Shown here one piece after another: positions 1 to 64,000 of a DNA stretch of 64,000 nucleotides. The notes under the pieces are model-generated. The model made no database searches. It had not been told where the DNA came from and saw only the letters and a program-made list of their open reading frames with translations. The DNA is taken from positions 922 to 64,921 of the forward strand of contig JAZKZP010000093.1 of NCBI GenBank assembly GCA_045612715.1, given 5' to 3'. Within the stretch, counting starts at the first letter, position 1; each line of letters starts with the position of its first letter. This DNA is from Eubacteriales bacterium. Lineage in GTDB: Bacteria > Bacillota > Clostridia > Oscillospirales > CAG-272. The position numbers and the translations under genes were made by a program.

Positions 1-178
1 GAGAAATAACACCCGTTCCGCCGCCAAGCTCAACAGCTATTGCATTTTTCTGTTGCTTGATGAAAGAGGCAAGCAAAAATGCATCCGTGCCAAAGGTGAG
101 CCCGTTCTTCTTCTGTATTAATTTTATGTTTTCGTTAACTTCAGTTAACGTTTCGTTTTCAAATAAAAAGTCATTCAT
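1..178 (-). CDS. SAM-dependent methyltransferase, N-terminal part only (YabB/TrmN6-like); gene continues beyond the window
   Basis: Hand translation of the reverse strand from ATG at 178 gives MNDFLFENETLTEVNENIKLIQKKNGLTFGTDAFLLASF...VELGGGTGVIS. It ends in SAM-binding motif I. Its position next to holB-yaaT fits the Firmicutes holB-yaaT-yabB neighbourhood. Confidence 0.5.
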   Translation of the reverse strand, partial: MNDFLFENETLTEVNENIKLIQKKNGLTFGTDAFLLASFIKQQKNAIAVELGGGTGVIS

Positions 179-192
179 AAATACCTCTGAAT

Positions 193-225
193 TAAAAATA
201 CGGAGCAGTAAACCTGCTCCGTATC
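193..225 (-). terminator. Rho-independent terminator after the ferredoxin gene
   Basis: Hairpin atacggagcag/ctgctccgtat (198-224) followed by a T-run on the minus strand. Confidence 0.5.
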
Positions 226-240
226 TTTAGATGTAATGGA

Positions 241-411
241 TTATTCCTGAACGGGAGCTCCTACAGGGCAAACGTCAGCACAAGCGCCGCAATCTGCGCA
301 AGCATCAGGATCAATTACATAGATGCCGTCGCCTTCGGAAATAGCACCGCAAGGACAAGCGTCGCAGCAAGCCCCACACGCGATGCAAGCGTCAGTAATC
401 TTATAAGCCAT
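241..411 (-). CDS. 2x[4Fe-4S] ferredoxin (56 aa)
   Basis: MAYKITDACIACGACCDACPCGAI...CADCGACADVCPVGAP contains two CxxCxxCxxxCP clusters. The internal Met at 411 is chosen over the 471 ORF start because it gives the typical clostridial ferredoxin length. Confidence 0.85.
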   Translation of the reverse strand: MAYKITDACIACGACCDACPCGAISEGDGIYVIDPDACADCGACADVCPVGAPVQE

Positions 412-499
412 GATAAATACCTCCATAAGTATTGATAAGACATTATAGCACAACATAGTACTAAAATGCAAGGGGTTATTAAAAATTTATTCTAAAAAT

Positions 500-1561
500 T
501 TATTCCTTATCCGAGTTTTTGTTAGAACGAATGATTTTTACGTCATCACGGTGATATGCCTTGATAGAATCTCCGTCCTTGTTTGTGAATTTAACCTTCA
601 AAAGTCCTGTGAGGGGATGCGTTTCGGTTACAACACCAACACCGTCGGGAGTTTTAACGGTGGTATCTACTGCAGGAGTGCGTGAAATCTCGTATTCATA
701 AGTTTCTTGCTCGTATTTTAAGCAACACATAAGACGACCGCAAGTTCCTGAAATTTTTGAGGAGTTAAGGAACAAGCCCTGCTCCTTAGCCATCTTGATA
801 GAAACCTGAACGAAATCGGAAAGGAATGTCGCACAGCAAAGAGGTCTGCCGCACGCACCAAGACCACCGATAAGCTTTGCTTCATCACGAATACCAATTT
901 GACGAAGCTCGATTCTCGTTCTGAATACTGCCGCAAGGTCTTTAACAAGCTCACGGAAGTCAACTCTGCCGGATGATGTGAAGTAGAAGAGAAGCTTACT
1001 GTTATCAAAAGTATATTGAGCATCAACGAGTTTCATATCAAGCTCGTGAGAAGCAATTTGCTTCAAGCAAATGTCAAATGCCTCTTTTTCTTTTTTGATG
1101 TTATCCTCATTATGAACTATATCTTCTTTAGTTGCAATGCGAAGAACGGGACGGAGAGGTGGAACAGTTTCTGAAATACCAACGAGTTTGTTAGCAACAA
1201 ATACTTCGCCAAATTCGGGGCCACGAGCCGTGTCAACAATGGCAAAATCACCCTTGTTAGCCTTTATTCCGTTGGGCTCGAAGTAATAAACCTTGCCAAC
1301 CTTTTTAAATCTTATTCCGATAACTTCAACCTGTTCTTCGTCCTCCTTGGGTTCGGCTTTGGGCTTTTCTTCAAACACCTCGGGAACGATGTCTTCAAGA
1401 AATTCAAGGCTTTCAACTTCTTCGGGGGATTCAACAGCTACTTCATTTTCTTTAACAGCTTGGGCATTGTTGTTTTCTTTTTTGTGCTTATGCTTGTTAT
1501 AGCGATGAAATCTTTTTTTGTTATTCTTTTTATTTTGATTGTTTTGATTGTTGTTTTCCAT
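500..1561 (-). CDS. yaaT: PSP1-domain protein, stage 0 sporulation protein YaaT/RicT family
   Basis: The conserved PSP1 core is present (YYFTSSGRVDFRELVKDLAAVFRTRIELRQIGIRDEAK...GACGRPLCC...GTCGRLMCCLKYE). The N-terminal extension is low-complexity N/K/E-rich. The gene lies directly downstream of holB. Confidence 0.85.
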   Translation of the reverse strand: MENNNQNNQNKKNNKKRFHRYNKHKHKKENNNAQAVKENEVAVESPEEVESLEFLEDIVPEVFEEKPKAEPKEDEEQVEVIGIRFKKVGKVYYFEPNGIKANKGDFAIVDTARGPEFGEVFVANKLVGISETVPPLRPVLRIATKEDIVHNEDNIKKEKEAFDICLKQIASHELDMKLVDAQYTFDNSKLLFYFTSSGRVDFRELVKDLAAVFRTRIELRQIGIRDEAKLIGGLGACGRPLCCATFLSDFVQVSIKMAKEQGLFLNSSKISGTCGRLMCCLKYEQETYEYEISRTPAVDTTVKTPDGVGVVTETHPLTGLLKVKFTNKDGDSIKAYHRDDVKIIRSNKNSDKE

Positions 1562-1574
1562 ATTTATCTCCAGA

Positions 1575-2612
1575 TTAGATTAGGCTGCTTAAAAAGTTTG
1601 TGAGTGTTAGCTTAACGTTTGCGTTTCTCAAAAGCGACAAACGTGTTTTCTCTGTAAGCGCGATTATTTCGGAAATTTTTTGAACAGAGATTGAGTATGA
1701 AAGCTCCTCTGCGTATTCTCGACTTGTGAAGAAGACCATAGTGGGCTCATCCGCTTTTTTTATTACCATAAGATCGCGAAGGGCATTTTGCAAGAGCAAA
1801 AGCTGTGAAATGATTTTTTCACGTTCGTCACGTTTTTGGCTGAAGGATGATAAGAGTTCTGCAAAATCTCTTGCAACCGTGCGGTGAGCAATCGACTCTA
1901 TCAATTTCAAGATGAGCTCACGATTTTGCAAAATTTGTTTTCGCTCACTTGACCCAATCAACTCTAAAATTCGCCCAATACTTCCTGAGGCTGCCATATA
2001 TATTTCGTCAAATTCCTCAGGAGAATTGTTTATAAACGTGCGTGCAGAAGGGTTGTTCGCCTTAAGAAATTCAACAACCTCAAGTTTAGATGGAGTTTTC
2101 ATTCTAAGGATTGGCGCACGGCTTTTTATCGTTTCAAGAATGCTTTCGGTATGCTCACACAAAAGAATAAAAATAACGTAAGGCGGAGGCTCTTCAAGAG
2201 TGAGGAGCAGGGCATTTTGCGCCTGTGTTGTCATCGTGTGCGCATCCTCGATTATATACACCTTAAAATCACCGTCATTGGGATAAACCGCAATGTCTGT
2301 TTTGATGTATCTTATTGGGTCAACACCGATTGATGCTTTATCCTTTTCGCGTGAAATGTAGATTATATCTGCTGAGTTATCAGAAAGTATTCGTCTGCAA
2401 CAAGAACATTCAAAACAAGGAACGGCACTATCTGAGTGCGCCTTGTTTTCACAGTTAGCGGCAGCGGCAATAAGACGCGCAAGTGTGCGCTTTCCCGTAC
2501 CCTTGTCACCCAAAAGGATATAGGCGTGAGAAAGTGAATTTTCTTTTGCACAGGAGGTAAAGTAATTATAAATATCATCGTTTCCAACGATTACAGGATT
2601 GTTGATTTTCAT
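1575..2612 (-). CDS. holB: DNA polymerase III subunit delta-prime
   Basis: AAA+ clamp-loader motifs are present: HAYILLGDKGTGKRTLA, the Cys cluster CFECSCCRRI, IIEDAH and LLLTLEEPP. Synteny with yaaT supports the call. Confidence 0.85.
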   Translation of the reverse strand: MKINNPVIVGNDDIYNYFTSCAKENSLSHAYILLGDKGTGKRTLARLIAAAANCENKAHSDSAVPCFECSCCRRILSDNSADIIYISREKDKASIGVDPIRYIKTDIAVYPNDGDFKVYIIEDAHTMTTQAQNALLLTLEEPPPYVIFILLCEHTESILETIKSRAPILRMKTPSKLEVVEFLKANNPSARTFINNSPEEFDEIYMAASGSIGRILELIGSSERKQILQNRELILKLIESIAHRTVARDFAELLSSFSQKRDEREKIISQLLLLQNALRDLMVIKKADEPTMVFFTSREYAEELSYSISVQKISEIIALTEKTRLSLLRNANVKLTLTNFLSSLI

Positions 2613-2786
2613 AAGTTAACCTCCTTTTAGCAATACACAATTATTATATCAAAAAAGTAAAAGCGTGTCAATAGTTTAAAAGATAACAAAAATGCTAAAA
2701 AAAAACCGTCAAAAGCCTTAAAAAACAATAAAAAAATGATGGTTTTGTGAAAAATTAACAAAAAGCCTAAAATATGAAAAAAACAC

Positions 2787-2815
2787 TTGAAAAATTATCA
2801 CTTTTGTAATATAAT
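2787..2815 (+). promoter_or_regulatory. Sigma-A-type promoter upstream of glgC
   Basis: TTGAAA (2787-2792), 17-nt spacer, TATAAT (2810-2815). Confidence 0.4.
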
Positions 2816-2884
2816 AACAATGTATGACTATGTCTATAATTGTTTATATAGTAATAGCAAAAAAATGAAGGGAGATTGCTTGAT

Positions 2885-4069
2885 ATGTTTAAGAAAAAAG
2901 AATGTGTCGCTATGCTTCTCGCAGGCGGACAAGGATCAAGACTTTACGCACTTACCAAGAAAACAGCTAAACCCGCAGTTTCATTTGGAGGAAAGTTCAG
3001 AATTATTGACTTTCCGCTTTCAAACTGTATCAACTCAGGTGTGGACACCGTTGGTGTTCTTACACAGTATCAACCCCTCGTGCTCAATGAATACATAGGA
3101 AACGGACTTCCTTGGGACCTTGACAGAACCTTTGGTGGTGTTTCCATTCTTCCCCCATACCAGGGCTTCAGTGGTTCAGACTGGTATAAGGGAACTGCAA
3201 ACGCAATTTATCAGAACCTTGAGTTCATCAAGAGATATCAGGCAGAATATGTTTTGATTCTCTCCGGTGACCATATCTATACAATGGATTACAACAAAAT
3301 GCTCGAATACCATAAGGCAAACAATGCTGACTGTACAATCGCAGTTCTTGAAGTGCCTATGGAAGAAGCAAGTCGCTTCGGTATTATGAGCGTTAACCCC
3401 GATAAATCCATTTATAAATTCTCTGAAAAACCCAAAAATCCCGATAGTAATTTGGCTTCTATGGGTATCTACATCTTCAGCGCAGATAAGCTTTATAAAT
3501 ATCTCATTGAAGATGAAGCTAATCCTGAATCAAGCAACGACTTCGGTAAGAACATCATTCCCAATATGCTTAACAATGGTGAGAAAATGTTCGCTTATAA
3601 CTTTGAAGGATATTGGAAGGACGTTGGAACAATTTCTTCTCTTTGGGAAGCAAATATGGACCTTCTCGGCGAAAAGCCCGTTTTGGCGCTTGATGATGAT
3701 AATGCAAGAATTTTCTCACGTCATGAAAACGAAGCTCCTCAGTACGTTGGTGCTGAAGCGGTAGTAGAAAATTCCTCTATCACAGAGGGTTGTGAGATTT
3801 ACGGTACAGTAATTAATTCAGTTCTTGGTTACGGTGTAGTGGTAGAAAAGGGCGCAGTTGTTCGCGATTCTGTTCTTATGCACCACGTTACTGTTTCTGA
3901 GGGTGCAACTGTTGAATACTCAATCCTTGACTCCGACGTAAGCGTTGGCAAGGGCGCAAGAGTGGGCAGACCTAAAGAAGAAGCTGAAGGCATTACTGTT
4001 ATTGGCGCTAACAATGTGGTTGGTGACGGCGAGGATATTGCTGATAACCAGATGATATATTCTGAATAA
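2885..4069 (+). CDS. glgC: Glucose-1-phosphate adenylyltransferase, catalytic subunit
   Basis: [32 protein letters not shown]...[16 protein letters not shown] at 2885 is preferred over TTG at 2876 because of the AAGGGAG Shine-Dalgarno about 11 nt upstream. Confidence 0.93.
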
Positions 4070-4081
4070 TGAGGTGACGAT

Positions 4082-5218
4082 ATGAAAGCAGCAGGACTTA
4101 TATTCTCTAATATACACGATGCATCCATTCCCGAACTCACAAAGCCAAGAACTATGGCTAGTATTCCTTTTGGGGGCAGATACCGTCTTATCGACTTCGC
4201 GCTCTCAAACATGGTAAATTCGGATATCACAACAGTTGGACTTATCACACATAATAATTATCAGTCACTTCTTGACCATATCGGCACAGGAAAGGACTGG
4301 GACCTTGCGCGCCGTTCGGGTGGTATAAGAATTTTGCCCCCCTTCATCACAAGTGGCACACATGGTAACGATATGCTTTATAATACACGCCTTCAGGCAC
4401 TTGTTGGCGTTAAGAACTTTGTTGAAAATTGCGGAGCAGACCACGTTATCATCTCCGATTGCAATATGATTTGCAATATTGATTTTAGCGATGCACTTGA
4501 AAATCATATAGCAAATAATGCTGATATTACAATTATCACAAAGCTTGTAGATACAAGAGAGCTTAAATTCCCACTCGATAAATATATCAGAGTGGTTGAA
4601 TATAATGATAAGGGCGAAATCGTTGACTACGTTCCTTACGATAGCCAGGAAGGTGAGCTTCACATCAATACAAATATGATGATTGTTAAGCGCTCATATC
4701 TCCTTTCTCTTATTAATGAGGCAGATGCAAGAGGATACGATAGCTTCTCAAGAGATGTAATTATTAGAAATCTTGGTAAGCACCGCTTCTTCGCATTTGA
4801 ATATGACGGATATTTCAACTATATCGACTCAATGCAGAAATACTTCTTCTGCAATATGAAAATGCTTGATTCAAGCAAGAGAAAGCTTGTTTTCCACGTT
4901 AAGAATAGACCTGTTTACACAAAGGTTAGAAACTCTGCTCCCACAAGATATGCAGAGAGTGCAAAGGTAACAAACTCCATCATCGCTGACGGATGCGTTA
5001 TCGAAGGCGTTGTTGAAAACTCCATCCTCTTCAGAGGTGTTAAGGTTGGCAAGGGAACAGTTATTAAGAACTCCATCCTTTTGCAGAACACTTATACAGG
5101 AGATGACGTTTACCTTAATTGCGTAGTTACCGATAAGAACGTAACTATCAAGAACGGCAAAATGCTTTCAGGTCACGAAACACTTCCTTTCTACATCGGC
5201 AAGGGTACAACTGTATAA
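4082..5218 (+). CDS. glgD: Glucose-1-phosphate adenylyltransferase, regulatory subunit GlgD
   Basis: Paralogue of GlgC lacking the GGxGxR loop (ASIPFGGRYRLIDFALSNMVNS). It sits immediately after glgC, as in Firmicutes glgCD pairs. Confidence 0.9.
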   Translation: MKAAGLIFSNIHDASIPELTKPRTMASIPFGGRYRLIDFALSNMVNSDITTVGLITHNNYQSLLDHIGTGKDWDLARRSGGIRILPPFITSGTHGNDMLYNTRLQALVGVKNFVENCGADHVIISDCNMICNIDFSDALENHIANNADITIITKLVDTRELKFPLDKYIRVVEYNDKGEIVDYVPYDSQEGELHINTNMMIVKRSYLLSLINEADARGYDSFSRDVIIRNLGKHRFFAFEYDGYFNYIDSMQKYFFCNMKMLDSSKRKLVFHVKNRPVYTKVRNSAPTRYAESAKVTNSIIADGCVIEGVVENSILFRGVKVGKGTVIKNSILLQNTYTGDDVYLNCVVTDKNVTIKNGKMLSGHETLPFYIGKGTTV

Positions 5219-5231
5219 CGAGGAGAAAAAA

Positions 5232-6665
5232 ATGAGAAAAATTTTGTTTGTCGGAGCAGAGGTAATGCCCTTTGCGGCAACGGGCGGTCTTGGTGACGTG
5301 CTTGGTTCATTGCCCACAGCTCTTAAAAAAGAATATGGCGACGATATAGACGTTCGCGTAGTTATGCCCCTTTATGATGCAGTAAAACAAGAGTGGAGAA
5401 GTCAGATGAAGACTGAGGCAGTGTTTAATCTTCCTCTTTCTTGGAGAAATCTCTACTGTGGAGTGCTCAGTCTTGTAAAGGACGGTGTTACTTACTACTT
5501 TATTGACAACGAGTATTATTTCAAGAGAGGTGCGCTCTACGGCTACGATGATGAAGCTGAGAGATATGCATTCTTCTGCAAGGCAGCCGTTGAAATGCTC
5601 GGAGTTATCGGCTACTATCCCGACGTGCTTCACGCACATGACTGGCAGGCAGCCCTTACACTTCCTTATTTGAATTTCCAATACCGTTGGAGAAGAGAAT
5701 ATAAGGATATTAAAACAGTATTCACAATCCACAATATCGAATATCAGGGACAGTACGGATATGAGGTGCTTGGCAACGTATTCGGCTTTGACTATTCTGA
5801 TTATTTCGATTATAACGGATGTGTAAACCTTATGAAATGCGCAATCGAAATGGCTAATATGGTAACAACAGTTAGCCCGAGATATTCCGAGGAGATCAAG
5901 GGTGATGAATATTCACACAAGCTTGCTCCCATACTTAATAAGAATGCGCATAAGCTCACGGGCATCCTTAACGGTATCGATTATAAGTACTATAATCCCG
6001 AAGCTGACAAGGAGATCTATCAGAACTTTGGCTCAGGTGAGCTTGATAAGAAAGTTAAAAATAAGACGGAGCTTCAAAAAGCACTTGGACTTCCTCAAAG
6101 AGAGGATGTTCCCCTTGTGGCGATCATTTCACGTCTTGCATCCCATAAGGGACTTGACCTTGTTCGCGATGTTGCATACGGACTTGTTGATAATAATGAT
6201 ATGCAGCTTGTTGTTCTTGGTAAGGGAGAGGCTCAGTACGAGCAGTTCTTTACCGAGCTTGAGCGCAATAGAAACGATAAAGTACGCGCAGTTATGCTCT
6301 ATGACAGAGATTTGTCAAAGCGCATTTACGCAGCAGCTGATATTTTCCTTATGCCGTCAAAGAGTGAGCCCTGTGGTCTTTCTCAGATGATTGCTTCCCG
6401 TTACGGTGCAATTCCTGTAGTAAGAGAAACAGGCGGACTTTATGACTCAATTAAGGGATATTGGTTGCTTAATGGCACAATCCTTGGCAACGGATTTACC
6501 TTTGCTAACTATAGTGCAGGTGAGCTTTATGAGCGCACATGTGCAGCTCTTGAGCTTTATCATAACAAAGAAATTTATCCTAAATTTGCTAAAAAGATTA
6601 TGGATACAGACTTTTCTTGGGGAACTTCCGCAAGAAAATACTATATGCTTTACGAGAGATTGTAA
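5232..6665 (+). CDS. glgA: Glycogen synthase (ADP-glucose type, GT5)
   Basis: N-terminal KILFVGAEVMPFAATGGLGDV motif and C-terminal PSKSEPCGLSQM motif. Confidence 0.93.
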   Translation: MRKILFVGAEVMPFAATGGLGDVLGSLPTALKKEYGDDIDVRVVMPLYDAVKQEWRSQMKTEAVFNLPLSWRNLYCGVLSLVKDGVTYYFIDNEYYFKRGALYGYDDEAERYAFFCKAAVEMLGVIGYYPDVLHAHDWQAALTLPYLNFQYRWRREYKDIKTVFTIHNIEYQGQYGYEVLGNVFGFDYSDYFDYNGCVNLMKCAIEMANMVTTVSPRYSEEIKGDEYSHKLAPILNKNAHKLTGILNGIDYKYYNPEADKEIYQNFGSGELDKKVKNKTELQKALGLPQREDVPLVAIISRLASHKGLDLVRDVAYGLVDNNDMQLVVLGKGEAQYEQFFTELERNRNDKVRAVMLYDRDLSKRIYAAADIFLMPSKSEPCGLSQMIASRYGAIPVVRETGGLYDSIKGYWLLNGTILGNGFTFANYSAGELYERTCAALELYHNKEIYPKFAKKIMDTDFSWGTSARKYYMLYERL

Positions 6666-6726
6666 AGTAAATACGAGTGTGGCTTAAGCACTCAAATCGC
6701 AATTACCTATTTATTTTGGAGGACAC

Positions 6727-9159
6727 ATGAATTACCAACCCACAGTGAACGAAATCACAGAAAATTTAGAAGGCAAGCTTGCCAGATACTTCGGTTGCAC
6801 AAGTAAAGAAGCAACAAGAGAACAGATGTATAAGGCAGCTGCCATGACAGTAAAGGATATTCTCACAGCGAAAAGAGGAGAATATAAGAAGCAAGTAAAT
6901 GAAGAAGGCGGCAAAAGAGTGTACTATATGTGCATGGAATTTTTGCTTGGTAGATCCTTAAAGACTAACCTTTGCAACCTTGGACTTGCAGAAAATTATA
7001 AGGAATCTCTCAAGGCGCTTGGCTTTGAGCTTGATGACCTTTACGAATGCGAGCCTGACGCAGGTCTTGGAAACGGAGGTCTTGGCCGTCTTGCAGCGTG
7101 CTTTATGGACTCTCTCTCATCGCTCGATTATCCTGCAACAGGATTTTCGCTTTGCTATGAGTACGGCTTGTTTAAACAGATGATCGTTGACGGAATGCAG
7201 ATCGAGCTTCCCGACGTATGGCTTCCCGGTGGTGAAGTATGGCTCACACCTAGAACAGATAGAGTTTTCAAGGTTCGTCTTGGCGGTCGTGTTCGCGAAG
7301 AATGGCGTGAAGACCATATGGAAGTTATCTATGAGAACTGCGAAGAATACGAAGCAATTCCTTATGATATGATGATTTCCGGTGCTGATTCAAAGGCAGT
7401 TTCACAGCTTCGTCTTTGGAAGGCAAGAAATATCCACAACTTTAATATGAACCTTTTCTCACAGGGTGAATATGCAAGATCCCTTGAAGAAAGCACAAAT
7501 GCTGATATTCTTACAAAGGTTCTTTATCCTTCCGATAACCATACTCAGGGTAAGATTCTTCGTCTTACACAGCAGTATTTCCTTGTTTCTGCATCAATGC
7601 AGAGCATTATTCGTGACCATATGGCAGTTTACGGTAACATCGATAATCTTGCTGAAAAGGTTGCTATCCACATCAATGATACACACCCTGCGCTCTGTAT
7701 CCCCGAGCTTATGAGAATTTTCCTTGATGATTATCACTTCTCTTGGGAAAAGTCTTGGGATATGGTTCAGAAGATTGTGTCCTATACAAACCATACAGTA
7801 TTGCCCGAAGCACTTGAAACATGGAATGAGGATATCTTCCAGCTCAAGCTCCCCAGAATTCACCAGATTATTAAGGAAATCAACGAAAGATTCTGTAAGG
7901 ACGCATGGAATGTATTCCCCGGTAACTGGGATAAGATTTCCAAACTCAGCGTAATCGGTTATGGTCAGGTTAGAATGGCTAACCTTTCCGTTATTGGTTC
8001 ACACTCCATCAACGGTGTTTCCAAACTCCACTCCGATATTCTTAAGGATTCCACATTTAAGGATTTCTATAAGATGTATCCCGATAGATTCGATAACGTA
8101 ACAAACGGTATCGCTCACAGAAGATGGCTTTGCTACTCCAATCCTAAGCTTGCATCTTTGCTTGACGATTGCATCGGAACAGGTTATAGACATAATCCTG
8201 AAGAACTTGCAAACTTTGCAAAATATGCAGATGATAAGGCAGTTCTTGAACAGGTAAGAGCAATCAAACACGATAATAAGAAGGCATTTGCTGATCTTCT
8301 TTATAAGAAAACAGGCAGAGTGCTTGATACACACTCCGTGTTTGACGTTCAGATTAAGAGATTGCATGAATATAAGCGTCAGCTTCTTAACGCGCTTAAT
8401 ATTATTAACCTTTATATTGATATTAAGGAAAATCCCAACCTTGACATTCAGCCCCAGACATTTATCTTTGGTGCTAAGGCAGCTCCCGGTTACCAGATGG
8501 CTAAAGAAATCATTAAGCTCATCTGTCTTCTTAGCCGTGAGATTGAAAACGATCCAGTTGTTTCTAAGAAGATTAAGGTTGTATTCCTTGAAGATTACAA
8601 CGTAAGTATGGCAGAAGCACTTATTCCTTCAGCAGAAATCAGTGAACAGATTTCTCTTGCAGGTAAGGAAGCAAGTGGTACAGGTTGTATGAAGCTTATG
8701 ATCAACGGTGCGCTTACTATCGGTACACTTGACGGTGCTAACGTTGAAATGCTTGCAGCTGCAGGTAAGGATAATATGTATATCTTCGGTCTTACAGCTA
8801 AAGAAGTTGAAGATATTTGGGCAAGAGGATATCACTCAGGTGAATTCTACGCAAACAACAATAGACTTCACAAGATTATTGATTGCCTCAATCGTGGCTT
8901 TGGCGGTCAGTCCTTCTCTCACATTTCAATGTACCTTCTTACAGGTATGGGAGTTGCAGACCCCTTCATGTGCCTTGCTGATTTTGAATCTTATCGCACA
9001 ACACACGAAAGAATGATTGCTGACTATGCAGATAAAGAAAAGTGGAACAGAATGTCCCTTATGAATATCGCATCTGCAGGTTACTTCGCAGCGGATAGAA
9101 GTATTGAGGAGTACGCACAAAAATTCTGGAATCTTAAAAAAATCACAGGAAATAAATAA
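6727..9159 (+). CDS. glgP: Glycogen/maltodextrin phosphorylase (GT35)
   Basis: 810 aa with the PLP-lysine signature EASGTGCMKLMINGALTIGTLDGANVE and GLGNGGLGRLAACF. Confidence 0.93.
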   Translation: MNYQPTVNEITENLEGKLARYFGCTSKEATREQMYKAAAMTVKDILTAKRGEYKKQVNEEGGKRVYYMCMEFLLGRSLKTNLCNLGLAENYKESLKALGFELDDLYECEPDAGLGNGGLGRLAACFMDSLSSLDYPATGFSLCYEYGLFKQMIVDGMQIELPDVWLPGGEVWLTPRTDRVFKVRLGGRVREEWREDHMEVIYENCEEYEAIPYDMMISGADSKAVSQLRLWKARNIHNFNMNLFSQGEYARSLEESTNADILTKVLYPSDNHTQGKILRLTQQYFLVSASMQSIIRDHMAVYGNIDNLAEKVAIHINDTHPALCIPELMRIFLDDYHFSWEKSWDMVQKIVSYTNHTVLPEALETWNEDIFQLKLPRIHQIIKEINERFCKDAWNVFPGNWDKISKLSVIGYGQVRMANLSVIGSHSINGVSKLHSDILKDSTFKDFYKMYPDRFDNVTNGIAHRRWLCYSNPKLASLLDDCIGTGYRHNPEELANFAKYADDKAVLEQVRAIKHDNKKAFADLLYKKTGRVLDTHSVFDVQIKRLHEYKRQLLNALNIINLYIDIKENPNLDIQPQTFIFGAKAAPGYQMAKEIIKLICLLSREIENDPVVSKKIKVVFLEDYNVSMAEALIPSAEISEQISLAGKEASGTGCMKLMINGALTIGTLDGANVEMLAAAGKDNMYIFGLTAKEVEDIWARGYHSGEFYANNNRLHKIIDCLNRGFGGQSFSHISMYLLTGMGVADPFMCLADFESYRTTHERMIADYADKEKWNRMSLMNIASAGYFAADRSIEEYAQKFWNLKKITGNK

Positions 9160-9162
9160 TCA

Positions 9163-11076
9163 ATGTACAGTCAACTACAAAACAATGCCACATGTAACGG
9201 TGTTGAGATTATAAGAGAAATAAAAGTTGATTCATCATGGGAAAATGCCTCGTATAGCGGGGCATTTTCCGTAAATGATGATATCAGATATAGAATTGTT
9301 GTTCCAACAAATATGGGAACTCAGGGCGTGGTTATGAGAATTAATCGCGATGGTGAGAATTATTGGGATATTCCTTTAAATCTTGCAAGCTATGAAACAG
9401 GACGCGAGGAATATACTATCGAACTTAATTTGCGCCATCTTTGTGGCCCTGTGCCTGCGCTCTTTTTCTATGAATTTTTATTCCTTCGTGGAACAAGAAC
9501 GCTCTTTACACACAGCTTAAATAATTTTGATTTTGAACTTTCATATCATTCGGAATCAAAATTTTCTCTCCTTGTTTATGAGGACTATTTTAAGCCAAAG
9601 GAATGGTTTGGCAATGGAATTATGTACCACGTTTTTGTTGATCGCTTTGCAAAGGGTGATATAGCACCTTATGAACGCGAGGATTATGTAATCAACGATG
9701 ACTGGTATAACGGAATTCCTCAGTATGCAAAAAATCAGGGAGATAAGCTTAAGAACAATATGTTCTTTGGTGGAAATCTCAAGGGCGTTGAGGATAAGCT
9801 TGATTATCTTGAATCCCTTGGCACAAAGGTTATCTACTTAAGTCCCATTTTCAAGGCATATTCAAATCATAAATATGATACAGGCGACTATATGACCATC
9901 GACGAAATGTTCGGTGGCGAAGAAGCGTTCGTTTCCTTGCTCAACAAGGCAAAGGAAAGGGGAATCAGCATCATTCTTGACGGTGTTTTCAACCATACCG
10001 GTGATGATAGCTTGTACTTTAATAAATATGGAAAATATAATTCCGTCGGTGCTTGTAATTGTGAAAATTCACCTTATAAGAATTGGTTTAATTTCAAATG
10101 TTATCCCTGCGATTATGACTCTTGGTGGGGAATAGACATTTTGCCCAAGCTTAATCAAAATAACGAGGAATGTCGCAATTATTTCGTTGGTGAAGGCGGA
10201 GTTATTGAAAAATATACAAAAATGGGTATCGGTGGCTGGCGACTTGACGTTGCAGATGAATTGCCCGATGAATTTTTGTACCAGCTTCGTGAAAGAGTTC
10301 ATAAGAATTCCGATGGTCAGGGTATAGTTATAGGCGAGGTTTGGGAAAACGCAGCAGTTAAAACGGCTTACGGTCATAGAAGAAACTATTTCCACGGACG
10401 TCAGCTCGATAGTGTTATGAACTATCCCTTGCGTAACGGTATTATTGACTTTGTAACGTACGGTAGCGCAGAAATGCTTTATAACGTGCTTGTTGAACTT
10501 TATTCATCATATCCAAGATGTGTAAGCGATTCACTTATGAATATTCTTGGCACTCACGATACAGAAAGAATACTTACAGTACTTGGCGATAATTATCGTC
10601 CAGATGCGCCTAATGACCATCTTGCAGTAATGCGAATGGGCACACAGGAAAGGGACGTTGCAATTGAACGTCTTAAAATGGCATCAATTTTGCAATACAC
10701 AGTTTATGGAATTCCTTCCGTATTCTATGGTGATGAAGCAGGTCTTGAGGGTTATCATGACCCCTTCTGCAGAAAGCCATATCCATGGGGAAGAGAAAAT
10801 ACCGAGCTTTTAGAGCATTATAAAAAGCTTGGTGAACTTCGAAATATCGAAAAAGCGTTTGATAGGGGCTCTTTTAGAGTAATTGAGCATAATAAAGAAA
10901 CAATTGCCTATGAAAGAGTTAAAGAGGATTCGCGAGTTGTGGTTATTGCTAACGGTAGTGAAAATATCTATCGCGCAAGATTTGAAGGAAAGTGGATTGA
11001 TATGCTTTCATACGAAACCTTTGAAAACTTTATCACAATTTTCCCCAATAGCGCAAGAATTTTAAAGCAACTATAA
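9163..11076 (+). CDS. GH13 alpha-amylase-family glycosidase (neopullulanase/debranching-like)
   Basis: GH13 conserved regions are present: ILDGVFNHTGDDS, GGWRLDVADEL, VIGEVWE and LGTHDTERI. No signal peptide is seen. The gene starts 4 nt after glgP. Confidence 0.8.
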   Translation: MYSQLQNNATCNGVEIIREIKVDSSWENASYSGAFSVNDDIRYRIVVPTNMGTQGVVMRINRDGENYWDIPLNLASYETGREEYTIELNLRHLCGPVPALFFYEFLFLRGTRTLFTHSLNNFDFELSYHSESKFSLLVYEDYFKPKEWFGNGIMYHVFVDRFAKGDIAPYEREDYVINDDWYNGIPQYAKNQGDKLKNNMFFGGNLKGVEDKLDYLESLGTKVIYLSPIFKAYSNHKYDTGDYMTIDEMFGGEEAFVSLLNKAKERGISIILDGVFNHTGDDSLYFNKYGKYNSVGACNCENSPYKNWFNFKCYPCDYDSWWGIDILPKLNQNNEECRNYFVGEGGVIEKYTKMGIGGWRLDVADELPDEFLYQLRERVHKNSDGQGIVIGEVWENAAVKTAYGHRRNYFHGRQLDSVMNYPLRNGIIDFVTYGSAEMLYNVLVELYSSYPRCVSDSLMNILGTHDTERILTVLGDNYRPDAPNDHLAVMRMGTQERDVAIERLKMASILQYTVYGIPSVFYGDEAGLEGYHDPFCRKPYPWGRENTELLEHYKKLGELRNIEKAFDRGSFRVIEHNKETIAYERVKEDSRVVVIANGSENIYRARFEGKWIDMLSYETFENFITIFPNSARILKQL

Positions 11077-11077
11077 A

Positions 11078-11116
11078 TTAAAGGCATCGTTTCATACGAT
11101 GCCTTTAAATTTTTTC
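11078..11116 (+). terminator. Rho-independent terminator of the glg operon
   Basis: 13-bp stem ttaaaggcatcgt/acgatgcctttaa followed by TTTTTT. Confidence 0.6.
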
Positions 11117-11199
11117 TAAAAAAACAAAAAACTATTGCTATCTTTAGAAATTTGTGTTAATATTATAATAGGTAAATATGTTTATACATAGGTAGAATT

Positions 11200-11715
11200 A
11201 TGAAACTTATTAATTTATTGATGCTGTGCCTCGCTATTTCTTCGTTTTTTACGTCTTGTAATCAACAAATTGAAGAAAAATATACGGGAATTCTTGCAAA
11301 TGACGATGTTATTTCTTCAATCAGGCAAGATATTGCCGATAAAGAAAATTCTCTTTTGGCGAATGATGGCGACGTGTTTTGGACGGAGTCAGGTAAGCTT
11401 TGGCATAAAAGTCTTGAATGTTCTTACCTTGCAAATTCCAAGAAGATACTTCACGGTAGTGTAGAAGAAGCAAAGCTTGAGGGTAAAGAAAAAGCGTGCT
11501 CAAGATGCTTGGCAGAGCCTTATGACAGTATATATGAGTCGCTTGAAAATAACGAATATAAGCAGGGTGACGTTTTCTTTACAAAAGATGGTGACACTTG
11601 GCACACAAATATTAACTGTATGGTAATTGCAGGCGCAGAAAAGATATATTTTGCAGATGAAGAAACTACAAAATATCTCGGTAAAACTTCCGCTTGCGAA
11701 GAATGTGATAAATAA
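11200..11715 (+). CDS. Small lipoprotein with two internal Cys-motif repeats, function unknown
   Basis: Signal peptide plus lipobox (LAISSFFTSC). It contains two homologous repeats, GDVFWTESGKLWHKSLEC...ACSRC and GDVFFTKDGDTWHTNINC...ACEEC. Confidence 0.6.
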   Translation: MKLINLLMLCLAISSFFTSCNQQIEEKYTGILANDDVISSIRQDIADKENSLLANDGDVFWTESGKLWHKSLECSYLANSKKILHGSVEEAKLEGKEKACSRCLAEPYDSIYESLENNEYKQGDVFFTKDGDTWHTNINCMVIAGAEKIYFADEETTKYLGKTSACEECDK

Positions 11716-11745
11716 GACAAAAAACTAAAAGTCGGAGGGGAAAAT

Positions 11746-12249
11746 ATGACTATCAGACTTGCAGAAAAAAAGGATATTGATAAAATAATGCAAATTATTG
11801 CCGATGCAAGAGAAAGCATTGGACGTCTTGGCATTGACCAATGGCAATATGGATATCCAACAAGGGATATCGTTAAAGAGGATATTATGCTTGAGCGAAG
11901 CTTCGTTGTTGTAGTGGATGACGAAATTAGAGCTACATTTGCTCTTATGCTTCACGGTGAGCCGACGTATAAAAAGATTTATTGCGGAGCTTGGCTCTCT
12001 GACGGAGAATATCTTGCATTACATAGAATAGCAATACAGAGCGCTCATAAAGGCAAGGGAATTGCTGAAGAAATCATTCATTTTATTGGCAATTTTGCAA
12101 ACGAAAACGGATATTCAAGCATTCGTGTTGATACGCATGAGGGCAATCTTCCTATGAGAAAGATGCTTGAAAAGAACGGCTTTGAATATTGCGGAACGAT
12201 TAGATTGCTTGACGGTCAAGAGCGTGTTGCATACGAAAGATTGGTATAA
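11746..12249 (+). CDS. GNAT-family N-acetyltransferase
   Basis: Acetyl-CoA motif A is present ([20 protein letters not shown]), and the length of 167 aa is typical. Confidence 0.8.
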
Positions 12250-12250
12250 T

Positions 12251-12718
12251 ATGGCAGACAAAAATTCAATTAAAATAATAGCCCAAAACAAAAAGGCGTA
12301 TCACGACTATTTTGTTGAGGAAAAATATGAGGCAGGCGTTGAGCTTTTTGGTACTGAAGTCAAAAGCATTCGCGCGGGCAAGGTGAACGTAAAGGAATCC
12401 TATTGTGACATCAAGGATGGTGAGGTTTTCGTTCTTGGTATGCACATAAGCCCTTACGAGCAGGGGAACGTGTTTAACAAAGATCCCTTGCGTCCCAAGA
12501 AATTGCTTTTTCATAAAAGAGAAATTTTAAAGCTTTTCGGTCTTGTATCACAAAAGGGATACACACTTGTGCCACTTCAGGTTTACCTCTCAAATTCGAG
12601 AGTAAAGATTGAAATTGGACTTTGCCGAGGCAAAAAGCTCTATGACAAGCGCGAGGATATGGCAAGAAACGATGCAAAGCGCGATATGGAACGCGCATTT
12701 AAATCAAGAAACGATTAA
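12251..12718 (+). CDS. smpB: SsrA-binding protein SmpB
   Basis: [37 protein letters not shown]...[36 protein letters not shown] at 12251 (MADKN) is chosen because the longer ORF from 12167 overlaps the GNAT gene. Confidence 0.92.
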
Positions 12719-12728
12719 GGCGGAAATT

Positions 12729-14222
12729 ATGAATATCAGCTTCGATAACCAAAAATATATTGAATTACAATCCAAGCATATCAAAGATAGAATAGATCAA
12801 TTCGGTGGCAAGCTCTATCTTGAATTTGGAGGTAAGCTCTTTGATGACTATCACGCATCACGTGTGCTTCCGGGATTCAAACCGGATAGTAAACTTCAAA
12901 TGCTCCTTCAGCTCAAAGAGCGAGCAGAGATAGTAATCGTTGTAAATACTGATGATATTGAAAAGAATAAGATTCGTGGCGACCTTGGTATCACATATGA
13001 TCTTGACGTGCTTCGTCTTATTGATGCATTCCGAAATGTTGGATTATACGTTGGAAGCGTAGTGCTTACACGATTTGAGTCAGTGCATCCTGCAGTTGCA
13101 AAGTTTGAAAGAAAGCTCAAAGAACAGGGAATAAAGATTTATCATCATTATACCATCGCGGGATATCCCTCAAATGTTGAAAAGATTGTTAGCGACGATG
13201 GATTTGGCAAAAACGAATATATCGAAACAGAAAGAGAGCTTGTAATCGTTACAGGTCCCGGCCCGGGAAGTGGAAAGATGGCAGTGTGCCTCTCCCAGCT
13301 TTATAACGACAATAAGCGCGGAATTAAGGCGGGATATGCGAAATTTGAGACCTTCCCGATTTGGAATAAGCCACTTCGTCACCCCGTAAATCTTGCTTAT
13401 GAGGCGGCAACTGCCGACCTTAACGACGTAAATATGATAGACCCCTACCACCTTGAAAAATACGGTGAGCTTTCGGTCAACTATAACCGCGACGTTGAGA
13501 TTTTCCCAGTGTTAGATGCGATTTTCAAGGGAATATATGACGGAACATCTCCGTATTTCTCACCTACCGATATGGGAGTAAATATGGTTGGTAATTGCAT
13601 AATCGACGATGACTCGGTTGTTGACGCATCCAAGCGCGAGATTGTTCGCCGCTATTATGATGCACTTTGCAACCTCCGTGATGACGATACAGAAAGAAAT
13701 CGAAATGCCGTTCAAAAGATTGAACTTTTGATGCAACACGCAGGAATTACAAAGGATTATCGCAAGGTTGTAGCTGCAGCTAAAGAAAAGAGTGCCGAAA
13801 CGGGAGCGCCCGCTGCGGCAATCGAGCTTAAAGACGGAAGGATAATCACGGGCAAATCAACGGATTTGCTTGAGTCCGTTTCTGCAATGCTTCTCAACGC
13901 ACTCAAAGAGATAACTTCTATCCCTGACGAAATCCACTTGCTCGCGCCCGAGGTAATCGAGCCCGTTCAAAAGCTAAAATGTCAGTATCTTTCAAGAACA
14001 TATAAAAAGCTCAACGTAAACGAGATTTTGATTGCATTGTCAATCAGCGCGCATACGTCAGCAACAGCGGCATACGTACTTAAGCACCTGCCCGACCTCG
14101 CAGGATGTGATATCCACTCAACCGTAATGCTCTCAAGCGCCGATATCGAAGTACTCAAAAAGCTCGGACTTAACGTTACAAGCGAACCGAAGTATCAGAT
14201 CAAAGAAATTTTCATTGGATAA
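12729..14222 (+). CDS. DUF1846/UPF0371-family protein
   Basis: The N-terminus (FDNQKYIELQSKHIKDRIDQFGGKLYLEFGGKLFDDYHASRVLPGF) is characteristic of UPF0371. The internal ATG at 12729 with an AAGGCGGA Shine-Dalgarno is preferred over 12609, which overlaps smpB. Confidence 0.85.
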   Translation: MNISFDNQKYIELQSKHIKDRIDQFGGKLYLEFGGKLFDDYHASRVLPGFKPDSKLQMLLQLKERAEIVIVVNTDDIEKNKIRGDLGITYDLDVLRLIDAFRNVGLYVGSVVLTRFESVHPAVAKFERKLKEQGIKIYHHYTIAGYPSNVEKIVSDDGFGKNEYIETERELVIVTGPGPGSGKMAVCLSQLYNDNKRGIKAGYAKFETFPIWNKPLRHPVNLAYEAATADLNDVNMIDPYHLEKYGELSVNYNRDVEIFPVLDAIFKGIYDGTSPYFSPTDMGVNMVGNCIIDDDSVVDASKREIVRRYYDALCNLRDDDTERNRNAVQKIELLMQHAGITKDYRKVVAAAKEKSAETGAPAAAIELKDGRIITGKSTDLLESVSAMLLNALKEITSIPDEIHLLAPEVIEPVQKLKCQYLSRTYKKLNVNEILIALSISAHTSATAAYVLKHLPDLAGCDIHSTVMLSSADIEVLKKLGLNVTSEPKYQIKEIFIG

Positions 14223-14227
14223 AATAG

Positions 14228-14260
14228 AAAAGCACCTGCAAATTGCAGGTGCTTTTTGTT
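14228..14260. terminator. Bidirectional rho-independent terminator (ancestral ssrA/DUF1846 terminator)
   Basis: 10-bp stem agcacctgca/tgcaggtgct with a 3-nt loop, A-run on the left and T-run on the right. It directly abuts the displaced ssrA 3' end copy at 14261. Confidence 0.65.
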
Positions 14261-14278
14261 TGGTGGACCCGAGGGGAA
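14261..14278 (-). repeat. Displaced copy 1 of the ssrA 3' terminus (outermost att remnant)
   Basis: tggtggacccgaggggaa is identical over 18/18 nt to 32730-32747, the 3' end of the intact tmRNA gene. Confidence 0.85.
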
Positions 14279-14625
14279 GTCGCTCTTGGATTTTGCGAGG
14301 CAGGGAGCAAAAATTGGTAAGTTATGCTTCGCAAAATTTTTATATTGTTGCGCTGAGATTCTATCACTTCATCGCCACAGACACAAAGTGTCATTCTGGA
14401 GCGCAGCGATAGAATCTCGTGGCGACTCATTCCAGAATGACGCGCGGGATTTCCGAGGGGAAGTCGCTCTTGGATTTTGCGAGGCAGGGAGCAAAAATTG
14501 GTAAGTTATGCTTCGCAAAATTTTTATATTGTTGCGCTGAGATTCTATCACTTCATCGCCACGGACACAAAGTGTCATTCTGGAGCGCAGCGATAGAATC
14601 TCGTGGCGACTCATTCCAGAATGAC
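14269..14625. repeat. Tandem duplication of a 184-bp unit (1.94 copies)
   Basis: 14269-14452 repeats at 14453-14625 with a single mismatch seen (a at 14379 versus g at 14563). Each unit begins with ccgaggggaa, the inner part of the ssrA-derived core. Confidence 0.9.
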
Positions 14626-14758
14626 AACGGCGCAAAATCCTTCGGTCACCGTTCAAAAACAGCGCACTGTGCTGTTTTTTCCCTGCGTTCGATTCCCCTC
14701 ATTTTATGCAACGAAAAACAGCAAGGGAGCACTCAAAAGAGCACTCCCTTGCTATTTT

Positions 14759-14799
14759 TGGTGGACTCGACGCGTAACCCGCCATTTTCTCGGAAAAGG
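14759..14799 (-). repeat. ssrA 3'-end copy 2 (attL-like junction)
   Basis: tggtggactcgacgcgtaacccgccattttctcggaaaagg. It starts with the tmRNA terminus and then matches the element-type arm also seen at 16395-16436. Confidence 0.7.
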
Positions 14800-14803
14800 G
14801 GAT

Positions 14804-16111
14804 TTATTTAATGTTTTCAATATATTCGTAATACTCAATTCCTAAAGCTCCAACATAACGAACCAAAGTGATTCTGTCATTTACATCGTATTCGTCATAA
14901 ACATATGATTTAACAGACATTTTCTCGCCATTATCTTTATTGATAGTTAACCAATAAGATGTACCGCTTTTTCCGGAATGGCTCGTGTGCTTCTCGATAA
15001 CTGTGTATGTGTATTCAGTACCCTCAGAATTATCAAAAACATAATTTGTAGTTTCAATAAATAATGAGGGAAATAGAATACTGATAAAAAATGCCATAAA
15101 GACAGTTAGTGACAAATAACCTATGTACTTCTTTTTGCTGCTTTTGTCTTTATAAAAAATTATGTATATAATTACCGAGATAAGCGCTATTATTCCTGCA
15201 GGAATGAGCAAAATTTTAATATATTCATCATTAAAAACAAAAACGTTATGTCTTAATTCCATTGAATGAATGAATAATGAAAGCAGCGGTATTATTAACA
15301 CTGCAGCTATATTAGCAAAGCATAATTTGTTTTTGGTAAGGAAGTATTTAATAATATAAAATATTGAGTATATAACTAAGGCAAAAGATACTAAGGTGTT
15401 GATTTGCAAATCAGTTTTTAATGGATTATCATATATAAAATAAATCAACAAAAGTGGGTATGTTGTCATAATAATGGCAGATACGATGCTTATTGATTTT
15501 GAAGCGATAAATATGATAGCAAAAAACGCACAAATCAAAAATAGAATTGCAAATATTATGGTAAGTACTGTGTTATAGATAGCAACAGATTTGGTATCAT
15601 CCAATAATATCATAGCTAATGCAGCTAAAGCACTAAAAACAATAGAAAAAATTATACCGAACATTATAACATTTTTGATCTTGCGCGAGTTGATTGGATT
15701 TATATCCATTGTAAATTCATCCACCGATGCTTCAAGGTGAATATGACTTTGTCTATAAGTTTGATCTTTGATAATTTTTAAACCGTAAAAGTCGCCAGTT
15801 CTATTGGCGTGATATTCAAAAAGTTTTTGGAACTTTTTAGTCCAAGGAACAAAAATACCTTTTATCCCGAAATATTTTTTATATTCTTCGTCAACGTCTA
15901 TAGTAGTTTTCCAACCGTTTATTTGCACGAATATTTCTGTATCTTTCCCACCCCAACCTGAATTGTGTACAAGTCCAATTACTATTTCACCGTACCAATT
16001 TTTATAGCAAGGTCTTGATGGATTCATAGGGTCTTTAGTAAATATAAAATCATAGTTTTCTAAAAAGCCAAAAGCATTTTTAATAGCTGCGGCATACCCG
16101 ATTTTTGCCAT
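14804..16111 (-). CDS. Polytopic membrane protein, function unknown
   Basis: 435-aa ORF with a soluble N-domain of about 150 aa, roughly 8 hydrophobic helices and a small C-terminal beta-rich domain. I recognise no motif. Confidence 0.6.
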   Translation of the reverse strand: MAKIGYAAAIKNAFGFLENYDFIFTKDPMNPSRPCYKNWYGEIVIGLVHNSGWGGKDTEIFVQINGWKTTIDVDEEYKKYFGIKGIFVPWTKKFQKLFEYHANRTGDFYGLKIIKDQTYRQSHIHLEASVDEFTMDINPINSRKIKNVIMFGIIFSIVFSALAALAMILLDDTKSVAIYNTVLTIIFAILFLICAFFAIIFIASKSISIVSAIIMTTYPLLLIYFIYDNPLKTDLQINTLVSFALVIYSIFYIIKYFLTKNKLCFANIAAVLIIPLLSLFIHSMELRHNVFVFNDEYIKILLIPAGIIALISVIIYIIFYKDKSSKKKYIGYLSLTVFMAFFISILFPSLFIETTNYVFDNSEGTEYTYTVIEKHTSHSGKSGTSYWLTINKDNGEKMSVKSYVYDEYDVNDRITLVRYVGALGIEYYEYIENIK

Positions 16112-16323
16112 ATCTTCTCCTTATTTGTTATTTTGTAAAATAATTATACAACATATTTACAAAAAATACAATATGAATTATTGCAAAATAAAAGTGTTTA
16201 TTTATAATAAGAGTGCAAAATTGAATACCTAAATATGAAATGTATATATGTTTTTATGTTCAATTATTATATATTCAAAAGTGTACAATTTACATTGTAG
16301 GATTAATCAAAGCACAAAAACCA

Positions 16324-16362
16324 AACACCTGCATAGCAACTAAAGTTTACTATGCAGGTGTT
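16324..16362 (-). terminator. Displaced terminator of a former ssrA 3' end
   Basis: Hairpin aacacctgcatag/ctatgcaggtgtt with a T-run on the minus strand. It occupies the same position relative to TGGTGGA as the functional ssrA terminator at 32645-32698. Confidence 0.55.
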
Positions 16363-16436
16363 CTTTGTAATTTCCCTCGTTACGAGAGATTGATTGGTGG
16401 ACCCGACGCATAACCATTCATTCTCTCGGAAAAGAG
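16357..16436. other. attP-like hybrid junction (ssrA-end copy 3) between remnant B and island C
   Basis: 16357-16406 matches 32692-32741 at 48/50 positions. Its right part matches copy 2. Imperfect inverted arms ccctcgttacgagagattga (16374-16393) and tcattctctcggaaaagag (16418-16436) are centred on about 16405. Confidence 0.6.
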
Positions 16437-16706
16437 TATATGGGTAGAGTCGATAAAATGGGTGTCATATCCGTGATGATAAGGAAATCCATAGGTTAAA
16501 TTAAGTGTGGTTTTAGTGATTTTTATTGATGTGAAGCTTAAGTTATTAAAGCTTGTGTAATAATGGAATGTATAGGGGTCGAGTTACCATCTATCTTCTC
16601 GGAAAGTTGAGCAACGCTTTTAGCCTTGATTTACTTGACCGAAGCAATCTCGGTTGGAGACGAATCCGCCTTTTCCGAGACGTTAGTGGAGAGTTTGATG
16701 GAGACC

Positions 16707-16742
16707 ACAAAAAAGCCCCCTTCTGTTCGTCTGCAGAAGGGG
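16707..16742 (-). terminator. Terminator of serine recombinase 1
   Basis: Stem ccccttctg/cagaagggg followed by TTTTTT on the minus strand, 7 nt after the stop codon. Confidence 0.6.
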
Positions 16743-16748
16743 AGCGCT

Positions 16749-18233
16749 TTAAGCAATGTTTAACTGTATATCTATATGATCGTTTGATACCATGATTTCA
16801 TCAATCATATAGTTTAGATATTTCTTAACTTCAAAACTATCTGTGTTCAGTATCATTTTTCTTATTTTTTGACATAACTTCTTTTTATCAGCATTACTTA
16901 ACACTATCTGATCTTTAGTTAACATATCTAATTCATCTTGAAATACTTGCGTTTCTTTTTTAACGTTTTGTAACTCCGCAACTAAATCGCTATCATAACT
17001 TTTCCTTATGGAATTTAGTATATTCTTTTTAGCCTTGTTCAAGCCAAGAAGTTTATTTTTGAGCTCGCGTATTCTTTTTCTTTCATCAATATTGTTATAA
17101 ATATCTACAATATCAATGTGTTTATACACATATGCTATTAAACTGTTAACAACAAAATAATCAAGATAATCTGCTCTAATCTCTTTAGTTTCACATTTAT
17201 GTCTTTTTTTATTAGGACAATAGTAGTAGGTATATTCAATTCCGTGACTTTTGCGAGCGGTACCTACGAGATTGGCACCACATTTTGCACATTTTAATTT
17301 ACCCATACTGCTAAGAAGATAGAAACGTCGAGCCTTGGATTGAGCAGTACCGCCTTGACGATTGCGCATCATAACTTGAACTCTATCAAATTGGTCTTTA
17401 GATATAATAACAGGGACTATGTCTTCTCTTATTACGTATTCCGCTTCGGGTTTGTACTTGTGTGAATTACGAGTACCTTTACTCGATTTCTTGCTTGCTT
17501 TGTTCCAAATATACTTTCCTGTATATTTTTCTTGATTTAGTATCGAAGAAAAGGAATTTTTATTAAATTTGTTACCAAACTTGGTTTTATATCCACGTTT
17601 GTTAAGTTCGTCAGCCATACAATTATATGAGTAATTATTTTCATATAAATCGAATATCAACTTAACACATTTAGCCTCCTCAGGATTTATTACTAATTTT
17701 CCAGAATGGTCAAAATCATATCCCAAAGGTGGCTTGCCTCCGCAAGTAATACCATCTTCAGCTTTAGTTTTCAAACTATCAAAAGTAACATCTGCTAAAT
17801 TAGAACTGAAGAACTCATTAATAAGGTTGGTTATTCCAAATAACAATCTTCCGTTTTTGTCATTACCTAAAGGTTGTGTTACACTAATTAGAGATATATC
17901 ATAATCTTTAAGCAGAGCTGAGTATTTTATAGCATCTGCCATGTTGCGCGAAAATCTGCTGAAATCGTATACAAGCACTTTATCCCAGGAGGGTTTGTTT
18001 TGAGCATCCAATATCATTTCTTGAAAACTTTGACGCTGGTCATTAGTTCCTGTACAAGCTAAGTCAATGTATTCAGCAACTTTTACCCAATTATTATCGC
18101 TTATATGTTTATCAATATATTCACGTTGGTATTCTATCGAATGTTCACTCTGATTTTCCGAAGAATATCTCATATATGCTACAACGCGATCTTTGAAATT
18201 ATCTTGGTTATTTATGTTAAAAACAACTTTCAT
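16749..18233 (-). CDS. Large serine recombinase 1
   Basis: It has a resolvase catalytic N-domain (VVAYMRYSSENQ...VLVYDFSRFSRN), a recombinase domain, a Cys4 zinc ribbon (CAKCGANL...YYYCPNKKRHKC) and a coiled-coil tail. Confidence 0.9.
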   Translation of the reverse strand: MKVVFNINNQDNFKDRVVAYMRYSSENQSEHSIEYQREYIDKHISDNNWVKVAEYIDLACTGTNDQRQSFQEMILDAQNKPSWDKVLVYDFSRFSRNMADAIKYSALLKDYDISLISVTQPLGNDKNGRLLFGITNLINEFFSSNLADVTFDSLKTKAEDGITCGGKPPLGYDFDHSGKLVINPEEAKCVKLIFDLYENNYSYNCMADELNKRGYKTKFGNKFNKNSFSSILNQEKYTGKYIWNKASKKSSKGTRNSHKYKPEAEYVIREDIVPVIISKDQFDRVQVMMRNRQGGTAQSKARRFYLLSSMGKLKCAKCGANLVGTARKSHGIEYTYYYCPNKKRHKCETKEIRADYLDYFVVNSLIAYVYKHIDIVDIYNNIDERKRIRELKNKLLGLNKAKKNILNSIRKSYDSDLVAELQNVKKETQVFQDELDMLTKDQIVLSNADKKKLCQKIRKMILNTDSFEVKKYLNYMIDEIMVSNDHIDIQLNIA

Positions 18234-18299
18234 TGTTAAATCCTCACTTTCTGTAGTATGATCCCTGCAGTTGAGAAAACTGCAGGGACATTATTCTTA

Positions 18300-18446
18300 T
18301 TACTGTTTCTTGTAAATCTGCACAATGCCAATTAAAGCATCATTCTTCTTACCTTTAATAATAGAACCTGAGGTGCTTTTCGTAGCATCTTTAAATGCAA
18401 GCTTATCACTAAGCTTCTGTCTTGAAACACTTATACTTATTTTCAT
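18300..18446 (-). CDS. Possible 48-aa small protein below the ORF-track cutoff
   Basis: Hand translation gives MKISISVSRQKLSDKLAFKDATKSTSGSIIKGKKNDALIGIVQIYKKQ*. It starts 8 nt after the upstream gene stop and fills an otherwise empty 220-nt gap. Confidence 0.3.
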   Translation of the reverse strand: MKISISVSRQKLSDKLAFKDATKSTSGSIIKGKKNDALIGIVQIYKKQ

Positions 18447-18453
18447 ATTTTTA

Positions 18454-18882
18454 CTATACCTTTTTAGAAGTCATATCTATCAACGCAACCTTTTGACCTT
18501 TAATCATATCAAAGCCGATGTTATTAAAGCTCAACGATGTCACATTTGAATAATCAAGTGCAAAAGTTTCAGTAATCATCTTAACTACTCCTGCGGCATA
18601 GCATATTTTTTTGCCGTCTTGACCAGATGTTGGGCAAGACGCAGATTTTGAACTTATGCTTTTGCTGGAAACGATAAGTGTGTTCTCTGAGGGTACAGGT
18701 AAGAAGTACACTTCGTCTGTTACATTTAAGTCAGCACTTAATGTCTTGCTGAGAGTAATGCGCTTGCCGTTAATATTATTTACGATTGACAAGGAATGCT
18801 TGCCACCGCCAGAAGCTACATTATAATTTTTACCATTTTCTTCAATCATGTTAAGCAACTCTGTCAAATTTAATTTTGTCAT
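18454..18882 (-). CDS. Hypothetical protein (142 aa)
   Basis: The ORF lies in an operon position downstream of the helicase gene. No motif recognised. Confidence 0.5.
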   Translation of the reverse strand: MTKLNLTELLNMIEENGKNYNVASGGGKHSLSIVNNINGKRITLSKTLSADLNVTDEVYFLPVPSENTLIVSSKSISSKSASCPTSGQDGKKICYAAGVVKMITETFALDYSNVTSLSFNNIGFDMIKGQKVALIDMTSKKV

Positions 18883-18910
18883 TATTTTTTACCTCTTTTT
18901 CTTTATTTTA

Positions 18911-21112
18911 TTATGTTTCTTCTTCCTCATCATCGTAGAGAAGAAGGTTAATGTTGCTACGTTTTGGTAAATCTTTTACTGATTTTACAACATAGTCAAC
19001 AGGGGGATTGTCTTCTGGTGAAATGCACAGGACATTCTCATTTAAGGTAATACCTGCCGTGAGATTTCCGTTACGTTCTTCAAATTCAATAGCAGTCGAT
19101 ACAAGCTTATAACCTTTAGGAAGGTTAAGCTCTAGTAAGGATAGGATATTGAATACATCTTGACCGCAAACAACGCTGTCTTTTCCGCTTTCCGTAAAGT
19201 AAAGAGTCAAACTATTCTGTGCCATCTTCTTCTTAGAAAGTAGTAGAGCTTGTTGTTCAGGAAGAGGAATTGCATATAACGTGCAATTTCTACCTATTGA
19301 CATCCTCGCCTTGAAGGAGCTGTTCAGCGTTATAGCAAACGAGTTCATTTCTGCCCTCGTTATGGTAAGGCTTGGTATCTCCTTCAAAGCATTTAAGTGT
19401 CTATATTCTGTTACGTTGCATTCGTTTGCAATATAAGCATTGAGATTTTGCAAGCTCATATTCAAGTCGGATACTTCGCTAATTTTCTTTATTATACTAT
19501 CGGCTTTTGGAAGAATTATGCAACAGTACTTTGCAGGTATTCCTCCAAAAGTTTGGTCGGTATAGTAGTACCGACTATAAAATTTTACAGTATATTCTTT
19601 GGATTCCAATGCTTGCATCGTTTTGGTGGGATTTTTCATTTCTTGAGGTAATATCTTATTTTTAAGGATATCCTCTTGGATCCACACACAGGCTTTGCAT
19701 TTATAGAATCCTGTTGCGCCCCAGAAGGAGCTGTAATGTTTTGCTCTGCCTTTAGCTTTCGGCGATAGGCTCTCGACAGTCGGGAACATATTGCGATTAC
19801 TAGCTACAAAGCCAACTATTTTGTCAAGCAGCTTATCAGCATAATCTCTGTCATCACGAGCGGCGATTGTAGCCTTGATGTGACGAATGAGATACTTTTG
19901 CACCGCTTTTAAGTTGAAGTTGCATTTGATAGCTTTTCTTAAGATGTAGCCTGATGTTACAATTATTGCGCCTCGCTGTATTAAACGTCTTGTTGTAGGC
20001 GCGATTTCACCTTTAAAATCAAGTAACATTTTTTTATAGCATTTTTGATAATATGAGAAAAGCTTTTCATTTTCTTTGTCGTCAAGCAAAAGCTTCACGA
20101 GGGGCTCGGTTGCCCATCCGTAGTTGTTAAAGGTTACTTGACGTATCTCTTCAGTTAACCAAGGTTCCTTATCAAAGCACGAAAGTGAAAACTCCATGAT
20201 TCTTGCACTCTCGCCACCAAAGTTAAGAGTCCTGTCTAAAATTGATACTTCACTCGTCATTATAATAGAACCGCTGAATTCAACCAAAGGTCTAAGCTTA
20301 CCTTTATTATTCAAGCGACGTTTCTCTTTGCCTGTAGGTAGCGTGTATAGTAACTCCGTCCAATCAAGGTTTGGAGTGTACGTGGCTTCATCGCAGAGAA
20401 ATGGATAAGAATTCCTTTCTTGCAACATAGCGTATAATGCTCCTGAAGTGGCATTGAAACCATCTATAAAGTATCTCGGAGATCCATAACAACTGCTTAT
20501 TAAGAAAAGTGAAGTTGTTTTTCCGCGAGAAGTTTTATTGACTAGGGCATATAAATTTAACTCTGTGAATACACCTGCTTCCTTTAATATATATGTTACA
20601 GGTGCAGTAGCACCCAACATCAGTATCAAAGCACGTTCGGGATTGTTTACGAAATGCTTACGAATAAAATCGCGCCACACTTCAAAACTGCCTTTGGGTT
20701 CTAATACCCTTTGCCATTCCTTGTTAACAGAAGAGAGCTGCTTCTGCGTTAAGTCGCCTATGGGGTTATAAGCGCAGAAGCACTTCTTGCCGCCGATTTC
20801 TGTAAACCCTACCTTATTATGATAGTATACAATAGGAGCTTTTTTTTCGGCATCGTCAAGCTCTTCTCTTAAAACTTCATATGCCTTATCATCTTCGATA
20901 ATTGATAGTCCGTGGAGTGTTAATTTGTCAAAGAACTTTCTTTTGGTGAATTCGTCCCTTGGTACAGTAAAAGGAATGCTGTTGTGGGGAGTGGAGACTT
21001 GAATCGTCAAGCTTTCCTCACCTGTGAACAGATTAATGGACTTTTCGAGAACCTTAATTTCTTCCTCTGTGCCTTGAGACGAATCCACATTTACGATATC
21101 TTGAGAATTCAT
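18911..21112 (-). CDS. DUF927-type (Cch/MCM-like, SF3-related) putative replicative helicase
   Basis: 733 aa with a Walker A-like motif (LVNKTSRGKTTSL) and Walker B (PFLCDEATY) in the centre, the layout I associate with DUF927/Cch helicases of SCC elements. Confidence 0.65.
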   Translation of the reverse strand: MNSQDIVNVDSSQGTEEEIKVLEKSINLFTGEESLTIQVSTPHNSIPFTVPRDEFTKRKFFDKLTLHGLSIIEDDKAYEVLREELDDAEKKAPIVYYHNKVGFTEIGGKKCFCAYNPIGDLTQKQLSSVNKEWQRVLEPKGSFEVWRDFIRKHFVNNPERALILMLGATAPVTYILKEAGVFTELNLYALVNKTSRGKTTSLFLISSCYGSPRYFIDGFNATSGALYAMLQERNSYPFLCDEATYTPNLDWTELLYTLPTGKEKRRLNNKGKLRPLVEFSGSIIMTSEVSILDRTLNFGGESARIMEFSLSCFDKEPWLTEEIRQVTFNNYGWATEPLVKLLLDDKENEKLFSYYQKCYKKMLLDFKGEIAPTTRRLIQRGAIIVTSGYILRKAIKCNFNLKAVQKYLIRHIKATIAARDDRDYADKLLDKIVGFVASNRNMFPTVESLSPKAKGRAKHYSSFWGATGFYKCKACVWIQEDILKNKILPQEMKNPTKTMQALESKEYTVKFYSRYYYTDQTFGGIPAKYCCIILPKADSIIKKISEVSDLNMSLQNLNAYIANECNVTEYRHLNALKEIPSLTITRAEMNSFAITLNSSFKARMSIGRNCTLYAIPLPEQQALLLSKKKMAQNSLTLYFTESGKDSVVCGQDVFNILSLLELNLPKGYKLVSTAIEFEERNGNLTAGITLNENVLCISPEDNPPVDYVVKSVKDLPKRSNINLLLYDDEEEET

Positions 21113-21462
21113 CTTATGAATTCACGCTTAACGATATTAAGATACGTGTTGCCGTTATAAGCTTCGACATCATCGAATGTAAGCATTTCTGTATGACCAA
21201 CGAAGTCAATTGGATCCTCGATGCCGTTTGCTTCAAGATAGTCGAAAAAATCCACAGTACGCTTGTTTCTATTACTGTTCATAAAAATTTCACGATACTG
21301 ATGAATTTTGCCATCGCAAGTAATGTTGTAGGAAATTTCAATAGCTTCCTTTTCGCCATACTTATCAGCCCATGCAACATTAGTTACCACTGAATTGTAA
21401 GTTCCAGGAATAATCTGATGCTTAGCCTTTTTATGGGCTAATCTTTTCTGAATATTGATCAT
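21109..21462 (-). CDS. Hypothetical protein (117 aa), translationally coupled to the helicase
   Basis: Its stop overlaps the helicase start (ATGA at 21109-21112). The AAGGAGG Shine-Dalgarno is strong. Its position parallels the small ssDNA-binding partner upstream of cch in SCC elements, which is inference only. Confidence 0.55.
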   Translation of the reverse strand: MINIQKRLAHKKAKHQIIPGTYNSVVTNVAWADKYGEKEAIEISYNITCDGKIHQYREIFMNSNRNKRTVDFFDYLEANGIEDPIDFVGHTEMLTFDDVEAYNGNTYLNIVKREFIR

Positions 21463-21524
21463 GTCAATACCTCCTTATTAGTATAATTTTTTTGATATAT
21501 TTGCTCTTTCTGGAGCTTGCTTTT

Positions 21525-21553
21525 ATTGTATCATAAATTTCCAAAAAATTCAA
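21525..21553 (-). promoter_or_regulatory. Sigma-A-type promoter of the helicase operon
   Basis: On the minus strand: TTGAAT, 17-nt spacer, TACAAT. Confidence 0.4.
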
Positions 21554-21708
21554 TAAGATATTGAAAAAAGATTAAAAAGAGCAAAAAAAGCAGTTATTTA
21601 CCACAATTAATCAAAAAAACCACCAAAACGCGCACTTTTGTGGGAAATGACTCAAAAGTGCTCATCTTGATTATTTTGATATTTTTTATGATTTTGACCA
21701 TTTTTAAC

Positions 21709-21770
21709 CCCCTAGGATTTCCTATGGCAGAAGACGTGCCTTACCCGTGATGGCTAGGATCGACTGGCAC
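21709..21770. repeat. Internal copy of the island-end repeat motif
   Basis: ctaggatttcctatggcagaag...gctaggatcgactgg resembles the 94-bp units at 32367-32660 (ctaggatttcctag...atcgactct). Confidence 0.45.
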
Positions 21771-21959
21771 CCTTAAAAATGCTAAAATTATTGTTTTTTT
21801 GATGTGATTGGATTGTCAGGGAACAATTACGATGTGATATGTATTGCTTATTAACACCAAACGAAAAGAAAAAAAACAGAAATACTAAACTTTGTATTTT
21901 TGCATTTTTGCATTTTTTATACATATAACTTGCAAAAAAAAGACGAGCTAACCGCAAGG

Positions 21960-23549
21960 TCAGCTCGTCTTTCTCCTTTCATAAATTTCTTGCCTACGAA
22001 CCTCATAAGCAATATCAAGCGCTGGGAATATATCAAGTCCTGTTTTTAAGCTGATTTTAACATTGTATGTACCCACATCTATGCGATCAATGAAGTTTTG
22101 AATAAATTCCTTGTACTCAGGGGAAGCAGGGGAGTCTTTCACGGCTCGGTATTCTCCCAAAATCATCGGGATGTCGATTTTGGGAACGATGTTGCAGATT
22201 TTCTCTGCAGTTGCGCCGTTGCAGAGTTCCTTTTTGCGTTGCTCCAACTCCTTGAGTCTTGCCACAAGGATGTCCGACAGGAGCCCTGCCTCTATGGCTT
22301 CTGCAATGTTCCTTTTGGCGGCTTCTATTTCTTTCAGCTCCATTTGGCGCTGGTTCTCTGTGGGAATTTCTGTTGTCTGCGCGTGCTTCTCGATTTTCCG
22401 TTGGAGCTTTTTGAGGGAGCTTGTGTTGAGGATTTCTTTTTCGAGCAAATCTATAACATAACTCTCAAGGTAATTACGATTAATTTCCTTATTGCAACAA
22501 CAGTATTTGCGGCTAGGACATTTATAGGTAACGTGTAATAGTTTGGAACGTCCCGAAAAACGAGAGTTACCATTCATAGCCTTGCCACATTCCTTGCAGA
22601 AAACTTTCCCCGACAAAAGATAGCTCTGTTTAGCATTCTCTCTGCCACCAGTATGCCTATGCTCAGTAATGCGCTCTTGAACATTTGCGTAGAGCTCTTT
22701 TGACACTATCTGGGGACAACCGCCTTCAATGAAGATGATATCTTCCTCGTCTTTGTACAGATGGTTATTGCGTTTGCCCTCACTTGTTTTAGCTGAACAT
22801 CTGTTATAGCAATACAATCCTTGATATTTGGGGTTGGAGAGTATTCCGTATAAGCTATTCTTTTGAAAATCATTTCCTATCTTTGTTTTATAGTTGAGCT
22901 CGTGCAATCGGTCAAGGATGGCAGAATAGCCATATCCGTTGCCATACATCTCAAAAATAAGCTTTACTGCTTCAGCTTCTTCCTCATTAATTACAAGCTT
23001 ACGAGTTTCGGGGTCTATATCATACCCAAGAGGAGCAATACCGCCTGTGTGTTTGCATTGTAATGCATTCTCCTTAAGACCTTTTATGGTCTCCCTTGCG
23101 AGGTTTTGAGAGTAGTATTCAGCCATTCCTTCTAGTACTGCTTCCATCATTATGCTTTCGGGAGAATCGTCAAGGTTTTCGAGAACACTATAGACCGTTA
23201 CACCATTTTTCTTAAGTTCGCGTTTATATACTGCGGAGTCATACCTATTACGAGCAAATCTGTCAAGCTTATGAACCAAGACAATATTGAAAGCACGAGA
23301 AGCACTATCATTAATCATCTTTTGGAAGGAAGGGCGGCGGTCGGTGGTAGCACTTTTTGCTTCATCAATATAAGTGTCAACAATTATGAAGTTATGCTGT
23401 TGGCAATATAATTTCATTGCCCTCAGCTGTGCATCGATGCTTTCTGTTCTTTGGTTATCGCTGCTGAATCTTGCATATAGTGCTACTTTGTTGTTCGTGC
23501 GGATCATAGGAACTTGTTCCTTTCTTTTCTTTTTTGTATGCTCCCACAA
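21960..23549 (-). CDS. Large serine recombinase 2
   Basis: VALYARFSSDNQ catalytic Ser motif, VLVHKLDRFARN, a recombinase domain, a zinc ribbon (CKECGKAM...YKCPSRKYCCC) and a coiled coil. The terminator hairpin overlaps the stop codon. Confidence 0.9.
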   Translation of the reverse strand: MWEHTKKKRKEQVPMIRTNNKVALYARFSSDNQRTESIDAQLRAMKLYCQQHNFIIVDTYIDEAKSATTDRRPSFQKMINDSASRAFNIVLVHKLDRFARNRYDSAVYKRELKKNGVTVYSVLENLDDSPESIMMEAVLEGMAEYYSQNLARETIKGLKENALQCKHTGGIAPLGYDIDPETRKLVINEEEAEAVKLIFEMYGNGYGYSAILDRLHELNYKTKIGNDFQKNSLYGILSNPKYQGLYCYNRCSAKTSEGKRNNHLYKDEEDIIFIEGGCPQIVSKELYANVQERITEHRHTGGRENAKQSYLLSGKVFCKECGKAMNGNSRFSGRSKLLHVTYKCPSRKYCCCNKEINRNYLESYVIDLLEKEILNTSSLKKLQRKIEKHAQTTEIPTENQRQMELKEIEAAKRNIAEAIEAGLLSDILVARLKELEQRKKELCNGATAEKICNIVPKIDIPMILGEYRAVKDSPASPEYKEFIQNFIDRIDVGTYNVKISLKTGLDIFPALDIAYEVRRQEIYERRKTS

Positions 23550-23572
23550 ACGTTTGTGGGAGCTTGTTGTGA

Positions 23573-24106
23573 TTATGCATCAAGTTCGGGTGTGTATGGT
23601 TCAAGAATCCATCCTTGACGGCAACTTGGTGTGAGTGGGTGTATACCTGCCTTTTCTCCGTCACTTATTACTCTAAACTTTTCTTTGTGGTCTTCGAGCA
23701 AATCTATTACTTGATTAGCTCTATTGCTAATACGAACATTAAGCTCAGCGCCGCGACCATAAGCAAGTATAATTGTATCGGATTCTTGGGCGGCTTTAAG
23801 AATAAACTGATCGTTCTCATAACAATTTAGTTGCATATCTGATGACCACCTCATTTGTAGCTTGGCGCTTATTTTAGTAAATAAATTAACGCATATAAAA
23901 CCACCCCAGCGCTCTTGACGAGCAACGTTGCTTTGTATTAATGATACCGTAGTATCTAAAACAATATTGTCTGCTAATGCAGGCGATATAGTTATTACTG
24001 TACATAATGGAAGGTCTTTGTTCCATACTTTTTTGAAATATAATCTGTGTTCTTTGTCATCGGAAAAGATGCTTTCACATTTTACTGTGTCTTTTTCTGT
24101 AATCAT
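23573..24106 (-). CDS. DUF1643-domain protein
   Basis: DKEHRLYFKKVWNKDLPLCTVITISPALAD...ICVNLF...ILAYGRG fits the DUF1643 pattern. The family is also conserved next to ccr recombinases in SCC elements. Confidence 0.65.
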   Translation of the reverse strand: MITEKDTVKCESIFSDDKEHRLYFKKVWNKDLPLCTVITISPALADNIVLDTTVSLIQSNVARQERWGGFICVNLFTKISAKLQMRWSSDMQLNCYENDQFILKAAQESDTIILAYGRGAELNVRISNRANQVIDLLEDHKEKFRVISDGEKAGIHPLTPSCRQGWILEPYTPELDA

Positions 24107-24459
24107 ATTTTTTCTCCTTGAATATCTATAAGTATTTCTTCGGGAATATCATCCCCATATAAAACAAGAGTAATTACGGTTTCGTTATCTATAAGGTAAT
24201 GGATAACGCAAAGTGAAGCAATTACTTCGAGGTACTCAAAACGTCTACAAGAGATGTCTAAGTAATTTTTTATCTCTTTAGCTTTAGTGTTTTTCGGGCA
24301 GTATAGTATGTAACCACCAACATTGTCTATAAGCTTTTCTTCATCTTGAGATTGTACCATAGCTTCTGTATAGTAAGTTAAAACCGCTTTGGCTTCATCA
24401 TCAATGTCTTTAATGTTTTCAAGGTCATTGAGGTTATTAATCTTATATACCATCCTCAT
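24103..24459 (-). CDS. Hypothetical protein (118 aa)
   Basis: The start is trimmed to ATG at 24459 (MRMVYKINN), which has an AAGGCAGGTG Shine-Dalgarno. The longer ORF would overlap the DUF3846 gene by 140 nt. Its stop overlaps the next start (ATGA). Confidence 0.5.
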   Translation of the reverse strand: MRMVYKINNLNDLENIKDIDDEAKAVLTYYTEAMVQSQDEEKLIDNVGGYILYCPKNTKAKEIKNYLDISCRRFEYLEVIASLCVIHYLIDNETVITLVLYGDDIPEEILIDIQGEKI

Positions 24460-24838
24460 CACCTGCCTTGAAGATGCGGAAAAATATTGTGTTTTCAATG
24501 CTTTCTTTACTAATTTTGTCGGGATTATAGAACATTGAAGTATAGTGTTCCTGTTGCTCAGGGGTAAGAGAGATAAGTTCACCAGTTTTTGGATTGGTTC
24601 TGACTATATAAAATGTACCGCAAATAATATCCTGATGTGAATGTAATCTGCGATTGGGAGGGAGTCCGACGATTTTTGCTTCCTCGTTACATAAAATTTC
24701 TACATTATCACCGAGCCAAACAAACTCAATCAATCCACCTACCGCCTTTTGCAAAGAATCGAGATCGGTGTTTAGGTCTACCACACAGGGATGCTTGTTT
24801 GGTTCAATCATTAATGCTTTGATTGTCTTTTCTTTCAT
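24443..24838 (-). CDS. DUF3846-domain protein
   Basis: IKALMIEPNKHPCVVDLNTDLDSLQKAVGGLIEFVWLGDNVEILCNEEAKIVGLPPNRRL...ICGTFYIV matches the DUF3846 consensus common in conjugative and integrative elements. Confidence 0.65.
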   Translation of the reverse strand: MKEKTIKALMIEPNKHPCVVDLNTDLDSLQKAVGGLIEFVWLGDNVEILCNEEAKIVGLPPNRRLHSHQDIICGTFYIVRTNPKTGELISLTPEQQEHYTSMFYNPDKISKESIENTIFFRIFKAGDEDGI

Positions 24839-24863
24839 AATAAAAACTCCTTAAATAAAAAAT

Positions 24864-24893
24864 ATCGGTAATAGCGCTGTGGCTATTACCGAT
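24864..24893. repeat. Left copy of the 30-bp hairpin-forming inverted repeat (also a minus-strand terminator)
   Basis: atcggtaatagcgctgtggctattaccgat. Its reverse complement matches 26695-26724 at 29/30 positions. Confidence 0.8.
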
Positions 24894-24995
24894 TACTTTT
24901 AATATATATATCCATATTTTGGTGAATTTCGGATAATGTTCTTAATATAATATTTGAAAAGATAAATTTTTTGTTTCGACATTTAAATTTATTAT

Positions 24996-25024
24996 TTGAC
25001 AAGATAGGAGTTTTATGATATAAT
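24996..25024 (+). promoter_or_regulatory. Sigma-A-type promoter of the TM-protein/HTH cassette
   Basis: TTGACA, 17-nt spacer, TATAAT, 30 nt upstream of the ATG at 25054. Confidence 0.5.
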
Positions 25025-25053
25025 AGTTCCAAGATATTCTATGAGAGGTACAT

Positions 25054-26475
25054 ATGCCAGAACTATTATATAAATTGCTTAATATGTGGAAAAAGAATAT
25101 TTCTTTTTTGCTGGTTTTTTTCTTGTTTCTTATTAGTGAAATACCGTACATTACATCCATACAAGAGACTTGTGGTACACCGTGGTATAAATGTATAAAT
25201 TATTTTTATGTGTTTTTATGGTCATTGCCGACACTTGTAATATTGGTATATATTATCTTTATGAGAAACTATATGCCTAAAGCTAAGAAAAATACCAAAG
25301 GTATTGTTTTTTACATCATTAATGCTAATGAAAAACAGTATGAAGCTATTACTAAAAAATTCATAGCACAGTTTGAAAAGGCTGTTCTTAGAGAGACACC
25401 TGAATATAGTGTAGTTGTTATTGATGATTATCATTCTAAAAAGTATTATTCTATATTGTGTGATACCCAAACTAACGATGATGGTCAAACTCAGGCGAAA
25501 ATATTACAAAAACGAAGAGGTTGTATTGCTATATTAATAGATTGTATAAACGGGGGAGACGGTGAAGATTTATTTTGTCATATGACTACGAGAGTAGGTG
25601 TTACTCATCAGACCCTTTCACCTGAGATACGAGACTATTTAGTACGAGATATATCAATCGCTTTTTATCCATTAAGAAATGTTGATATTATGAAATTAAG
25701 CGAAACATCAGATCTTTCTAATTATTCTATATCTATGGATGTGATATGTAAATATATTTTGGCAAGTACATGTTTTCACTGTGGAGACTTCCAAGAAGCA
25801 ATAAATCTGTTGGAAATAATTAGTAATAGTATATCCGCAAAAAAAGATTTGCCAGATGCAATCATTCCAATAAAGAATGTCCTTAGTGAAAGATTAGCAG
25901 TATGCTATAAAGTTAAAGCTCAATTTGAATACAATATGTACTGTATGGATCATAACGAAAATCATTTAGTAAAAGTTCGTGAGGCAATTAATAACAAGCA
26001 TTGTAAAGCAGTATATGGTAGTGATAACAAAATACTTGAAGGTATTTGCTGTTTTGTCTTGGAAAAGGATGTCAAGTATGCATTAAAATGTATGGATTCG
26101 TATAATAAAAAGAATGCTGTTATTAAGTACAATAAAATTTTCCTATTGCTGTATAGTGATTGTACCGCCAATATTATCGGAAAGGCATATAATATATACA
26201 AGTCTTTTGAAACACTTTCGACTCCTGTTCAGGATCAAATTGAAGCTTTTACATATCACGAATATCAAAAAGATAATAGTAAAAAGCAACTACTATTAAT
26301 TTTGTTTTTTATATACGATTACCAAAATAATATGCCTCTAGCTAAGCGCTGCTTAGACCAGTTTAGCGAAGCTTTTCCTTGGATAAAAGAAAGTGGAGTT
26401 TCTACAATATTTGAGGGGTTTAATGAAAAATATGCCAATATAAACTCTGAAGAAGGAGAAGGGGATAGTATATGA
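25054..26475 (+). CDS. Membrane-anchored protein with an alpha/beta domain and a helical-repeat C-terminus, function unknown
   Basis: 473 aa with two N-terminal TM helices, then a region of alternating beta and alpha elements (GIVFYIINANEKQYEAI...VVVIDDYH...CIAILIDC), then about 250 aa of helical TPR-like sequence and an acidic tail. Confidence 0.6.
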   Translation: MPELLYKLLNMWKKNISFLLVFFLFLISEIPYITSIQETCGTPWYKCINYFYVFLWSLPTLVILVYIIFMRNYMPKAKKNTKGIVFYIINANEKQYEAITKKFIAQFEKAVLRETPEYSVVVIDDYHSKKYYSILCDTQTNDDGQTQAKILQKRRGCIAILIDCINGGDGEDLFCHMTTRVGVTHQTLSPEIRDYLVRDISIAFYPLRNVDIMKLSETSDLSNYSISMDVICKYILASTCFHCGDFQEAINLLEIISNSISAKKDLPDAIIPIKNVLSERLAVCYKVKAQFEYNMYCMDHNENHLVKVREAINNKHCKAVYGSDNKILEGICCFVLEKDVKYALKCMDSYNKKNAVIKYNKIFLLLYSDCTANIIGKAYNIYKSFETLSTPVQDQIEAFTYHEYQKDNSKKQLLLILFFIYDYQNNMPLAKRCLDQFSEAFPWIKESGVSTIFEGFNEKYANINSEEGEGDSI

Positions 26476-26675
26476 GAATTACATATAAAAAGCTGTGGAA
26501 AAGATTGATTGATTTGGAAATGTCCAAAACTGATTTAAGAGAAAAAACGGGTATATCTACAGTTACTCTCGCCAAACTAGGAAAAGATCAAATAGTTAGC
26601 ATGGAAGTACTTATGAAAATATGTAAGGTACTATCTTGCAATATAGATGAGATTTGTGATTTTGTAGAGGATTAG
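26472..26675 (+). CDS. Mini helix-turn-helix regulator (YozG/HTH_26-like, 67 aa)
   Basis: MSKTDLREKTGISTVTLAKLGKDQIVSMEVLMKICKVLSCNIDEICDFV fits the short XRE-like family. Its start overlaps the upstream stop (ATGA). Confidence 0.75.
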   Translation: MRITYKKLWKRLIDLEMSKTDLREKTGISTVTLAKLGKDQIVSMEVLMKICKVLSCNIDEICDFVED

Positions 26676-26693
26676 TTTATATGAAACAAAAAT

Positions 26694-26725
26694 AATCGGT
26701 AATAGCCACAGTGCTATTACCGATT
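26694..26725. repeat. Right copy of the 30-bp hairpin inverted repeat (also a plus-strand terminator)
   Basis: aatcggtaatagccacagtgctattaccgatt followed by a T-run. Confidence 0.8.
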
Positions 26726-26795
26726 ATTTTTATAACGTATAAGTGTGAATTTTAATTTTTTGTTGTTCAAAAAGCAAGCTGAAAAGACATTCATA

Positions 26796-26996
26796 TTATT
26801 CGTTGACATCATTCGCACAGCTATACTTATTGATTGCGACTTCAAAATCGTCTCTCAGTACATACATTCTTCCACCGATGGTTGTGACAGTTGTGTTCTT
26901 TTTTAGAAATTCACGTATTTTTTTGACACTTAAGGGCAGGTACTCTTTTTGTATTTCCTTGACCGATAAGTATCTACGTTCTATTTTTGTTGCCAT
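26796..26996 (-). CDS. Excisionase-family (HTH_17-like) DNA-binding protein
   Basis: YLSVKEIQKEYLPLSVKKIREFLKKN..TIGGRMYVLRDDFEVAI resembles the Xis/MerR-type HTH pattern. Confidence 0.55.
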   Translation of the reverse strand: MATKIERRYLSVKEIQKEYLPLSVKKIREFLKKNTTVTTIGGRMYVLRDDFEVAINKYSCANDVNE

Positions 26997-27105
26997 ATGC
27001 GTACTCCTTTATTGTTTTTAATTATTTGTTGTCTTTTTGATTTAAGAGCCAAGAAAGGAGAAACAAAAAAGACAGAGAATCCTGTCTTTGATGATATTAT
27101 TGTAG

Positions 27106-27348
27106 TTATTTTATTTCTTGCTCCAGATTATCAAACAAATTAGATTGAAAAAACTCTAATACAGATATATTCAAGCCGTCGCAAATCTTTTTAATAGTTG
27201 AGATAGTTACACTATGATTTCTGCCGCTAACAATATTGTTTAATGTGGATTGCGTTATTCCGCTCATAGTGGCGAGTTTATTTATAGTAATTTTGCGCTC
27301 ATTACACAATTCTTCTATCCTTTTTTTAGTTGCTTCCCCAATTGTCAA
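27106..27348 (-). CDS. XRE-family transcriptional regulator (80 aa)
   Basis: ITINKLATMSGITQSTLNNIVSGRNHSVTISTIKKICDGLNISVLEFF is a classic Cro/CI HTH. The gene is divergent from the radical-SAM operon. Confidence 0.8.
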   Translation of the reverse strand: MTIGEATKKRIEELCNERKITINKLATMSGITQSTLNNIVSGRNHSVTISTIKKICDGLNISVLEFFQSNLFDNLEQEIK

Positions 27349-27429
27349 CTATCTCACCACCTTTCATATGAATATCACAATACAAATATATTGTACCTTT
27401 TTTTGATCCAAAAGTTTAACTCAAAAGAG

Positions 27430-27458
27430 TTGACTTTTGCTCATCTATATGATATACT
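27430..27458 (+). promoter_or_regulatory. Sigma-A-type promoter of the radical-SAM/GmrSD operon
   Basis: TTGACT (27430-27435), 17-nt spacer, TATACT (27453-27458), in the 151-bp divergent intergenic region. Confidence 0.45.
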
Positions 27459-27499
27459 TTATAAAAAACAAATTTTTATATTTAGTAGTGGAGAAGTAT

Positions 27500-28669
27500 A
27501 TGAAAATTGGTATAATTGACGCTGATATTTTGGGAAGAAATAAGCATAGATTTCCTAATTTGGCATGCGAAAAAATATCTGGATATTGGAAAGATAGGGG
27601 TGCGGAAGTGCACTTGCTTCAAGATTACAATTGGGATGATTCTTATGATCATATATTTATCTCCAAAGTGTTCACAGATACACCTGTTCCAGAATGGTTG
27701 CAGGAGACAGAAAAAGTGCATATAGGTGGTACAGGTTTTTATTTTGATAAGGCTCCTAATCTACCAGATGAGATAGAACATCATATGCCTGATTATCATC
27801 TTTATGATGAATGGATTGAAAATGAAGTTGCTAAAGCAAGAGTAGCTAGAGGAGAATCCTTTAATGAAAGGTACTTTAGGTCTCAATTTAAGGAATATAC
27901 AGATTACAGTATAGGATTTTTGACCAGAGGATGTTTTAGGAAATGTAAATTCTGTGTCAATCAGAAATATAGTCATGTATTCAAACATAGTCCTTTGGAA
28001 GAATTTTATGATGAAACAAGACCTAAGATATGCTTTCTTGACGATAATTTTTTGGGATGTCCTAAGTGGAAAGAAATGCTTCAAGAAGCTATAGATACTG
28101 GTAAGCCTTTTAAATTCAAACAAGGATTAGATGAAAGAATTTTAACTAATGAAAAATGTGAAATGCTTTTTTCTGCTAAATATGATGGCGATTATACATT
28201 TGCGTTTGACAATGTATCGGATTATGATTTGATACACGAACAGTTAAAACGAATTCGCAAATATACTCGTTCAACGAGTGTTAAATTTTATGTTCTTGTT
28301 GGATTTGAAAGTACAGACGAAAAAGATATCGAAAATGCGTTTAAGCGGTTGGAATTATTGATGCAATATAAATGTTTGCCATATATAATGCGATATCAAA
28401 ACAAGAATTATTCACCGTGGAAAGAATCTGAATACCGAGGAATGTATGTAGCTCTTGCAAGATGGGGAAATCAACCTAATATTTTTAAAAAAATGAGTTT
28501 TAGACAGTTTTGTGAAGCAAATCAAGCTTTACATAAAACACAAAACACATTATGTTCGTCTATGTCAGCTATGATTAACTTTGAATCAAAGTATCCGCAT
28601 ATTGCAAGTAAATATTTTGATTTGAGATATGACGATTTTGATGTGCAAGGAGACAAATCAAATGGATGA
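27500..28669 (+). CDS. Radical SAM enzyme with an N-terminal B12-binding-domain-like Rossmann module
   Basis: CxxxCxxC cluster in GFLTRGCFRKCKFCVNQ. The N-domain is MKIGIIDADI...PNLACEKISGYWKDRGAEVHLL. ATG at 27500 with a GGAGAAG Shine-Dalgarno is preferred over 27437. Confidence 0.75.
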   Translation: MKIGIIDADILGRNKHRFPNLACEKISGYWKDRGAEVHLLQDYNWDDSYDHIFISKVFTDTPVPEWLQETEKVHIGGTGFYFDKAPNLPDEIEHHMPDYHLYDEWIENEVAKARVARGESFNERYFRSQFKEYTDYSIGFLTRGCFRKCKFCVNQKYSHVFKHSPLEEFYDETRPKICFLDDNFLGCPKWKEMLQEAIDTGKPFKFKQGLDERILTNEKCEMLFSAKYDGDYTFAFDNVSDYDLIHEQLKRIRKYTRSTSVKFYVLVGFESTDEKDIENAFKRLELLMQYKCLPYIMRYQNKNYSPWKESEYRGMYVALARWGNQPNIFKKMSFRQFCEANQALHKTQNTLCSSMSAMINFESKYPHIASKYFDLRYDDFDVQGDKSNG

Positions 28670-29345
28670 TATTATTAAAAAGCAAATAGAAGATTTCTTT
28701 ATGTATCGTGAGGATAAGAGACTCCAGACAATGATGATTGCGGGATATAGTTGTGATCTTCAACTAGAAACCACGCAATACATTCAAAATATCGTGAGTA
28801 TACCTGTAGAAGCTATTGTTGAGTACATTGTTTCATTGAAAAGAGAGCCCATTAATGCTGCAGATGTATTTCAGTTTAGTGATTTTGATGATGCTACTAC
28901 CAACCTTTGTTCAATGATTAAATGCGATTCGAATAGAGGATTGAACTACTTGGATACTGGTAAGTTATTGTTAGGTGATAAAATTCAGCGTAAAGATGGT
29001 GCATATAGAAAATATGGAGAAAATCATATAAAGATGGCTTCGTCCATAGGATTAGCGTTTAAAATCAATGACGTTTTTTATCTGTCTCCTTTAGGTTGTG
29101 CATATGATGAATTAGATGTAAAAACAACTGACAAATTACTACTTAGATTGTTATTAAGAAATAAACTTATTAGTCAATTATTATCCGAAGCTTCTAAGAA
29201 ATCTTTTGATATGGAAGCATTCTTATATGATCTTTCAAAAAGTACTTATATTAGACGCAAAACAAATATCAAGTACGTAATTTCAATTATCAATAAATCC
29301 ACAGAATATGATTTTTTACCAATTACTCAAAACATTATATATTAA
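28662..29345 (+). CDS. Hypothetical protein (227 aa), translationally coupled to the radical SAM gene
   Basis: The ATG at 28662 lies 8 nt before the upstream TGA (28667-28669). I recognise no motif. Confidence 0.55.
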   Translation: MDDIIKKQIEDFFMYREDKRLQTMMIAGYSCDLQLETTQYIQNIVSIPVEAIVEYIVSLKREPINAADVFQFSDFDDATTNLCSMIKCDSNRGLNYLDTGKLLLGDKIQRKDGAYRKYGENHIKMASSIGLAFKINDVFYLSPLGCAYDELDVKTTDKLLLRLLLRNKLISQLLSEASKKSFDMEAFLYDLSKSTYIRRKTNIKYVISIINKSTEYDFLPITQNIIY

Positions 29346-29360
29346 AAAGAGAGGGAAGTT

Positions 29361-31391
29361 ATGGCTTTTGGAATATCTGAAAATACAACAAGTTACTTTA
29401 TTAATAACAAGATAGACCTTCCTCGTTTTCAGAGAAAGGCTACTTGGAAAGACGATGACAACTTCAAATTGTGCATAAGCGTTTTTAAAGGCTATCCTAT
29501 AGGAGTGGTTATTGTAAATGAAACGGGTACAAAAAAATTTTTGCTTGATGGGCGTCAAAGACGTAATGCATTAATCAAGATGTATGATGATCCTGTCGAG
29601 GTATATAAATGGGCTACTAAGTTCATTGGTATTAAAGGTAATATGCTTGAAGAAGAAGTTAAAGATCGCTTCTCCGAAAAAATAAGCGAATATTTGCAAT
29701 CAGAATTTAATAAATCAACCGAAGAAATTAGCGAAAGCGAAGAAAATGATGTTGATGTCGATGATGAAGCTGGTAAGAGTTTCGATGCTGAATTGCAAAG
29801 TGAAAATATGCACGCTTTGTTGGATTTGATCTTGTTGGTACATGGACGCTATAGTCAAACTAATAAGTTTGCAGGTATCTTTAAATTTAATAAGATTATT
29901 CCTATAGACGATTTGGAATATTCAATGTACTCTTCTGCTAATGGAGAGCATATTATTAATCATACTAAGCTTAAAAAATTTATTAAGAGTCGTATTGATA
30001 ATGATGAGATTGAAAAAGATCAATTTTTTGCATATTTAACTAAGCGTCATAGATTAAGTGCTCAGGATTCGCAAAAACTTGATAACTATTTAACTTCACA
30101 TTGGGATTATTTTGAAAAATGCTTTGAAACAATAAGAAAAACTGATGAAATCATAATTAATGCACGTATTGGATTGATAAGATTGATAGATGCCTCACCT
30201 TTAGATGCTCAAAACATCTTTTCTTTAGTAAATGGAGGTGGAGCTCCTCTAACTGCTGAAGAGTTGTTATCTGCTAGACCTTTTTGGAATATGGAAATAC
30301 AGAGCCCTACAGATGAAGTTCGTTCATCAGCGGAAGATTTATATAAGTTTTTGCAAATAAGTGTCCCTTCAAATGTAGTAAGATGGGATGTGTGTGCTAC
30401 GTTGCTTTCGAGAATTGATAAGTCTAATTTGGTGTTTTCTAAGATTGACTTAATGGATCCCAAGACCACTCAATCTCTATTTACTAAAAAGCTTACACTT
30501 GGATTTAAATTGCTTAGTGCTGTATACGTGGGCGGCATTAATAGCAATTCCGTAAAAGATTTGGAAAATGATAAGAAGTCTAAAATTGATTGGAATAAAG
30601 ATGTAGAAACGTTTATCAAAAAATTTAATATTGCAATGGATATGTTATATGATTGCGATTATTTCAAGTATTTGATGTCTTGGAAACAATCAATAATGTC
30701 TCTGATGGGTAACTCTGTATCATTGGAATTTGCTACATTAATATATAAAAAATGGATTGAGCTTGGAGAACCTACAAAAGGAAGTCCTATTAAATTGAAA
30801 GAATTCCAAAAATGTGCAGTTATACTATGCGATCGCTTGTTATTTGAATATAGTAGTCGTTTGTGGGCTGGATCTGCTGACTCTCGCCTTGCAAGAGATC
30901 TTATTTCAATTAATGAGAGATTCAAACCTGTATCTTTTGAGGAGTGGGAAGATATAATTGATAAGTTTGCTACTGGTCAAAATTCAAAAGTTGATAAGGG
31001 TATAATTTATCATTATTATTGTCTTAAAAAGATGCGCCCATCCTTTGATGGTGTTGGAGCAACTGCTACGTATGAAATAGACCATATTTATCCACAAGCA
31101 CGTTTTGCTAATGCTGTTACAATAGATCCTATGCTTATGGAAAGCCTAGGCAATAAAGCGGTTTTACCTAAGTTAGATAATATCAGTAAGAGTGACAAGA
31201 CACTTAAGGAATTGAGAGATAATGATTGGTTATTTAGTGAGGTTTTGCGTGTAACTGAAATTAAAGATACCGATGTTGATATGTACTCTGATATTGTCAA
31301 TATCGAGAAGTTAATAGATTACAGAATCAGCGATTATAAAAATGTATTTAAAAATGTTAGAGACTCGTTCTTAAATAGCCCTAATGTATAA
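29361..31391 (+). CDS. GmrSD-family nuclease (N-terminal DUF262, C-terminal DUF1524 His-Me finger)
   Basis: DUF262 motifs DLPRFQRKATW and LLDGRQRRNAL are present. The C-terminal motif is YEIDHIYPQARF...LGNKAVLPKLDNISKSDK. The 676-aa length is typical of GmrSD/SspE/BrxU-type enzymes. Confidence 0.85.
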   Translation: MAFGISENTTSYFINNKIDLPRFQRKATWKDDDNFKLCISVFKGYPIGVVIVNETGTKKFLLDGRQRRNALIKMYDDPVEVYKWATKFIGIKGNMLEEEVKDRFSEKISEYLQSEFNKSTEEISESEENDVDVDDEAGKSFDAELQSENMHALLDLILLVHGRYSQTNKFAGIFKFNKIIPIDDLEYSMYSSANGEHIINHTKLKKFIKSRIDNDEIEKDQFFAYLTKRHRLSAQDSQKLDNYLTSHWDYFEKCFETIRKTDEIIINARIGLIRLIDASPLDAQNIFSLVNGGGAPLTAEELLSARPFWNMEIQSPTDEVRSSAEDLYKFLQISVPSNVVRWDVCATLLSRIDKSNLVFSKIDLMDPKTTQSLFTKKLTLGFKLLSAVYVGGINSNSVKDLENDKKSKIDWNKDVETFIKKFNIAMDMLYDCDYFKYLMSWKQSIMSLMGNSVSLEFATLIYKKWIELGEPTKGSPIKLKEFQKCAVILCDRLLFEYSSRLWAGSADSRLARDLISINERFKPVSFEEWEDIIDKFATGQNSKVDKGIIYHYYCLKKMRPSFDGVGATATYEIDHIYPQARFANAVTIDPMLMESLGNKAVLPKLDNISKSDKTLKELRDNDWLFSEVLRVTEIKDTDVDMYSDIVNIEKLIDYRISDYKNVFKNVRDSFLNSPNV

Positions 31392-31398
31392 TTTATAT

Positions 31399-31434
31399 AC
31401 CCCAAGCGTTAATGCTTGGGGTATTGCTTTTTTG
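31399..31434 (+). terminator. Terminator after the GmrSD-family gene
   Basis: Stem accccaagc/gcttggggt followed by a T-rich run. It overlaps the last codons of the convergent small ORF. Confidence 0.55.
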
Positions 31435-31591
31435 CTTGTTTTAGATAATCTGTAGAGTGAGAATTTAAATATGCTACAATATCATAGAGTTTATATTTTA
31501 TTGCGGTTATTTGTATTTTATTCAAATCCAACATATCTATGTTATTTTGAAAACATAGATTTTGAATTTTTTCGAATATCTCGTTATTCAT
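31409..31591 (-). CDS. Hypothetical small protein (60 aa)
   Basis: ORF trimmed to MNNEIFEKIQ..., which is preceded by a GGGAGG Shine-Dalgarno. No motif recognised. Confidence 0.4.
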   Translation of the reverse strand: MNNEIFEKIQNLCFQNNIDMLDLNKIQITAIKYKLYDIVAYLNSHSTDYLKQAKKQYPKH

Positions 31592-31813
31592 AATGCCTCC
31601 CGATTTATTACTAGTATTAGATTTACCCAAGTTTAAAAGAAAATATGTTTGGACTATTGAAAAAACAAGACAATTATGTTACAATTAACGTGGATGTTGC
31701 CCCATTAATAGTATCATAACTGTAAACAGTATCAAATTAAACAGTTAATTGTTGACTTAAACAATATTATTCAAATTATAGTAAAAATATTTTTATTTTA
31801 AAGGAGAATAAGT

Positions 31814-32182
31814 ATGAACACAATTAATTGCTTTAATATCATTAACCGTGTGCCCGAAGGTACACATACTTACTATGACAAAAGACACCATATATTTGTA
31901 ACTCGTTCGAGTGATAATTACGAAAGTCGTAATATTATATTGGCGCCTTGTAGTTATTATATGAAAAGCCAAATATGGCAAGAGTTTTACTCTCTTCTTA
32001 CTGAAGAGCAGTATGAACTTGCTAAGTCTTATCCTTATCGTAAGGGATTCTTTGATTATCTTAAGGAAATAGGTTTGTATGAAACATATCGTCAAGCCGA
32101 AGAAAATGTGGAACTTAAAGAATTGACTGCTTGGCTCATTAAAAATGACATAGACTTAGTCTATGCTCTACAGAATAGTTGA
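31814..32182 (+). CDS. Hypothetical protein (122 aa)
   Basis: A strong AAAGGAGA Shine-Dalgarno lies 6 nt upstream. Two hairpin terminators follow at 32236-32268 and 32279-32322. Confidence 0.5.
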   Translation: MNTINCFNIINRVPEGTHTYYDKRHHIFVTRSSDNYESRNIILAPCSYYMKSQIWQEFYSLLTEEQYELAKSYPYRKGFFDYLKEIGLYETYRQAEENVELKELTAWLIKNDIDLVYALQNS

Positions 32183-32366
32183 TTTAGCAAATACGCTAAT
32201 TAACTTAATTTAATTATAATAAGGGCAATATCTAAGAACAGGCTTTACATGGAGTCTGTTCTTTTTTATTATTAAAACTAAACAAGCGGTGCCTTTGGCT
32301 ACCGCTTGTTTAGTCTCTATTATTTTGTTTTACCTTAGAGTATTTTTAATGCAAAAAAGGGCAAGG

Positions 32367-32660
32367 CTAGGATTTCCTAGCCCAAAGCGGTCATGCGATG
32401 CTTTTATCGACTCTTGATAGGGGTAGAAGATGTGAAGCAAATTTCAATAACCGTTATGTACTAGGAAATCCTCAACAAAAGGGGCATATGGCGATTTTAC
32501 CGACTCTTTATATGGGTAGAACAGTTAAATTCATTGAAAAATAGATGGAATTTAGTCTTTCCTTGACAAAACGGTCATATAGCCGTTTTGCCGACTCTTT
32601 ATATAGCAAGAAGGTTCAAATTCATCAATTTATGGTTTTCCTAGCCAAAACAAACAGAAC
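32367..32660. repeat. Three degenerate tandem units of about 94 bp at the right end of island C
   Basis: The units start at 32367, 32461 and 32558. Each contains ctaggaWWtcct...ggtcat..g..ttt..cgactctt.ata..g.tagaa. A partial fourth start (ttttcctagcc) is at 32636. Confidence 0.7.
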
Positions 32661-32698
32661 ACCGACATAGCCAGTAAAGCTTGACTAAGTCGGTGTTC
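32645..32698 (-). terminator. Rho-independent terminator of ssrA
   Basis: Stem gaacaccgac/gtcggtgttc followed on the minus strand by TGTTTGTTTT, about 30 nt downstream of the tmRNA CCA end. Confidence 0.6.
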
Positions 32699-32729
32699 TT
32701 TGTAATTTCCCTCGCTACGAGAGATTGAA

Positions 32730-33123
32730 TGGTGGACCCGAGGGGAATCGAACCCCTGTCCGAAAATCTCTTGATATGACCTTCTCCGTGGGCAGTCAGT
32801 TTTTATTATTTCCCACTATGCGTCGCCAACTGACAGGCAACACACAGTCCGTAGCACCTTTCTGCTTGATCGGTTCAGGTGCGACCACCGATGCAAGTTC
32901 ACCACTACGATGACGCTCAGTCCGCAGTCGTGGTCCTCTGCGGAGGAACGGGTGACCCGCAGGTCACAGCACTGCTAATTGAAGCGCCCGAAGGGCGCAT
33001 CAATTAAGCAGCCATTGCAACGTAATTGTTGTCGTTTAATTTTAAAATTGAGCAGTTATCGGGATTACTCAGCCCGCCACGCTTATCATACCTCAAAATC
33101 CCCGTCGAAACCATTACGAGCCC
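32730..33123 (-). ncRNA. ssrA: Transfer-messenger RNA (tmRNA, 394 nt)
   Basis: The reverse strand reads GGGCTCGTAATGGTTTCGACGGGG...GGGGTTCGATTCCCCTCGGGTCCACCA. The acceptor stem GGGCTCG/CGGGTCC has the G3:U70 pair. A T-arm and encoded CCA are present. The tag frame ends GAC AAC AAT TAC GTT GCA ATG GCT GCT TAA (..DNNYVAMAA*) at about 33004-33033. Confidence 0.92.
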
Positions 33124-33241
33124 GTGTATGATGCCTTATTATACACTATTTTATGCAAATAATCAATAGATTTTTGTCAAAAACAAATTTTTCTTGCTAT
33201 TTTAATAAAAATATGTTATGATATTTTAAAGAGGTGATTTT

Positions 33242-33475
33242 ATGTTTTTAGATATATTCAAAAAGAAGCCTAAAAAGTCAGCTTGGCCTGAAGAAGCCAA
33301 GTACAAGCCGAGAGATTTCGTTCGTTTTCGTCACCGTGGGGAACTTCATTTTGGCTTTGTTCACGAGGCGCGAGTTGAAAATGGCGAAGTAATATACACT
33401 TTACAAATGGGTGGCGAATGTCCTACTTTCGTCTATAACTATAAAGAAGAAAATATTGTTGGAAAGGTGAACTAA
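33242..33475 (+). CDS. Hypothetical small protein (77 aa)
   Basis: AAGAGGTGA Shine-Dalgarno. The stop is 1 nt before the next gene's start. No motif recognised. Confidence 0.5.
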   Translation: MFLDIFKKKPKKSAWPEEAKYKPRDFVRFRHRGELHFGFVHEARVENGEVIYTLQMGGECPTFVYNYKEENIVGKVN

Positions 33476-33476
33476 T

Positions 33477-35270
33477 ATGAAGAAAACTGTTTTATTAATT
33501 CTCGTTTTGTCAATGCTTTTGTCATTGGCATCTTGCTTTGACATCCCAGCTACAACATCATCGACAACTAAAAAATCAACAACCACATCAACAACCACAT
33601 CAAGTACCACAAGCAATAGTGGTGGCGAAAATATTGATCCTGATATAGTACAGTTTGTGAAAGATATCAAGGCTATTAATGAACAAATTGTTGTTACAAT
33701 AGATGGTGCATACAGTGACGAATATGAGGTCTATTATAAAAAAACAACTGACGATGAGTATATTAAACTTGATAGCAATTTGATGTTGGAGAAGGACGGT
33801 ATTATTACCGCATATATTCTTGGTATTAGTGCCGGTGTATATACAGTTGAGGTAAAAGCACTTGGACTTGGCTCTAATGTTGCCGAAAACCTCTCTGTTT
33901 CTGCCCAAGATAGAAGCGGTTACGCTCATTTCGGTGCAACTGAAGGGGTTGGCGCATACAACAATGACGGAACTGTTAAAGATGGAACAAAGATTATTTA
34001 CGTTACCAACGAAAACAAGAATACTGTTACTTGCGAAATCAACGGCGAAATCTATACAGGTCTTGTAAACATCCTTCAGGCACAATACAAATCAAGCACA
34101 CCTATGCTCGTTCGTATAATTGGTAAGATTACAACTAACCAATGGAATTATAAAAATGTTGAGCCTAGACTTTCCGACGGTTCAAACGCAACCGACGATT
34201 TCTTTGAAAATACGTTTTCAAATGAATACGGAGAAAACCTTGCTAACCTCATCGTTAAGATGAAGGGCAACGGCGGTGGAGCTAAGACATATAACTATAG
34301 AACGACTCCCGAAGGACTTACAGAGGTAAGACTTACGAATAGCGGCTCAAGTACAACAAGCTACAAGGGAAGTGATTTCCCCTCTCTTAAGGGAGCAAGC
34401 GTTTTTGATGACGACTCCTATTACAATATGCTTGAGGTTAAGGGTTCAAAGAATATTACTATCGAGGGTGTTGGTCCTGACGCAGAAATCTTCCAATTCG
34501 GTATCGGATTTGAAGAAAGCAGCAGCATTGAAATTAAGAACTTGACCTTTACAGACTACCCCGAGGACGCCCTCAACTTCCTTGGTGGTGATAGAGCGGA
34601 TCTTGCAAATCACAGTAGATATTGGGTACATAACTGCACATTCAATCGTGGATATAATGCGTGGGATATTTCAGGCGAACGTGATAAATACGCGGGAGAT
34701 GGAACAGTTGACTTTAATAACGTTTCAAATCTCACACTCGCATATAACTATTTCAATCATCCCAAGAAAACAATGCTTTTCGGAAGCTCCGATTCACAGG
34801 GATGTATGAATATGACAATGCATCACAACTATTTCTATAAAGTTGAATCAAGAATTCCCTTGGGTAGAAACGTTAATATTCACTCATATAATAACTATTT
34901 TGACGGATGTGGAAACTGCCACGATTTGAGAAAGAGCTCCTATATTTTCAGTGAAGCAAACTACTTCAAATCATCAAGCAAGCCGTTCATTTTGAATTCA
35001 AGCTATGCAAAATCATTCGGTGATATTTTTGAATCATCGGGATCTGTAACTGCCAAAATTGTTACAAGCAGAACGGAGAAGATTACTTGCTCCTGCAAGC
35101 CCGACGGCTCAACCAATATGGCACATTTTGATATAAACAGTACGCTGTTCTATTATGACAGTGTAAATCAAAAGAGTGACGTAAGTATTATGCTTGATGC
35201 AAAGGACGTGCCCGAATTTGTTTTGAAGCACGCTGGTGCAGGCAAGCTTGAATCCTTGAACATTGAATAA
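33477..35270 (+). CDS. Secreted pectate lyase (PL1-like) lipoprotein
   Basis: Signal peptide plus lipobox (LLSLASC) and an S/T-rich linker. Parallel beta-helix motifs are present: WVHNCTFNRG, DGTVDF, NLTLAYNYFNHPKKTMLFGSSDS and MHHNYFYKVESRIPLGR..NIHSYNNYF. Confidence 0.8.
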   Translation: MKKTVLLILVLSMLLSLASCFDIPATTSSTTKKSTTTSTTTSSTTSNSGGENIDPDIVQFVKDIKAINEQIVVTIDGAYSDEYEVYYKKTTDDEYIKLDSNLMLEKDGIITAYILGISAGVYTVEVKALGLGSNVAENLSVSAQDRSGYAHFGATEGVGAYNNDGTVKDGTKIIYVTNENKNTVTCEINGEIYTGLVNILQAQYKSSTPMLVRIIGKITTNQWNYKNVEPRLSDGSNATDDFFENTFSNEYGENLANLIVKMKGNGGGAKTYNYRTTPEGLTEVRLTNSGSSTTSYKGSDFPSLKGASVFDDDSYYNMLEVKGSKNITIEGVGPDAEIFQFGIGFEESSSIEIKNLTFTDYPEDALNFLGGDRADLANHSRYWVHNCTFNRGYNAWDISGERDKYAGDGTVDFNNVSNLTLAYNYFNHPKKTMLFGSSDSQGCMNMTMHHNYFYKVESRIPLGRNVNIHSYNNYFDGCGNCHDLRKSSYIFSEANYFKSSSKPFILNSSYAKSFGDIFESSGSVTAKIVTSRTEKITCSCKPDGSTNMAHFDINSTLFYYDSVNQKSDVSIMLDAKDVPEFVLKHAGAGKLESLNIE

Positions 35271-35350
35271 CAAATTAACGGGAAAATACCTTGTATTTTC
35301 CCGTTTTTTGTGATATAATAATTATAGAAAATATGAAGGGGGTGCTAAAA

Positions 35351-36454
35351 ATGGGCAGAAGATTTAGAATGACAACAGCGCTTGACGTTGATGACGTTTT
35401 GCTTGAATGCGTACCTTATGCCATAAAATTGGCTAATGAAAAATATAATTTTGATCCACCGCTTACTATTTACGAGGTTGACCGTTGGGGCAAGCTCGGT
35501 ACTCGTGCGGACGTAATATTTGAATTTTTTACCGAGGAGTTTTTTAGAACTCAACCCGTAATTCAGGGCGCAAAGGAGTTCGTTAAAAAGCTCTCTCAAA
35601 TGACTGAGGTGTTTGTTTGTACTTCGGTTTATCCTCAGTTTATGAGCATTCGCGCCGAGATGATTATGCGTGAATTTCCCGAGATTCCTCCTGAAAATAT
35701 TTATATGGGCACAAGAAAAGAGAAGCTCAACGTAGATATTCTTTTTGATGACGGTATGCATAACGTTATCAAATCCAATGCGGCATATCCAATTTTGATG
35801 CGCCGTCCTTGGAATCAGAGCGCTACGGGAATGTTGGCGGTTAATAACTACGATGAATTCTTAAAACTCGTTGAGGTTATCAGTACAAGTTATTCTACCG
35901 TTAAGGACGATTTGAAGAATCCCTCAATCGTAGCTTTGGTTGCTCCATCTGGTTCAGGAAAGAGTGAAATTGCAAAGTCCTTGCTTGAAAAAGAACCAAG
36001 ATTTGAAAAGCTTCTTAGTTATACAACAAGCGACCCAACCTCGAAGGTCGAAAATGATTGGTATAGCTATGTTGACAAAAATGAATTTTTCAAAATGGTT
36101 GAAAATAATGAATTATTCCAATCTACTATGTATGCAGGTCACGGCTTCGGATCAAAAAAGAGCGATGTAGATGTACTTATTGGAGAGGGAAAGACTGTTC
36201 TTACGATTATGGATATCTGCGGTGCGATGTCACTTAAAACTCACTATAAAGACGTTGTAACGGTATATATTAAACGCGATAAACGTGAGCTTTTGAAATC
36301 CATTCTTGAAAAAAACAGTACGAACGAAGATAAAGTAAACCGAATCATTTCAATCGACGACGAAAGACGAAATGAGGAAATATGCGACTATGTTGTTGAG
36401 AACAACGGCGACATTGATGAAGTGGTAAACAAAATACTCGAACAATTATTCTAA
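35351..36454 (+). CDS. Fusion protein: HAD 5'(3')-deoxyribonucleotidase-like domain plus guanylate-kinase-like P-loop domain
   Basis: N-terminal: TTALDVDDVLLECVPY...FDDGMHNV (HAD/NT5C-like). C-terminal: LVAPSGSGKSEIAKSLL...YAGHGFGSKK (GK-like). ATG at 35351 has a GGGGG Shine-Dalgarno 8 nt upstream. Confidence 0.65.
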   Translation: MGRRFRMTTALDVDDVLLECVPYAIKLANEKYNFDPPLTIYEVDRWGKLGTRADVIFEFFTEEFFRTQPVIQGAKEFVKKLSQMTEVFVCTSVYPQFMSIRAEMIMREFPEIPPENIYMGTRKEKLNVDILFDDGMHNVIKSNAAYPILMRRPWNQSATGMLAVNNYDEFLKLVEVISTSYSTVKDDLKNPSIVALVAPSGSGKSEIAKSLLEKEPRFEKLLSYTTSDPTSKVENDWYSYVDKNEFFKMVENNELFQSTMYAGHGFGSKKSDVDVLIGEGKTVLTIMDICGAMSLKTHYKDVVTVYIKRDKRELLKSILEKNSTNEDKVNRIISIDDERRNEEICDYVVENNGDIDEVVNKILEQLF

Positions 36455-36489
36455 AAGAAAAATCCTGACCGTTGGTCAGGATTTTTTAT
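36455..36489. terminator. Bidirectional terminator
   Basis: Stem aatcctgacc/ggtcaggatt flanked by an A-run and a T-run, between convergent genes. Confidence 0.65.
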
Positions 36490-36492
36490 GTA

Positions 36493-37125
36493 TTATTTGT
36501 TACGTATTTGTGAAATCTTTTTTTCAATGATGGGAGAAAGCTTCTTTTCGGCATACCAAACGCTGAGTGCTATAAGCGCGCCAACAATGATGCCACCGTA
36601 AACGTCGGTCGGAAAATGAACGCCAACGTAAAGGCGGGAAAGTCCCATCAAAAATGCCATAATAAGAGCAACGATACCAAGCTTTTTGTGTTGTGAAAAT
36701 ATTGTGAACGCAACCGCCATAGCTGAAACCGTATGACCTGAGGGGAAAGAATAAGACGTGGGTATATGAACAAGCTCAACAAGCTCAGGATAAGTCGCGC
36801 AAGGACGAGGTCTTGCAATGAGGTTCTTGAGAATGATGTTGTTAACAACAAGCATTACAAGAAGTGCTGCAAGCACCATAATACCACATTTGCGTGTTTT
36901 TTTAGGAATCAGCATAATAAGACCTACTACGATCCAAATAATTCCGTCATCTCCAAGATTAGTGTAAAATGGTACGATAACGTCCAGAAATGAATTGCGA
37001 ATATGGTCTTTAATAAAAAATAGAATTTCAAAGTCAAATTTCCAAAGAAGTAAGCCGAATGCTGTTATTGCAGCAGCAATGAACATAGCTTTTAGAAAAG
37101 AAGTGCGTTTTGAATTAAGTTCCAT
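36493..37125 (-). CDS. PAP2-family phosphatase (undecaprenyl-diphosphatase/BcrC-like)
   Basis: Membrane protein with PAP2 motifs KNLIARPRP, PSGHT and SRLYVGVHFPTDV. Confidence 0.85.
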   Translation of the reverse strand: MELNSKRTSFLKAMFIAAAITAFGLLLWKFDFEILFFIKDHIRNSFLDVIVPFYTNLGDDGIIWIVVGLIMLIPKKTRKCGIMVLAALLVMLVVNNIILKNLIARPRPCATYPELVELVHIPTSYSFPSGHTVSAMAVAFTIFSQHKKLGIVALIMAFLMGLSRLYVGVHFPTDVYGGIIVGALIALSVWYAEKKLSPIIEKKISQIRNK

Positions 37126-37136
37126 AAAAATCTCCT

Positions 37137-37799
37137 TTATTTAAAATATTCAACAAGCTCATTTGGATTGTTAACAATCTCAATTGCACCGTTATTAATA
37201 AGCTTTGATTTAGAAGCATAACCCCAAGAAACCGAGAGAATTTCGAATTCTGCATTTTTGGCAGTTTTGATATCAATATCACTGTCACCAATAAGGATGC
37301 ACTCATAAGGTGGAACACCAAGCTCTTTAGCGATTTCAAGAGCAGTGGTTGGATCGGGCTTGGCGGGTATACCTTGAATAGTACCACGAGCTATTTCACA
37401 AATACCCTCGGGTAAAAGTTGTTTTATAAGCTTTTTAACGTATTCGTCCTGCTTGTTTGAAAGCACGGCAATTTTATAATATTTTGAAAGCTCTAAAATT
37501 GCTTCTTCCATGCCATCGTATAATTCGTCAGTATCAAGATATGTTTTAGCATACATTTTATCGTAGAGCGCAAGTGCGGTATCTATGATTGAAGGGTCGC
37601 TGTCCACCAAATCTTGGGGTAATGATTTCTTAATCAAGTGACGTGGACCTTTACCGATAAAGCTTTTGACCTCTTCTTTTGTATGAGTAGGAAACCCAAG
37701 ATAAGAAAGCGTCATGTTAACAGCCTCGGTTATTGCGGGAATAGTATCGGCAAGCGTGCCGTCAAGGTCAAATACCAATGCTTTTATGTAAGATCTCAT
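37137..37799 (-). CDS. HAD-superfamily hydrolase (phosphoglycolate phosphatase-like)
   Basis: ALVFDLDGTLADT, VLSNK and IGDSDIDIKTAKNA motifs. The second Met (37799) is chosen because an AGGA Shine-Dalgarno lies 6 nt upstream. Confidence 0.85.
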   Translation of the reverse strand: MRSYIKALVFDLDGTLADTIPAITEAVNMTLSYLGFPTHTKEEVKSFIGKGPRHLIKKSLPQDLVDSDPSIIDTALALYDKMYAKTYLDTDELYDGMEEAILELSKYYKIAVLSNKQDEYVKKLIKQLLPEGICEIARGTIQGIPAKPDPTTALEIAKELGVPPYECILIGDSDIDIKTAKNAEFEILSVSWGYASKSKLINNGAIEIVNNPNELVEYFK

Positions 37800-37994
37800 A
37801 TAAAATCCTTTCAAAAAGTATCAAATATAACTTATTATATCATATTTTTAAAGATATGTCAAACAGATATTTTGACAAATAATACAAAAAAACATCAAAA
37901 ATAATCAAAAATTCCGTGAAAATATCTATATATTATTGCGCAAAAAAATGTTATAATATATTGTTAATCTAATTAATAAATACGGAGGCACAAA

Positions 37995-39836
37995 GTGGTA
38001 AGAGAAGATTTAAGAAATATAGCTATAATTGGGCACGTTGACCATGGTAAAACAACACTTGTTGACCAGCTTTTAAAGCAGGGTGGTATCTATCGTGAAA
38101 ATCAGGCAACTGAAGAAAGAGTAATGGACTCTAACGACCTTGAACGTGAAAGAGGTATTACAATTCTTGCGAAGAATACAGCCGTTATGTATAACGACGT
38201 TAAAATCAACATTATAGATACTCCTGGGCACGCGGACTTCGGTGGCGAGGTTGAGCGTATTCTTAAAATGGTAAATGGTGTAATCTTGCTTGTTGACGCG
38301 GCAGAGGGTCCTATGCCCCAGACTCGTTTCGTTTTGCAGAGAGCACTTGAACTTAACCATAGAGTAATTGTAGTTGTAAATAAAATAGACAAGCCCGACG
38401 CACGTATTAGCGAAGTTATCGACGAAGTTCTTGAGCTTCTCATCGACCTTGGTGCAAATGATGAACAGCTTGATAGTCCCATGCTTTTCTGTTCAGGTAG
38501 AGCAGGTACTGCAAGTGAGGATATGGATGTTCCCGGCACTGACTTAAAGCCACTTTTCAATAAAATTCTTGAATATATTCCCGCGCCCGAGGGTGATGAA
38601 GAAGGCGACCTTCAGTTGCTTATTTCTTCAATCGACTATAATGATTTTGTAGGACGTATCGGTATCGGTAGAGTAGAACGTGGTACAGTTAAGCAGGGAC
38701 AGGAGGTTATGATTTCAAACTTCCACTCCAAAGCAGCACCCAAGCGTGCGAAGATTGTTTCTCTTTATCAGATAAACGGTCTTGGCAGAGTACAGGTTGA
38801 GAAAGCAAAGATTGGTGACATCGTTTGCTTTAGTGGAGCAGAGAATATCACTATCGGTGATACAATCACATCCACAACTTGCATTGAGCCTCTTGAATTT
38901 GTAAAGGTGAGCGAGCCCACAATGGAAATGACATTTGCTGTTAACGATAGCCCCCTTGCAGGTCAAGAAGGTAAATTCGTAACATCTCGTCAGATTCGTG
39001 ATAGACTTTATCGTGAGTTATTGAAGGACGTATCTCTCCGTGTAAGCGACGGTGATACAACTGACTCCTTTAAGGTTGCGGGCAGAGGTGAAATGCACCT
39101 TTCAATTCTTATTGAAAACATGAGACGTGAGGGCTTTGAGCTTATGTGCTCTAACCCCAGAGTTCTTTATAAAGAGATAGACGGCGTTAAGTGTGAGCCT
39201 ATGGAAAGAGTAACTCTTGACGTGCCCTGTGATTACGTTGGCTCGGTAATTGAAAAGCTCGGCAGACGTAAGGGCGACCTTATCGAGATGGTACCCCTTG
39301 GAAGCAGAATGAGAGTTGAATATTCAATTCCTTCTCGTTGCCTTTTCGGTTATCGTTCCGAATTTTTGACAGATACAAGAGGCGAAGGTCTTATCAATAC
39401 ACTTTTTGACGGATATCAGCCTTATAAGGGTGAGGTAACAATGAGATTTACAGGTTGCCTTATAGCAAGCGAAAACGGTGAAACAACAAGATACGGTCTT
39501 TATAATACTCAGGAAAGAGGACGCCTTTTCGTTGGACCTCAGACCAAGGTTTATGAGGGTATGATTATCGGTGAAAATCCCAAGAATGACGATATCGCAG
39601 TTAACCCCTGTAAAGAAAAGCACCTCACAGCTATTCGTTCAACGGGCGCTGATGAAAAGCTCCTTTTGACACCTCCTCAGATCTTTAGCCTTGAGGAAGC
39701 AATCGAGTACATCAACGACGACGAGCTTATCGAGGTAACACCTAAGTCAATTAGACTTCGTAAGAAGATTCTCAATACCGAGCTTCGTATGAAAGCTCAG
39801 ATGAGAGCAAGACGAGGAATTGTTGATATTAAATAA
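37995..39836 (+). CDS. typA: Translational GTPase TypA/BipA
   Basis: GTG start. NIAIIGHVDHGKTTLVDQLL, DTPGHADFGGEVER and NKIDK motifs. The 613-aa length is typical. Confidence 0.93.
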   Translation: MVREDLRNIAIIGHVDHGKTTLVDQLLKQGGIYRENQATEERVMDSNDLERERGITILAKNTAVMYNDVKINIIDTPGHADFGGEVERILKMVNGVILLVDAAEGPMPQTRFVLQRALELNHRVIVVVNKIDKPDARISEVIDEVLELLIDLGANDEQLDSPMLFCSGRAGTASEDMDVPGTDLKPLFNKILEYIPAPEGDEEGDLQLLISSIDYNDFVGRIGIGRVERGTVKQGQEVMISNFHSKAAPKRAKIVSLYQINGLGRVQVEKAKIGDIVCFSGAENITIGDTITSTTCIEPLEFVKVSEPTMEMTFAVNDSPLAGQEGKFVTSRQIRDRLYRELLKDVSLRVSDGDTTDSFKVAGRGEMHLSILIENMRREGFELMCSNPRVLYKEIDGVKCEPMERVTLDVPCDYVGSVIEKLGRRKGDLIEMVPLGSRMRVEYSIPSRCLFGYRSEFLTDTRGEGLINTLFDGYQPYKGEVTMRFTGCLIASENGETTRYGLYNTQERGRLFVGPQTKVYEGMIIGENPKNDDIAVNPCKEKHLTAIRSTGADEKLLLTPPQIFSLEEAIEYINDDELIEVTPKSIRLRKKILNTELRMKAQMRARRGIVDIK

Positions 39837-39839
39837 ATC

Positions 39840-39868
39840 AAAAAAGCACGGCAATGCCGTGCTTTTTG
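39840..39868. terminator. Bidirectional terminator between typA and addA
   Basis: Stem agcacggca/tgccgtgct flanked by A- and T-runs. Confidence 0.65.
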
Positions 39869-42800
39869 TTATATAGGTATCTCCACTGCCTCGCCGTAGG
39901 GGAGAGAGTAGATAAGAATACTGTCAGGTGCTTTACCAAGAAAACGCTCTATAGCCATCGCATAGTATTCAAGCTGACGTCCGTGTCGCTCCTTCATCTT
40001 TTTGATGACAAGCACCTCATTATTTAATTCGTCGGGAGTGAGATAATCGGTCTTATAATCGCAAAGTATTATATTGCCGTCTTTGTCCTCGAAGAACAAG
40101 TCGATAACACCTTGAACAAGAATTTCCTCTTGCGCAATCTCTGCTTTAAACTCTTCATCCTGTGTGAAATGTGAAGCGGGGAGCAAGATATTAAATCTCT
40201 GCTCGCGATATGTTTTTGTTGCATTTTTAAGTACTGAATAAAAATCGCTTTCGAAGAACTTTTCAATCTGCTTCAAGTTTATCAACTCCGCGACCTGAGG
40301 CGCAATAAATCTCTTTTCAACAAGGCGTGAAAGCTCTGCTTTTGCTCCGTTTTTCTCGGCATTTTCAAAATCGCAGAACTGCAAGAACAAGTGAGTTGCA
40401 GTACCTCTATCGGCACTTGTTGTCTTTGATTTGCTCTCGAAAAACTCCTCAATTTCAAGGATTTTTGCCTCGTCAAAGGATTCAAGTGTTGCCGCATCGT
40501 CGTCCATATCATCAAGTACGGTTGGCGTCAATTTTGAAACCGAGAGCTTTGCAGGGAGCTTGTTCAAATGAGAATGATGATATTTGAAATCCAATCTCTC
40601 TTTAATCATAGCAATCTGCTCGTCAGTAATAACTCCGTCAAAAGCCATATCTTCGCCGTCCGTAGTGTTGCCAATTGAGTTTAAAGAAATACTATCTTTT
40701 TCGAGCGCAGTGAATGTATAGCTATCTCCATTCTTAAGCGGATATATTGCAGAAAGTATCATAGAGAGCCAATTTTTGCATTTTTTGAGCTTGAAATCAC
40801 TTGCGAAATCATGAGCTAAAGATGAATTTTCGTCAAGCTTTTCAAAACGAGAACGAGTGTGCGCGGTGATATAAAGTCGCTCTCTTGCACGTGTTAAAGC
40901 AACGTAAAGAATTCGCATTTCCTCTTCAATTTGCGCGTTTGCAATTTCAAGTGCAACCGCCTCTCGTATAGGAGTGTTAAGACGTGCCATACCGCCCTCA
41001 TAAGCCAACTTCAAGCCAATTCCCGCACGTGAATGATAGAGAAGATTAGGTTTGGTATCCTCGGTACTGAATGCGCTTTGCGTGTTACAAATAAAGCAAA
41101 CGGGGAATTCAAGTCCCTTTGATTTGTGCGCGGTAATCATTTGTACCGAATTATTCTCTGCATCCTCGTAAGTAAGAGAGGGCACTTTTTTGTTTTCAAT
41201 CAACTCATTTATGTATGAAATAAAGTTGTTAAGCCCCTTGAATGAGCCCGCTTCAAATCGTCTTGCCATTTCATAAAGACGAGTGAGATTTTGATCATTT
41301 ACTCCATCCAAAGACATAACAGAAAGGTCACGGTAAATGTGATTTAAAAGCTTGTCAATGGGGAGAGAGGTTGAAAGGGAACGAAATTGAGTAAGTTTCT
41401 CAATAAAATAATTATTTTTATTGATTATGTTTTCATTTTCTCCACTATAATCTCTCAATGCTTCGAAAAGTGACATTTTAGGTTCTGCTTTTGTTCTTAT
41501 CTCAATAAGCTCGTCCATATTATATGCAAAGATGGGCGAATAGAGAGTTGCCGCAAGCGGAATATCCTTGTGTGGATTATCAATGCTTGAAAGCAGTGAA
41601 AGTATTAAAAGAACGTCGGGAGTTTCAAAAAGGTCATATTTTGAGTTGTCCGAGCAGGGAATATTCAAAATTTCAAGCGCACGTGAAATATCACCCGCGG
41701 GAGTAGTTGCACGCATAAGCACGGCAATATCGCGTGGCTCAATCTTTGTGCCGTCCGCCTTATATTCATATTTGATAAGACGTTGGATTTCATTTGCAAT
41801 CCACATCGCTTCGGGATTTATGTCGCTCTTTTCTTCATCATCTTCGCTTTCATCCTCTTTAGCAGATTCGTCAGCGGTAACAACGGTAACGTTTACCAAG
41901 GGGGAAGAAAGCACACGCCCTTCTTCAACCTTTGAGAATATCAAATCATCGTCGGGAGTATATTCAATGCTTTTTCCACAATATCCAAAGAGGAATGAGA
42001 AAATTTTGTTTGTAAATTTTATTACGTTTTCATCGCAACGGAAGTTGTTTGACATAAATATCAATGCACTATCCGAAGTTGCCGCGTCCTCAAGAGATGG
42101 GAATTTCTTTTTGTAACCTGCGAAAACATCCGTGTCAGCTCCGCGGAAGCTATAGATACTTTGTTTTATGTCACCTACCATGAAGCGATTGTTCGGCTTT
42201 GAAATCAAAGTAAAAATGCGGTCCTGCATTGCGTCAACGTCTTGATATTCGTCGATGTAAATCTCGTCGAATTGCTCACGATATGAAAGCGCAATATCGC
42301 TTGGATTTCCGTTTTCGTCGGTGAGCAATTTATATGCAAATCTTCTTATGTCGTCGAAATCGAATGCCTTGCGCTTGATTTTTTCTGCAAGAGCCGCTTC
42401 TTCAAATTCGGTAAGAACTGAATGAAGTGAGCGCAAGATTTCGGCAGTCTTGAGCATTGTTTCTTTTATCTGCTCTGCCTCAAATGAAAAATATTTTTCG
42501 TTTATTGACTTGATAAACGAGCATTCCTCGTCGCGAAGCGCCTTGCAAGAAATAATTTCATCAGTTTGGAATTCTTTTTTGAGTGTGCCGAGTCTTTGCT
42601 TGTTAAACGTTAATGAAAAATCGCGAGCAGATGTGTAATTTTTGTTTTTTAGAATTTCAAGCAGGCTTGCTAAAAACTCTTTTTCATAGGTGAATGAAGC
42701 AAGATAAGCCTTTGATGCCGGCTCACTTGATGCAATAATATCACAGCAACGTGAAATTGCTTTGTGATAGCTTTCGACACCGTTTAAAAGATATTCATAT

Positions 42801-43456
42801 ATTATCTTGCCCTGTCTTGATTCGAAAAAATCATAGCTGCTTTCCTCTACCAAGTCATTTGAAAAAGATAAAATTGCGCCAGCACCCTCGGTTTTTGAAC
42901 AAAGCTTGTTTTCAAGCGCCAAGAAAATATCCGAAAGGGTGTCGCTCTGTTTTGCAGATGTGAAATTCTCAACGAAAGAGAGAAATCCGTCATCAGTATC
43001 GGCATTTTTATCATAATGCTTTTCAATAATATCATCCATCACTTCTTTGCGAAGAAGAGCCATCTCCCCCTCGTCTGCAAGACGGAAATTTGAGGGGAGT
43101 GAGAGTCGCCCAAAGTTAGAGCGAACAATATCTAAATAGAACGAGTCAATGGTGCAGATGTGTGCGCTTTCAAGTAAAACAAGCTGCTTTGAAAGGTGTT
43201 GACTTGTTGGATTTTCGATTAATTTTTTTGAAATTGCAGCAGAAATTTTTCGTTTAAGGTCTGCAGCAGAAAGACGGGTAAATGTTACTATAAGCATTTT
43301 TGAAATGCTTGCAGGATTGTTTTCGTCCATTAATTTTTGAACTATTCGTTCTGTAAGGGTGGCAGTTTTACCTGAGCCGGCGGCGGCGGAAATGAGCAGA
43401 GTTTTGCCTCGAGTTTCGATGGCTTGACTTTGTTTTTTTGTCCAATTAGTACCCAT
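39869..43456 (-). CDS. addA: ATP-dependent helicase/nuclease subunit A (AddA)
   Basis: UvrD-type motifs (LLISAAAGSGKTATL, IYIDEYQD, YVALTRARERLY) and a C-terminal RecB-type nuclease (GVIDLFFED..ILCDYKTD). Confidence 0.92.
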   Translation of the reverse strand: MGTNWTKKQSQAIETRGKTLLISAAAGSGKTATLTERIVQKLMDENNPASISKMLIVTFTRLSAADLKRKISAAISKKLIENPTSQHLSKQLVLLESAHICTIDSFYLDIVRSNFGRLSLPSNFRLADEGEMALLRKEVMDDIIEKHYDKNADTDDGFLSFVENFTSAKQSDTLSDIFLALENKLCSKTEGAGAILSFSNDLVEESSYDFFESRQGKIIYEYLLNGVESYHKAISRCCDIIASSEPASKAYLASFTYEKEFLASLLEILKNKNYTSARDFSLTFNKQRLGTLKKEFQTDEIISCKALRDEECSFIKSINEKYFSFEAEQIKETMLKTAEILRSLHSVLTEFEEAALAEKIKRKAFDFDDIRRFAYKLLTDENGNPSDIALSYREQFDEIYIDEYQDVDAMQDRIFTLISKPNNRFMVGDIKQSIYSFRGADTDVFAGYKKKFPSLEDAATSDSALIFMSNNFRCDENVIKFTNKIFSFLFGYCGKSIEYTPDDDLIFSKVEEGRVLSSPLVNVTVVTADESAKEDESEDDEEKSDINPEAMWIANEIQRLIKYEYKADGTKIEPRDIAVLMRATTPAGDISRALEILNIPCSDNSKYDLFETPDVLLILSLLSSIDNPHKDIPLAATLYSPIFAYNMDELIEIRTKAEPKMSLFEALRDYSGENENIINKNNYFIEKLTQFRSLSTSLPIDKLLNHIYRDLSVMSLDGVNDQNLTRLYEMARRFEAGSFKGLNNFISYINELIENKKVPSLTYEDAENNSVQMITAHKSKGLEFPVCFICNTQSAFSTEDTKPNLLYHSRAGIGLKLAYEGGMARLNTPIREAVALEIANAQIEEEMRILYVALTRARERLYITAHTRSRFEKLDENSSLAHDFASDFKLKKCKNWLSMILSAIYPLKNGDSYTFTALEKDSISLNSIGNTTDGEDMAFDGVITDEQIAMIKERLDFKYHHSHLNKLPAKLSVSKLTPTVLDDMDDDAATLESFDEAKILEIEEFFESKSKTTSADRGTATHLFLQFCDFENAEKNGAKAELSRLVEKRFIAPQVAELINLKQIEKFFESDFYSVLKNATKTYREQRFNILLPASHFTQDEEFKAEIAQEEILVQGVIDLFFEDKDGNIILCDYKTDYLTPDELNNEVLVIKKMKERHGRQLEYYAMAIERFLGKAPDSILIYSLPYGEAVEIPI

Positions 43457-43468
43457 ATTTCCACCTCC

Positions 43469-46400
43469 TTAAATTTTGCTTTTACATACGGATGCACGGC
43501 AAATTGCCTTCATCTTGCAATAGCGGCATGGAGCTTGCTCACCTTTGCGAAGTGGAATTGCATTAGCTTTGCCGTCCTTCATACTCTCTGCAACTCGAAC
43601 TATAGTTTCAGAGAGCATATCGTAAATTTCTTCAAATCCCTCGTTTCCGACAAGGGATTTTCCAACCATAACTCCATCATCGTTTGCCTTGAATTTAGAC
43701 ACGATTTTAGGGTCGAGATTGTGATTCATAGCTTGTATAATTTCGGGATCATTGATGATAAGTCCGCTTCTCACAAATTCATTTTGAATCAGTTCCTCGA
43801 TATTGTCGCCATCGCAGAATTTATCAACGGATATAGTGGGCGCATTTGATGAAAGGTATTGAATACCTGCAGGCAAAAGTTCACCCGAGTCGTCACATCC
43901 AAATTCGACTTTCTTCTCAAGATTTTGTGCTTTGCAAATAGAGAAAAGATAAATAAGAAGCTGTGTGTTAAGACCTTCTTTAAGGTCGTCAAATGAAAAC
44001 TCCTTGCTACCTGTTTTATAGTCAACAACACGAATATAAACGTTTCCGTCTTTTTTATATGTATCAACTCTGTCAGCAATACCACGAAGTGTAACAATAC
44101 TTCCATCTTTTAATTCAAATTCAAGCGCGCTTATTCCGTCATCGCCCATTCCAACCTTAAGTTCAAAATATGCGGGATAGAAGTCACTTACCTTAAATTC
44201 ATTTATAAGATTTTTAGCAATCATAAACGAGAGCTTGTTAAGACGAATAAAGAGATGCTTTGTTCGGTTGGATATAGCATAATCTTCACCGAGAAGCTCG
44301 AAAAGATAATTTCGCACATTCTTTTGCAAAATTTCATCAATTTCATCGTCCGTCAATGTCAAATTCAACTTGCCGTCAACGGTAATATCCTTCATAAACA
44401 TTTCAAGAATGTAGTGAATGAACGTGCCTATATCGTTCAACTGAAATACTGCTTTTTTGCTCTCACGAAGTCCTAATACATATGAACAATAGTAGTCAAA
44501 TCCACACATAACGTATTTTTCAAGACGTGATTGCGTGAGAGATAATCTTTTGCCGAAAAGTGTATTTACAATATCGGGTGAAACAGAACAATTTTTTTGT
44601 GAAAGAGGAATTTCTAATCTCTTTTCAAACTCTTTGTTGCCGTCATAACTATTTATTATTGCTTTTATTTCGTTTGAATTTTTATAATTTTTTGTTTTAG
44701 CATAAGCGGCTTTGGCAAGCTCTGTGTTCCAAACCTTGTCAAGTACAGAAAGTGTGCCGTCCTTGATTTGCGGTAACGCAGGGAACAGAGCTTTAACTCT
44801 TTCAATAGCTATTGATTGCCTTTGAGATGAGCCGTCAGATGAAAGCGCACTTGAAGTGAGTATCAATTTCTCGCTTGGAACTGAAAGTGCTCTGTAAACG
44901 AAGAACAATTCTTCAGAAGTTTTTGTGCTTGTATCCGCAGATAGCGTAAGGTCAAGTGATTCGAGTATTAGCTTGTCACTATCGGTAAATATTCCATTGT
45001 CTTTAACTGAAGCGGGAAATTCACCTTCATTAAGTCCCATTACAATGGCAAGTTTGATTTTATCGGTACGAAGCATTGATGCAGAGCCAATCATAACCTC
45101 GTCAACGGATGTGGGTATTGTGCCAATGTCACTTTCGCCAAACATAAGTGAAAGTGCAGCTGAGAATTCTTCAAAGCTGAATTCCTTGTCACCGAAAACC
45201 AAAGCAAGGTCATAAAGAATATTTAGTGTAAGTGTATAAAGCTTCATATCCTCATCAGCGGACTTTTTGTTTCCTCGTGCAAGATTTTCAGAGCAACCTT
45301 TTCTAACCTTTTCGGTGATTTTATTGTCCTTTAAAAATTCAATAGTAGCCTGACACATTTCTTTAACGTTTGAAGAGGCATCGAGCATAGCAAAATAACG
45401 CGAAAGAGAAGGAATAATAGTATCTTTTACACTGTTTGCAGTTACTAGTATTTTCTCGCCTCTTGGCGTAAGTCGCGCAGAATATCCGTCTGGATTCATC
45501 GTCCATTTCTCACCGAGAAATTTATTTCCGTTTATATTCCAAGTTGTAACGTATTCTTCAAAAATGTCCACGTCAAATGGCTCAACATCGCAAAATCCGG
45601 ATTTTAAAAATGCAATAACATTAGCACCGCGCCAGTTGCTCTCTTTAATTTTGAGCGCGCTAAATATAAATTTAGCGAGTGGCTTTGTCATAAGGTCGGT
45701 TTTTTCACTCATAAAGTATGGAACACCGAATTTATCAAGAGCAACGTCCAAAATGCCACGATATTTTTCCGCATCACGCAAAATTATGGCAATTTCATTA
45801 TAACGAGCTCCATTTTTGACCGCCTTGCAAATCTCACTTGCAATAATATCAGCTTCAGAATATGGCGTTTCGCAAAGAAAATTTGAGATATCTCCACTAG
45901 CATCTCCGTAAAAAGTGTGTGCTTCAAAATTCCATATATTATTTTGCAAATACAATAATTCATCAGAGGTTGTTTTGTGATTTTCTGTTAAAAACATTTC
46001 ATCATAATCACGCTTGTCAAGATGCTTTTTAATGCTTGAAATGGTTTGCTTCAAGCTCTCAAGATGAATGGAATTATCATTTGGAGAGGGAATTGGAAGC
46101 GTTATATAAAGCTCGTTACAAAGCTCGTTGATTTTTAAAATAAACTCAAATTCTTGCTTCGTAAATCCCGCAAAAGAATCTAAATAAACGGTTGCACCAT
46201 CGAAAAAGTTGTTGCTATGCAGTATATCTATAGCCTTGGAAATATCATCAAATGAATCATCAAATTGCTCGGCAATTTGATTTGAATATGCAGAATAAAC
46301 AAGTGAAATGTCACGCAATTTTCCATAAAGAGATGAGTCCTCGTCAATTTTTTGACATGTGTTATCAAGCTTTTGTGGAGAAATACAATATGCTTTGAGC

Positions 46401-46777
46401 TCTTGTGTTGCCGAGAGCATTTTTTGCGTGAGCGAAAAATCCGATACGTCGGTTGTTTTGTATTCTTCAAGTAAGGGTGAAAGCTCACGAAGTGTATTCC
46501 ACATAATAAGCGATTTTATCGGCTTTGTGGCAAAGCTGTAGGAAAGACCACCATAAGTTCTGAAAATTCTGTTGCAAAGACGAGAAAAGTTCAAAACCTC
46601 AATATTGAGCTGTGCAGAGGAAGGAAAAAGGGAAACTATCTTTCTTTCAGCAGCAACCGTTTCTTGCTCGGGGACTATGAAAAAAGCTTTTTTTCCTTCT
46701 TTGATATCATTTTCAAGATATTTCAAAAGAACACTTGTCTTGCCCGAACCTATTGGTCCGTAAATGAAATGTAACAT
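43469..46777 (-). CDS. addB: ATP-dependent helicase/nuclease subunit B (AddB)
   Basis: FIYGPIGSGKTS P-loop, a C-terminal nuclease (IRVVDYKTG) and an Fe-S Cys cluster (CRYCKMKAIC). ATG at 46777 is chosen for the AAAGGAG Shine-Dalgarno. Confidence 0.9.
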   Translation of the reverse strand: MLHFIYGPIGSGKTSVLLKYLENDIKEGKKAFFIVPEQETVAAERKIVSLFPSSAQLNIEVLNFSRLCNRIFRTYGGLSYSFATKPIKSLIMWNTLRELSPLLEEYKTTDVSDFSLTQKMLSATQELKAYCISPQKLDNTCQKIDEDSSLYGKLRDISLVYSAYSNQIAEQFDDSFDDISKAIDILHSNNFFDGATVYLDSFAGFTKQEFEFILKINELCNELYITLPIPSPNDNSIHLESLKQTISSIKKHLDKRDYDEMFLTENHKTTSDELLYLQNNIWNFEAHTFYGDASGDISNFLCETPYSEADIIASEICKAVKNGARYNEIAIILRDAEKYRGILDVALDKFGVPYFMSEKTDLMTKPLAKFIFSALKIKESNWRGANVIAFLKSGFCDVEPFDVDIFEEYVTTWNINGNKFLGEKWTMNPDGYSARLTPRGEKILVTANSVKDTIIPSLSRYFAMLDASSNVKEMCQATIEFLKDNKITEKVRKGCSENLARGNKKSADEDMKLYTLTLNILYDLALVFGDKEFSFEEFSAALSLMFGESDIGTIPTSVDEVMIGSASMLRTDKIKLAIVMGLNEGEFPASVKDNGIFTDSDKLILESLDLTLSADTSTKTSEELFFVYRALSVPSEKLILTSSALSSDGSSQRQSIAIERVKALFPALPQIKDGTLSVLDKVWNTELAKAAYAKTKNYKNSNEIKAIINSYDGNKEFEKRLEIPLSQKNCSVSPDIVNTLFGKRLSLTQSRLEKYVMCGFDYYCSYVLGLRESKKAVFQLNDIGTFIHYILEMFMKDITVDGKLNLTLTDDEIDEILQKNVRNYLFELLGEDYAISNRTKHLFIRLNKLSFMIAKNLINEFKVSDFYPAYFELKVGMGDDGISALEFELKDGSIVTLRGIADRVDTYKKDGNVYIRVVDYKTGSKEFSFDDLKEGLNTQLLIYLFSICKAQNLEKKVEFGCDDSGELLPAGIQYLSSNAPTISVDKFCDGDNIEELIQNEFVRSGLIINDPEIIQAMNHNLDPKIVSKFKANDDGVMVGKSLVGNEGFEEIYDMLSETIVRVAESMKDGKANAIPLRKGEQAPCRYCKMKAICRASVCKSKI

Positions 46778-46778
46778 A

Positions 46779-47597
46779 TCAATTCTCCTTTCCTTCAATT
46801 ATTTCAAGATTTCTCTTTATCACTTTTTTGCCACGCCAAGAGTATGCGCGTGCTTTGAATTCTTCATCATTCATTTCTTCAATTATCTCACTTGTAAGAA
46901 AAGGAGTGCGCTCGTTTTTAAAGAAATCGACATCTGTATATATAGTACCGTTGTTTATTGCTTTTAGGGTATAGGGACAAGCCTTTTGACAAATATCGCA
47001 GCCCCAAGCGCAACCGTGTTTTTTGATAAGTGAGATTTCTTCTTCGTTAAGCTCGCTCTTTTTTTGTGTTATGGAAGAAAGACAGCGCTCAATATCCATA
47101 CCCACGGGACAGGCAGAAGCACAGTGACCACAGTTATGGCAATATTCTATTTCTTGGGCGTATGAGCCGAGAATTGCATCGGTAATTATCTCTCCAATGA
47201 AAACAAATGAAGAATATTTTTCTGTTATAAGCAAGTGGTTTTTGCCGATAACTCCAAGACCGGATTTTGCAGCCGCTTTTATCTCATTTATTGGGGAATG
47301 GTCAGTAAATCCCGCAAAGTTGTTATCAGGATATTTATCTTTAAGTTTGTTTAAGAGATTTTCAAAAAGTGAAGCGAAAAACAAGTGATAATCTCGGCTG
47401 ATGGCATAGGCAGAAATATTGCTTTTTTTATCTTTGCTTTCCGCTAAATATGGAACTGCAAATATTATAACAGAGCCATCACGGATTCCTTTTTTCTCTA
47501 AAAGATAGGGACGAGTTATTTCGCATTCTGAAAGAGGAATTGAAGAAACAAGCTCGATATTCAGTTTTTCAAGTTCTGATTTAATATATGCGAACAT
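46779..47597 (-). CDS. QueG-like 4Fe-4S protein (putative epoxyqueuosine reductase family)
   Basis: ISRDYH, GLGVIGKNHLLIT and two Cys clusters (CHNCGHCASACP, GCDICQKACP). It is shorter than canonical QueG, so the function is uncertain. The start at 47597 has a GGAGG Shine-Dalgarno. Confidence 0.6.
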   Translation of the reverse strand: MFAYIKSELEKLNIELVSSIPLSECEITRPYLLEKKGIRDGSVIIFAVPYLAESKDKKSNISAYAISRDYHLFFASLFENLLNKLKDKYPDNNFAGFTDHSPINEIKAAAKSGLGVIGKNHLLITEKYSSFVFIGEIITDAILGSYAQEIEYCHNCGHCASACPVGMDIERCLSSITQKKSELNEEEISLIKKHGCAWGCDICQKACPYTLKAINNGTIYTDVDFFKNERTPFLTSEIIEEMNDEEFKARAYSWRGKKVIKRNLEIIEGKEN

Positions 47598-47802
47598 AAC
47601 GCCCTCCAAGATTGTGATACATCTTAATTATACATTAAAAATGTCATATTTTCAATAGAAAATGACTAATTTTTTTAATATTTTTTTATTTATAAAAAAA
47701 TATTAAAATTTTTATTAATTGTTTTGATTGCGATTTTTGTTCAAAAAAAGTTCATAATTTTGGTATAGAATGTAAATTAATATAATTCAATTTGGAGATC
47801 AT

Positions 47803-48633
47803 ATGAAACTAAATGAAATTTTGGTGTGTCCGGTGTGCAAAAATGCGCTTTTAAAGGATGAAAAAAGTTATTTTTGCTGTGGTGAAAAAAGGCATTGTTA
47901 TGATATATCGTCCAGCGGACACGTGAATCTTTTCCCGGGCAGAGCCACGGGTGGTGACGATAAAAAAGCAGTTCGCTCAAGAACTGAATTTTTAAATCTT
48001 GGATATTATCAACCTATAGCAGATAAGGTTTGCGAAATACTTGCGGAATTAAATGAAGAATGTGCAGTTGTTGACGCTGGTTGCGGTGAGGGATATTACA
48101 CAAATCGCATAGCTCAAAAAACGGGTGCACAAGTATATGGTTTTGACCTTTCTAAAGAGGCAATTATTTCAGCGTCTAAAAGCGCCAAAAGACAGGGAAT
48201 ATTCAATTCCGTTTTTGGTGTTGCAGGTATATACGATTTGCCTGTAGCAGATGAAAGTGCTAATGCGATTACTAATATTTTCGCCCCCTGCGCTGAAGTG
48301 GAATTTTGTCGTGCTTTGAAAGAGAATGGCTTACTTGTAGTTGTAACCGCGGGTAAAAATCATCTTTACGGATTGAAAAAAGCGATATATGATACAGTTC
48401 ACACTAACGAATCCCGTGCCGATATGCCTCAAAATATGCTTTTAGAGGAAAAACACAACGTAGCTTATAAGATTCAGCTTGATAATTCCGAAGTCATTAG
48501 AAATTTATTCTCAATGACTCCGTATAGCTATAGAACAAGTGAAAAGGATATGCAAAAATTACTTGCCCTCACTTCACTTGAAACCGAGGTTGAGGTTGAT
48601 ATTTTTGTGTATAGAAAGGGTGTGGCAAGATGA
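47803..48633 (+). CDS. rlmA: 23S rRNA (guanine-N1)-methyltransferase RlmA/RrmA family
   Basis: N-terminal Zn-finger (LVCPVCKNAL...YFCCGEKRHCYDISSSGHVNL) and SAM motif VVDAGCGEGYY. Confidence 0.7.
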   Translation: MKLNEILVCPVCKNALLKDEKSYFCCGEKRHCYDISSSGHVNLFPGRATGGDDKKAVRSRTEFLNLGYYQPIADKVCEILAELNEECAVVDAGCGEGYYTNRIAQKTGAQVYGFDLSKEAIISASKSAKRQGIFNSVFGVAGIYDLPVADESANAITNIFAPCAEVEFCRALKENGLLVVVTAGKNHLYGLKKAIYDTVHTNESRADMPQNMLLEEKHNVAYKIQLDNSEVIRNLFSMTPYSYRTSEKDMQKLLALTSLETEVEVDIFVYRKGVAR

Positions 48634-49346
48634 GAATTTCACTTTGTGTACCAATGTATAACGAAAGCTCGATTATTGAAGATACCGCAAAACAGCTTGA
48701 TAAATATATGCTTGAGCATTTTGGTAACGATTATGAAATAATTTTCGCAGATGACGGCAGTCGTGATGGCTCGGCTGATATAGTTAACTCACTTAATTTA
48801 CCGAACGTTAAGGTGGTTGGCTATCCTAAAAATCAGGGCAAGGGATGTGCTGTTCGCTACGGAGTTTTAGCTTCTGCTGGAGAAATCGTAATCTTTACTG
48901 ATGCAGATCTTGCCTACGGTATTGATGTGATTAAAGAAGCGGTAAATATCATTGAAAATGGTGAATATCCAGTGCTTGTTGCTTCTCGAGCAAAGCACAA
49001 AGAAGGGTATGAGGGATATACTCTCATAAGAAAATTAGCATCAAGAACGTATATTACAGTGCTAAATCTTTTTGGTGGCATAAAGATTTCAGATGCTCAA
49101 TGCGGATTTAAAGCATTTAATGGGGATGTTGCAAGAACAATCTTTTCCCTTTGCAAAACGAACAACTTCGCATTTGATCTTGAAGTGATCCTGATTGCTC
49201 AAAAAATGAAGTTGAAGATATATGAAATGCCCGCAAAAATTATCAATCATAGAGAATCCAAGGTCAACGTTTTAAAGGATGCAGTTAAAATGTTGAAGGA
49301 AATCTCTAAAATTAAGCGAAATATTAGAGGGATTAAACTCAAATAA
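48630..49346 (+). CDS. Family 2 glycosyltransferase (polyprenyl-phosphate glycosyltransferase-like)
   Basis: SLCVPMYNES, IFADDGSRDGS and FTDADL (DxD) motifs. It overlaps the upstream stop (ATGA). Confidence 0.8.
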   Translation: MRISLCVPMYNESSIIEDTAKQLDKYMLEHFGNDYEIIFADDGSRDGSADIVNSLNLPNVKVVGYPKNQGKGCAVRYGVLASAGEIVIFTDADLAYGIDVIKEAVNIIENGEYPVLVASRAKHKEGYEGYTLIRKLASRTYITVLNLFGGIKISDAQCGFKAFNGDVARTIFSLCKTNNFAFDLEVILIAQKMKLKIYEMPAKIINHRESKVNVLKDAVKMLKEISKIKRNIRGIKLK

Positions 49347-49387
49347 AAGATTTTGTTATAATTATAATAAAATAATACAATAAACAC

Positions 49388-49416
49388 TTGCATTTTTTGT
49401 TGCGATGTGGTAAGAT
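49388..49416 (+). promoter_or_regulatory. Possible sigma-A-type promoter
   Basis: TTGCAT, 17-nt spacer, TAAGAT, 40 nt upstream of the ATG at 49456. Confidence 0.35.
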
Positions 49417-49455
49417 TAGTTATGTATAACAAAATTTTCTAATACGGAGGCGCGT

Positions 49456-52400
49456 ATGAAATTAGAATGGATCCTTTTGGCGATATTTTTAGTATCAGTT
49501 GTTAATAATGTTGCCAAAGCGATGCGCAACCCGATGCTTAAAAACGTTTTACGTCTTATTAGCATAATTGTTGCCATTGTATTTACATATATTTTGCACA
49601 TTTTATTTGGGGCCGAATTCTTATTTGAGCTTTTAAAGGAACAGGTTGATATTGCATCATTGTTGCCCGCAGAATATGCTCATTTGGTAACAAATGCAAT
49701 TGATATTGTTGTGCCTTTTATAAGTACGGCATTAACACCAATGCTTCTTTTCTTGGCTTTCTGGATTTTCTACTTTATTTTCAACCTTATCCATGTAAAC
49801 TTTGTATATAAGTTTCTTGTGAAAAAGCAACGCAGAAAAGACAAAAAGATGTATAAAGCCTTCATAAAGAGAGAAAAAGAGATTGCAAGAAGAGAAATTA
49901 TCGAAGAGCATGAAAGGAATCTTGCTTTGATGGATGATTCAGAGGATCTCGAAATCAACTCCTATCCCGATGAAGAGCTCGACGAAGATGAAATTGAAGA
50001 TATGGTTGATGAAAGAATCAGCCACTATAAAAAGTATAAAAAGAGAAAATACAACTTCTTTAAGGATAGCTTTCCCAAAAAAGTCATATCCATTGTTACA
50101 GGTGCGCTTTCCGCTTTCCTTATTTTCGGCGTGACTTGGATTTCATTGTTCTATACAATGGACGTTTTGTCAAGAGTAACAGATAGCATTCACGATACAG
50201 GCGCATATGACTCAAAGGTTTATTGTGCGGTTGAATTTGTGGATAAGCATATTGTCGATCCTTATGAAGAGAGCTTTGTTTATAAGCTTTATGACAGTAC
50301 TGCTGCAATTGACTTTATGACTTCGACCATCAGAGATGGTGGTAAGTTTGAATTTGAAGGCAAAACTCTTTATGCGGACGATATGGTTAGAGATTATTTC
50401 GTTCGTGCAGTTAGACTTGCTTGCGAGTTGACTTCAAAGGAATCTGATCAATCCCACGTAGTTGGAGATATCGGTGCAATAATTAAAGAACCTGTAATGG
50501 TATCATTTTTAGCTGATGTTGTTGTAACCTTGGTCGATGCAAACGATCAATGGGTTGATGGAATTCTTAATCCCGAACCCGGAAGCGAAAATGAAACATT
50601 GAATAAGTTCCTTGCTAAAATCATTGAAGCGTATAGAGATGATGAAGGTAATTGGAGTTCAGACGCTGTAAAGAATGACTTTAATGCGATACTTGACGTT
50701 GTTCTTATTTCGGCAGAAAATAAGCTCCTCGCTAATATCATTTCGAATAGTATGGACTGGGATAGTATTCTTGGTGACCGTGAAATGATATCCGATGTTA
50801 TCGGTACTATATCAGGTGTTACGTTCTTTGGACCTGTAATGGAAACTGCATTTACAATGGGTATGGATGCCGTTGGTGGAATCCTTGCCCCCGCAGATAA
50901 TGCAGCCGCTTATGAGCAGTTTGTTAATAAGATAATTACAAATGCTCAAGATCCTCAAGAAATTTCAGAAGAAGATATGCAGAAGTTCTATGACTTCATG
51001 GTTGATGTAGGCGAATATAAAAAGAACGGTAGCAAGATTGCTTATTATCAAGGTAAGATTGATAGAAACAATGCAACAATAGATGCGCACAATGCTACTA
51101 TTGTTGAAAAGGAAGCGGCTCTTGAAGGCGCTACTCCCGAAGAGCAGATTACTTTGACTTTAGAAATTGATGCATTGAAAGAAAAAATTGCAGACTTGCA
51201 AGATAAAAATGCAAAAATTGAAGCTGAAGATATAGCACCTCTTGTGGAAGAACAAAATGCCTCTGCAGAAAAGATGAGTATTTTGGACTATATCTTGGAT
51301 TCTATTTACGTAATTGAGCTTGTTCAAAAGGATGGTAAGGCTCTTAAAGCACAGGCAGAGCAATTTTTGGCTGACTCTGAAGAATGTATGAATAAAGTTG
51401 CTGAATTGCAAGCGGCTCTTAATAATCCCGAAACAACAAACCACGAAGAATTGCTTTTACAAATTGCAGAGCTTACTGAAAGAGCTAATGATTTGGAAAA
51501 GCAGGCTAACGATATGTATGATACCGTAACAAATCTTATTAGTGATGCAGAATCAACTCTTAGTGGCTTTACTGCAAAAACTGAAGGACTTTTACCATTC
51601 ATGAACTATTATATGGCATGGAACAATACTCAAAAGCCATTTATGATTGCAGGCGAAGATAAGAGCGTTGCGAGCTTAGCAGTTGTTGTTGACGGTGTAA
51701 CATATTACTGCAATACAGACGTTTTGAATTTCAAGAAATTGATTGACGTTTTAGCAAGCTTTAAAGATTTCAATTTTGATTTCTCAGATATCGTTGATTT
51801 CGATCACGTTGGTGAGAATGAAGATAAACTTGATTACTTCTTGGAAATAAAAGTTTCGGAAATTATAGAAAAAATCAACCCCGAATTGCAAGCTCTTATT
51901 GATGAATTGATTGTTACTCCAAATAAAGAATCTTTGCATAATCCTCCTTCTGAATTGACAGAACTTGTTGATTACTTGATTAAACAAGCATATAATCCCG
52001 AGGTAACTGTTGATGAGAATTGGCTCATTCCTGCTCTTGAAGCGTATGTAGCAGTTGCTACAAGCGAAGAATCCAAGAGCTTGGCTGAAAGAATTATTAA
52101 TGCTAAAGATGATCACGGTAGCTTTGATTATAAGGGTGTAACGTCAGAGCATATTATTGATGTATTGAACTTTGGTGAAGAATGGACAACCGAAGCAAAG
52201 CAAGCCGATGTGAAATTGCTTACAGAAATCATATTCGATTTTGTTGATTATGCAAAGAAATTGGGTGAAGGAAGCATTATGCCAGCTTCTTCCTTCGATA
52301 CAAGTCAATTCGATGGTATCTTGGAGATCTTGACCACTCTCGGTGGAACAATGGATAAGATGGCACAAACGACCTGTCTTCACGGCGTTCCTCAAATAAT

Positions 52401-52590
52401 GCTTGAATCTATTTTGAAAAACGAGTATGTTAGCATGGTAATGACACCATCAATGCTTTACGGTGAAGATGGCTATATGTCAAGAATTGAAGCAGGAAAT
52501 CTTTCTTATGAAGAATTTATGCAAGAGCTTGTAGATACTGTAAAGGAATTGCTTGATGCTCTTGGAAATATAGGAGGTAGTATAGCATGA
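49456..52590 (+). CDS. Large membrane-anchored coiled-coil protein, function unknown (1044 aa)
   Basis: ACGGAGG Shine-Dalgarno. It has N-terminal TM helices, a K/E-rich linker, a further TM helix, then about 800 aa of acidic helical sequence with heptad-like stretches. Confidence 0.6.
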   Translation: MKLEWILLAIFLVSVVNNVAKAMRNPMLKNVLRLISIIVAIVFTYILHILFGAEFLFELLKEQVDIASLLPAEYAHLVTNAIDIVVPFISTALTPMLLFLAFWIFYFIFNLIHVNFVYKFLVKKQRRKDKKMYKAFIKREKEIARREIIEEHERNLALMDDSEDLEINSYPDEELDEDEIEDMVDERISHYKKYKKRKYNFFKDSFPKKVISIVTGALSAFLIFGVTWISLFYTMDVLSRVTDSIHDTGAYDSKVYCAVEFVDKHIVDPYEESFVYKLYDSTAAIDFMTSTIRDGGKFEFEGKTLYADDMVRDYFVRAVRLACELTSKESDQSHVVGDIGAIIKEPVMVSFLADVVVTLVDANDQWVDGILNPEPGSENETLNKFLAKIIEAYRDDEGNWSSDAVKNDFNAILDVVLISAENKLLANIISNSMDWDSILGDREMISDVIGTISGVTFFGPVMETAFTMGMDAVGGILAPADNAAAYEQFVNKIITNAQDPQEISEEDMQKFYDFMVDVGEYKKNGSKIAYYQGKIDRNNATIDAHNATIVEKEAALEGATPEEQITLTLEIDALKEKIADLQDKNAKIEAEDIAPLVEEQNASAEKMSILDYILDSIYVIELVQKDGKALKAQAEQFLADSEECMNKVAELQAALNNPETTNHEELLLQIAELTERANDLEKQANDMYDTVTNLISDAESTLSGFTAKTEGLLPFMNYYMAWNNTQKPFMIAGEDKSVASLAVVVDGVTYYCNTDVLNFKKLIDVLASFKDFNFDFSDIVDFDHVGENEDKLDYFLEIKVSEIIEKINPELQALIDELIVTPNKESLHNPPSELTELVDYLIKQAYNPEVTVDENWLIPALEAYVAVATSEESKSLAERIINAKDDHGSFDYKGVTSEHIIDVLNFGEEWTTEAKQADVKLLTEIIFDFVDYAKKLGEGSIMPASSFDTSQFDGILEILTTLGGTMDKMAQTTCLHGVPQIMLESILKNEYVSMVMTPSMLYGEDGYMSRIEAGNLSYEEFMQELVDTVKELLDALGNIGGSIA

Positions 52591-52862
52591 TTATTGTTAA
52601 CTTGATTAATCGTATTCTTGCGTTGGTTATCGGCTTGGGATTGCTTGTCGGTGGCGCATACCTCACATATACAGAAACAATGGCAAATGAAGAAATGTTT
52701 GCTGATTGGAATAGAATGTGGGCAATGCCTTTTATTCCGGAAGATAAGCCTGCTGTTGAAGAGGGTGAATCAACCCCTACCGAAGAACAACAGGGTGGAG
52801 ATGCTACAACTCCTGAAGAGAGCGAAGGCGAAGAGCCTGCTGCTCCCGAAAATAATGACTAA
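52587..52862 (+). CDS. Small membrane protein with an acidic E/P-rich tail (91 aa)
   Basis: Its start overlaps the upstream stop (ATGA). It has one TM helix and the C-terminus EEGESTPTEEQQGGDATTPEESEGEEPAAPE. Confidence 0.5.
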   Translation: MIIVNLINRILALVIGLGLLVGGAYLTYTETMANEEMFADWNRMWAMPFIPEDKPAVEEGESTPTEEQQGGDATTPEESEGEEPAAPENND

Positions 52863-52869
52863 TTAAACA

Positions 52870-52905
52870 AAAAAGAACCGAGAAATTTTCTCGGTTCTTT
52901 ATTTT
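52870..52905. terminator. Bidirectional terminator
   Basis: Stem agaaccgagaa/ttctcggttct flanked by A- and T-runs, between convergent genes. Confidence 0.65.
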
Positions 52906-52907
52906 TA

Positions 52908-54824
52908 TTATTTAATGTTATCAATGCTTCTAAGCCATTCTTCACTTGATGCATCGCTTGGCATTTTAAGGTCACCACGTGGAGAAAGACCCACGCCAAA
53001 TACCTTTGGACCATCGGGCATGGATGAGCGTTTGAATTGCTGACTGAAGAATTTCTTAACAAAAGTTCTCAAACAAGAGATGAGAGTTTCGTTATCGTAT
53101 TTGTCGGCAAAAGCAATTTGAGCAATTCTATAGAGCTTTTCGGGGGAATAATGATGAGTGAGCATATTATAAAGGAAGAAATCGTGAAGCTCATAAGGGC
53201 CAACAATGTCTTCGGTTATTTGAGTTATCTCACCGTTTTCAGCAGGAATAAGCTCGGGACTGATGGGAGTTTTAATAATATCGTCAATTACTTGTGCAAT
53301 ACTTGTATTTTCTTCTGCATAGAATTTGAGTATATGGGGAATGAGTGTTTTAGGAACTCCCGCATTAAGTGCATACATAGATGTAAGGTCGCCACCATAG
53401 GTAGTAAAACCAAGAGCAAGTTCAGAGAGGTCGCCCGTGCCGATAACAATACCATTTTCGGCATTCGCAATATCCAGAAGAATCTGTGTGCGCTCTCTTG
53501 CTTGAGCATTTTCATACACAACATCATGTGTGTCAAGATTGTGACCGATGCTCTTGAGATGAAGCGCAAGGGCTTCACGAATATCAATTTCACGAAGTTC
53601 AACTCCTAAAAGATTTGCAAGAGCAATTGCATTTTTCTTTGTGCGTTCACTTGTTGCAAAGCAGGGCATAGTAACTGCAATAATATTTTTGGGATTCTTG
53701 CCCATAATGTTGAACGCGTGGAATGTTGACAAAAGCGCAAGTGTGCTATCAAGACCGCCCGAAACACCGATGATGCATTTTTCTGCACCGGATGCTACCA
53801 TTCTTTGCTTCAATCCATAAGCCTGAATTGAACGAACTGTGTTGATATTGCGTGCAAGCTCATTTTTGTCGCTTGCTACGAAAGGATGGGGGTCAATATA
53901 ACGGGAAATTTTTGTTTCTTCAATGTTGAAATCAAAAGGAACATTAACAATATTTTTGTCAATATTGGTTGTAACGGTATTTCTTCTTCTGCGCTCAAGT
54001 GAGAGTTTTTCAAGGTCAACGTCAGCAGTTATAAACTTTCCTTTTGAATAATCAAATGGAACTCTTTCTGAAATTATTGAGCCATTTTCAGCGATGATGC
54101 TGTGACCTGAGCAAACCATATCGGTTGTTGACTCACCCTCTCCACAGTTGGCATAAATGTAAGCGGAAACTGTCTTAGCGGATTGAGAAGAAACAAGAAT
54201 TCTTCTGTACTCGTCTTTTGCAACTACCTCATTAGAAGCGGAAAGATTTGCGAGCAAGGTTGCACCTGCAAGAGAGAGCATATTTGATGGGGGAGTGTTA
54301 ACCCAAATGTCCTCGCAAATTTCAACGCCAACCTTAAGCAAGGGCATACTTTCGCAAGAGAAAAGAATGTTCCTGCCAAAGGGAATAGTTTTGCCGTTAA
54401 ATTTGTAATCAATATTTTCATCGGGACAGGGAACGAAATATCTACCCTCATAAAATTCACCATAAGTGGGAAGATTGCTTTTTGCAACTACACCAAGAAG
54501 CTCGCCACTCTTAACAACCGCTGCACAGTTGTAAATCTTGTTCTCATAGAACATAGGAAGTCCCACAATGCTGAGCATATCATAGTTCTTGGTTTGTTCA
54601 ATGTATCTTGCAAGCGCCTTGTAGGAGCTGTCAAGAAGCACGTTAGAGAAGAACATATCCGCGCAGGAATAGGAAGTTATGCAAAGTTCGGGGAAAACGA
54701 GTACCTTGACACGTGCGTCATTTGCTTCCTTGGCAATATTTATCATTTCATTAACGTTATAGGTGCAATCTGCAACTTTAATATTGGGAGTTGCACAAGC
54801 GACCTTTAAAAAGCCATGTTTCAT
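52908..54824 (-). CDS. nadE: Glutamine-dependent NAD+ synthetase
   Basis: N-terminal CN-hydrolase domain (VLVFPELCITSY, VEICEDIW) and C-terminal synthetase domain (GVSGGLDSTL, P-loop SGGxDS). Confidence 0.92.
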   Translation of the reverse strand: MKHGFLKVACATPNIKVADCTYNVNEMINIAKEANDARVKVLVFPELCITSYSCADMFFSNVLLDSSYKALARYIEQTKNYDMLSIVGLPMFYENKIYNCAAVVKSGELLGVVAKSNLPTYGEFYEGRYFVPCPDENIDYKFNGKTIPFGRNILFSCESMPLLKVGVEICEDIWVNTPPSNMLSLAGATLLANLSASNEVVAKDEYRRILVSSQSAKTVSAYIYANCGEGESTTDMVCSGHSIIAENGSIISERVPFDYSKGKFITADVDLEKLSLERRRRNTVTTNIDKNIVNVPFDFNIEETKISRYIDPHPFVASDKNELARNINTVRSIQAYGLKQRMVASGAEKCIIGVSGGLDSTLALLSTFHAFNIMGKNPKNIIAVTMPCFATSERTKKNAIALANLLGVELREIDIREALALHLKSIGHNLDTHDVVYENAQARERTQILLDIANAENGIVIGTGDLSELALGFTTYGGDLTSMYALNAGVPKTLIPHILKFYAEENTSIAQVIDDIIKTPISPELIPAENGEITQITEDIVGPYELHDFFLYNMLTHHYSPEKLYRIAQIAFADKYDNETLISCLRTFVKKFFSQQFKRSSMPDGPKVFGVGLSPRGDLKMPSDASSEEWLRSIDNIK

Positions 54825-54995
54825 TGGATAATAATCCTTTCAAAAGTATATCACCCCTTATTATAAATAAAAAATACGAAAATTACAATATGATTTTCAA
54901 AAAAAGTAGAAAATAATAAAAAAATATTGCTAAAATTCTTGAAGAAGCGCTTGAAATATAGTATAATATAGGCAGAAAATAGAAAGGATAGAAAA

Positions 54996-55640
54996 ATGGT
55001 TAAGTTAATTATAGTAAGACACGGAAACAGTATTGGTAATTTTAAAAGAATTTTTATCGGTCAGACCGACTGGGGACTCTCTGAGCTTGGGGAAGAACAG
55101 GTAAAAAGAACAACAGAATATTTGAAGCAATTTCATATAGACGAGATATATTCAAGCGACCTTTGCAGAGCTTATAATACAGTTTTGCCAACCGCTGAGC
55201 GCTTGGGACTTGAAATTCATAAAAGAGAAGGACTTCGTGAGATTTACGCAGGCGAATGGGAGCAAAAGACATTTGTTGAACTTGCCGAAAATTTCCCTGA
55301 AACGTATTGGACGTTCCAAAACGATATTGGAAATGCTCATCCCGACGGTGGAGAGAAGATTTCAGACGTTTTTTACCGTATAAAGAAGACCATTGAAGAA
55401 ATACTTGCCGAAAATGAGGGGAAGACTGTACTTATAGGTACTCATGCAACGGTTATTCGCGTAATGAATTGTCTTTGGCACGGTGACGGACTTGAAAATC
55501 TTCAAAAGTATGATTGGGTGTCAAATGCTGCGGTTTGTCATATAGAATATGAGGATGGCAATTACAATGTTGTTGAATATGGCCATGATGCGCATCTTGA
55601 GGGAATTATAACTCACGTTGGCGTAAAAAAACAAGATTAA
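54996..55640 (+). CDS. Histidine phosphatase family protein (phosphoglycerate mutase/CobC-like)
   Basis: N-terminal IIVRHGNS catalytic RHG motif and a later GTHATVIR motif. Confidence 0.8.
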   Translation: MVKLIIVRHGNSIGNFKRIFIGQTDWGLSELGEEQVKRTTEYLKQFHIDEIYSSDLCRAYNTVLPTAERLGLEIHKREGLREIYAGEWEQKTFVELAENFPETYWTFQNDIGNAHPDGGEKISDVFYRIKKTIEEILAENEGKTVLIGTHATVIRVMNCLWHGDGLENLQKYDWVSNAAVCHIEYEDGNYNVVEYGHDAHLEGIITHVGVKKQD

Positions 55641-55800
55641 TAGTATAAAAATGTCGGCTTTTCTTTGTGCAGTTTTCACAAAATAAATGAAAAGTCGATA
55701 TTTTTTATATAAACTATTTACAAATTGAATTGGTTGTGATATAATAAAACCAGAAAGAGAAGTCTCTTTCATTTAAATACAATTCGAAAGGAATGATACG

Positions 55801-56328
55801 ATGAAGATTACTATTGTTGGCAGACAGATGAACGTTTGGGATTCAACCAAAGAAATGGCTGAAAAGAAACTCGCAAGACTGGACAAATATTTTGGTTCAG
55901 AGGCCTCCGCAACAGTAACGTTCAGTTGCAAACGTGAGCGTGATAATGTTGAAATCACGATTCACGGTGCAAACACTATCTTTCGTGCTGAGGTCGATGA
56001 CATCAGCTTCCAGAACGCAATGGATCGTTGCGTAGAGGCGATCGACCGCCAAATCAGAAAGAACAAAACTCGTCTTGAAAAGAGATCAAAAGAGGGAGAA
56101 TTCTATTTCCCTGATTACGGTGAAATTCTTGATGAAGATCCCGAATTCATCGTAAGAACCAAGGAGTTCGAGCTCTTCCCAATGAGTGTTGAAGAAGCTA
56201 TTATGCAGATGAACCTCATCGGGCATCAGTTCTTCGTTTTCTTCAATGACGAAATAGGTAACGTTTCCGTAGTTTACACAAGAAAAGACGGAACATACGG
56301 ACTTATTAACCCCATAATTTATAAATAA
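55801..56328 (+). CDS. hpf: Ribosome hibernation promoting factor, long form
   Basis: The N-terminal S30AE domain (MKITIVGRQMNVWDSTKEMAEKKLARLDKYF) and the C-terminal dimerisation domain (VRTKEFELFPMSVEEAIMQMNLIGHQFFVFFN) are both present. Confidence 0.9.
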   Translation: MKITIVGRQMNVWDSTKEMAEKKLARLDKYFGSEASATVTFSCKRERDNVEITIHGANTIFRAEVDDISFQNAMDRCVEAIDRQIRKNKTRLEKRSKEGEFYFPDYGEILDEDPEFIVRTKEFELFPMSVEEAIMQMNLIGHQFFVFFNDEIGNVSVVYTRKDGTYGLINPIIYK

Positions 56329-56362
56329 AACAAGGTTAATAACATTTAAATAAAATGAATTT

Positions 56363-56391
56363 TCCCACCGCTTTCGCGGTGGGATTTTTTG
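56363..56391 (+). terminator. Terminator after hpf
   Basis: Stem tcccaccgc/gcggtggga followed by TTTTTT. Confidence 0.65.
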
Positions 56392-56474
56392 TTCAAAAAA
56401 TCCCCGCAATCCATTGACTATTTACCCGATTTATGCTATAATAATAAAGTTAGCATTTCTTCAGGAGGTAAAAA

Positions 56475-57878
56475 ATGGACAAGTACAGAAAACTATTATC
56501 TAACACTTTAATATTGTCTGTGGGCACGTTTGCTTCAAAGCTTTTGGTCTATTTTTTGATGCCTCTTTATACGGCAATTTTGTCAACGGAGCAGTACGGC
56601 ACGGCTGACCTTATTACCAATGCAGCGAACTTGCTTATTCCGTTTTGTTGTATAGGAATTACGCACGGAGTTTTTCGCTTCGCTGCAGATGAAGAAGAGA
56701 ACAATAAGGTTGTTTTTTCATCAGGTGCTACAGTGCTTCTACTCTCGAGCGCAGTGTTTCTCTTGCTCTCGCCGTTCATCTCATTTATCCCATATTTTGA
56801 AAGCTACGCATGGCTTATTGCGTTTTATGTTATAAGCTCAAACTTCCATACGCTCGCAAAGGAATATATTAGAGCCAAGGGAATGATGAAGCTTTATGCC
56901 GTTCAAAGCATTCTTGGAACTGCTTTAACGATTGCATTCAATCTTTTGTTCCTTATCCCGATGAAGCTCGGCGTTACAGGATATGTTCTATCCGTAGCAG
57001 TTGCAGATGCAGTTGGAACCGTATTTTTGATAGCTTATGCAAAGCTCTATAAGGATTTCTCATTCAAATTGGTTTCTAAAACCAAGATAAAAGAAATGCT
57101 GAAATATAGCTTGCCAATGATGCCCACCACAGTTATTTGGTGGATAACTAACGTTTCTGATAGATTTATCGTTACAGCCATCTGTGGAAGTGCAGAAAAC
57201 GGACTTTATTCTGCGGCTTATAAGATACCGACTGTAATCGCTCTCGTTGCGGGAGTATTCAACGAAGCTTGGCAGATTTCTGCAATATCAGAGTCAAAGG
57301 ACAGGGAAGAAGTAAGCAAATTCTTTTCCGCAGTTTTCGAGAGATACCAGGCAATTTTGTTCCTTGGATGCTCAATACTCATTCCGTTTACTCCACTTGC
57401 AACAAGGATTTTGCTTAATGACTCATATTTCACAGCGTGGACATTCATGCCGGTACTTTTGTTGGCAACCGTTTTCTCGTCGCTTGTGACCTTTATAGGA
57501 ACTATCTATACAGTAAAAAAGAGAACTACAATGTCGCTCATTACTGCAGCACTTGGTGCAGGACTTAATATAGTTCTGAATTTTATGATGATTCCATCAA
57601 TGGGCGCGCAGGGAGCAGGTATTGCAACCGCTATAAGCTATTTTGTGGTTTTTGCTGTTCGCGCTATTCATTCAAAGAAATTTATGCCCTTTAATCTTAA
57701 AGTATTTAGACTTGTGCTTAATACATTGATAGTAACTGCGCAGATAATTTTTATGGTTTTAAATTTACCTTTCAATATTTTGGCACAAATATTACTCGTT
57801 TTAGCGCTTTGCGCACTTAACGCTAACTCAATAATATCCGCATTGAAAAAAGTGTTGAAAAAATTCATAAAAAATTGA
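56475..57878 (+). CDS. MOP-superfamily polysaccharide/oligosaccharide flippase (Wzx/SpoVB-like)
   Basis: 467 aa with about 12-14 TM helices and an N-terminus (LLSNTLILSVGTFASKLLVYFLMPLYT) typical of polysaccharide biosynthesis flippases. Confidence 0.8.
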   Translation: MDKYRKLLSNTLILSVGTFASKLLVYFLMPLYTAILSTEQYGTADLITNAANLLIPFCCIGITHGVFRFAADEEENNKVVFSSGATVLLLSSAVFLLLSPFISFIPYFESYAWLIAFYVISSNFHTLAKEYIRAKGMMKLYAVQSILGTALTIAFNLLFLIPMKLGVTGYVLSVAVADAVGTVFLIAYAKLYKDFSFKLVSKTKIKEMLKYSLPMMPTTVIWWITNVSDRFIVTAICGSAENGLYSAAYKIPTVIALVAGVFNEAWQISAISESKDREEVSKFFSAVFERYQAILFLGCSILIPFTPLATRILLNDSYFTAWTFMPVLLLATVFSSLVTFIGTIYTVKKRTTMSLITAALGAGLNIVLNFMMIPSMGAQGAGIATAISYFVVFAVRAIHSKKFMPFNLKVFRLVLNTLIVTAQIIFMVLNLPFNILAQILLVLALCALNANSIISALKKVLKKFIKN

Positions 57879-57886
57879 AAAAACAC

Positions 57887-57915
57887 TTGCATTTTAGAAA
57901 AAGATGTGCTATAAT
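57887..57915 (+). promoter_or_regulatory. Sigma-A-type promoter of rplS
   Basis: TTGCAT, 17-nt spacer, TATAAT. Confidence 0.5.
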
Positions 57916-57921
57916 ACACAC

Positions 57922-58009
57922 TGTATGTGTATGTCACATAGATATTATATGGAATAGTCCGCTGCGACGCTCTGCATGAATATTCCGATTTTTAAGGAGG
58001 GCCAAACAA
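57922..58009 (+). promoter_or_regulatory. Possible L19 autoregulatory leader
   Basis: The 5' UTR of about 88 nt has a stem ggaata...tattcc enclosing gtccgctgcgacgctctgcatga, just before the Shine-Dalgarno. Firmicutes rplS genes are known to carry an L19 leader. No covariance test was possible. Confidence 0.3.
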
Positions 58010-58351
58010 ATGGATTTGATCAAGGCTTTTACAAACGAGCAGCTTAAGAAGGAACTCCCCGTGGTTAACGTTGGTGACACAATTCGTGTTCACAACAAGA
58101 TCAAAGAGGGAACACGTGAAAGAGTTCAGCTTTTCGAAGGTACAGTTATCGCTAAACACGGCGGCGGTATCTCTGAAACATTCACAGTAAGAAGAGTAGC
58201 ATATGGTGTAGGTGTTGAAAAGACATTCCCCATCCACTCTCCTAACGTTGAAAAGGTTGACATTATCAGACACGGTAAAGTTAGACGTGCAAAACTCTAC
58301 TATCTTCGTGATAGAGTTGGTAAGGCGTCCAAGGTTAAGGAAAGAATCTAA
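58010..58351 (+). CDS. rplS: 50S ribosomal protein L19
   Basis: [42 protein letters not shown]...[26 protein letters not shown]. Confidence 0.95.
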
Positions 58352-58370
58352 TTACAACTTAACAAAAAAG

Positions 58371-58401
58371 ATAGAGCATCGTAAGATGCTCTATTTTTTT
58401 A
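58371..58401 (+). terminator. Terminator after rplS
   Basis: Stem atagagcatc/gatgctctat followed by TTTTTTT. Confidence 0.65.
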
Positions 58402-58411
58402 TCTAAAATAC

Positions 58412-58440
58412 TTGAAAAAACTGAAAAAACTTGCTATAAT
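58412..58440 (+). promoter_or_regulatory. Sigma-A-type promoter
   Basis: TTGAAA, 17-nt spacer, TATAAT, upstream of the HTH-membrane gene. Confidence 0.4.
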
Positions 58441-58546
58441 TACAAATGCAACCAAAAGTTGCGCATTTGAAACCTAAAATGTATGGTCAAATGATGACTT
58501 TTTTGATATACTTTTGACATAATCAAAACAAAAAAGGAGAATATCG

Positions 58547-59404
58547 ATGACACTTGAAACAGCTAATAGATTATATGAATTGAGAAAGAAAAATAACCTC
58601 TCACAAGAGGAGCTTGCTGAAAAGCTTGGCGTATCGCGTCAAGCTGTATCAAAATGGGAGAGAAGTGAAGCATCTCCCGATACCGACAATTTGATCGCTC
58701 TTGCTAAAATATACGGACTTTCACTTGATGAGCTTATATACGGAGAGAAGGAAGATAAAGAAAATGAAGAAGAAGCAAAAGAAAAATCCGAAGAATCTTC
58801 TTTCACGGAAAATTCCCAAAACGATGAGGAAACTTATATACATATCGATGACGGCGAAGATAGGGTGAAAATCGGTCATAATGGTATCGTAGTAGAAGAG
58901 AAAAATGGCAATACGGTGAAAATTAACATCAATGGTAAGATAATGGAAAAGGTACTCAAGAAAATTGAAGATAAAATAGACGATACCGAAAATGATGACG
59001 ATGACGATGATGAACTTTATGAAACTGTATATAGCAGCGAAAGAAGCACAGCAAAGGGAAATAAGGTACATATAGAGGTTTCACGTCCCACAAGATTCTG
59101 GCTTGAAGTGCCATATCCTATTATCTGCACGATTGCATATCTTTTGTTCGGATTTTACAACATTTGCGGTGGATGGGCGCTTTCTTGGATAATATTTGTA
59201 ACTATACCCGTTTATTACTCGTTTGTTGAGGCAATATATAAGAGAAGCTTTGCTCACTTTGCCTATCCCGTATTTGCTGCTTGTGTGTATCTATACCTTG
59301 GAATGTATCAAGGCAATTGGCACCCCTCGTGGTTGATTTTTGTAACCATTCCTGTATATTATCCAATAGCTAACGCACTTGATAAGATGATAAAAAGACA
59401 CTGA
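58547..59404 (+). CDS. XRE-family HTH protein with a C-terminal membrane domain
   Basis: N-terminal LSQEELAEKLGVSRQAVSKWERSEASPD, an acidic linker, then two repeats of a TM motif (SWIIFVTIPVYY / SWLIFVTIPVYY). Confidence 0.7.
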   Translation: MTLETANRLYELRKKNNLSQEELAEKLGVSRQAVSKWERSEASPDTDNLIALAKIYGLSLDELIYGEKEDKENEEEAKEKSEESSFTENSQNDEETYIHIDDGEDRVKIGHNGIVVEEKNGNTVKININGKIMEKVLKKIEDKIDDTENDDDDDDELYETVYSSERSTAKGNKVHIEVSRPTRFWLEVPYPIICTIAYLLFGFYNICGGWALSWIIFVTIPVYYSFVEAIYKRSFAHFAYPVFAACVYLYLGMYQGNWHPSWLIFVTIPVYYPIANALDKMIKRH

Positions 59405-59434
59405 TAATGTAAAATAAAATGAATTTTGTTAAAA

Positions 59435-59462
59435 AGCACCGAAAAAGTTCGGTGCTTTTTGT
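59435..59462 (+). terminator. Terminator
   Basis: Stem agcaccgaa/ttcggtgct followed by TTTTT. Confidence 0.6.
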
Positions 59463-59575
59463 TGATTATTTTACTCTTAATTCATAATGAGATGATTGAC
59501 TTTTTTTTATAAAAATGTTATAATACAGGGTGGAAATATATAAATATTTCTTTAATATATGAAAGGAGAAGTATT

Positions 59576-61066
59576 TTGAACAATACAAAGAACAACTTTG
59601 GTTTTACACACAAAAGCGGAATACTTATGCCGGTTAGCTCTTTGCCAGCAAAATATGGCATTGGTGACTTCGGTAAGTGCGCTTTTGACTTTGTTGATTT
59701 TTTAAGCGAAACTGCACAGAAATGTTGGCAGGTGTTGCCGCTTAATCCAACTTCATATGGTGATAGTCCATATCAATCACCTGCGGCTTGTGCAGGCAAT
59801 CCTTATTTTATTGCGCCAGAGCTTCTTTATGAGCAGGGCTTGCTTACAAAGGATGAGCTTGATTCATATGAGCACGAGCAGGGTAAAGTTGATTACGGCT
59901 TCCTCTTTAATACTCGCTATGATATGCTTCGCAAGGCGTATGCAAGATTTACTCCAAATGCTGAATATGATGCTTTTTGTGAAAAAACATCTGCTTGGCT
60001 TGAGGATTATGCACTCTTCATGGCGCTCAAGGTTCATTACAATTATTGTCAGTGGACACTTTGGAGTGATGAACACAAAAATATTGCAACTGCGCGTCAG
60101 CATAAAGGTGAGTTTGAAAGCGAAATTAATTTCTGGAAATGGATTCAGTTTGAATTTATGAGAGAATGGAAGGCGGTAGTTGATTACGCTCATTCAAAAG
60201 AGATCACAATTATAGGGGATATGCCTATTTACGTTGCGCATGATAGCGTTGACGTTTGGAGTGCACCTGAACAGTTCTTGCTTGATAGAAATTATAATCC
60301 CACAATCGTTGCAGGTTGTCCTCCTGATGGATTTTCTGTTGACGGTCAGCTTTGGGGTAACCCCATTTATAACTACGATCTTATGAAGGAACAGGATTAC
60401 GCTTGGTGGGTTAACCGCGCGAGAGCGAATTTTGACCTTTATGATATTATTAGAATTGACCACTTCCGCGGATTTGCAAGCTATTATGCAATTCCCGCAC
60501 ACCACGATACCGCAAGATTCGGTACTTGGGAGATTGGTCCCCGTCTTCCTTTGTTTGAAGCAATAGACAAGGCATTGCCTGATTCTAAAATTATCGCAGA
60601 GGATTTGGGTCTTATTACAGAGGATGTTATTGAGCTTCTTGAACAAACAGGCTTCCCTGGAATGAAGATGCTTCACTTTGCTTTCTACGATGAGGAAAGT
60701 GAATACCTTCCAAGAAACTATCCCAATGCTAACTGTATCGTATATTCTGCATCCCACGATAGCGATTGTACTGCTACTTGGTGTGAAAATCTTGAAGGCG
60801 AAGCGCTTGAAAGATTTGAAGAAGAATGTCCGAGAAGAGAAGACCAAAATCCCATTGAAGCACTCATCGAATTTGCTATGACAAGCCCTGCAAATCTTGC
60901 AATGGTTCCCCTTATGGACTATCTTGAATTGCCTAACAGCATCGGAAGAATTAATACTCCTGCTGTTGCAGAAGGTAACTGGTCATGGCGAGCAGAACCT
61001 GATTATGCTAGCGACGAGATCAAGAAAAAGATTCTTGATGTTACTCTTAGAACGGGTCGTGCTTAA
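59576..61066 (+). CDS. malQ: 4-alpha-glucanotransferase (amylomaltase, GH77)
   Basis: TTG start with an AAAGGAGA Shine-Dalgarno. Motifs: SGILMPVSSLPAKYGIGDFG, WQVLPLNPTSYGDSPYQS, IIGDMPIYV and IRIDHFRGF. Confidence 0.9.
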   Translation: MNNTKNNFGFTHKSGILMPVSSLPAKYGIGDFGKCAFDFVDFLSETAQKCWQVLPLNPTSYGDSPYQSPAACAGNPYFIAPELLYEQGLLTKDELDSYEHEQGKVDYGFLFNTRYDMLRKAYARFTPNAEYDAFCEKTSAWLEDYALFMALKVHYNYCQWTLWSDEHKNIATARQHKGEFESEINFWKWIQFEFMREWKAVVDYAHSKEITIIGDMPIYVAHDSVDVWSAPEQFLLDRNYNPTIVAGCPPDGFSVDGQLWGNPIYNYDLMKEQDYAWWVNRARANFDLYDIIRIDHFRGFASYYAIPAHHDTARFGTWEIGPRLPLFEAIDKALPDSKIIAEDLGLITEDVIELLEQTGFPGMKMLHFAFYDEESEYLPRNYPNANCIVYSASHDSDCTATWCENLEGEALERFEEECPRREDQNPIEALIEFAMTSPANLAMVPLMDYLELPNSIGRINTPAVAEGNWSWRAEPDYASDEIKKKILDVTLRTGRA

Positions 61067-61121
61067 TATTAATGTAAATAACAAAATTTGAAAATAAAAA
61101 ACGAAAGGAATTTGTTTTGTT

Positions 61122-63923
61122 ATGAAAAAATCATTTATCAAACGTTTGTCCCTCGTATTGCTGATTTGTATGTTGTTCAGCATGCTTGGAACATCTTGCT
61201 TTGGTGGAGACGTTGACACTCCTACTGGTGATGTTATCGACCCACCTATTAACCAAGAGGATACTTCCGGAAACGTAGATAACGGCGGTATCATGGGTAC
61301 ATATCAGCCTCCCGAAGGTGAGTATGATATCGAAACTCCCGAAGGCTTCAAAAAACTTACTCTTTATTGGGTATGGGAAGGCAAGACTTGGGAAGATTAT
61401 AAGAACTGCGACATCTGGATCTGGTATGATGACGTAGACGGTAAAGGCTACACATTCACAGAATGTGAATACGGTGTTAAGGTTGTTATAAACGTACCTG
61501 ACACAGTAACAGAAGTTGGTTTTATCGTTCGTAGAATGTGTTCAGAACCCGGTGGAACAAGCTGGGGTACAGCTACAAAAGACGGTGACAATGACCGTTT
61601 TGCAATTCTTACAGGAAAAGAAACATACATTTTCCTTAAAAATGGTGACACAAACCAATACGCTAGTGATGATGGAAAGAAATTAGTTATGATCAAAAAG
61701 TTTAATGTTGCAGGTATGGAAAACTTCCATACAATTATGTACAATATTACTCCCGCTAAGAAGTTTGAAAACTATCAGCAGATTAGCGTTTGGGATGGCG
61801 ACAAGAAACTCACAGTTACAAGAGTTAATATGATGGGTAAGAACTCTAATACAGGTAAGATTACTGTAGCAGAGAAGCTTGAGCTTAACAAAATCTATAC
61901 AGTTAAGATCGAAGGCTTTGAACCCGTTAACGTAGTTCCTATGGGTATTTTCGATTCTCCTGAATTTGGTGAAATGTATAACTACGATGGCAATGATCTT
62001 GGTTCTACAATCAATGCTGATGGAAGCACAACATTTAAGGTATGGGCTCCTACAGCTGCAAAGGTAGTTCTTGACCTTTATGATAAGGGTAATGAAGTTG
62101 ACGAAGAGGGTAACCCCATTCCCGGTTCAGCAAAGGATGCTAAGCAGAATATCGAAATGACACTTGGTGAAAAGGGTGTTTGGACAGCAACTGTTGAAAA
62201 TGCTGGTCACGGAACATACTACACATATACAGTAACAACTGCTGCTGGTACAGAAACAGCAACTGACCCCTACGGTAGATCCGCAGGTCTTAATGGTAAC
62301 AGAACAATGGTAGTTGATCTTGATAAGACTAACCCTGCTGGTTGGGACGATACAAACTTCGATCCTACTAAGGGCGGAACAGTTAATTTTGATAACTACT
62401 CCGATGCATTCATCTGGGAAGTACACGTTCGTGACTTCTCTAATATGCTTGACGCTTCTCAGTATAAGGGCAAGTATCTTGCATTTACAGAGAAAGGTCT
62501 TGTAAACGAGCACGGTATTCCTGTTGGTGTTGACTACCTTGTAAATCTCGGTGTAACACACGTTCACCTTCTTCCTGTTTACGACTATGCAACAGTTAAA
62601 GAAGAAGATCCCGATAGCGGATTTAACTGGGGTTATGACCCTAAGAACTATAACGTTCCCGAAGGAAGTTATAGTACAAATCCCTATGACGGTGAAGTAA
62701 GAGTAAGAGAATATAAGCAGATGGTACAGGCTCTTCATGAAGCAGGTATCGGTGTAATTATGGACGTTGTTTACAACCATACATTCAGTGGTACAGACAG
62801 CTCATTCCATAGAATCGTTCCTTATTACTACTACAGATATAATGCAAACGGTTCCAACTCTAACGCTTCCGGTTGTGGTAACGATACAGCTTCTGAACGT
62901 TACATGTACGGTAAGTTTATGGTTGATAGCGTAAGCTATTGGATTAACGAATATAACCTTGACGGTTTCCGTTTCGACCTTATGGGTCTTCACGACCTTG
63001 AAACAATGAGAGAGGTTGAGGCAGCTGTTCACGCAGTTAACCCCAACGCTATCATCTACGGTGAAGGTTGGACAATGGGTAGCACAATTGATGGTAGTGC
63101 TCAGGCTAACCAGACAAACATCGGTCAGATTCAGCCCACAAACAACGCAATCGGTTCTGTTTCCGTATTTAACGACGCAATCAGAAACGGTCTTAAGGGT
63201 AACAGTGGCTTTGGTACAATTACAAATGGTATCCTTAGCGGCAATGCAAACGCAGATAACTTGAACAAGGTATTGTTCGGTATCATGGGTGGTAACGCAG
63301 GTGGAGCAGGTTGGAGAGTTACAAACGGTATGGTTATCAACTATATGAGTGCTCACGACAACTTGTCACTTTGGGACCAGCTCACATTGACAATGGGTGG
63401 TACTACAACAGCTAAAGCAAAAGCTAACCGTCTCGGTGCAGCAATCCTCTTTGTATCAAAGGGTACACCTTTCGTACAGGCGGGTGAAGAATTCCTTAGA
63501 ACAAAGCCTTACTATGATAAGCAGGGTAACCTTGTTCCTGGCGAATATGACGAAAATAGCTATTCTTCTTGTGATGAAACAAATAACCTTAAGTGGAATA
63601 ATCTTAAGGCAGGCTCTGAAGAATACAAGATGGTTCAGTACTATACAGGTCTTGTTGCTATGAGAAAAGCATATCCTATCTTCTCCGATGTTGCAACAAG
63701 AATTCAGTCCGAATCTCTCGGCACAGCAGGCTATGCTCTTAGATATACACTTGGTGATCAGGAGGCAGTTGTTCTTATCAATGCTTCCGGTTCTTCCGCA
63801 AGCTACAACTTGAGTGGCTCTTGGAAACTTGTAGCTACTGTTGATGAATCTAATATCAACAAAACACATAACGGTGGTTCTGTAAGCGTTCCTGCAGGCG
63901 GCATCCTCGTTTACGTTAAATAA
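61122..63923 (+). CDS. pulA: Type I pullulanase (GH13 with N-terminal CBM-like modules), lipoprotein
   Basis: Lipobox LGTSC. The type I pullulanase signature FNWGYDPKNY is present, along with VIMDVVYNHT, DGFRFDLMG, YGEGW and SAHDN. Confidence 0.88.
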   Translation: MKKSFIKRLSLVLLICMLFSMLGTSCFGGDVDTPTGDVIDPPINQEDTSGNVDNGGIMGTYQPPEGEYDIETPEGFKKLTLYWVWEGKTWEDYKNCDIWIWYDDVDGKGYTFTECEYGVKVVINVPDTVTEVGFIVRRMCSEPGGTSWGTATKDGDNDRFAILTGKETYIFLKNGDTNQYASDDGKKLVMIKKFNVAGMENFHTIMYNITPAKKFENYQQISVWDGDKKLTVTRVNMMGKNSNTGKITVAEKLELNKIYTVKIEGFEPVNVVPMGIFDSPEFGEMYNYDGNDLGSTINADGSTTFKVWAPTAAKVVLDLYDKGNEVDEEGNPIPGSAKDAKQNIEMTLGEKGVWTATVENAGHGTYYTYTVTTAAGTETATDPYGRSAGLNGNRTMVVDLDKTNPAGWDDTNFDPTKGGTVNFDNYSDAFIWEVHVRDFSNMLDASQYKGKYLAFTEKGLVNEHGIPVGVDYLVNLGVTHVHLLPVYDYATVKEEDPDSGFNWGYDPKNYNVPEGSYSTNPYDGEVRVREYKQMVQALHEAGIGVIMDVVYNHTFSGTDSSFHRIVPYYYYRYNANGSNSNASGCGNDTASERYMYGKFMVDSVSYWINEYNLDGFRFDLMGLHDLETMREVEAAVHAVNPNAIIYGEGWTMGSTIDGSAQANQTNIGQIQPTNNAIGSVSVFNDAIRNGLKGNSGFGTITNGILSGNANADNLNKVLFGIMGGNAGGAGWRVTNGMVINYMSAHDNLSLWDQLTLTMGGTTTAKAKANRLGAAILFVSKGTPFVQAGEEFLRTKPYYDKQGNLVPGEYDENSYSSCDETNNLKWNNLKAGSEEYKMVQYYTGLVAMRKAYPIFSDVATRIQSESLGTAGYALRYTLGDQEAVVLINASGSSASYNLSGSWKLVATVDESNINKTHNGGSVSVPAGGILVYVK

Positions 63924-63967
63924 TTGGCCTATTGACTCATATGATAAATGTTAATAAGGAGAATAAT

Positions 63968-64000
63968 ATGAAAAATATAGTAAAAGTATTATCCCTTCTT
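63968..64000 (+). CDS. Start of an unidentified gene (first 11 codons only)
   Basis: AAGGAGA Shine-Dalgarno 6 nt before ATG. MKNIVKVLSLL looks like a signal-peptide start. The window ends here. Confidence 0.3.
   Translation, partial: MKNIVKVLSLL

Follow-up and report, generated by a model that had tools for sequence, protein, structure and literature searches.

Introduction

Three densely packed genes on one strand of a 64,000-nucleotide stretch of DNA (the window) raise the question whether a radical-SAM enzyme (g1), an orphan protein (g2) and a GmrSD-family nuclease (g3) constitute a single defence system, and what g1 and g2 might contribute to it. A preliminary description had presented them as one candidate operon of an undescribed kind, and here we compare this operon with its relatives in other genomes and in phages.

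Cassette and island

The three genes are intact and span 27500-31391 inside a 16-kb ssrA island. Their coordinates and lengths as first described were reproduced from the translations, in which all the quoted motifs (RGCFRKCKFC, LPRFQRKATW, DGRQRRNAL, YEIDHIYPQ and LGNKAVLP) were also found. The features of the region are as follows.

16346-32741, no strand: ssrA-integrated island of ~16.4 kb that carries the cassette, bounded by a 61-nt direct repeat
27106-27348, minus strand: divergent XRE/Cro-type HTH gene, 80 aa (HTH_26 1.2e-13, HTH_3 2.2e-11)
27430-27458, plus strand: promoter-like TTGACT-17-TATACT with extended -10 TG, a consensus match 41 nt 5' of the g1 ATG
27500-28669, plus strand: g1, radical-SAM enzyme, 389 aa (ORF; ATG preceded by GGAGAAG)
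28662-29345, plus strand: g2, 227-aa partner (ORF; ATG preceded by AAGGAG)
29361-31391, plus strand: g3, GmrSD-family nuclease, 676 aa (ORF)
31397-31434, plus strand: intrinsic-terminator-like hairpin with a 12-bp G+C-rich stem, 6 G-C pairs and a T-run, 6 nt after the g3 stop
32730-33123, minus strand: tmRNA gene, whose 3' end the direct repeat duplicates

The junction sequences confirm both the overlap of the g1 stop with the g2 start (ATGGATGA, 28662-28669), at which these two genes are translationally coupled in the window, and the short gap before g3, whose ATG lies 15 nt past the TAA of g2 and is preceded by GAGAGGGAAG. The homologues of g2 are likewise 227 aa long. The mechanical ORF of g1 begins upstream at TTG 27437. 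As for the expression signals, the hairpin terminator first described after g3 is present, and terminator-like sites number 6 against 1.5 expected; the promoter first described is present as a sequence, but with 22 such matches against 27.6 expected this AT-rich stretch shows no enrichment of them, and the promoter is thus plausible by position only.

The location in an ssrA island is confirmed: besides the tmRNA gene, there is a second, 61-nt copy of the 3' end of ssrA at 16346-16406, which is 90% identical to 32681-32741; the G+C content falls from about 39-42% in the flanks to 31% over the cassette (24-32 kb); and the island contains two large serine recombinases together with DUF927, DUF1643 and DUF3846. 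The divergent gene, first described as repressor-like and sharing the control region, is a real XRE/Cro-type HTH gene, but it was not found beside the cassette at the other loci examined, at some of which WYL regulators take its place; it is possibly a local regulator and not a conserved component of the system.

The three proteins

The first gene is predicted to encode a divergent, unclassified radical-SAM enzyme, in agreement with the earlier assignment to radical-SAM enzymes with a Rossmann-like N-domain. Its confident AF2 model (pLDDT 89.1) has a flavodoxin/Rossmann-like N-domain (~1-110), a CX3CX2C motif at C145/C149/C152, a partial TIM barrel and a helical C-terminal region, and the Foldseek search that had been suggested for this model gave MiaB 7mjz (E 7.8e-7) and RimO 4jc0 as the best, full-length matches, with a weak fold match to Mmp10. 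Among 169 diverse homologues the Cys triad of the motif is 99% conserved while the other Cys reach 41-78%, and no second conserved Cys set or auxiliary cluster was found. By profile, g1 matches phrog_9298 'radical SAM domain protein' (2.1e-53) and stays below the Pfam Radical_SAM threshold (E = 0.11), which one of its relatives does reach (2.3e-5); no match to Pfam B12-binding at threshold and no TRAM domain were detected, and no model of PADLOC 2.0, Pfam or NCBIfam covers g1. The family is large, with 6249 homologues at 90% clustering and 2530 clusters at 50%.

The third gene encodes a GmrSD/BrxU-like nuclease of DUF262 plus His-Me type, as had been proposed. An N-terminal DUF262/ParB-like NTPase domain (PRFQR, DGRQR; GmrSD_N 3.4e-20) is followed by a C-terminal His-Me finger (HNH_4 5.5e-3 at residues 569-614) whose residues D574-H575, N598 and N607 are invariant, and the only sequence relative in the PDB is BrxU 7p9k, with three collinear motifs at E 0.021. 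PADLOC gives weak matches to HEC-05 and PDC-M55C, while its SspE models do not match.

No recognised motif had been seen in g2, and indeed neither Pfam, NCBIfam, PADLOC nor PDB contains a match. Its AF2 model (pLDDT 94.6) is mostly alpha-helical and would represent an orphan fold: no significant match was found in PDB or BFVD, and the structure search returned only weak winged-helix-like matches, all at E > 0.2, and no recognisable DNA-binding fold. The protein has a pI of 5.96, i.e. it is not basic, and it evolves fast.

A constant core with swappable restriction modules

The cassette g1 (~385 aa), g2 (227 aa) and g3 (~673 aa) recurs with order and spacing kept in Bacteroidales, Clostridia, Scatosoma and Ruminococcaceae MAGs, amid flanks that differ from one locus to another (an ArdA/resolvase/primase element, type I RM, AbiEii); such recurrence in many unrelated contexts bears out the claim of one conserved unit and speaks against chance adjacency. 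Generally the flanks are defence islands and mobile elements, with type I RM, AbiEii, Schlafen-like helicase, WYL regulators, resolvases and ArdA, and the cassette in the window is intact and mobile.

What is fixed in this unit is nevertheless smaller than the triad first described. We surveyed 56 genome loci with a complete g1, and in 45 of them a restriction module lies directly 3', of the following types.

GmrSD-type or other DUF262/ParB-type single nuclease: 8 loci
PbeA (9e-196) + PbeC (1e-88) + small protein: 25 loci, one decayed
ParB-like / SNF2 / ParB-like: 10 loci
DndF (1e-87), DndG (6e-45), DndH (1e-262): 1 locus
AIPR/AbiU-like: 1 locus

In these sequence comparisons the constant core is g1-g2, with a third component that can be swapped among at least five restriction modules; the triad of the window represents one of several architectures within a larger system. 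The gene g2 stands beside g1 in 45 loci, and natural g1-g2 fusions occur in 13 or more independent representatives of clusters at 50% identity. Moreover, g2 co-varies with the type of restriction partner and g1 does not: in 39/41 loci the nearest neighbour of g2 has the same architecture, for g1 the figure is 26/41, and g1 identity is 0.67 within and 0.66 between architectures. At 40-45% identity, relatives of g3 stand by themselves in RM islands, without g1-g2, while the g3 subclade above 55% identity occurs only beside g1-g2 in the loci examined.

The core is at times incomplete. In five loci (L036, L041, L043, L050 and L065) g1 is coupled to a nuclease module and g2 is absent. Elsewhere, six remnants of g1 lie with no such module alongside, and at one locus g1-g2 is intact beside a truncated PbeA. 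By analogy the decay seen in these last seven cases resembles that of RM systems, where the modification module would outlast the nuclease, and the reverse was not seen in these loci.

Phage copies of g1

The gene g1 is also encoded in 183 IMG/VR stretches, and 79 of the 80 loci fetched have neither g2 nor any nuclease. There it sits within clusters of orphan DNA methyltransferases, with a DNA methyltransferase within 300 bp in 44/80 loci and within 3 kb in 63/80; the typical order is a ParB-N6/N4 methyltransferase (overlapping g1 by 20 nt), g1 and then a C5 methyltransferase. Queries with four phage-type methyltransferase families gave no match in the genome loci with partner modules.

Proposed function and alternatives

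The association of g1-g2 with several restriction modules elsewhere leads to a reading as RM-like phage defence. In the reading that we favour, g1 and g2 would form a two-subunit enzyme that uses SAM-derived radical chemistry to attach a mark covalently to the DNA of the host itself. The catalytic subunit would be g1, with its flavodoxin-like (B12-domain-like) N-terminus and its single [4Fe-4S]-binding CX3CX2C motif; as the most economical guess, the mark would result from class-B-like C-alkylation or methylation, whereas insertion of sulfur is unlikely since no auxiliary cluster is conserved. The other subunit, g2, may be an adaptor or specificity subunit matching g1 to the restriction partner, and the restriction module, here g3, would attack DNA without the mark, or might alternatively need to recognise the mark on the host's DNA before it can act, in the way that phosphorothioate licenses SspE. 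Phages with g1 among orphan methyltransferases would be able to counterfeit the mark. Of the two readings offered at first, the comparative data thus favour, at the level of inference, a DNA modification read by the nuclease over an antiviral nucleotide producer.

Some points weigh against this reading: few of the known radical-SAM enzymes act on duplex DNA (spore photoproduct lyase does), g3 relatives stand alone, g2 is not basic and has no recognisable DNA-binding fold, g1 falls short of the Pfam threshold, and some loci are without g2. Characterised GmrSD/BrxU enzymes cleave modified DNA, and the polarity that we propose for g3 would be the opposite. In known systems Pbe and DndFGH partner DNA modification, by phosphorothioate or methylation (PMC10853773, PMC6459918), but Pbe (CxC-ABC) and DndFGH modules are found in the absence of a modification partner too (PMC10853773), and therefore their presence is no proof that g1-g2 modifies.

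Alternatively, g1-g2 might leave self DNA unmarked and modify phage DNA as it enters or replicates, or a base specific to phages, and g3 would then cut that DNA as a conventional type IV enzyme. This would accord with the activity of characterised GmrSD/BrxU enzymes; BrxU being the only PDB sequence relative of g3, and the stand-alone g3 relatives occupying RM islands like type IV enzymes, point the same way. However, PbeACD and DndFGH are described as acting on DNA without a host mark (PMC6459918, PMC10853773), g1 amid protective methyltransferases would be of no use to phages, and no discrimination by which host DNA would escape g1-g2 is evident; we consider this explanation unlikely.

A small-molecule product is quite improbable as well, in which case g1-g2 would, like viperin or Ophion, convert a nucleotide or another metabolite into an inhibitor or signal and the nuclease would be a second layer or an activated effector. 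To our knowledge the radical-SAM enzymes in defence have so far been small-molecule enzymes, e.g. pVips, and swapping of effectors is also typical of signal-and-effector systems. OpnA of Ophion is such an enzyme too (bioRxiv 10.1101/2025.09.30.679545). But g1 has no PADLOC match although pVip models are included, the partner modules are complete restriction machines driven by ATP, in which no ligand-sensor domain can be recognised, and the frequent phage copies, in methyltransferase clusters and translationally coupled to a ParB-methyltransferase, are hard to square with an antiviral product.

The substrate might also be protein or RNA, with g1-g2 maturing or modifying the restriction module (g2 acting like a RiPP recognition element) or modifying tRNA or rRNA. 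The best fold matches of g1 are tRNA and ribosomal-protein methylthiotransferases, the co-variation of g2 with the module fits protein-protein recognition equally, and its winged-helix-like matches, the only ones it has, are weak. The methylthiotransferase hallmark, an N-terminal three-Cys auxiliary cluster, is nevertheless not conserved; one conserved g1 (~0.66 identity) would have to modify very different proteins, as the modules are structurally unrelated; and phage g1 adjoins DNA methyltransferases without a partner protein, so that we give this explanation little chance.

Finally, that g3 acts on its own as a type IV nuclease, with g1-g2 as unrelated cargo of the island, is hardly credible: unrelated systems do cluster in defence islands and g3 relatives work alone, but the same order and spacing hold across many unrelated flanks and phyla, stops and starts overlap or lie close, g2 co-varies with the nuclease type, and the g3 subclade above 55% identity keeps to g1-g2 in the loci examined.

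Relation to known systems

The closest analogue of the favoured reading, in architecture as well as in polarity, is SspABCD-SspE, where a modification module is joined to a single nuclease of the GmrSD family, with DUF262 (NTPase) and DUF1524/His-Me parts, that depends on the self mark (PMC9646914). The cassette differs in having no SspA-D or DndA-E homologues and a g3 that fails the PADLOC SspE models; its putative modifier is a radical-SAM enzyme with an orphan subunit instead of a PAPS-reductase-like ATP pyrophosphatase, and g1 has no conserved auxiliary Fe-S cluster as sulfur donor. Sister loci use the restriction modules of DndABCDE-DndFGH and DndCDEA-PbeABCD 3' of g1(-g2), with g1-g2 replacing the Dnd modification genes, whereas the window carries a GmrSD-type partner in place of Pbe or DndFGH. 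This is the same 'mix-and-match' modularity as in the CxC ABC-ATPase systems, whose list of partners includes phosphorothioate and cytosine methylases and no radical-SAM enzyme (PMC10853773).

With the type IV enzymes GmrSD and BrxU, g3 shares the two-domain architecture and the motifs, but its subclade is operonic with g1-g2, while type IV enzymes work without a modification partner in the host and cleave DNA that is modified. Similarly g1 has the layout of MiaB/RimO and of class B (cobalamin-dependent) radical-SAM methylases, a flavodoxin-like N-domain and then a radical-SAM barrel, yet lacks the conserved N-terminal Cys triad and is only 10-13% identical in sequence. Prokaryotic viperins and Ophion (OpnABC) also place a radical-SAM enzyme in an anti-phage context; their partners are none, or PHP + PRTase, no sequence relationship to g1 is detectable in PADLOC, and their known or proposed substrates are nucleotides, with no pairing to restriction nucleases. 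The inferred logic, a self mark plus a nuclease, is like that of classical RM, as are the pattern of decay and the phages that hold the modification gene alone; but g1 is not a SAM-dependent SN2 methyltransferase, and its [4Fe-4S]/SAM radical mechanism would leave a mark chemically different from that of a methyltransferase.

The preliminary description knew of no named system of this kind, which still stands: PADLOC 2.0 has no model for g1 or g2, and our literature searches found no paper describing either. Hence the system has no name in the databases and literature searched and is most likely undescribed. As to its biology, we lean, by a little more than even chances, towards regarding the locus as one variant of a widespread, horizontally mobile, modification-based defence of anaerobes, in which g1-g2 would mark host DNA and the restriction module would restrict what is unmarked.

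The cassette and its island

The cassette consists of three genes on one strand, which encode a radical-SAM enzyme (g1), an orphan partner protein (g2) and a GmrSD-family nuclease (g3), with the following features.

Features of the three-gene cassette in the window
27430-27458: promoter-like TTGACT-17-TATACT, a consensus match
27500-28669, + strand: g1, ORF of 389 aa; ATG preceded by GGAGAAG
28662-29345, + strand: g2, ORF of 227 aa; AAGGAG 9 nt upstream
29361-31391, + strand: g3, ORF of 676 aa; start 15 nt past the g2 stop, preceded by GAGAGGGAAG
31397-31434: hairpin (12 bp) and T-run, 3' of g3

The three same-strand ORFs, the overlap of the g1 stop with the g2 start (ATGGATGA), the 15-nt spacing before g3 and the terminator hairpin had all been claimed in the preliminary description and are borne out, and every peptide motif quoted there is found in the translations. 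The proposed promoter fares less well: TTGACT-17-TATACT is indeed in place, but the region holds 22 promoter-like matches versus 27.6 in shuffled sequence, and since such matches are no commoner than in shuffled sequence, the promoter is plausible by its position only. The neighbouring XRE gene was rejected as a component of the system because its synteny with the cassette is absent in other loci.

The surrounding island has a G+C content of 31% versus about 40% outside, a 61-nt segment from the 3' end of the tmRNA gene is repeated at its two edges (16346-16406 and 32681-32741, 90% identity), and its cargo includes two large serine recombinases as well as DUF927, DUF1643 and DUF3846 genes. In fact the ssrA 3'-end sequence (TGGTGGACCCGA...) is present four times (14256-14278, 14754-14776, 16390-16412 and 32725-32747), and a 173-nt tandem duplication (14269-14441 and 14453-14625) adjoins the outermost copy. 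Together these suggest a successive integration of at least two or three elements at ssrA, with the defence island at 16.4-32.7 kb as the innermost element and decayed remnants at 14.2-16.4 kb, where a 435-aa ORF without Pfam match (14804-16111, - strand) is located. Within the island, a 58-nt hairpin-containing repeat (24853-24910 and 26684-26741, 76% identity) brackets two genes on the + strand that overlap by 4 nt, one for a 473-aa protein without Pfam match (25054-26475) and one for a 67-aa protein matching HTH_26 at 2.5e-19 (26472-26675); this unit (25054-26675) may be a second, separate island cassette and possibly another defence candidate. The stretch from the cassette side of the island to the 3' end of tmRNA holds three repeats of about 66 nt (62-77% identity, spaced about 92 nt, 32376-32625), perhaps left over from att sites or forming a small array.

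A constant pair with swappable restriction modules

The survey of loci took one genome per species and gave 65 loci, 56 of them with a complete g1, which were compared by ORF maps, clustering and HMM annotation; the phage-like bacterial loci L048, L054, L057, L058, L061 and L063 stood outside the HMM annotation. The architectures are distributed as follows.

Architectures at the loci with complete g1
g1(-g2) with a GmrSD-type or other DUF262/ParB-type single nuclease: 8/56
g1-g2-PbeA-PbeC-small protein: 25/56 (PbeA 9e-196, PbeC 1e-88; two without g2, one with truncated PbeA)
g1-[ParB-like]-[135 aa]-[SNF2 helicase]-[ParB-like]-g2: 10/56
g1-DndF-DndG-DndH: 1/56 (DndH 1e-262)
g1-g2-AIPR/AbiU-like: 1/56
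phage-like or other contexts: 11/56

The exact architecture of the window is also present in Bacteroidales, Clostridia, Scatosoma and Ruminococcaceae metagenome-assembled genomes with unrelated flanks. Thus the idea of the triad as a unit stands insofar as its gene order is conserved, but the constant part is g1-g2 and the nuclease is swappable; the real unit is g1-g2 plus an exchangeable restriction module, not a fixed triad. The hosts, all of them anaerobes from the gut, rumen or sediment, belong to many phyla. Cultured carriers include Megasphaera sp. AM44-1BH (L035), Anaerovibrio sp. JC8 (L038), Lachnospiraceae bacterium JC7 (L010) and Dialister sp. i34-0019-2H8 (L046). Type I RM genes, AbiEii, a Schlafen-like helicase, WYL regulators, resolvases and ArdA are found in the flanks, and these regions are defence islands on mobile elements. 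The WYL-domain regulators (328-366 aa, one cluster, c13) flank the system in five loci (L007/L014, L011, L012 and L017), where the window has the XRE gene; such flanking genes follow the BrxR/CapW-like regulator pattern of other defence systems. A placement of the window and locus L065 on one contig was rejected, as blastn finds no similarity between them.

The two parts of the system decay differently: six remnants of g1 have no nuclease module beside them, and one intact g1-g2 adjoins a truncated PbeA. This asymmetry is what would be expected if the nuclease were dangerous without the marking enzyme.

The orphan partner

No sequence relative of g2 was found in Pfam, NCBIfam, PADLOC or the PDB by phmmer and profile searches. 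Its predicted model is very confident (pLDDT 94.6), and Foldseek against the PDB and BFVD returned insignificant matches (E > 0.2) to winged-helix/ROQ and O-methyltransferase N-domains, which are not taken as evidence of DNA binding; the pI is 5.96, that is, not basic. In sequence g2 is tied to g1, for the extra sequence of long g1 homologues is g2, and at least 13 independent cluster representatives carry both in a single polypeptide. Among the loci with the window's architecture, g1 is 69-90% identical and g2 44-78%, so that g2 evolves about three times faster. The nearest neighbour of g2 has the same architecture in 39 of 41 cases, whereas for g1 this holds in 26 of 41, with a mean identity of 0.67 within and 0.66 between architectures. 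The segregation of g2, and not of g1, by architecture, along with the fusions, indicates that the pair is functionally linked to whichever restriction module comes next, and this matching casts g2 as a putative adaptor or specificity subunit.

A detectable g2 is absent in L043 (3591-9134), L065 (8001-13547), L036, L041 and L050, where g1 stands directly with PbeA/PbeC, DndFGH or a single nuclease. This means that g2 is dispensable or replaced in some lineages, and such loci misfit a strictly obligatory two-subunit enzyme. An identity of g2 with PbeB was also considered and rejected: PbeB is small, mostly disordered and encoded between pbeA and pbeC (PMC10853773), while g2 is a confidently folded 227-aa protein encoded upstream of PbeA.

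The radical-SAM enzyme and its possible chemistry

Searches of Pfam, NCBIfam and PADLOC gave g1 no match at E <= 0.01, and PDB sequences gave none either, also when queried by a profile of the family; against PF04055 (Radical_SAM) it reaches 13.1 bits (cut-off 29.5, E = 0.11), below the gathering score and over the cluster loop only, and its relative P0273 reaches 25.1 bits. PHROGs is the only library that names it, through phrog_9298, 'radical SAM domain protein' (2.1e-53). The AlphaFold2 model (pLDDT 89.1, pTM 0.82, with 82 homologues as input) aligns over its full length to MiaB (E 7.8e-7) and RimO in Foldseek, where the top matches are all radical-SAM proteins (MiaB, RimO, TM_1862, BlsE, SuiB and Mmp10), although with modest TM-scores of 0.3-0.44. 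In an alignment of 169 diverse homologues, the cysteine triad of the C145-X3-C149-X2-C152 motif is 99% conserved, while each of the other cysteines is conserved at only 41-78%. Based on the fold matches, the phrog_9298 match and the triad, g1 is a divergent member of the radical-SAM enzymes whose N-domain is flavodoxin-like, in agreement with the Rossmann-like domain described before; this predicted beta-alpha domain of about 110 aa has a weak fold match to Mmp10 (E 0.047) and no Pfam B12-binding match.

More specifically, the alignment of the 169 homologues contains no second conserved cysteine set, the only cysteine of the N-domain being C23 (69% conserved), and g1 lacks the hallmark of MiaB/RimO, namely an N-terminal UPF0004 domain whose three conserved cysteines bind an auxiliary [4Fe-4S] cluster. 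Judged from these residues, g1 is probably without the auxiliary cluster that defines its sulfur-inserting relatives. Sulfur insertion, either as methylthiotransferase or for a phosphorothioate-like mark, was rejected as unlikely because the auxiliary-cluster cysteines are not conserved, and RlmN/Cfr-type methylation is unlikely because the extra conserved cysteines are absent. Our guess is that a class-B-like alkylation best fits the domain layout.

Clustered at 90%, the family counts 6249 homologues, and at 50% it forms 2530 clusters; none has a functional name. In the extra sequence of long homologues, Pfam finds nothing except one LAGLIDADG insertion: in the 734-aa homologue P0243, LAGLIDADG_3 (9.4e-9) splits two g1-matching stretches, which resembles the insertion of an intein or homing endonuclease into a radical-SAM gene.

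The nuclease

The N-terminus of g3 matches PF03235 (GmrSD_N, DUF262) at 3.4e-20 (73.4 bits, cut-off 33.2), with invariant P21, R22, Q24 and R25 of PRFQR and D63-G64-R65-Q66-R67 of DGRQR. At the C-terminus, PF07510 (DUF1524) has no match and HNH_4 a weak one (E 5.5e-3, residues 569-614), and D574, H575, N598 and N607 are invariant there. The g3 profile is collinear with the DHI...N...N region of BrxU, and BrxU (7p9k), sharing three collinear motifs, is its only sequence relative in the PDB. By these sequence criteria g3 is a GmrSD-family protein, as had been proposed. PADLOC gives only weak N-terminal matches, to HEC-05, PDC-M55C and PD-T4-2_A.

Homologues in phages

On the phage side, g1 is encoded in 183 IMG/VR stretches at about 50-55% identity, and in 79 of the 80 viral loci fetched, g2 and every nuclease module are absent. 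Viral g1 sits instead within clusters of orphan DNA methyltransferases, one of which lies within 300 bp in 44 of the 80 loci and within 3 kb in 63. Typically a ParB-N6/N4 methylase is directly upstream, with a 20-nt overlap, and a C5 or N6/N4 methylase directly downstream; in some cases ThyX and an amidoligase are also close by. Deposited phage genomes are arranged alike, namely those of Oscillospiraceae phage NatCom_21982, of Clostridium phage phiCT453B (a prophage in C. tetani ATCC 453), of Bacteroides phages and of Methanomassiliicoccales viruses. None of the four phage-type methyltransferase families queried was found in the bacterial defence-type loci.

The stop of the ParB-N6/N4 methyltransferase gene lies exactly 20 nt into g1 in many phages (6746-8020 and 8001-9092 in L097; 4779-6020 and 6001-7125 in L159), and the conserved overlap suggests that the two are translationally coupled. 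Viral g1 is often followed by a 668-aa C5 methylase with an uncharacterised C-terminal phrog_38038 domain, together with the amidoligase. The 'viral' contig L073 (IMG/VR UViG_3300029243_000266, 8001-11379) has g1-g2-PbeA rather than an orphan g1, so a prophage or phage-like element carries the system as well.

A model of host-DNA marking

The reading that we favour, and consider somewhat probable, is a form of restriction-modification in which the modification enzyme is of a new kind; it is the simplest reading to fit the data as a whole, and we infer its substrate, chemistry and polarity alike. Here g1-g2 would use radical-SAM chemistry to mark the DNA of the host. The restriction module next to it would spare marked DNA or be licensed by the mark, in the way that phosphorothioate licenses SspE (PMC9646914), and would attack unmarked invaders, and phages would carry g1 to acquire the mark. 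The partner modules, the methyltransferase contexts in phages and the pattern of decay support this logic indirectly. The Pbe and DndFGH modules are known to pair with DNA modification (PMC6459918, PMC10853773). Against it, modification partners can be missing from Pbe and DndFGH loci (PMC10853773), some relatives of g3 are encoded alone, g2 carries no DNA-binding signature, and some loci have no g2.

The reverse polarity, in which the mark is made and then cut by g3 as a true type IV enzyme, is improbable in our estimate. Slightly less credible still are a small-molecule antiviral or signal made by g1-g2 and, to the same degree, a protein or RNA substrate of the pair. A chance adjacency of the cassette genes is very improbable, their order recurring between unrelated flanks.

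Returning to host-DNA marking, a bolder form of it is held only tentatively, at somewhat doubtful strength: g1-g2 would be the first representative of a new DNA-modifying enzyme class, radical-SAM and possibly cobamide-dependent, that makes a previously unknown covalent genomic mark, which is read by the SspE-like GmrSD, PbeACD and DndFGH machineries that elsewhere read phosphorothioate, and is counterfeited by gut and rumen phages through their own g1. Candidate marks would be a C-alkylation on an unactivated carbon of a base or sugar, or a change to the backbone that does not involve sulfur.

Comparison with known systems

The proposed logic of the system resembles that of Ssp, Dnd, Pbe and classical RM systems, but it is a member of none. 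PADLOC gives no match of g1, g2 or g3 to SspE, SspA-D or Dnd, and g1 and g2 match 0 families of PADLOC-DB v2.0.0, whether taken from the window, from architectures B and C or from phages, which upholds, for PADLOC, the earlier claim that no named system covers the pair. Among the partners named in a detailed re-examination of Dnd/Pbe neighbourhoods are phosphorothioate and cytosine methylases, but no radical-SAM enzyme (PMC10853773). The radical-SAM defence systems found, viperins and Ophion, differ from g1-g2 in partners and proposed substrates, and an identity with either was rejected because the partners differ and no HMM matches were found. No description of g1-g2 paired with a restriction module was found in the literature outside subscription sources, so the system is undescribed in the literature and databases covered, subscription literature aside. 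Modification-based restriction is a known logic, whereas the putative g1-g2 modification module is rated as unprecedented.

Implications

If g1-g2 marks DNA, bacteria, archaea and their viruses would share a new epigenetic chemistry, and restriction would have a third kind of self-mark beside SN2 methylation and phosphorothioation. The system also bears on self-discrimination by PbeABCD and DndFGH, modules that seem capable of working with marks of differing chemistry. Since the g1 family is large and widespread among anaerobes of many phyla in the gut and rumen and among their phages, such a hidden mark, if true, could affect several fields, including the interpretation of sequencing signals, transformation barriers in hard-to-engineer anaerobes and the host range of gut phages. 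Even with a substrate other than DNA, g1 would be a well-defined and testable unknown, as a highly conserved radical-SAM enzyme firmly tied to restriction machinery of five kinds.
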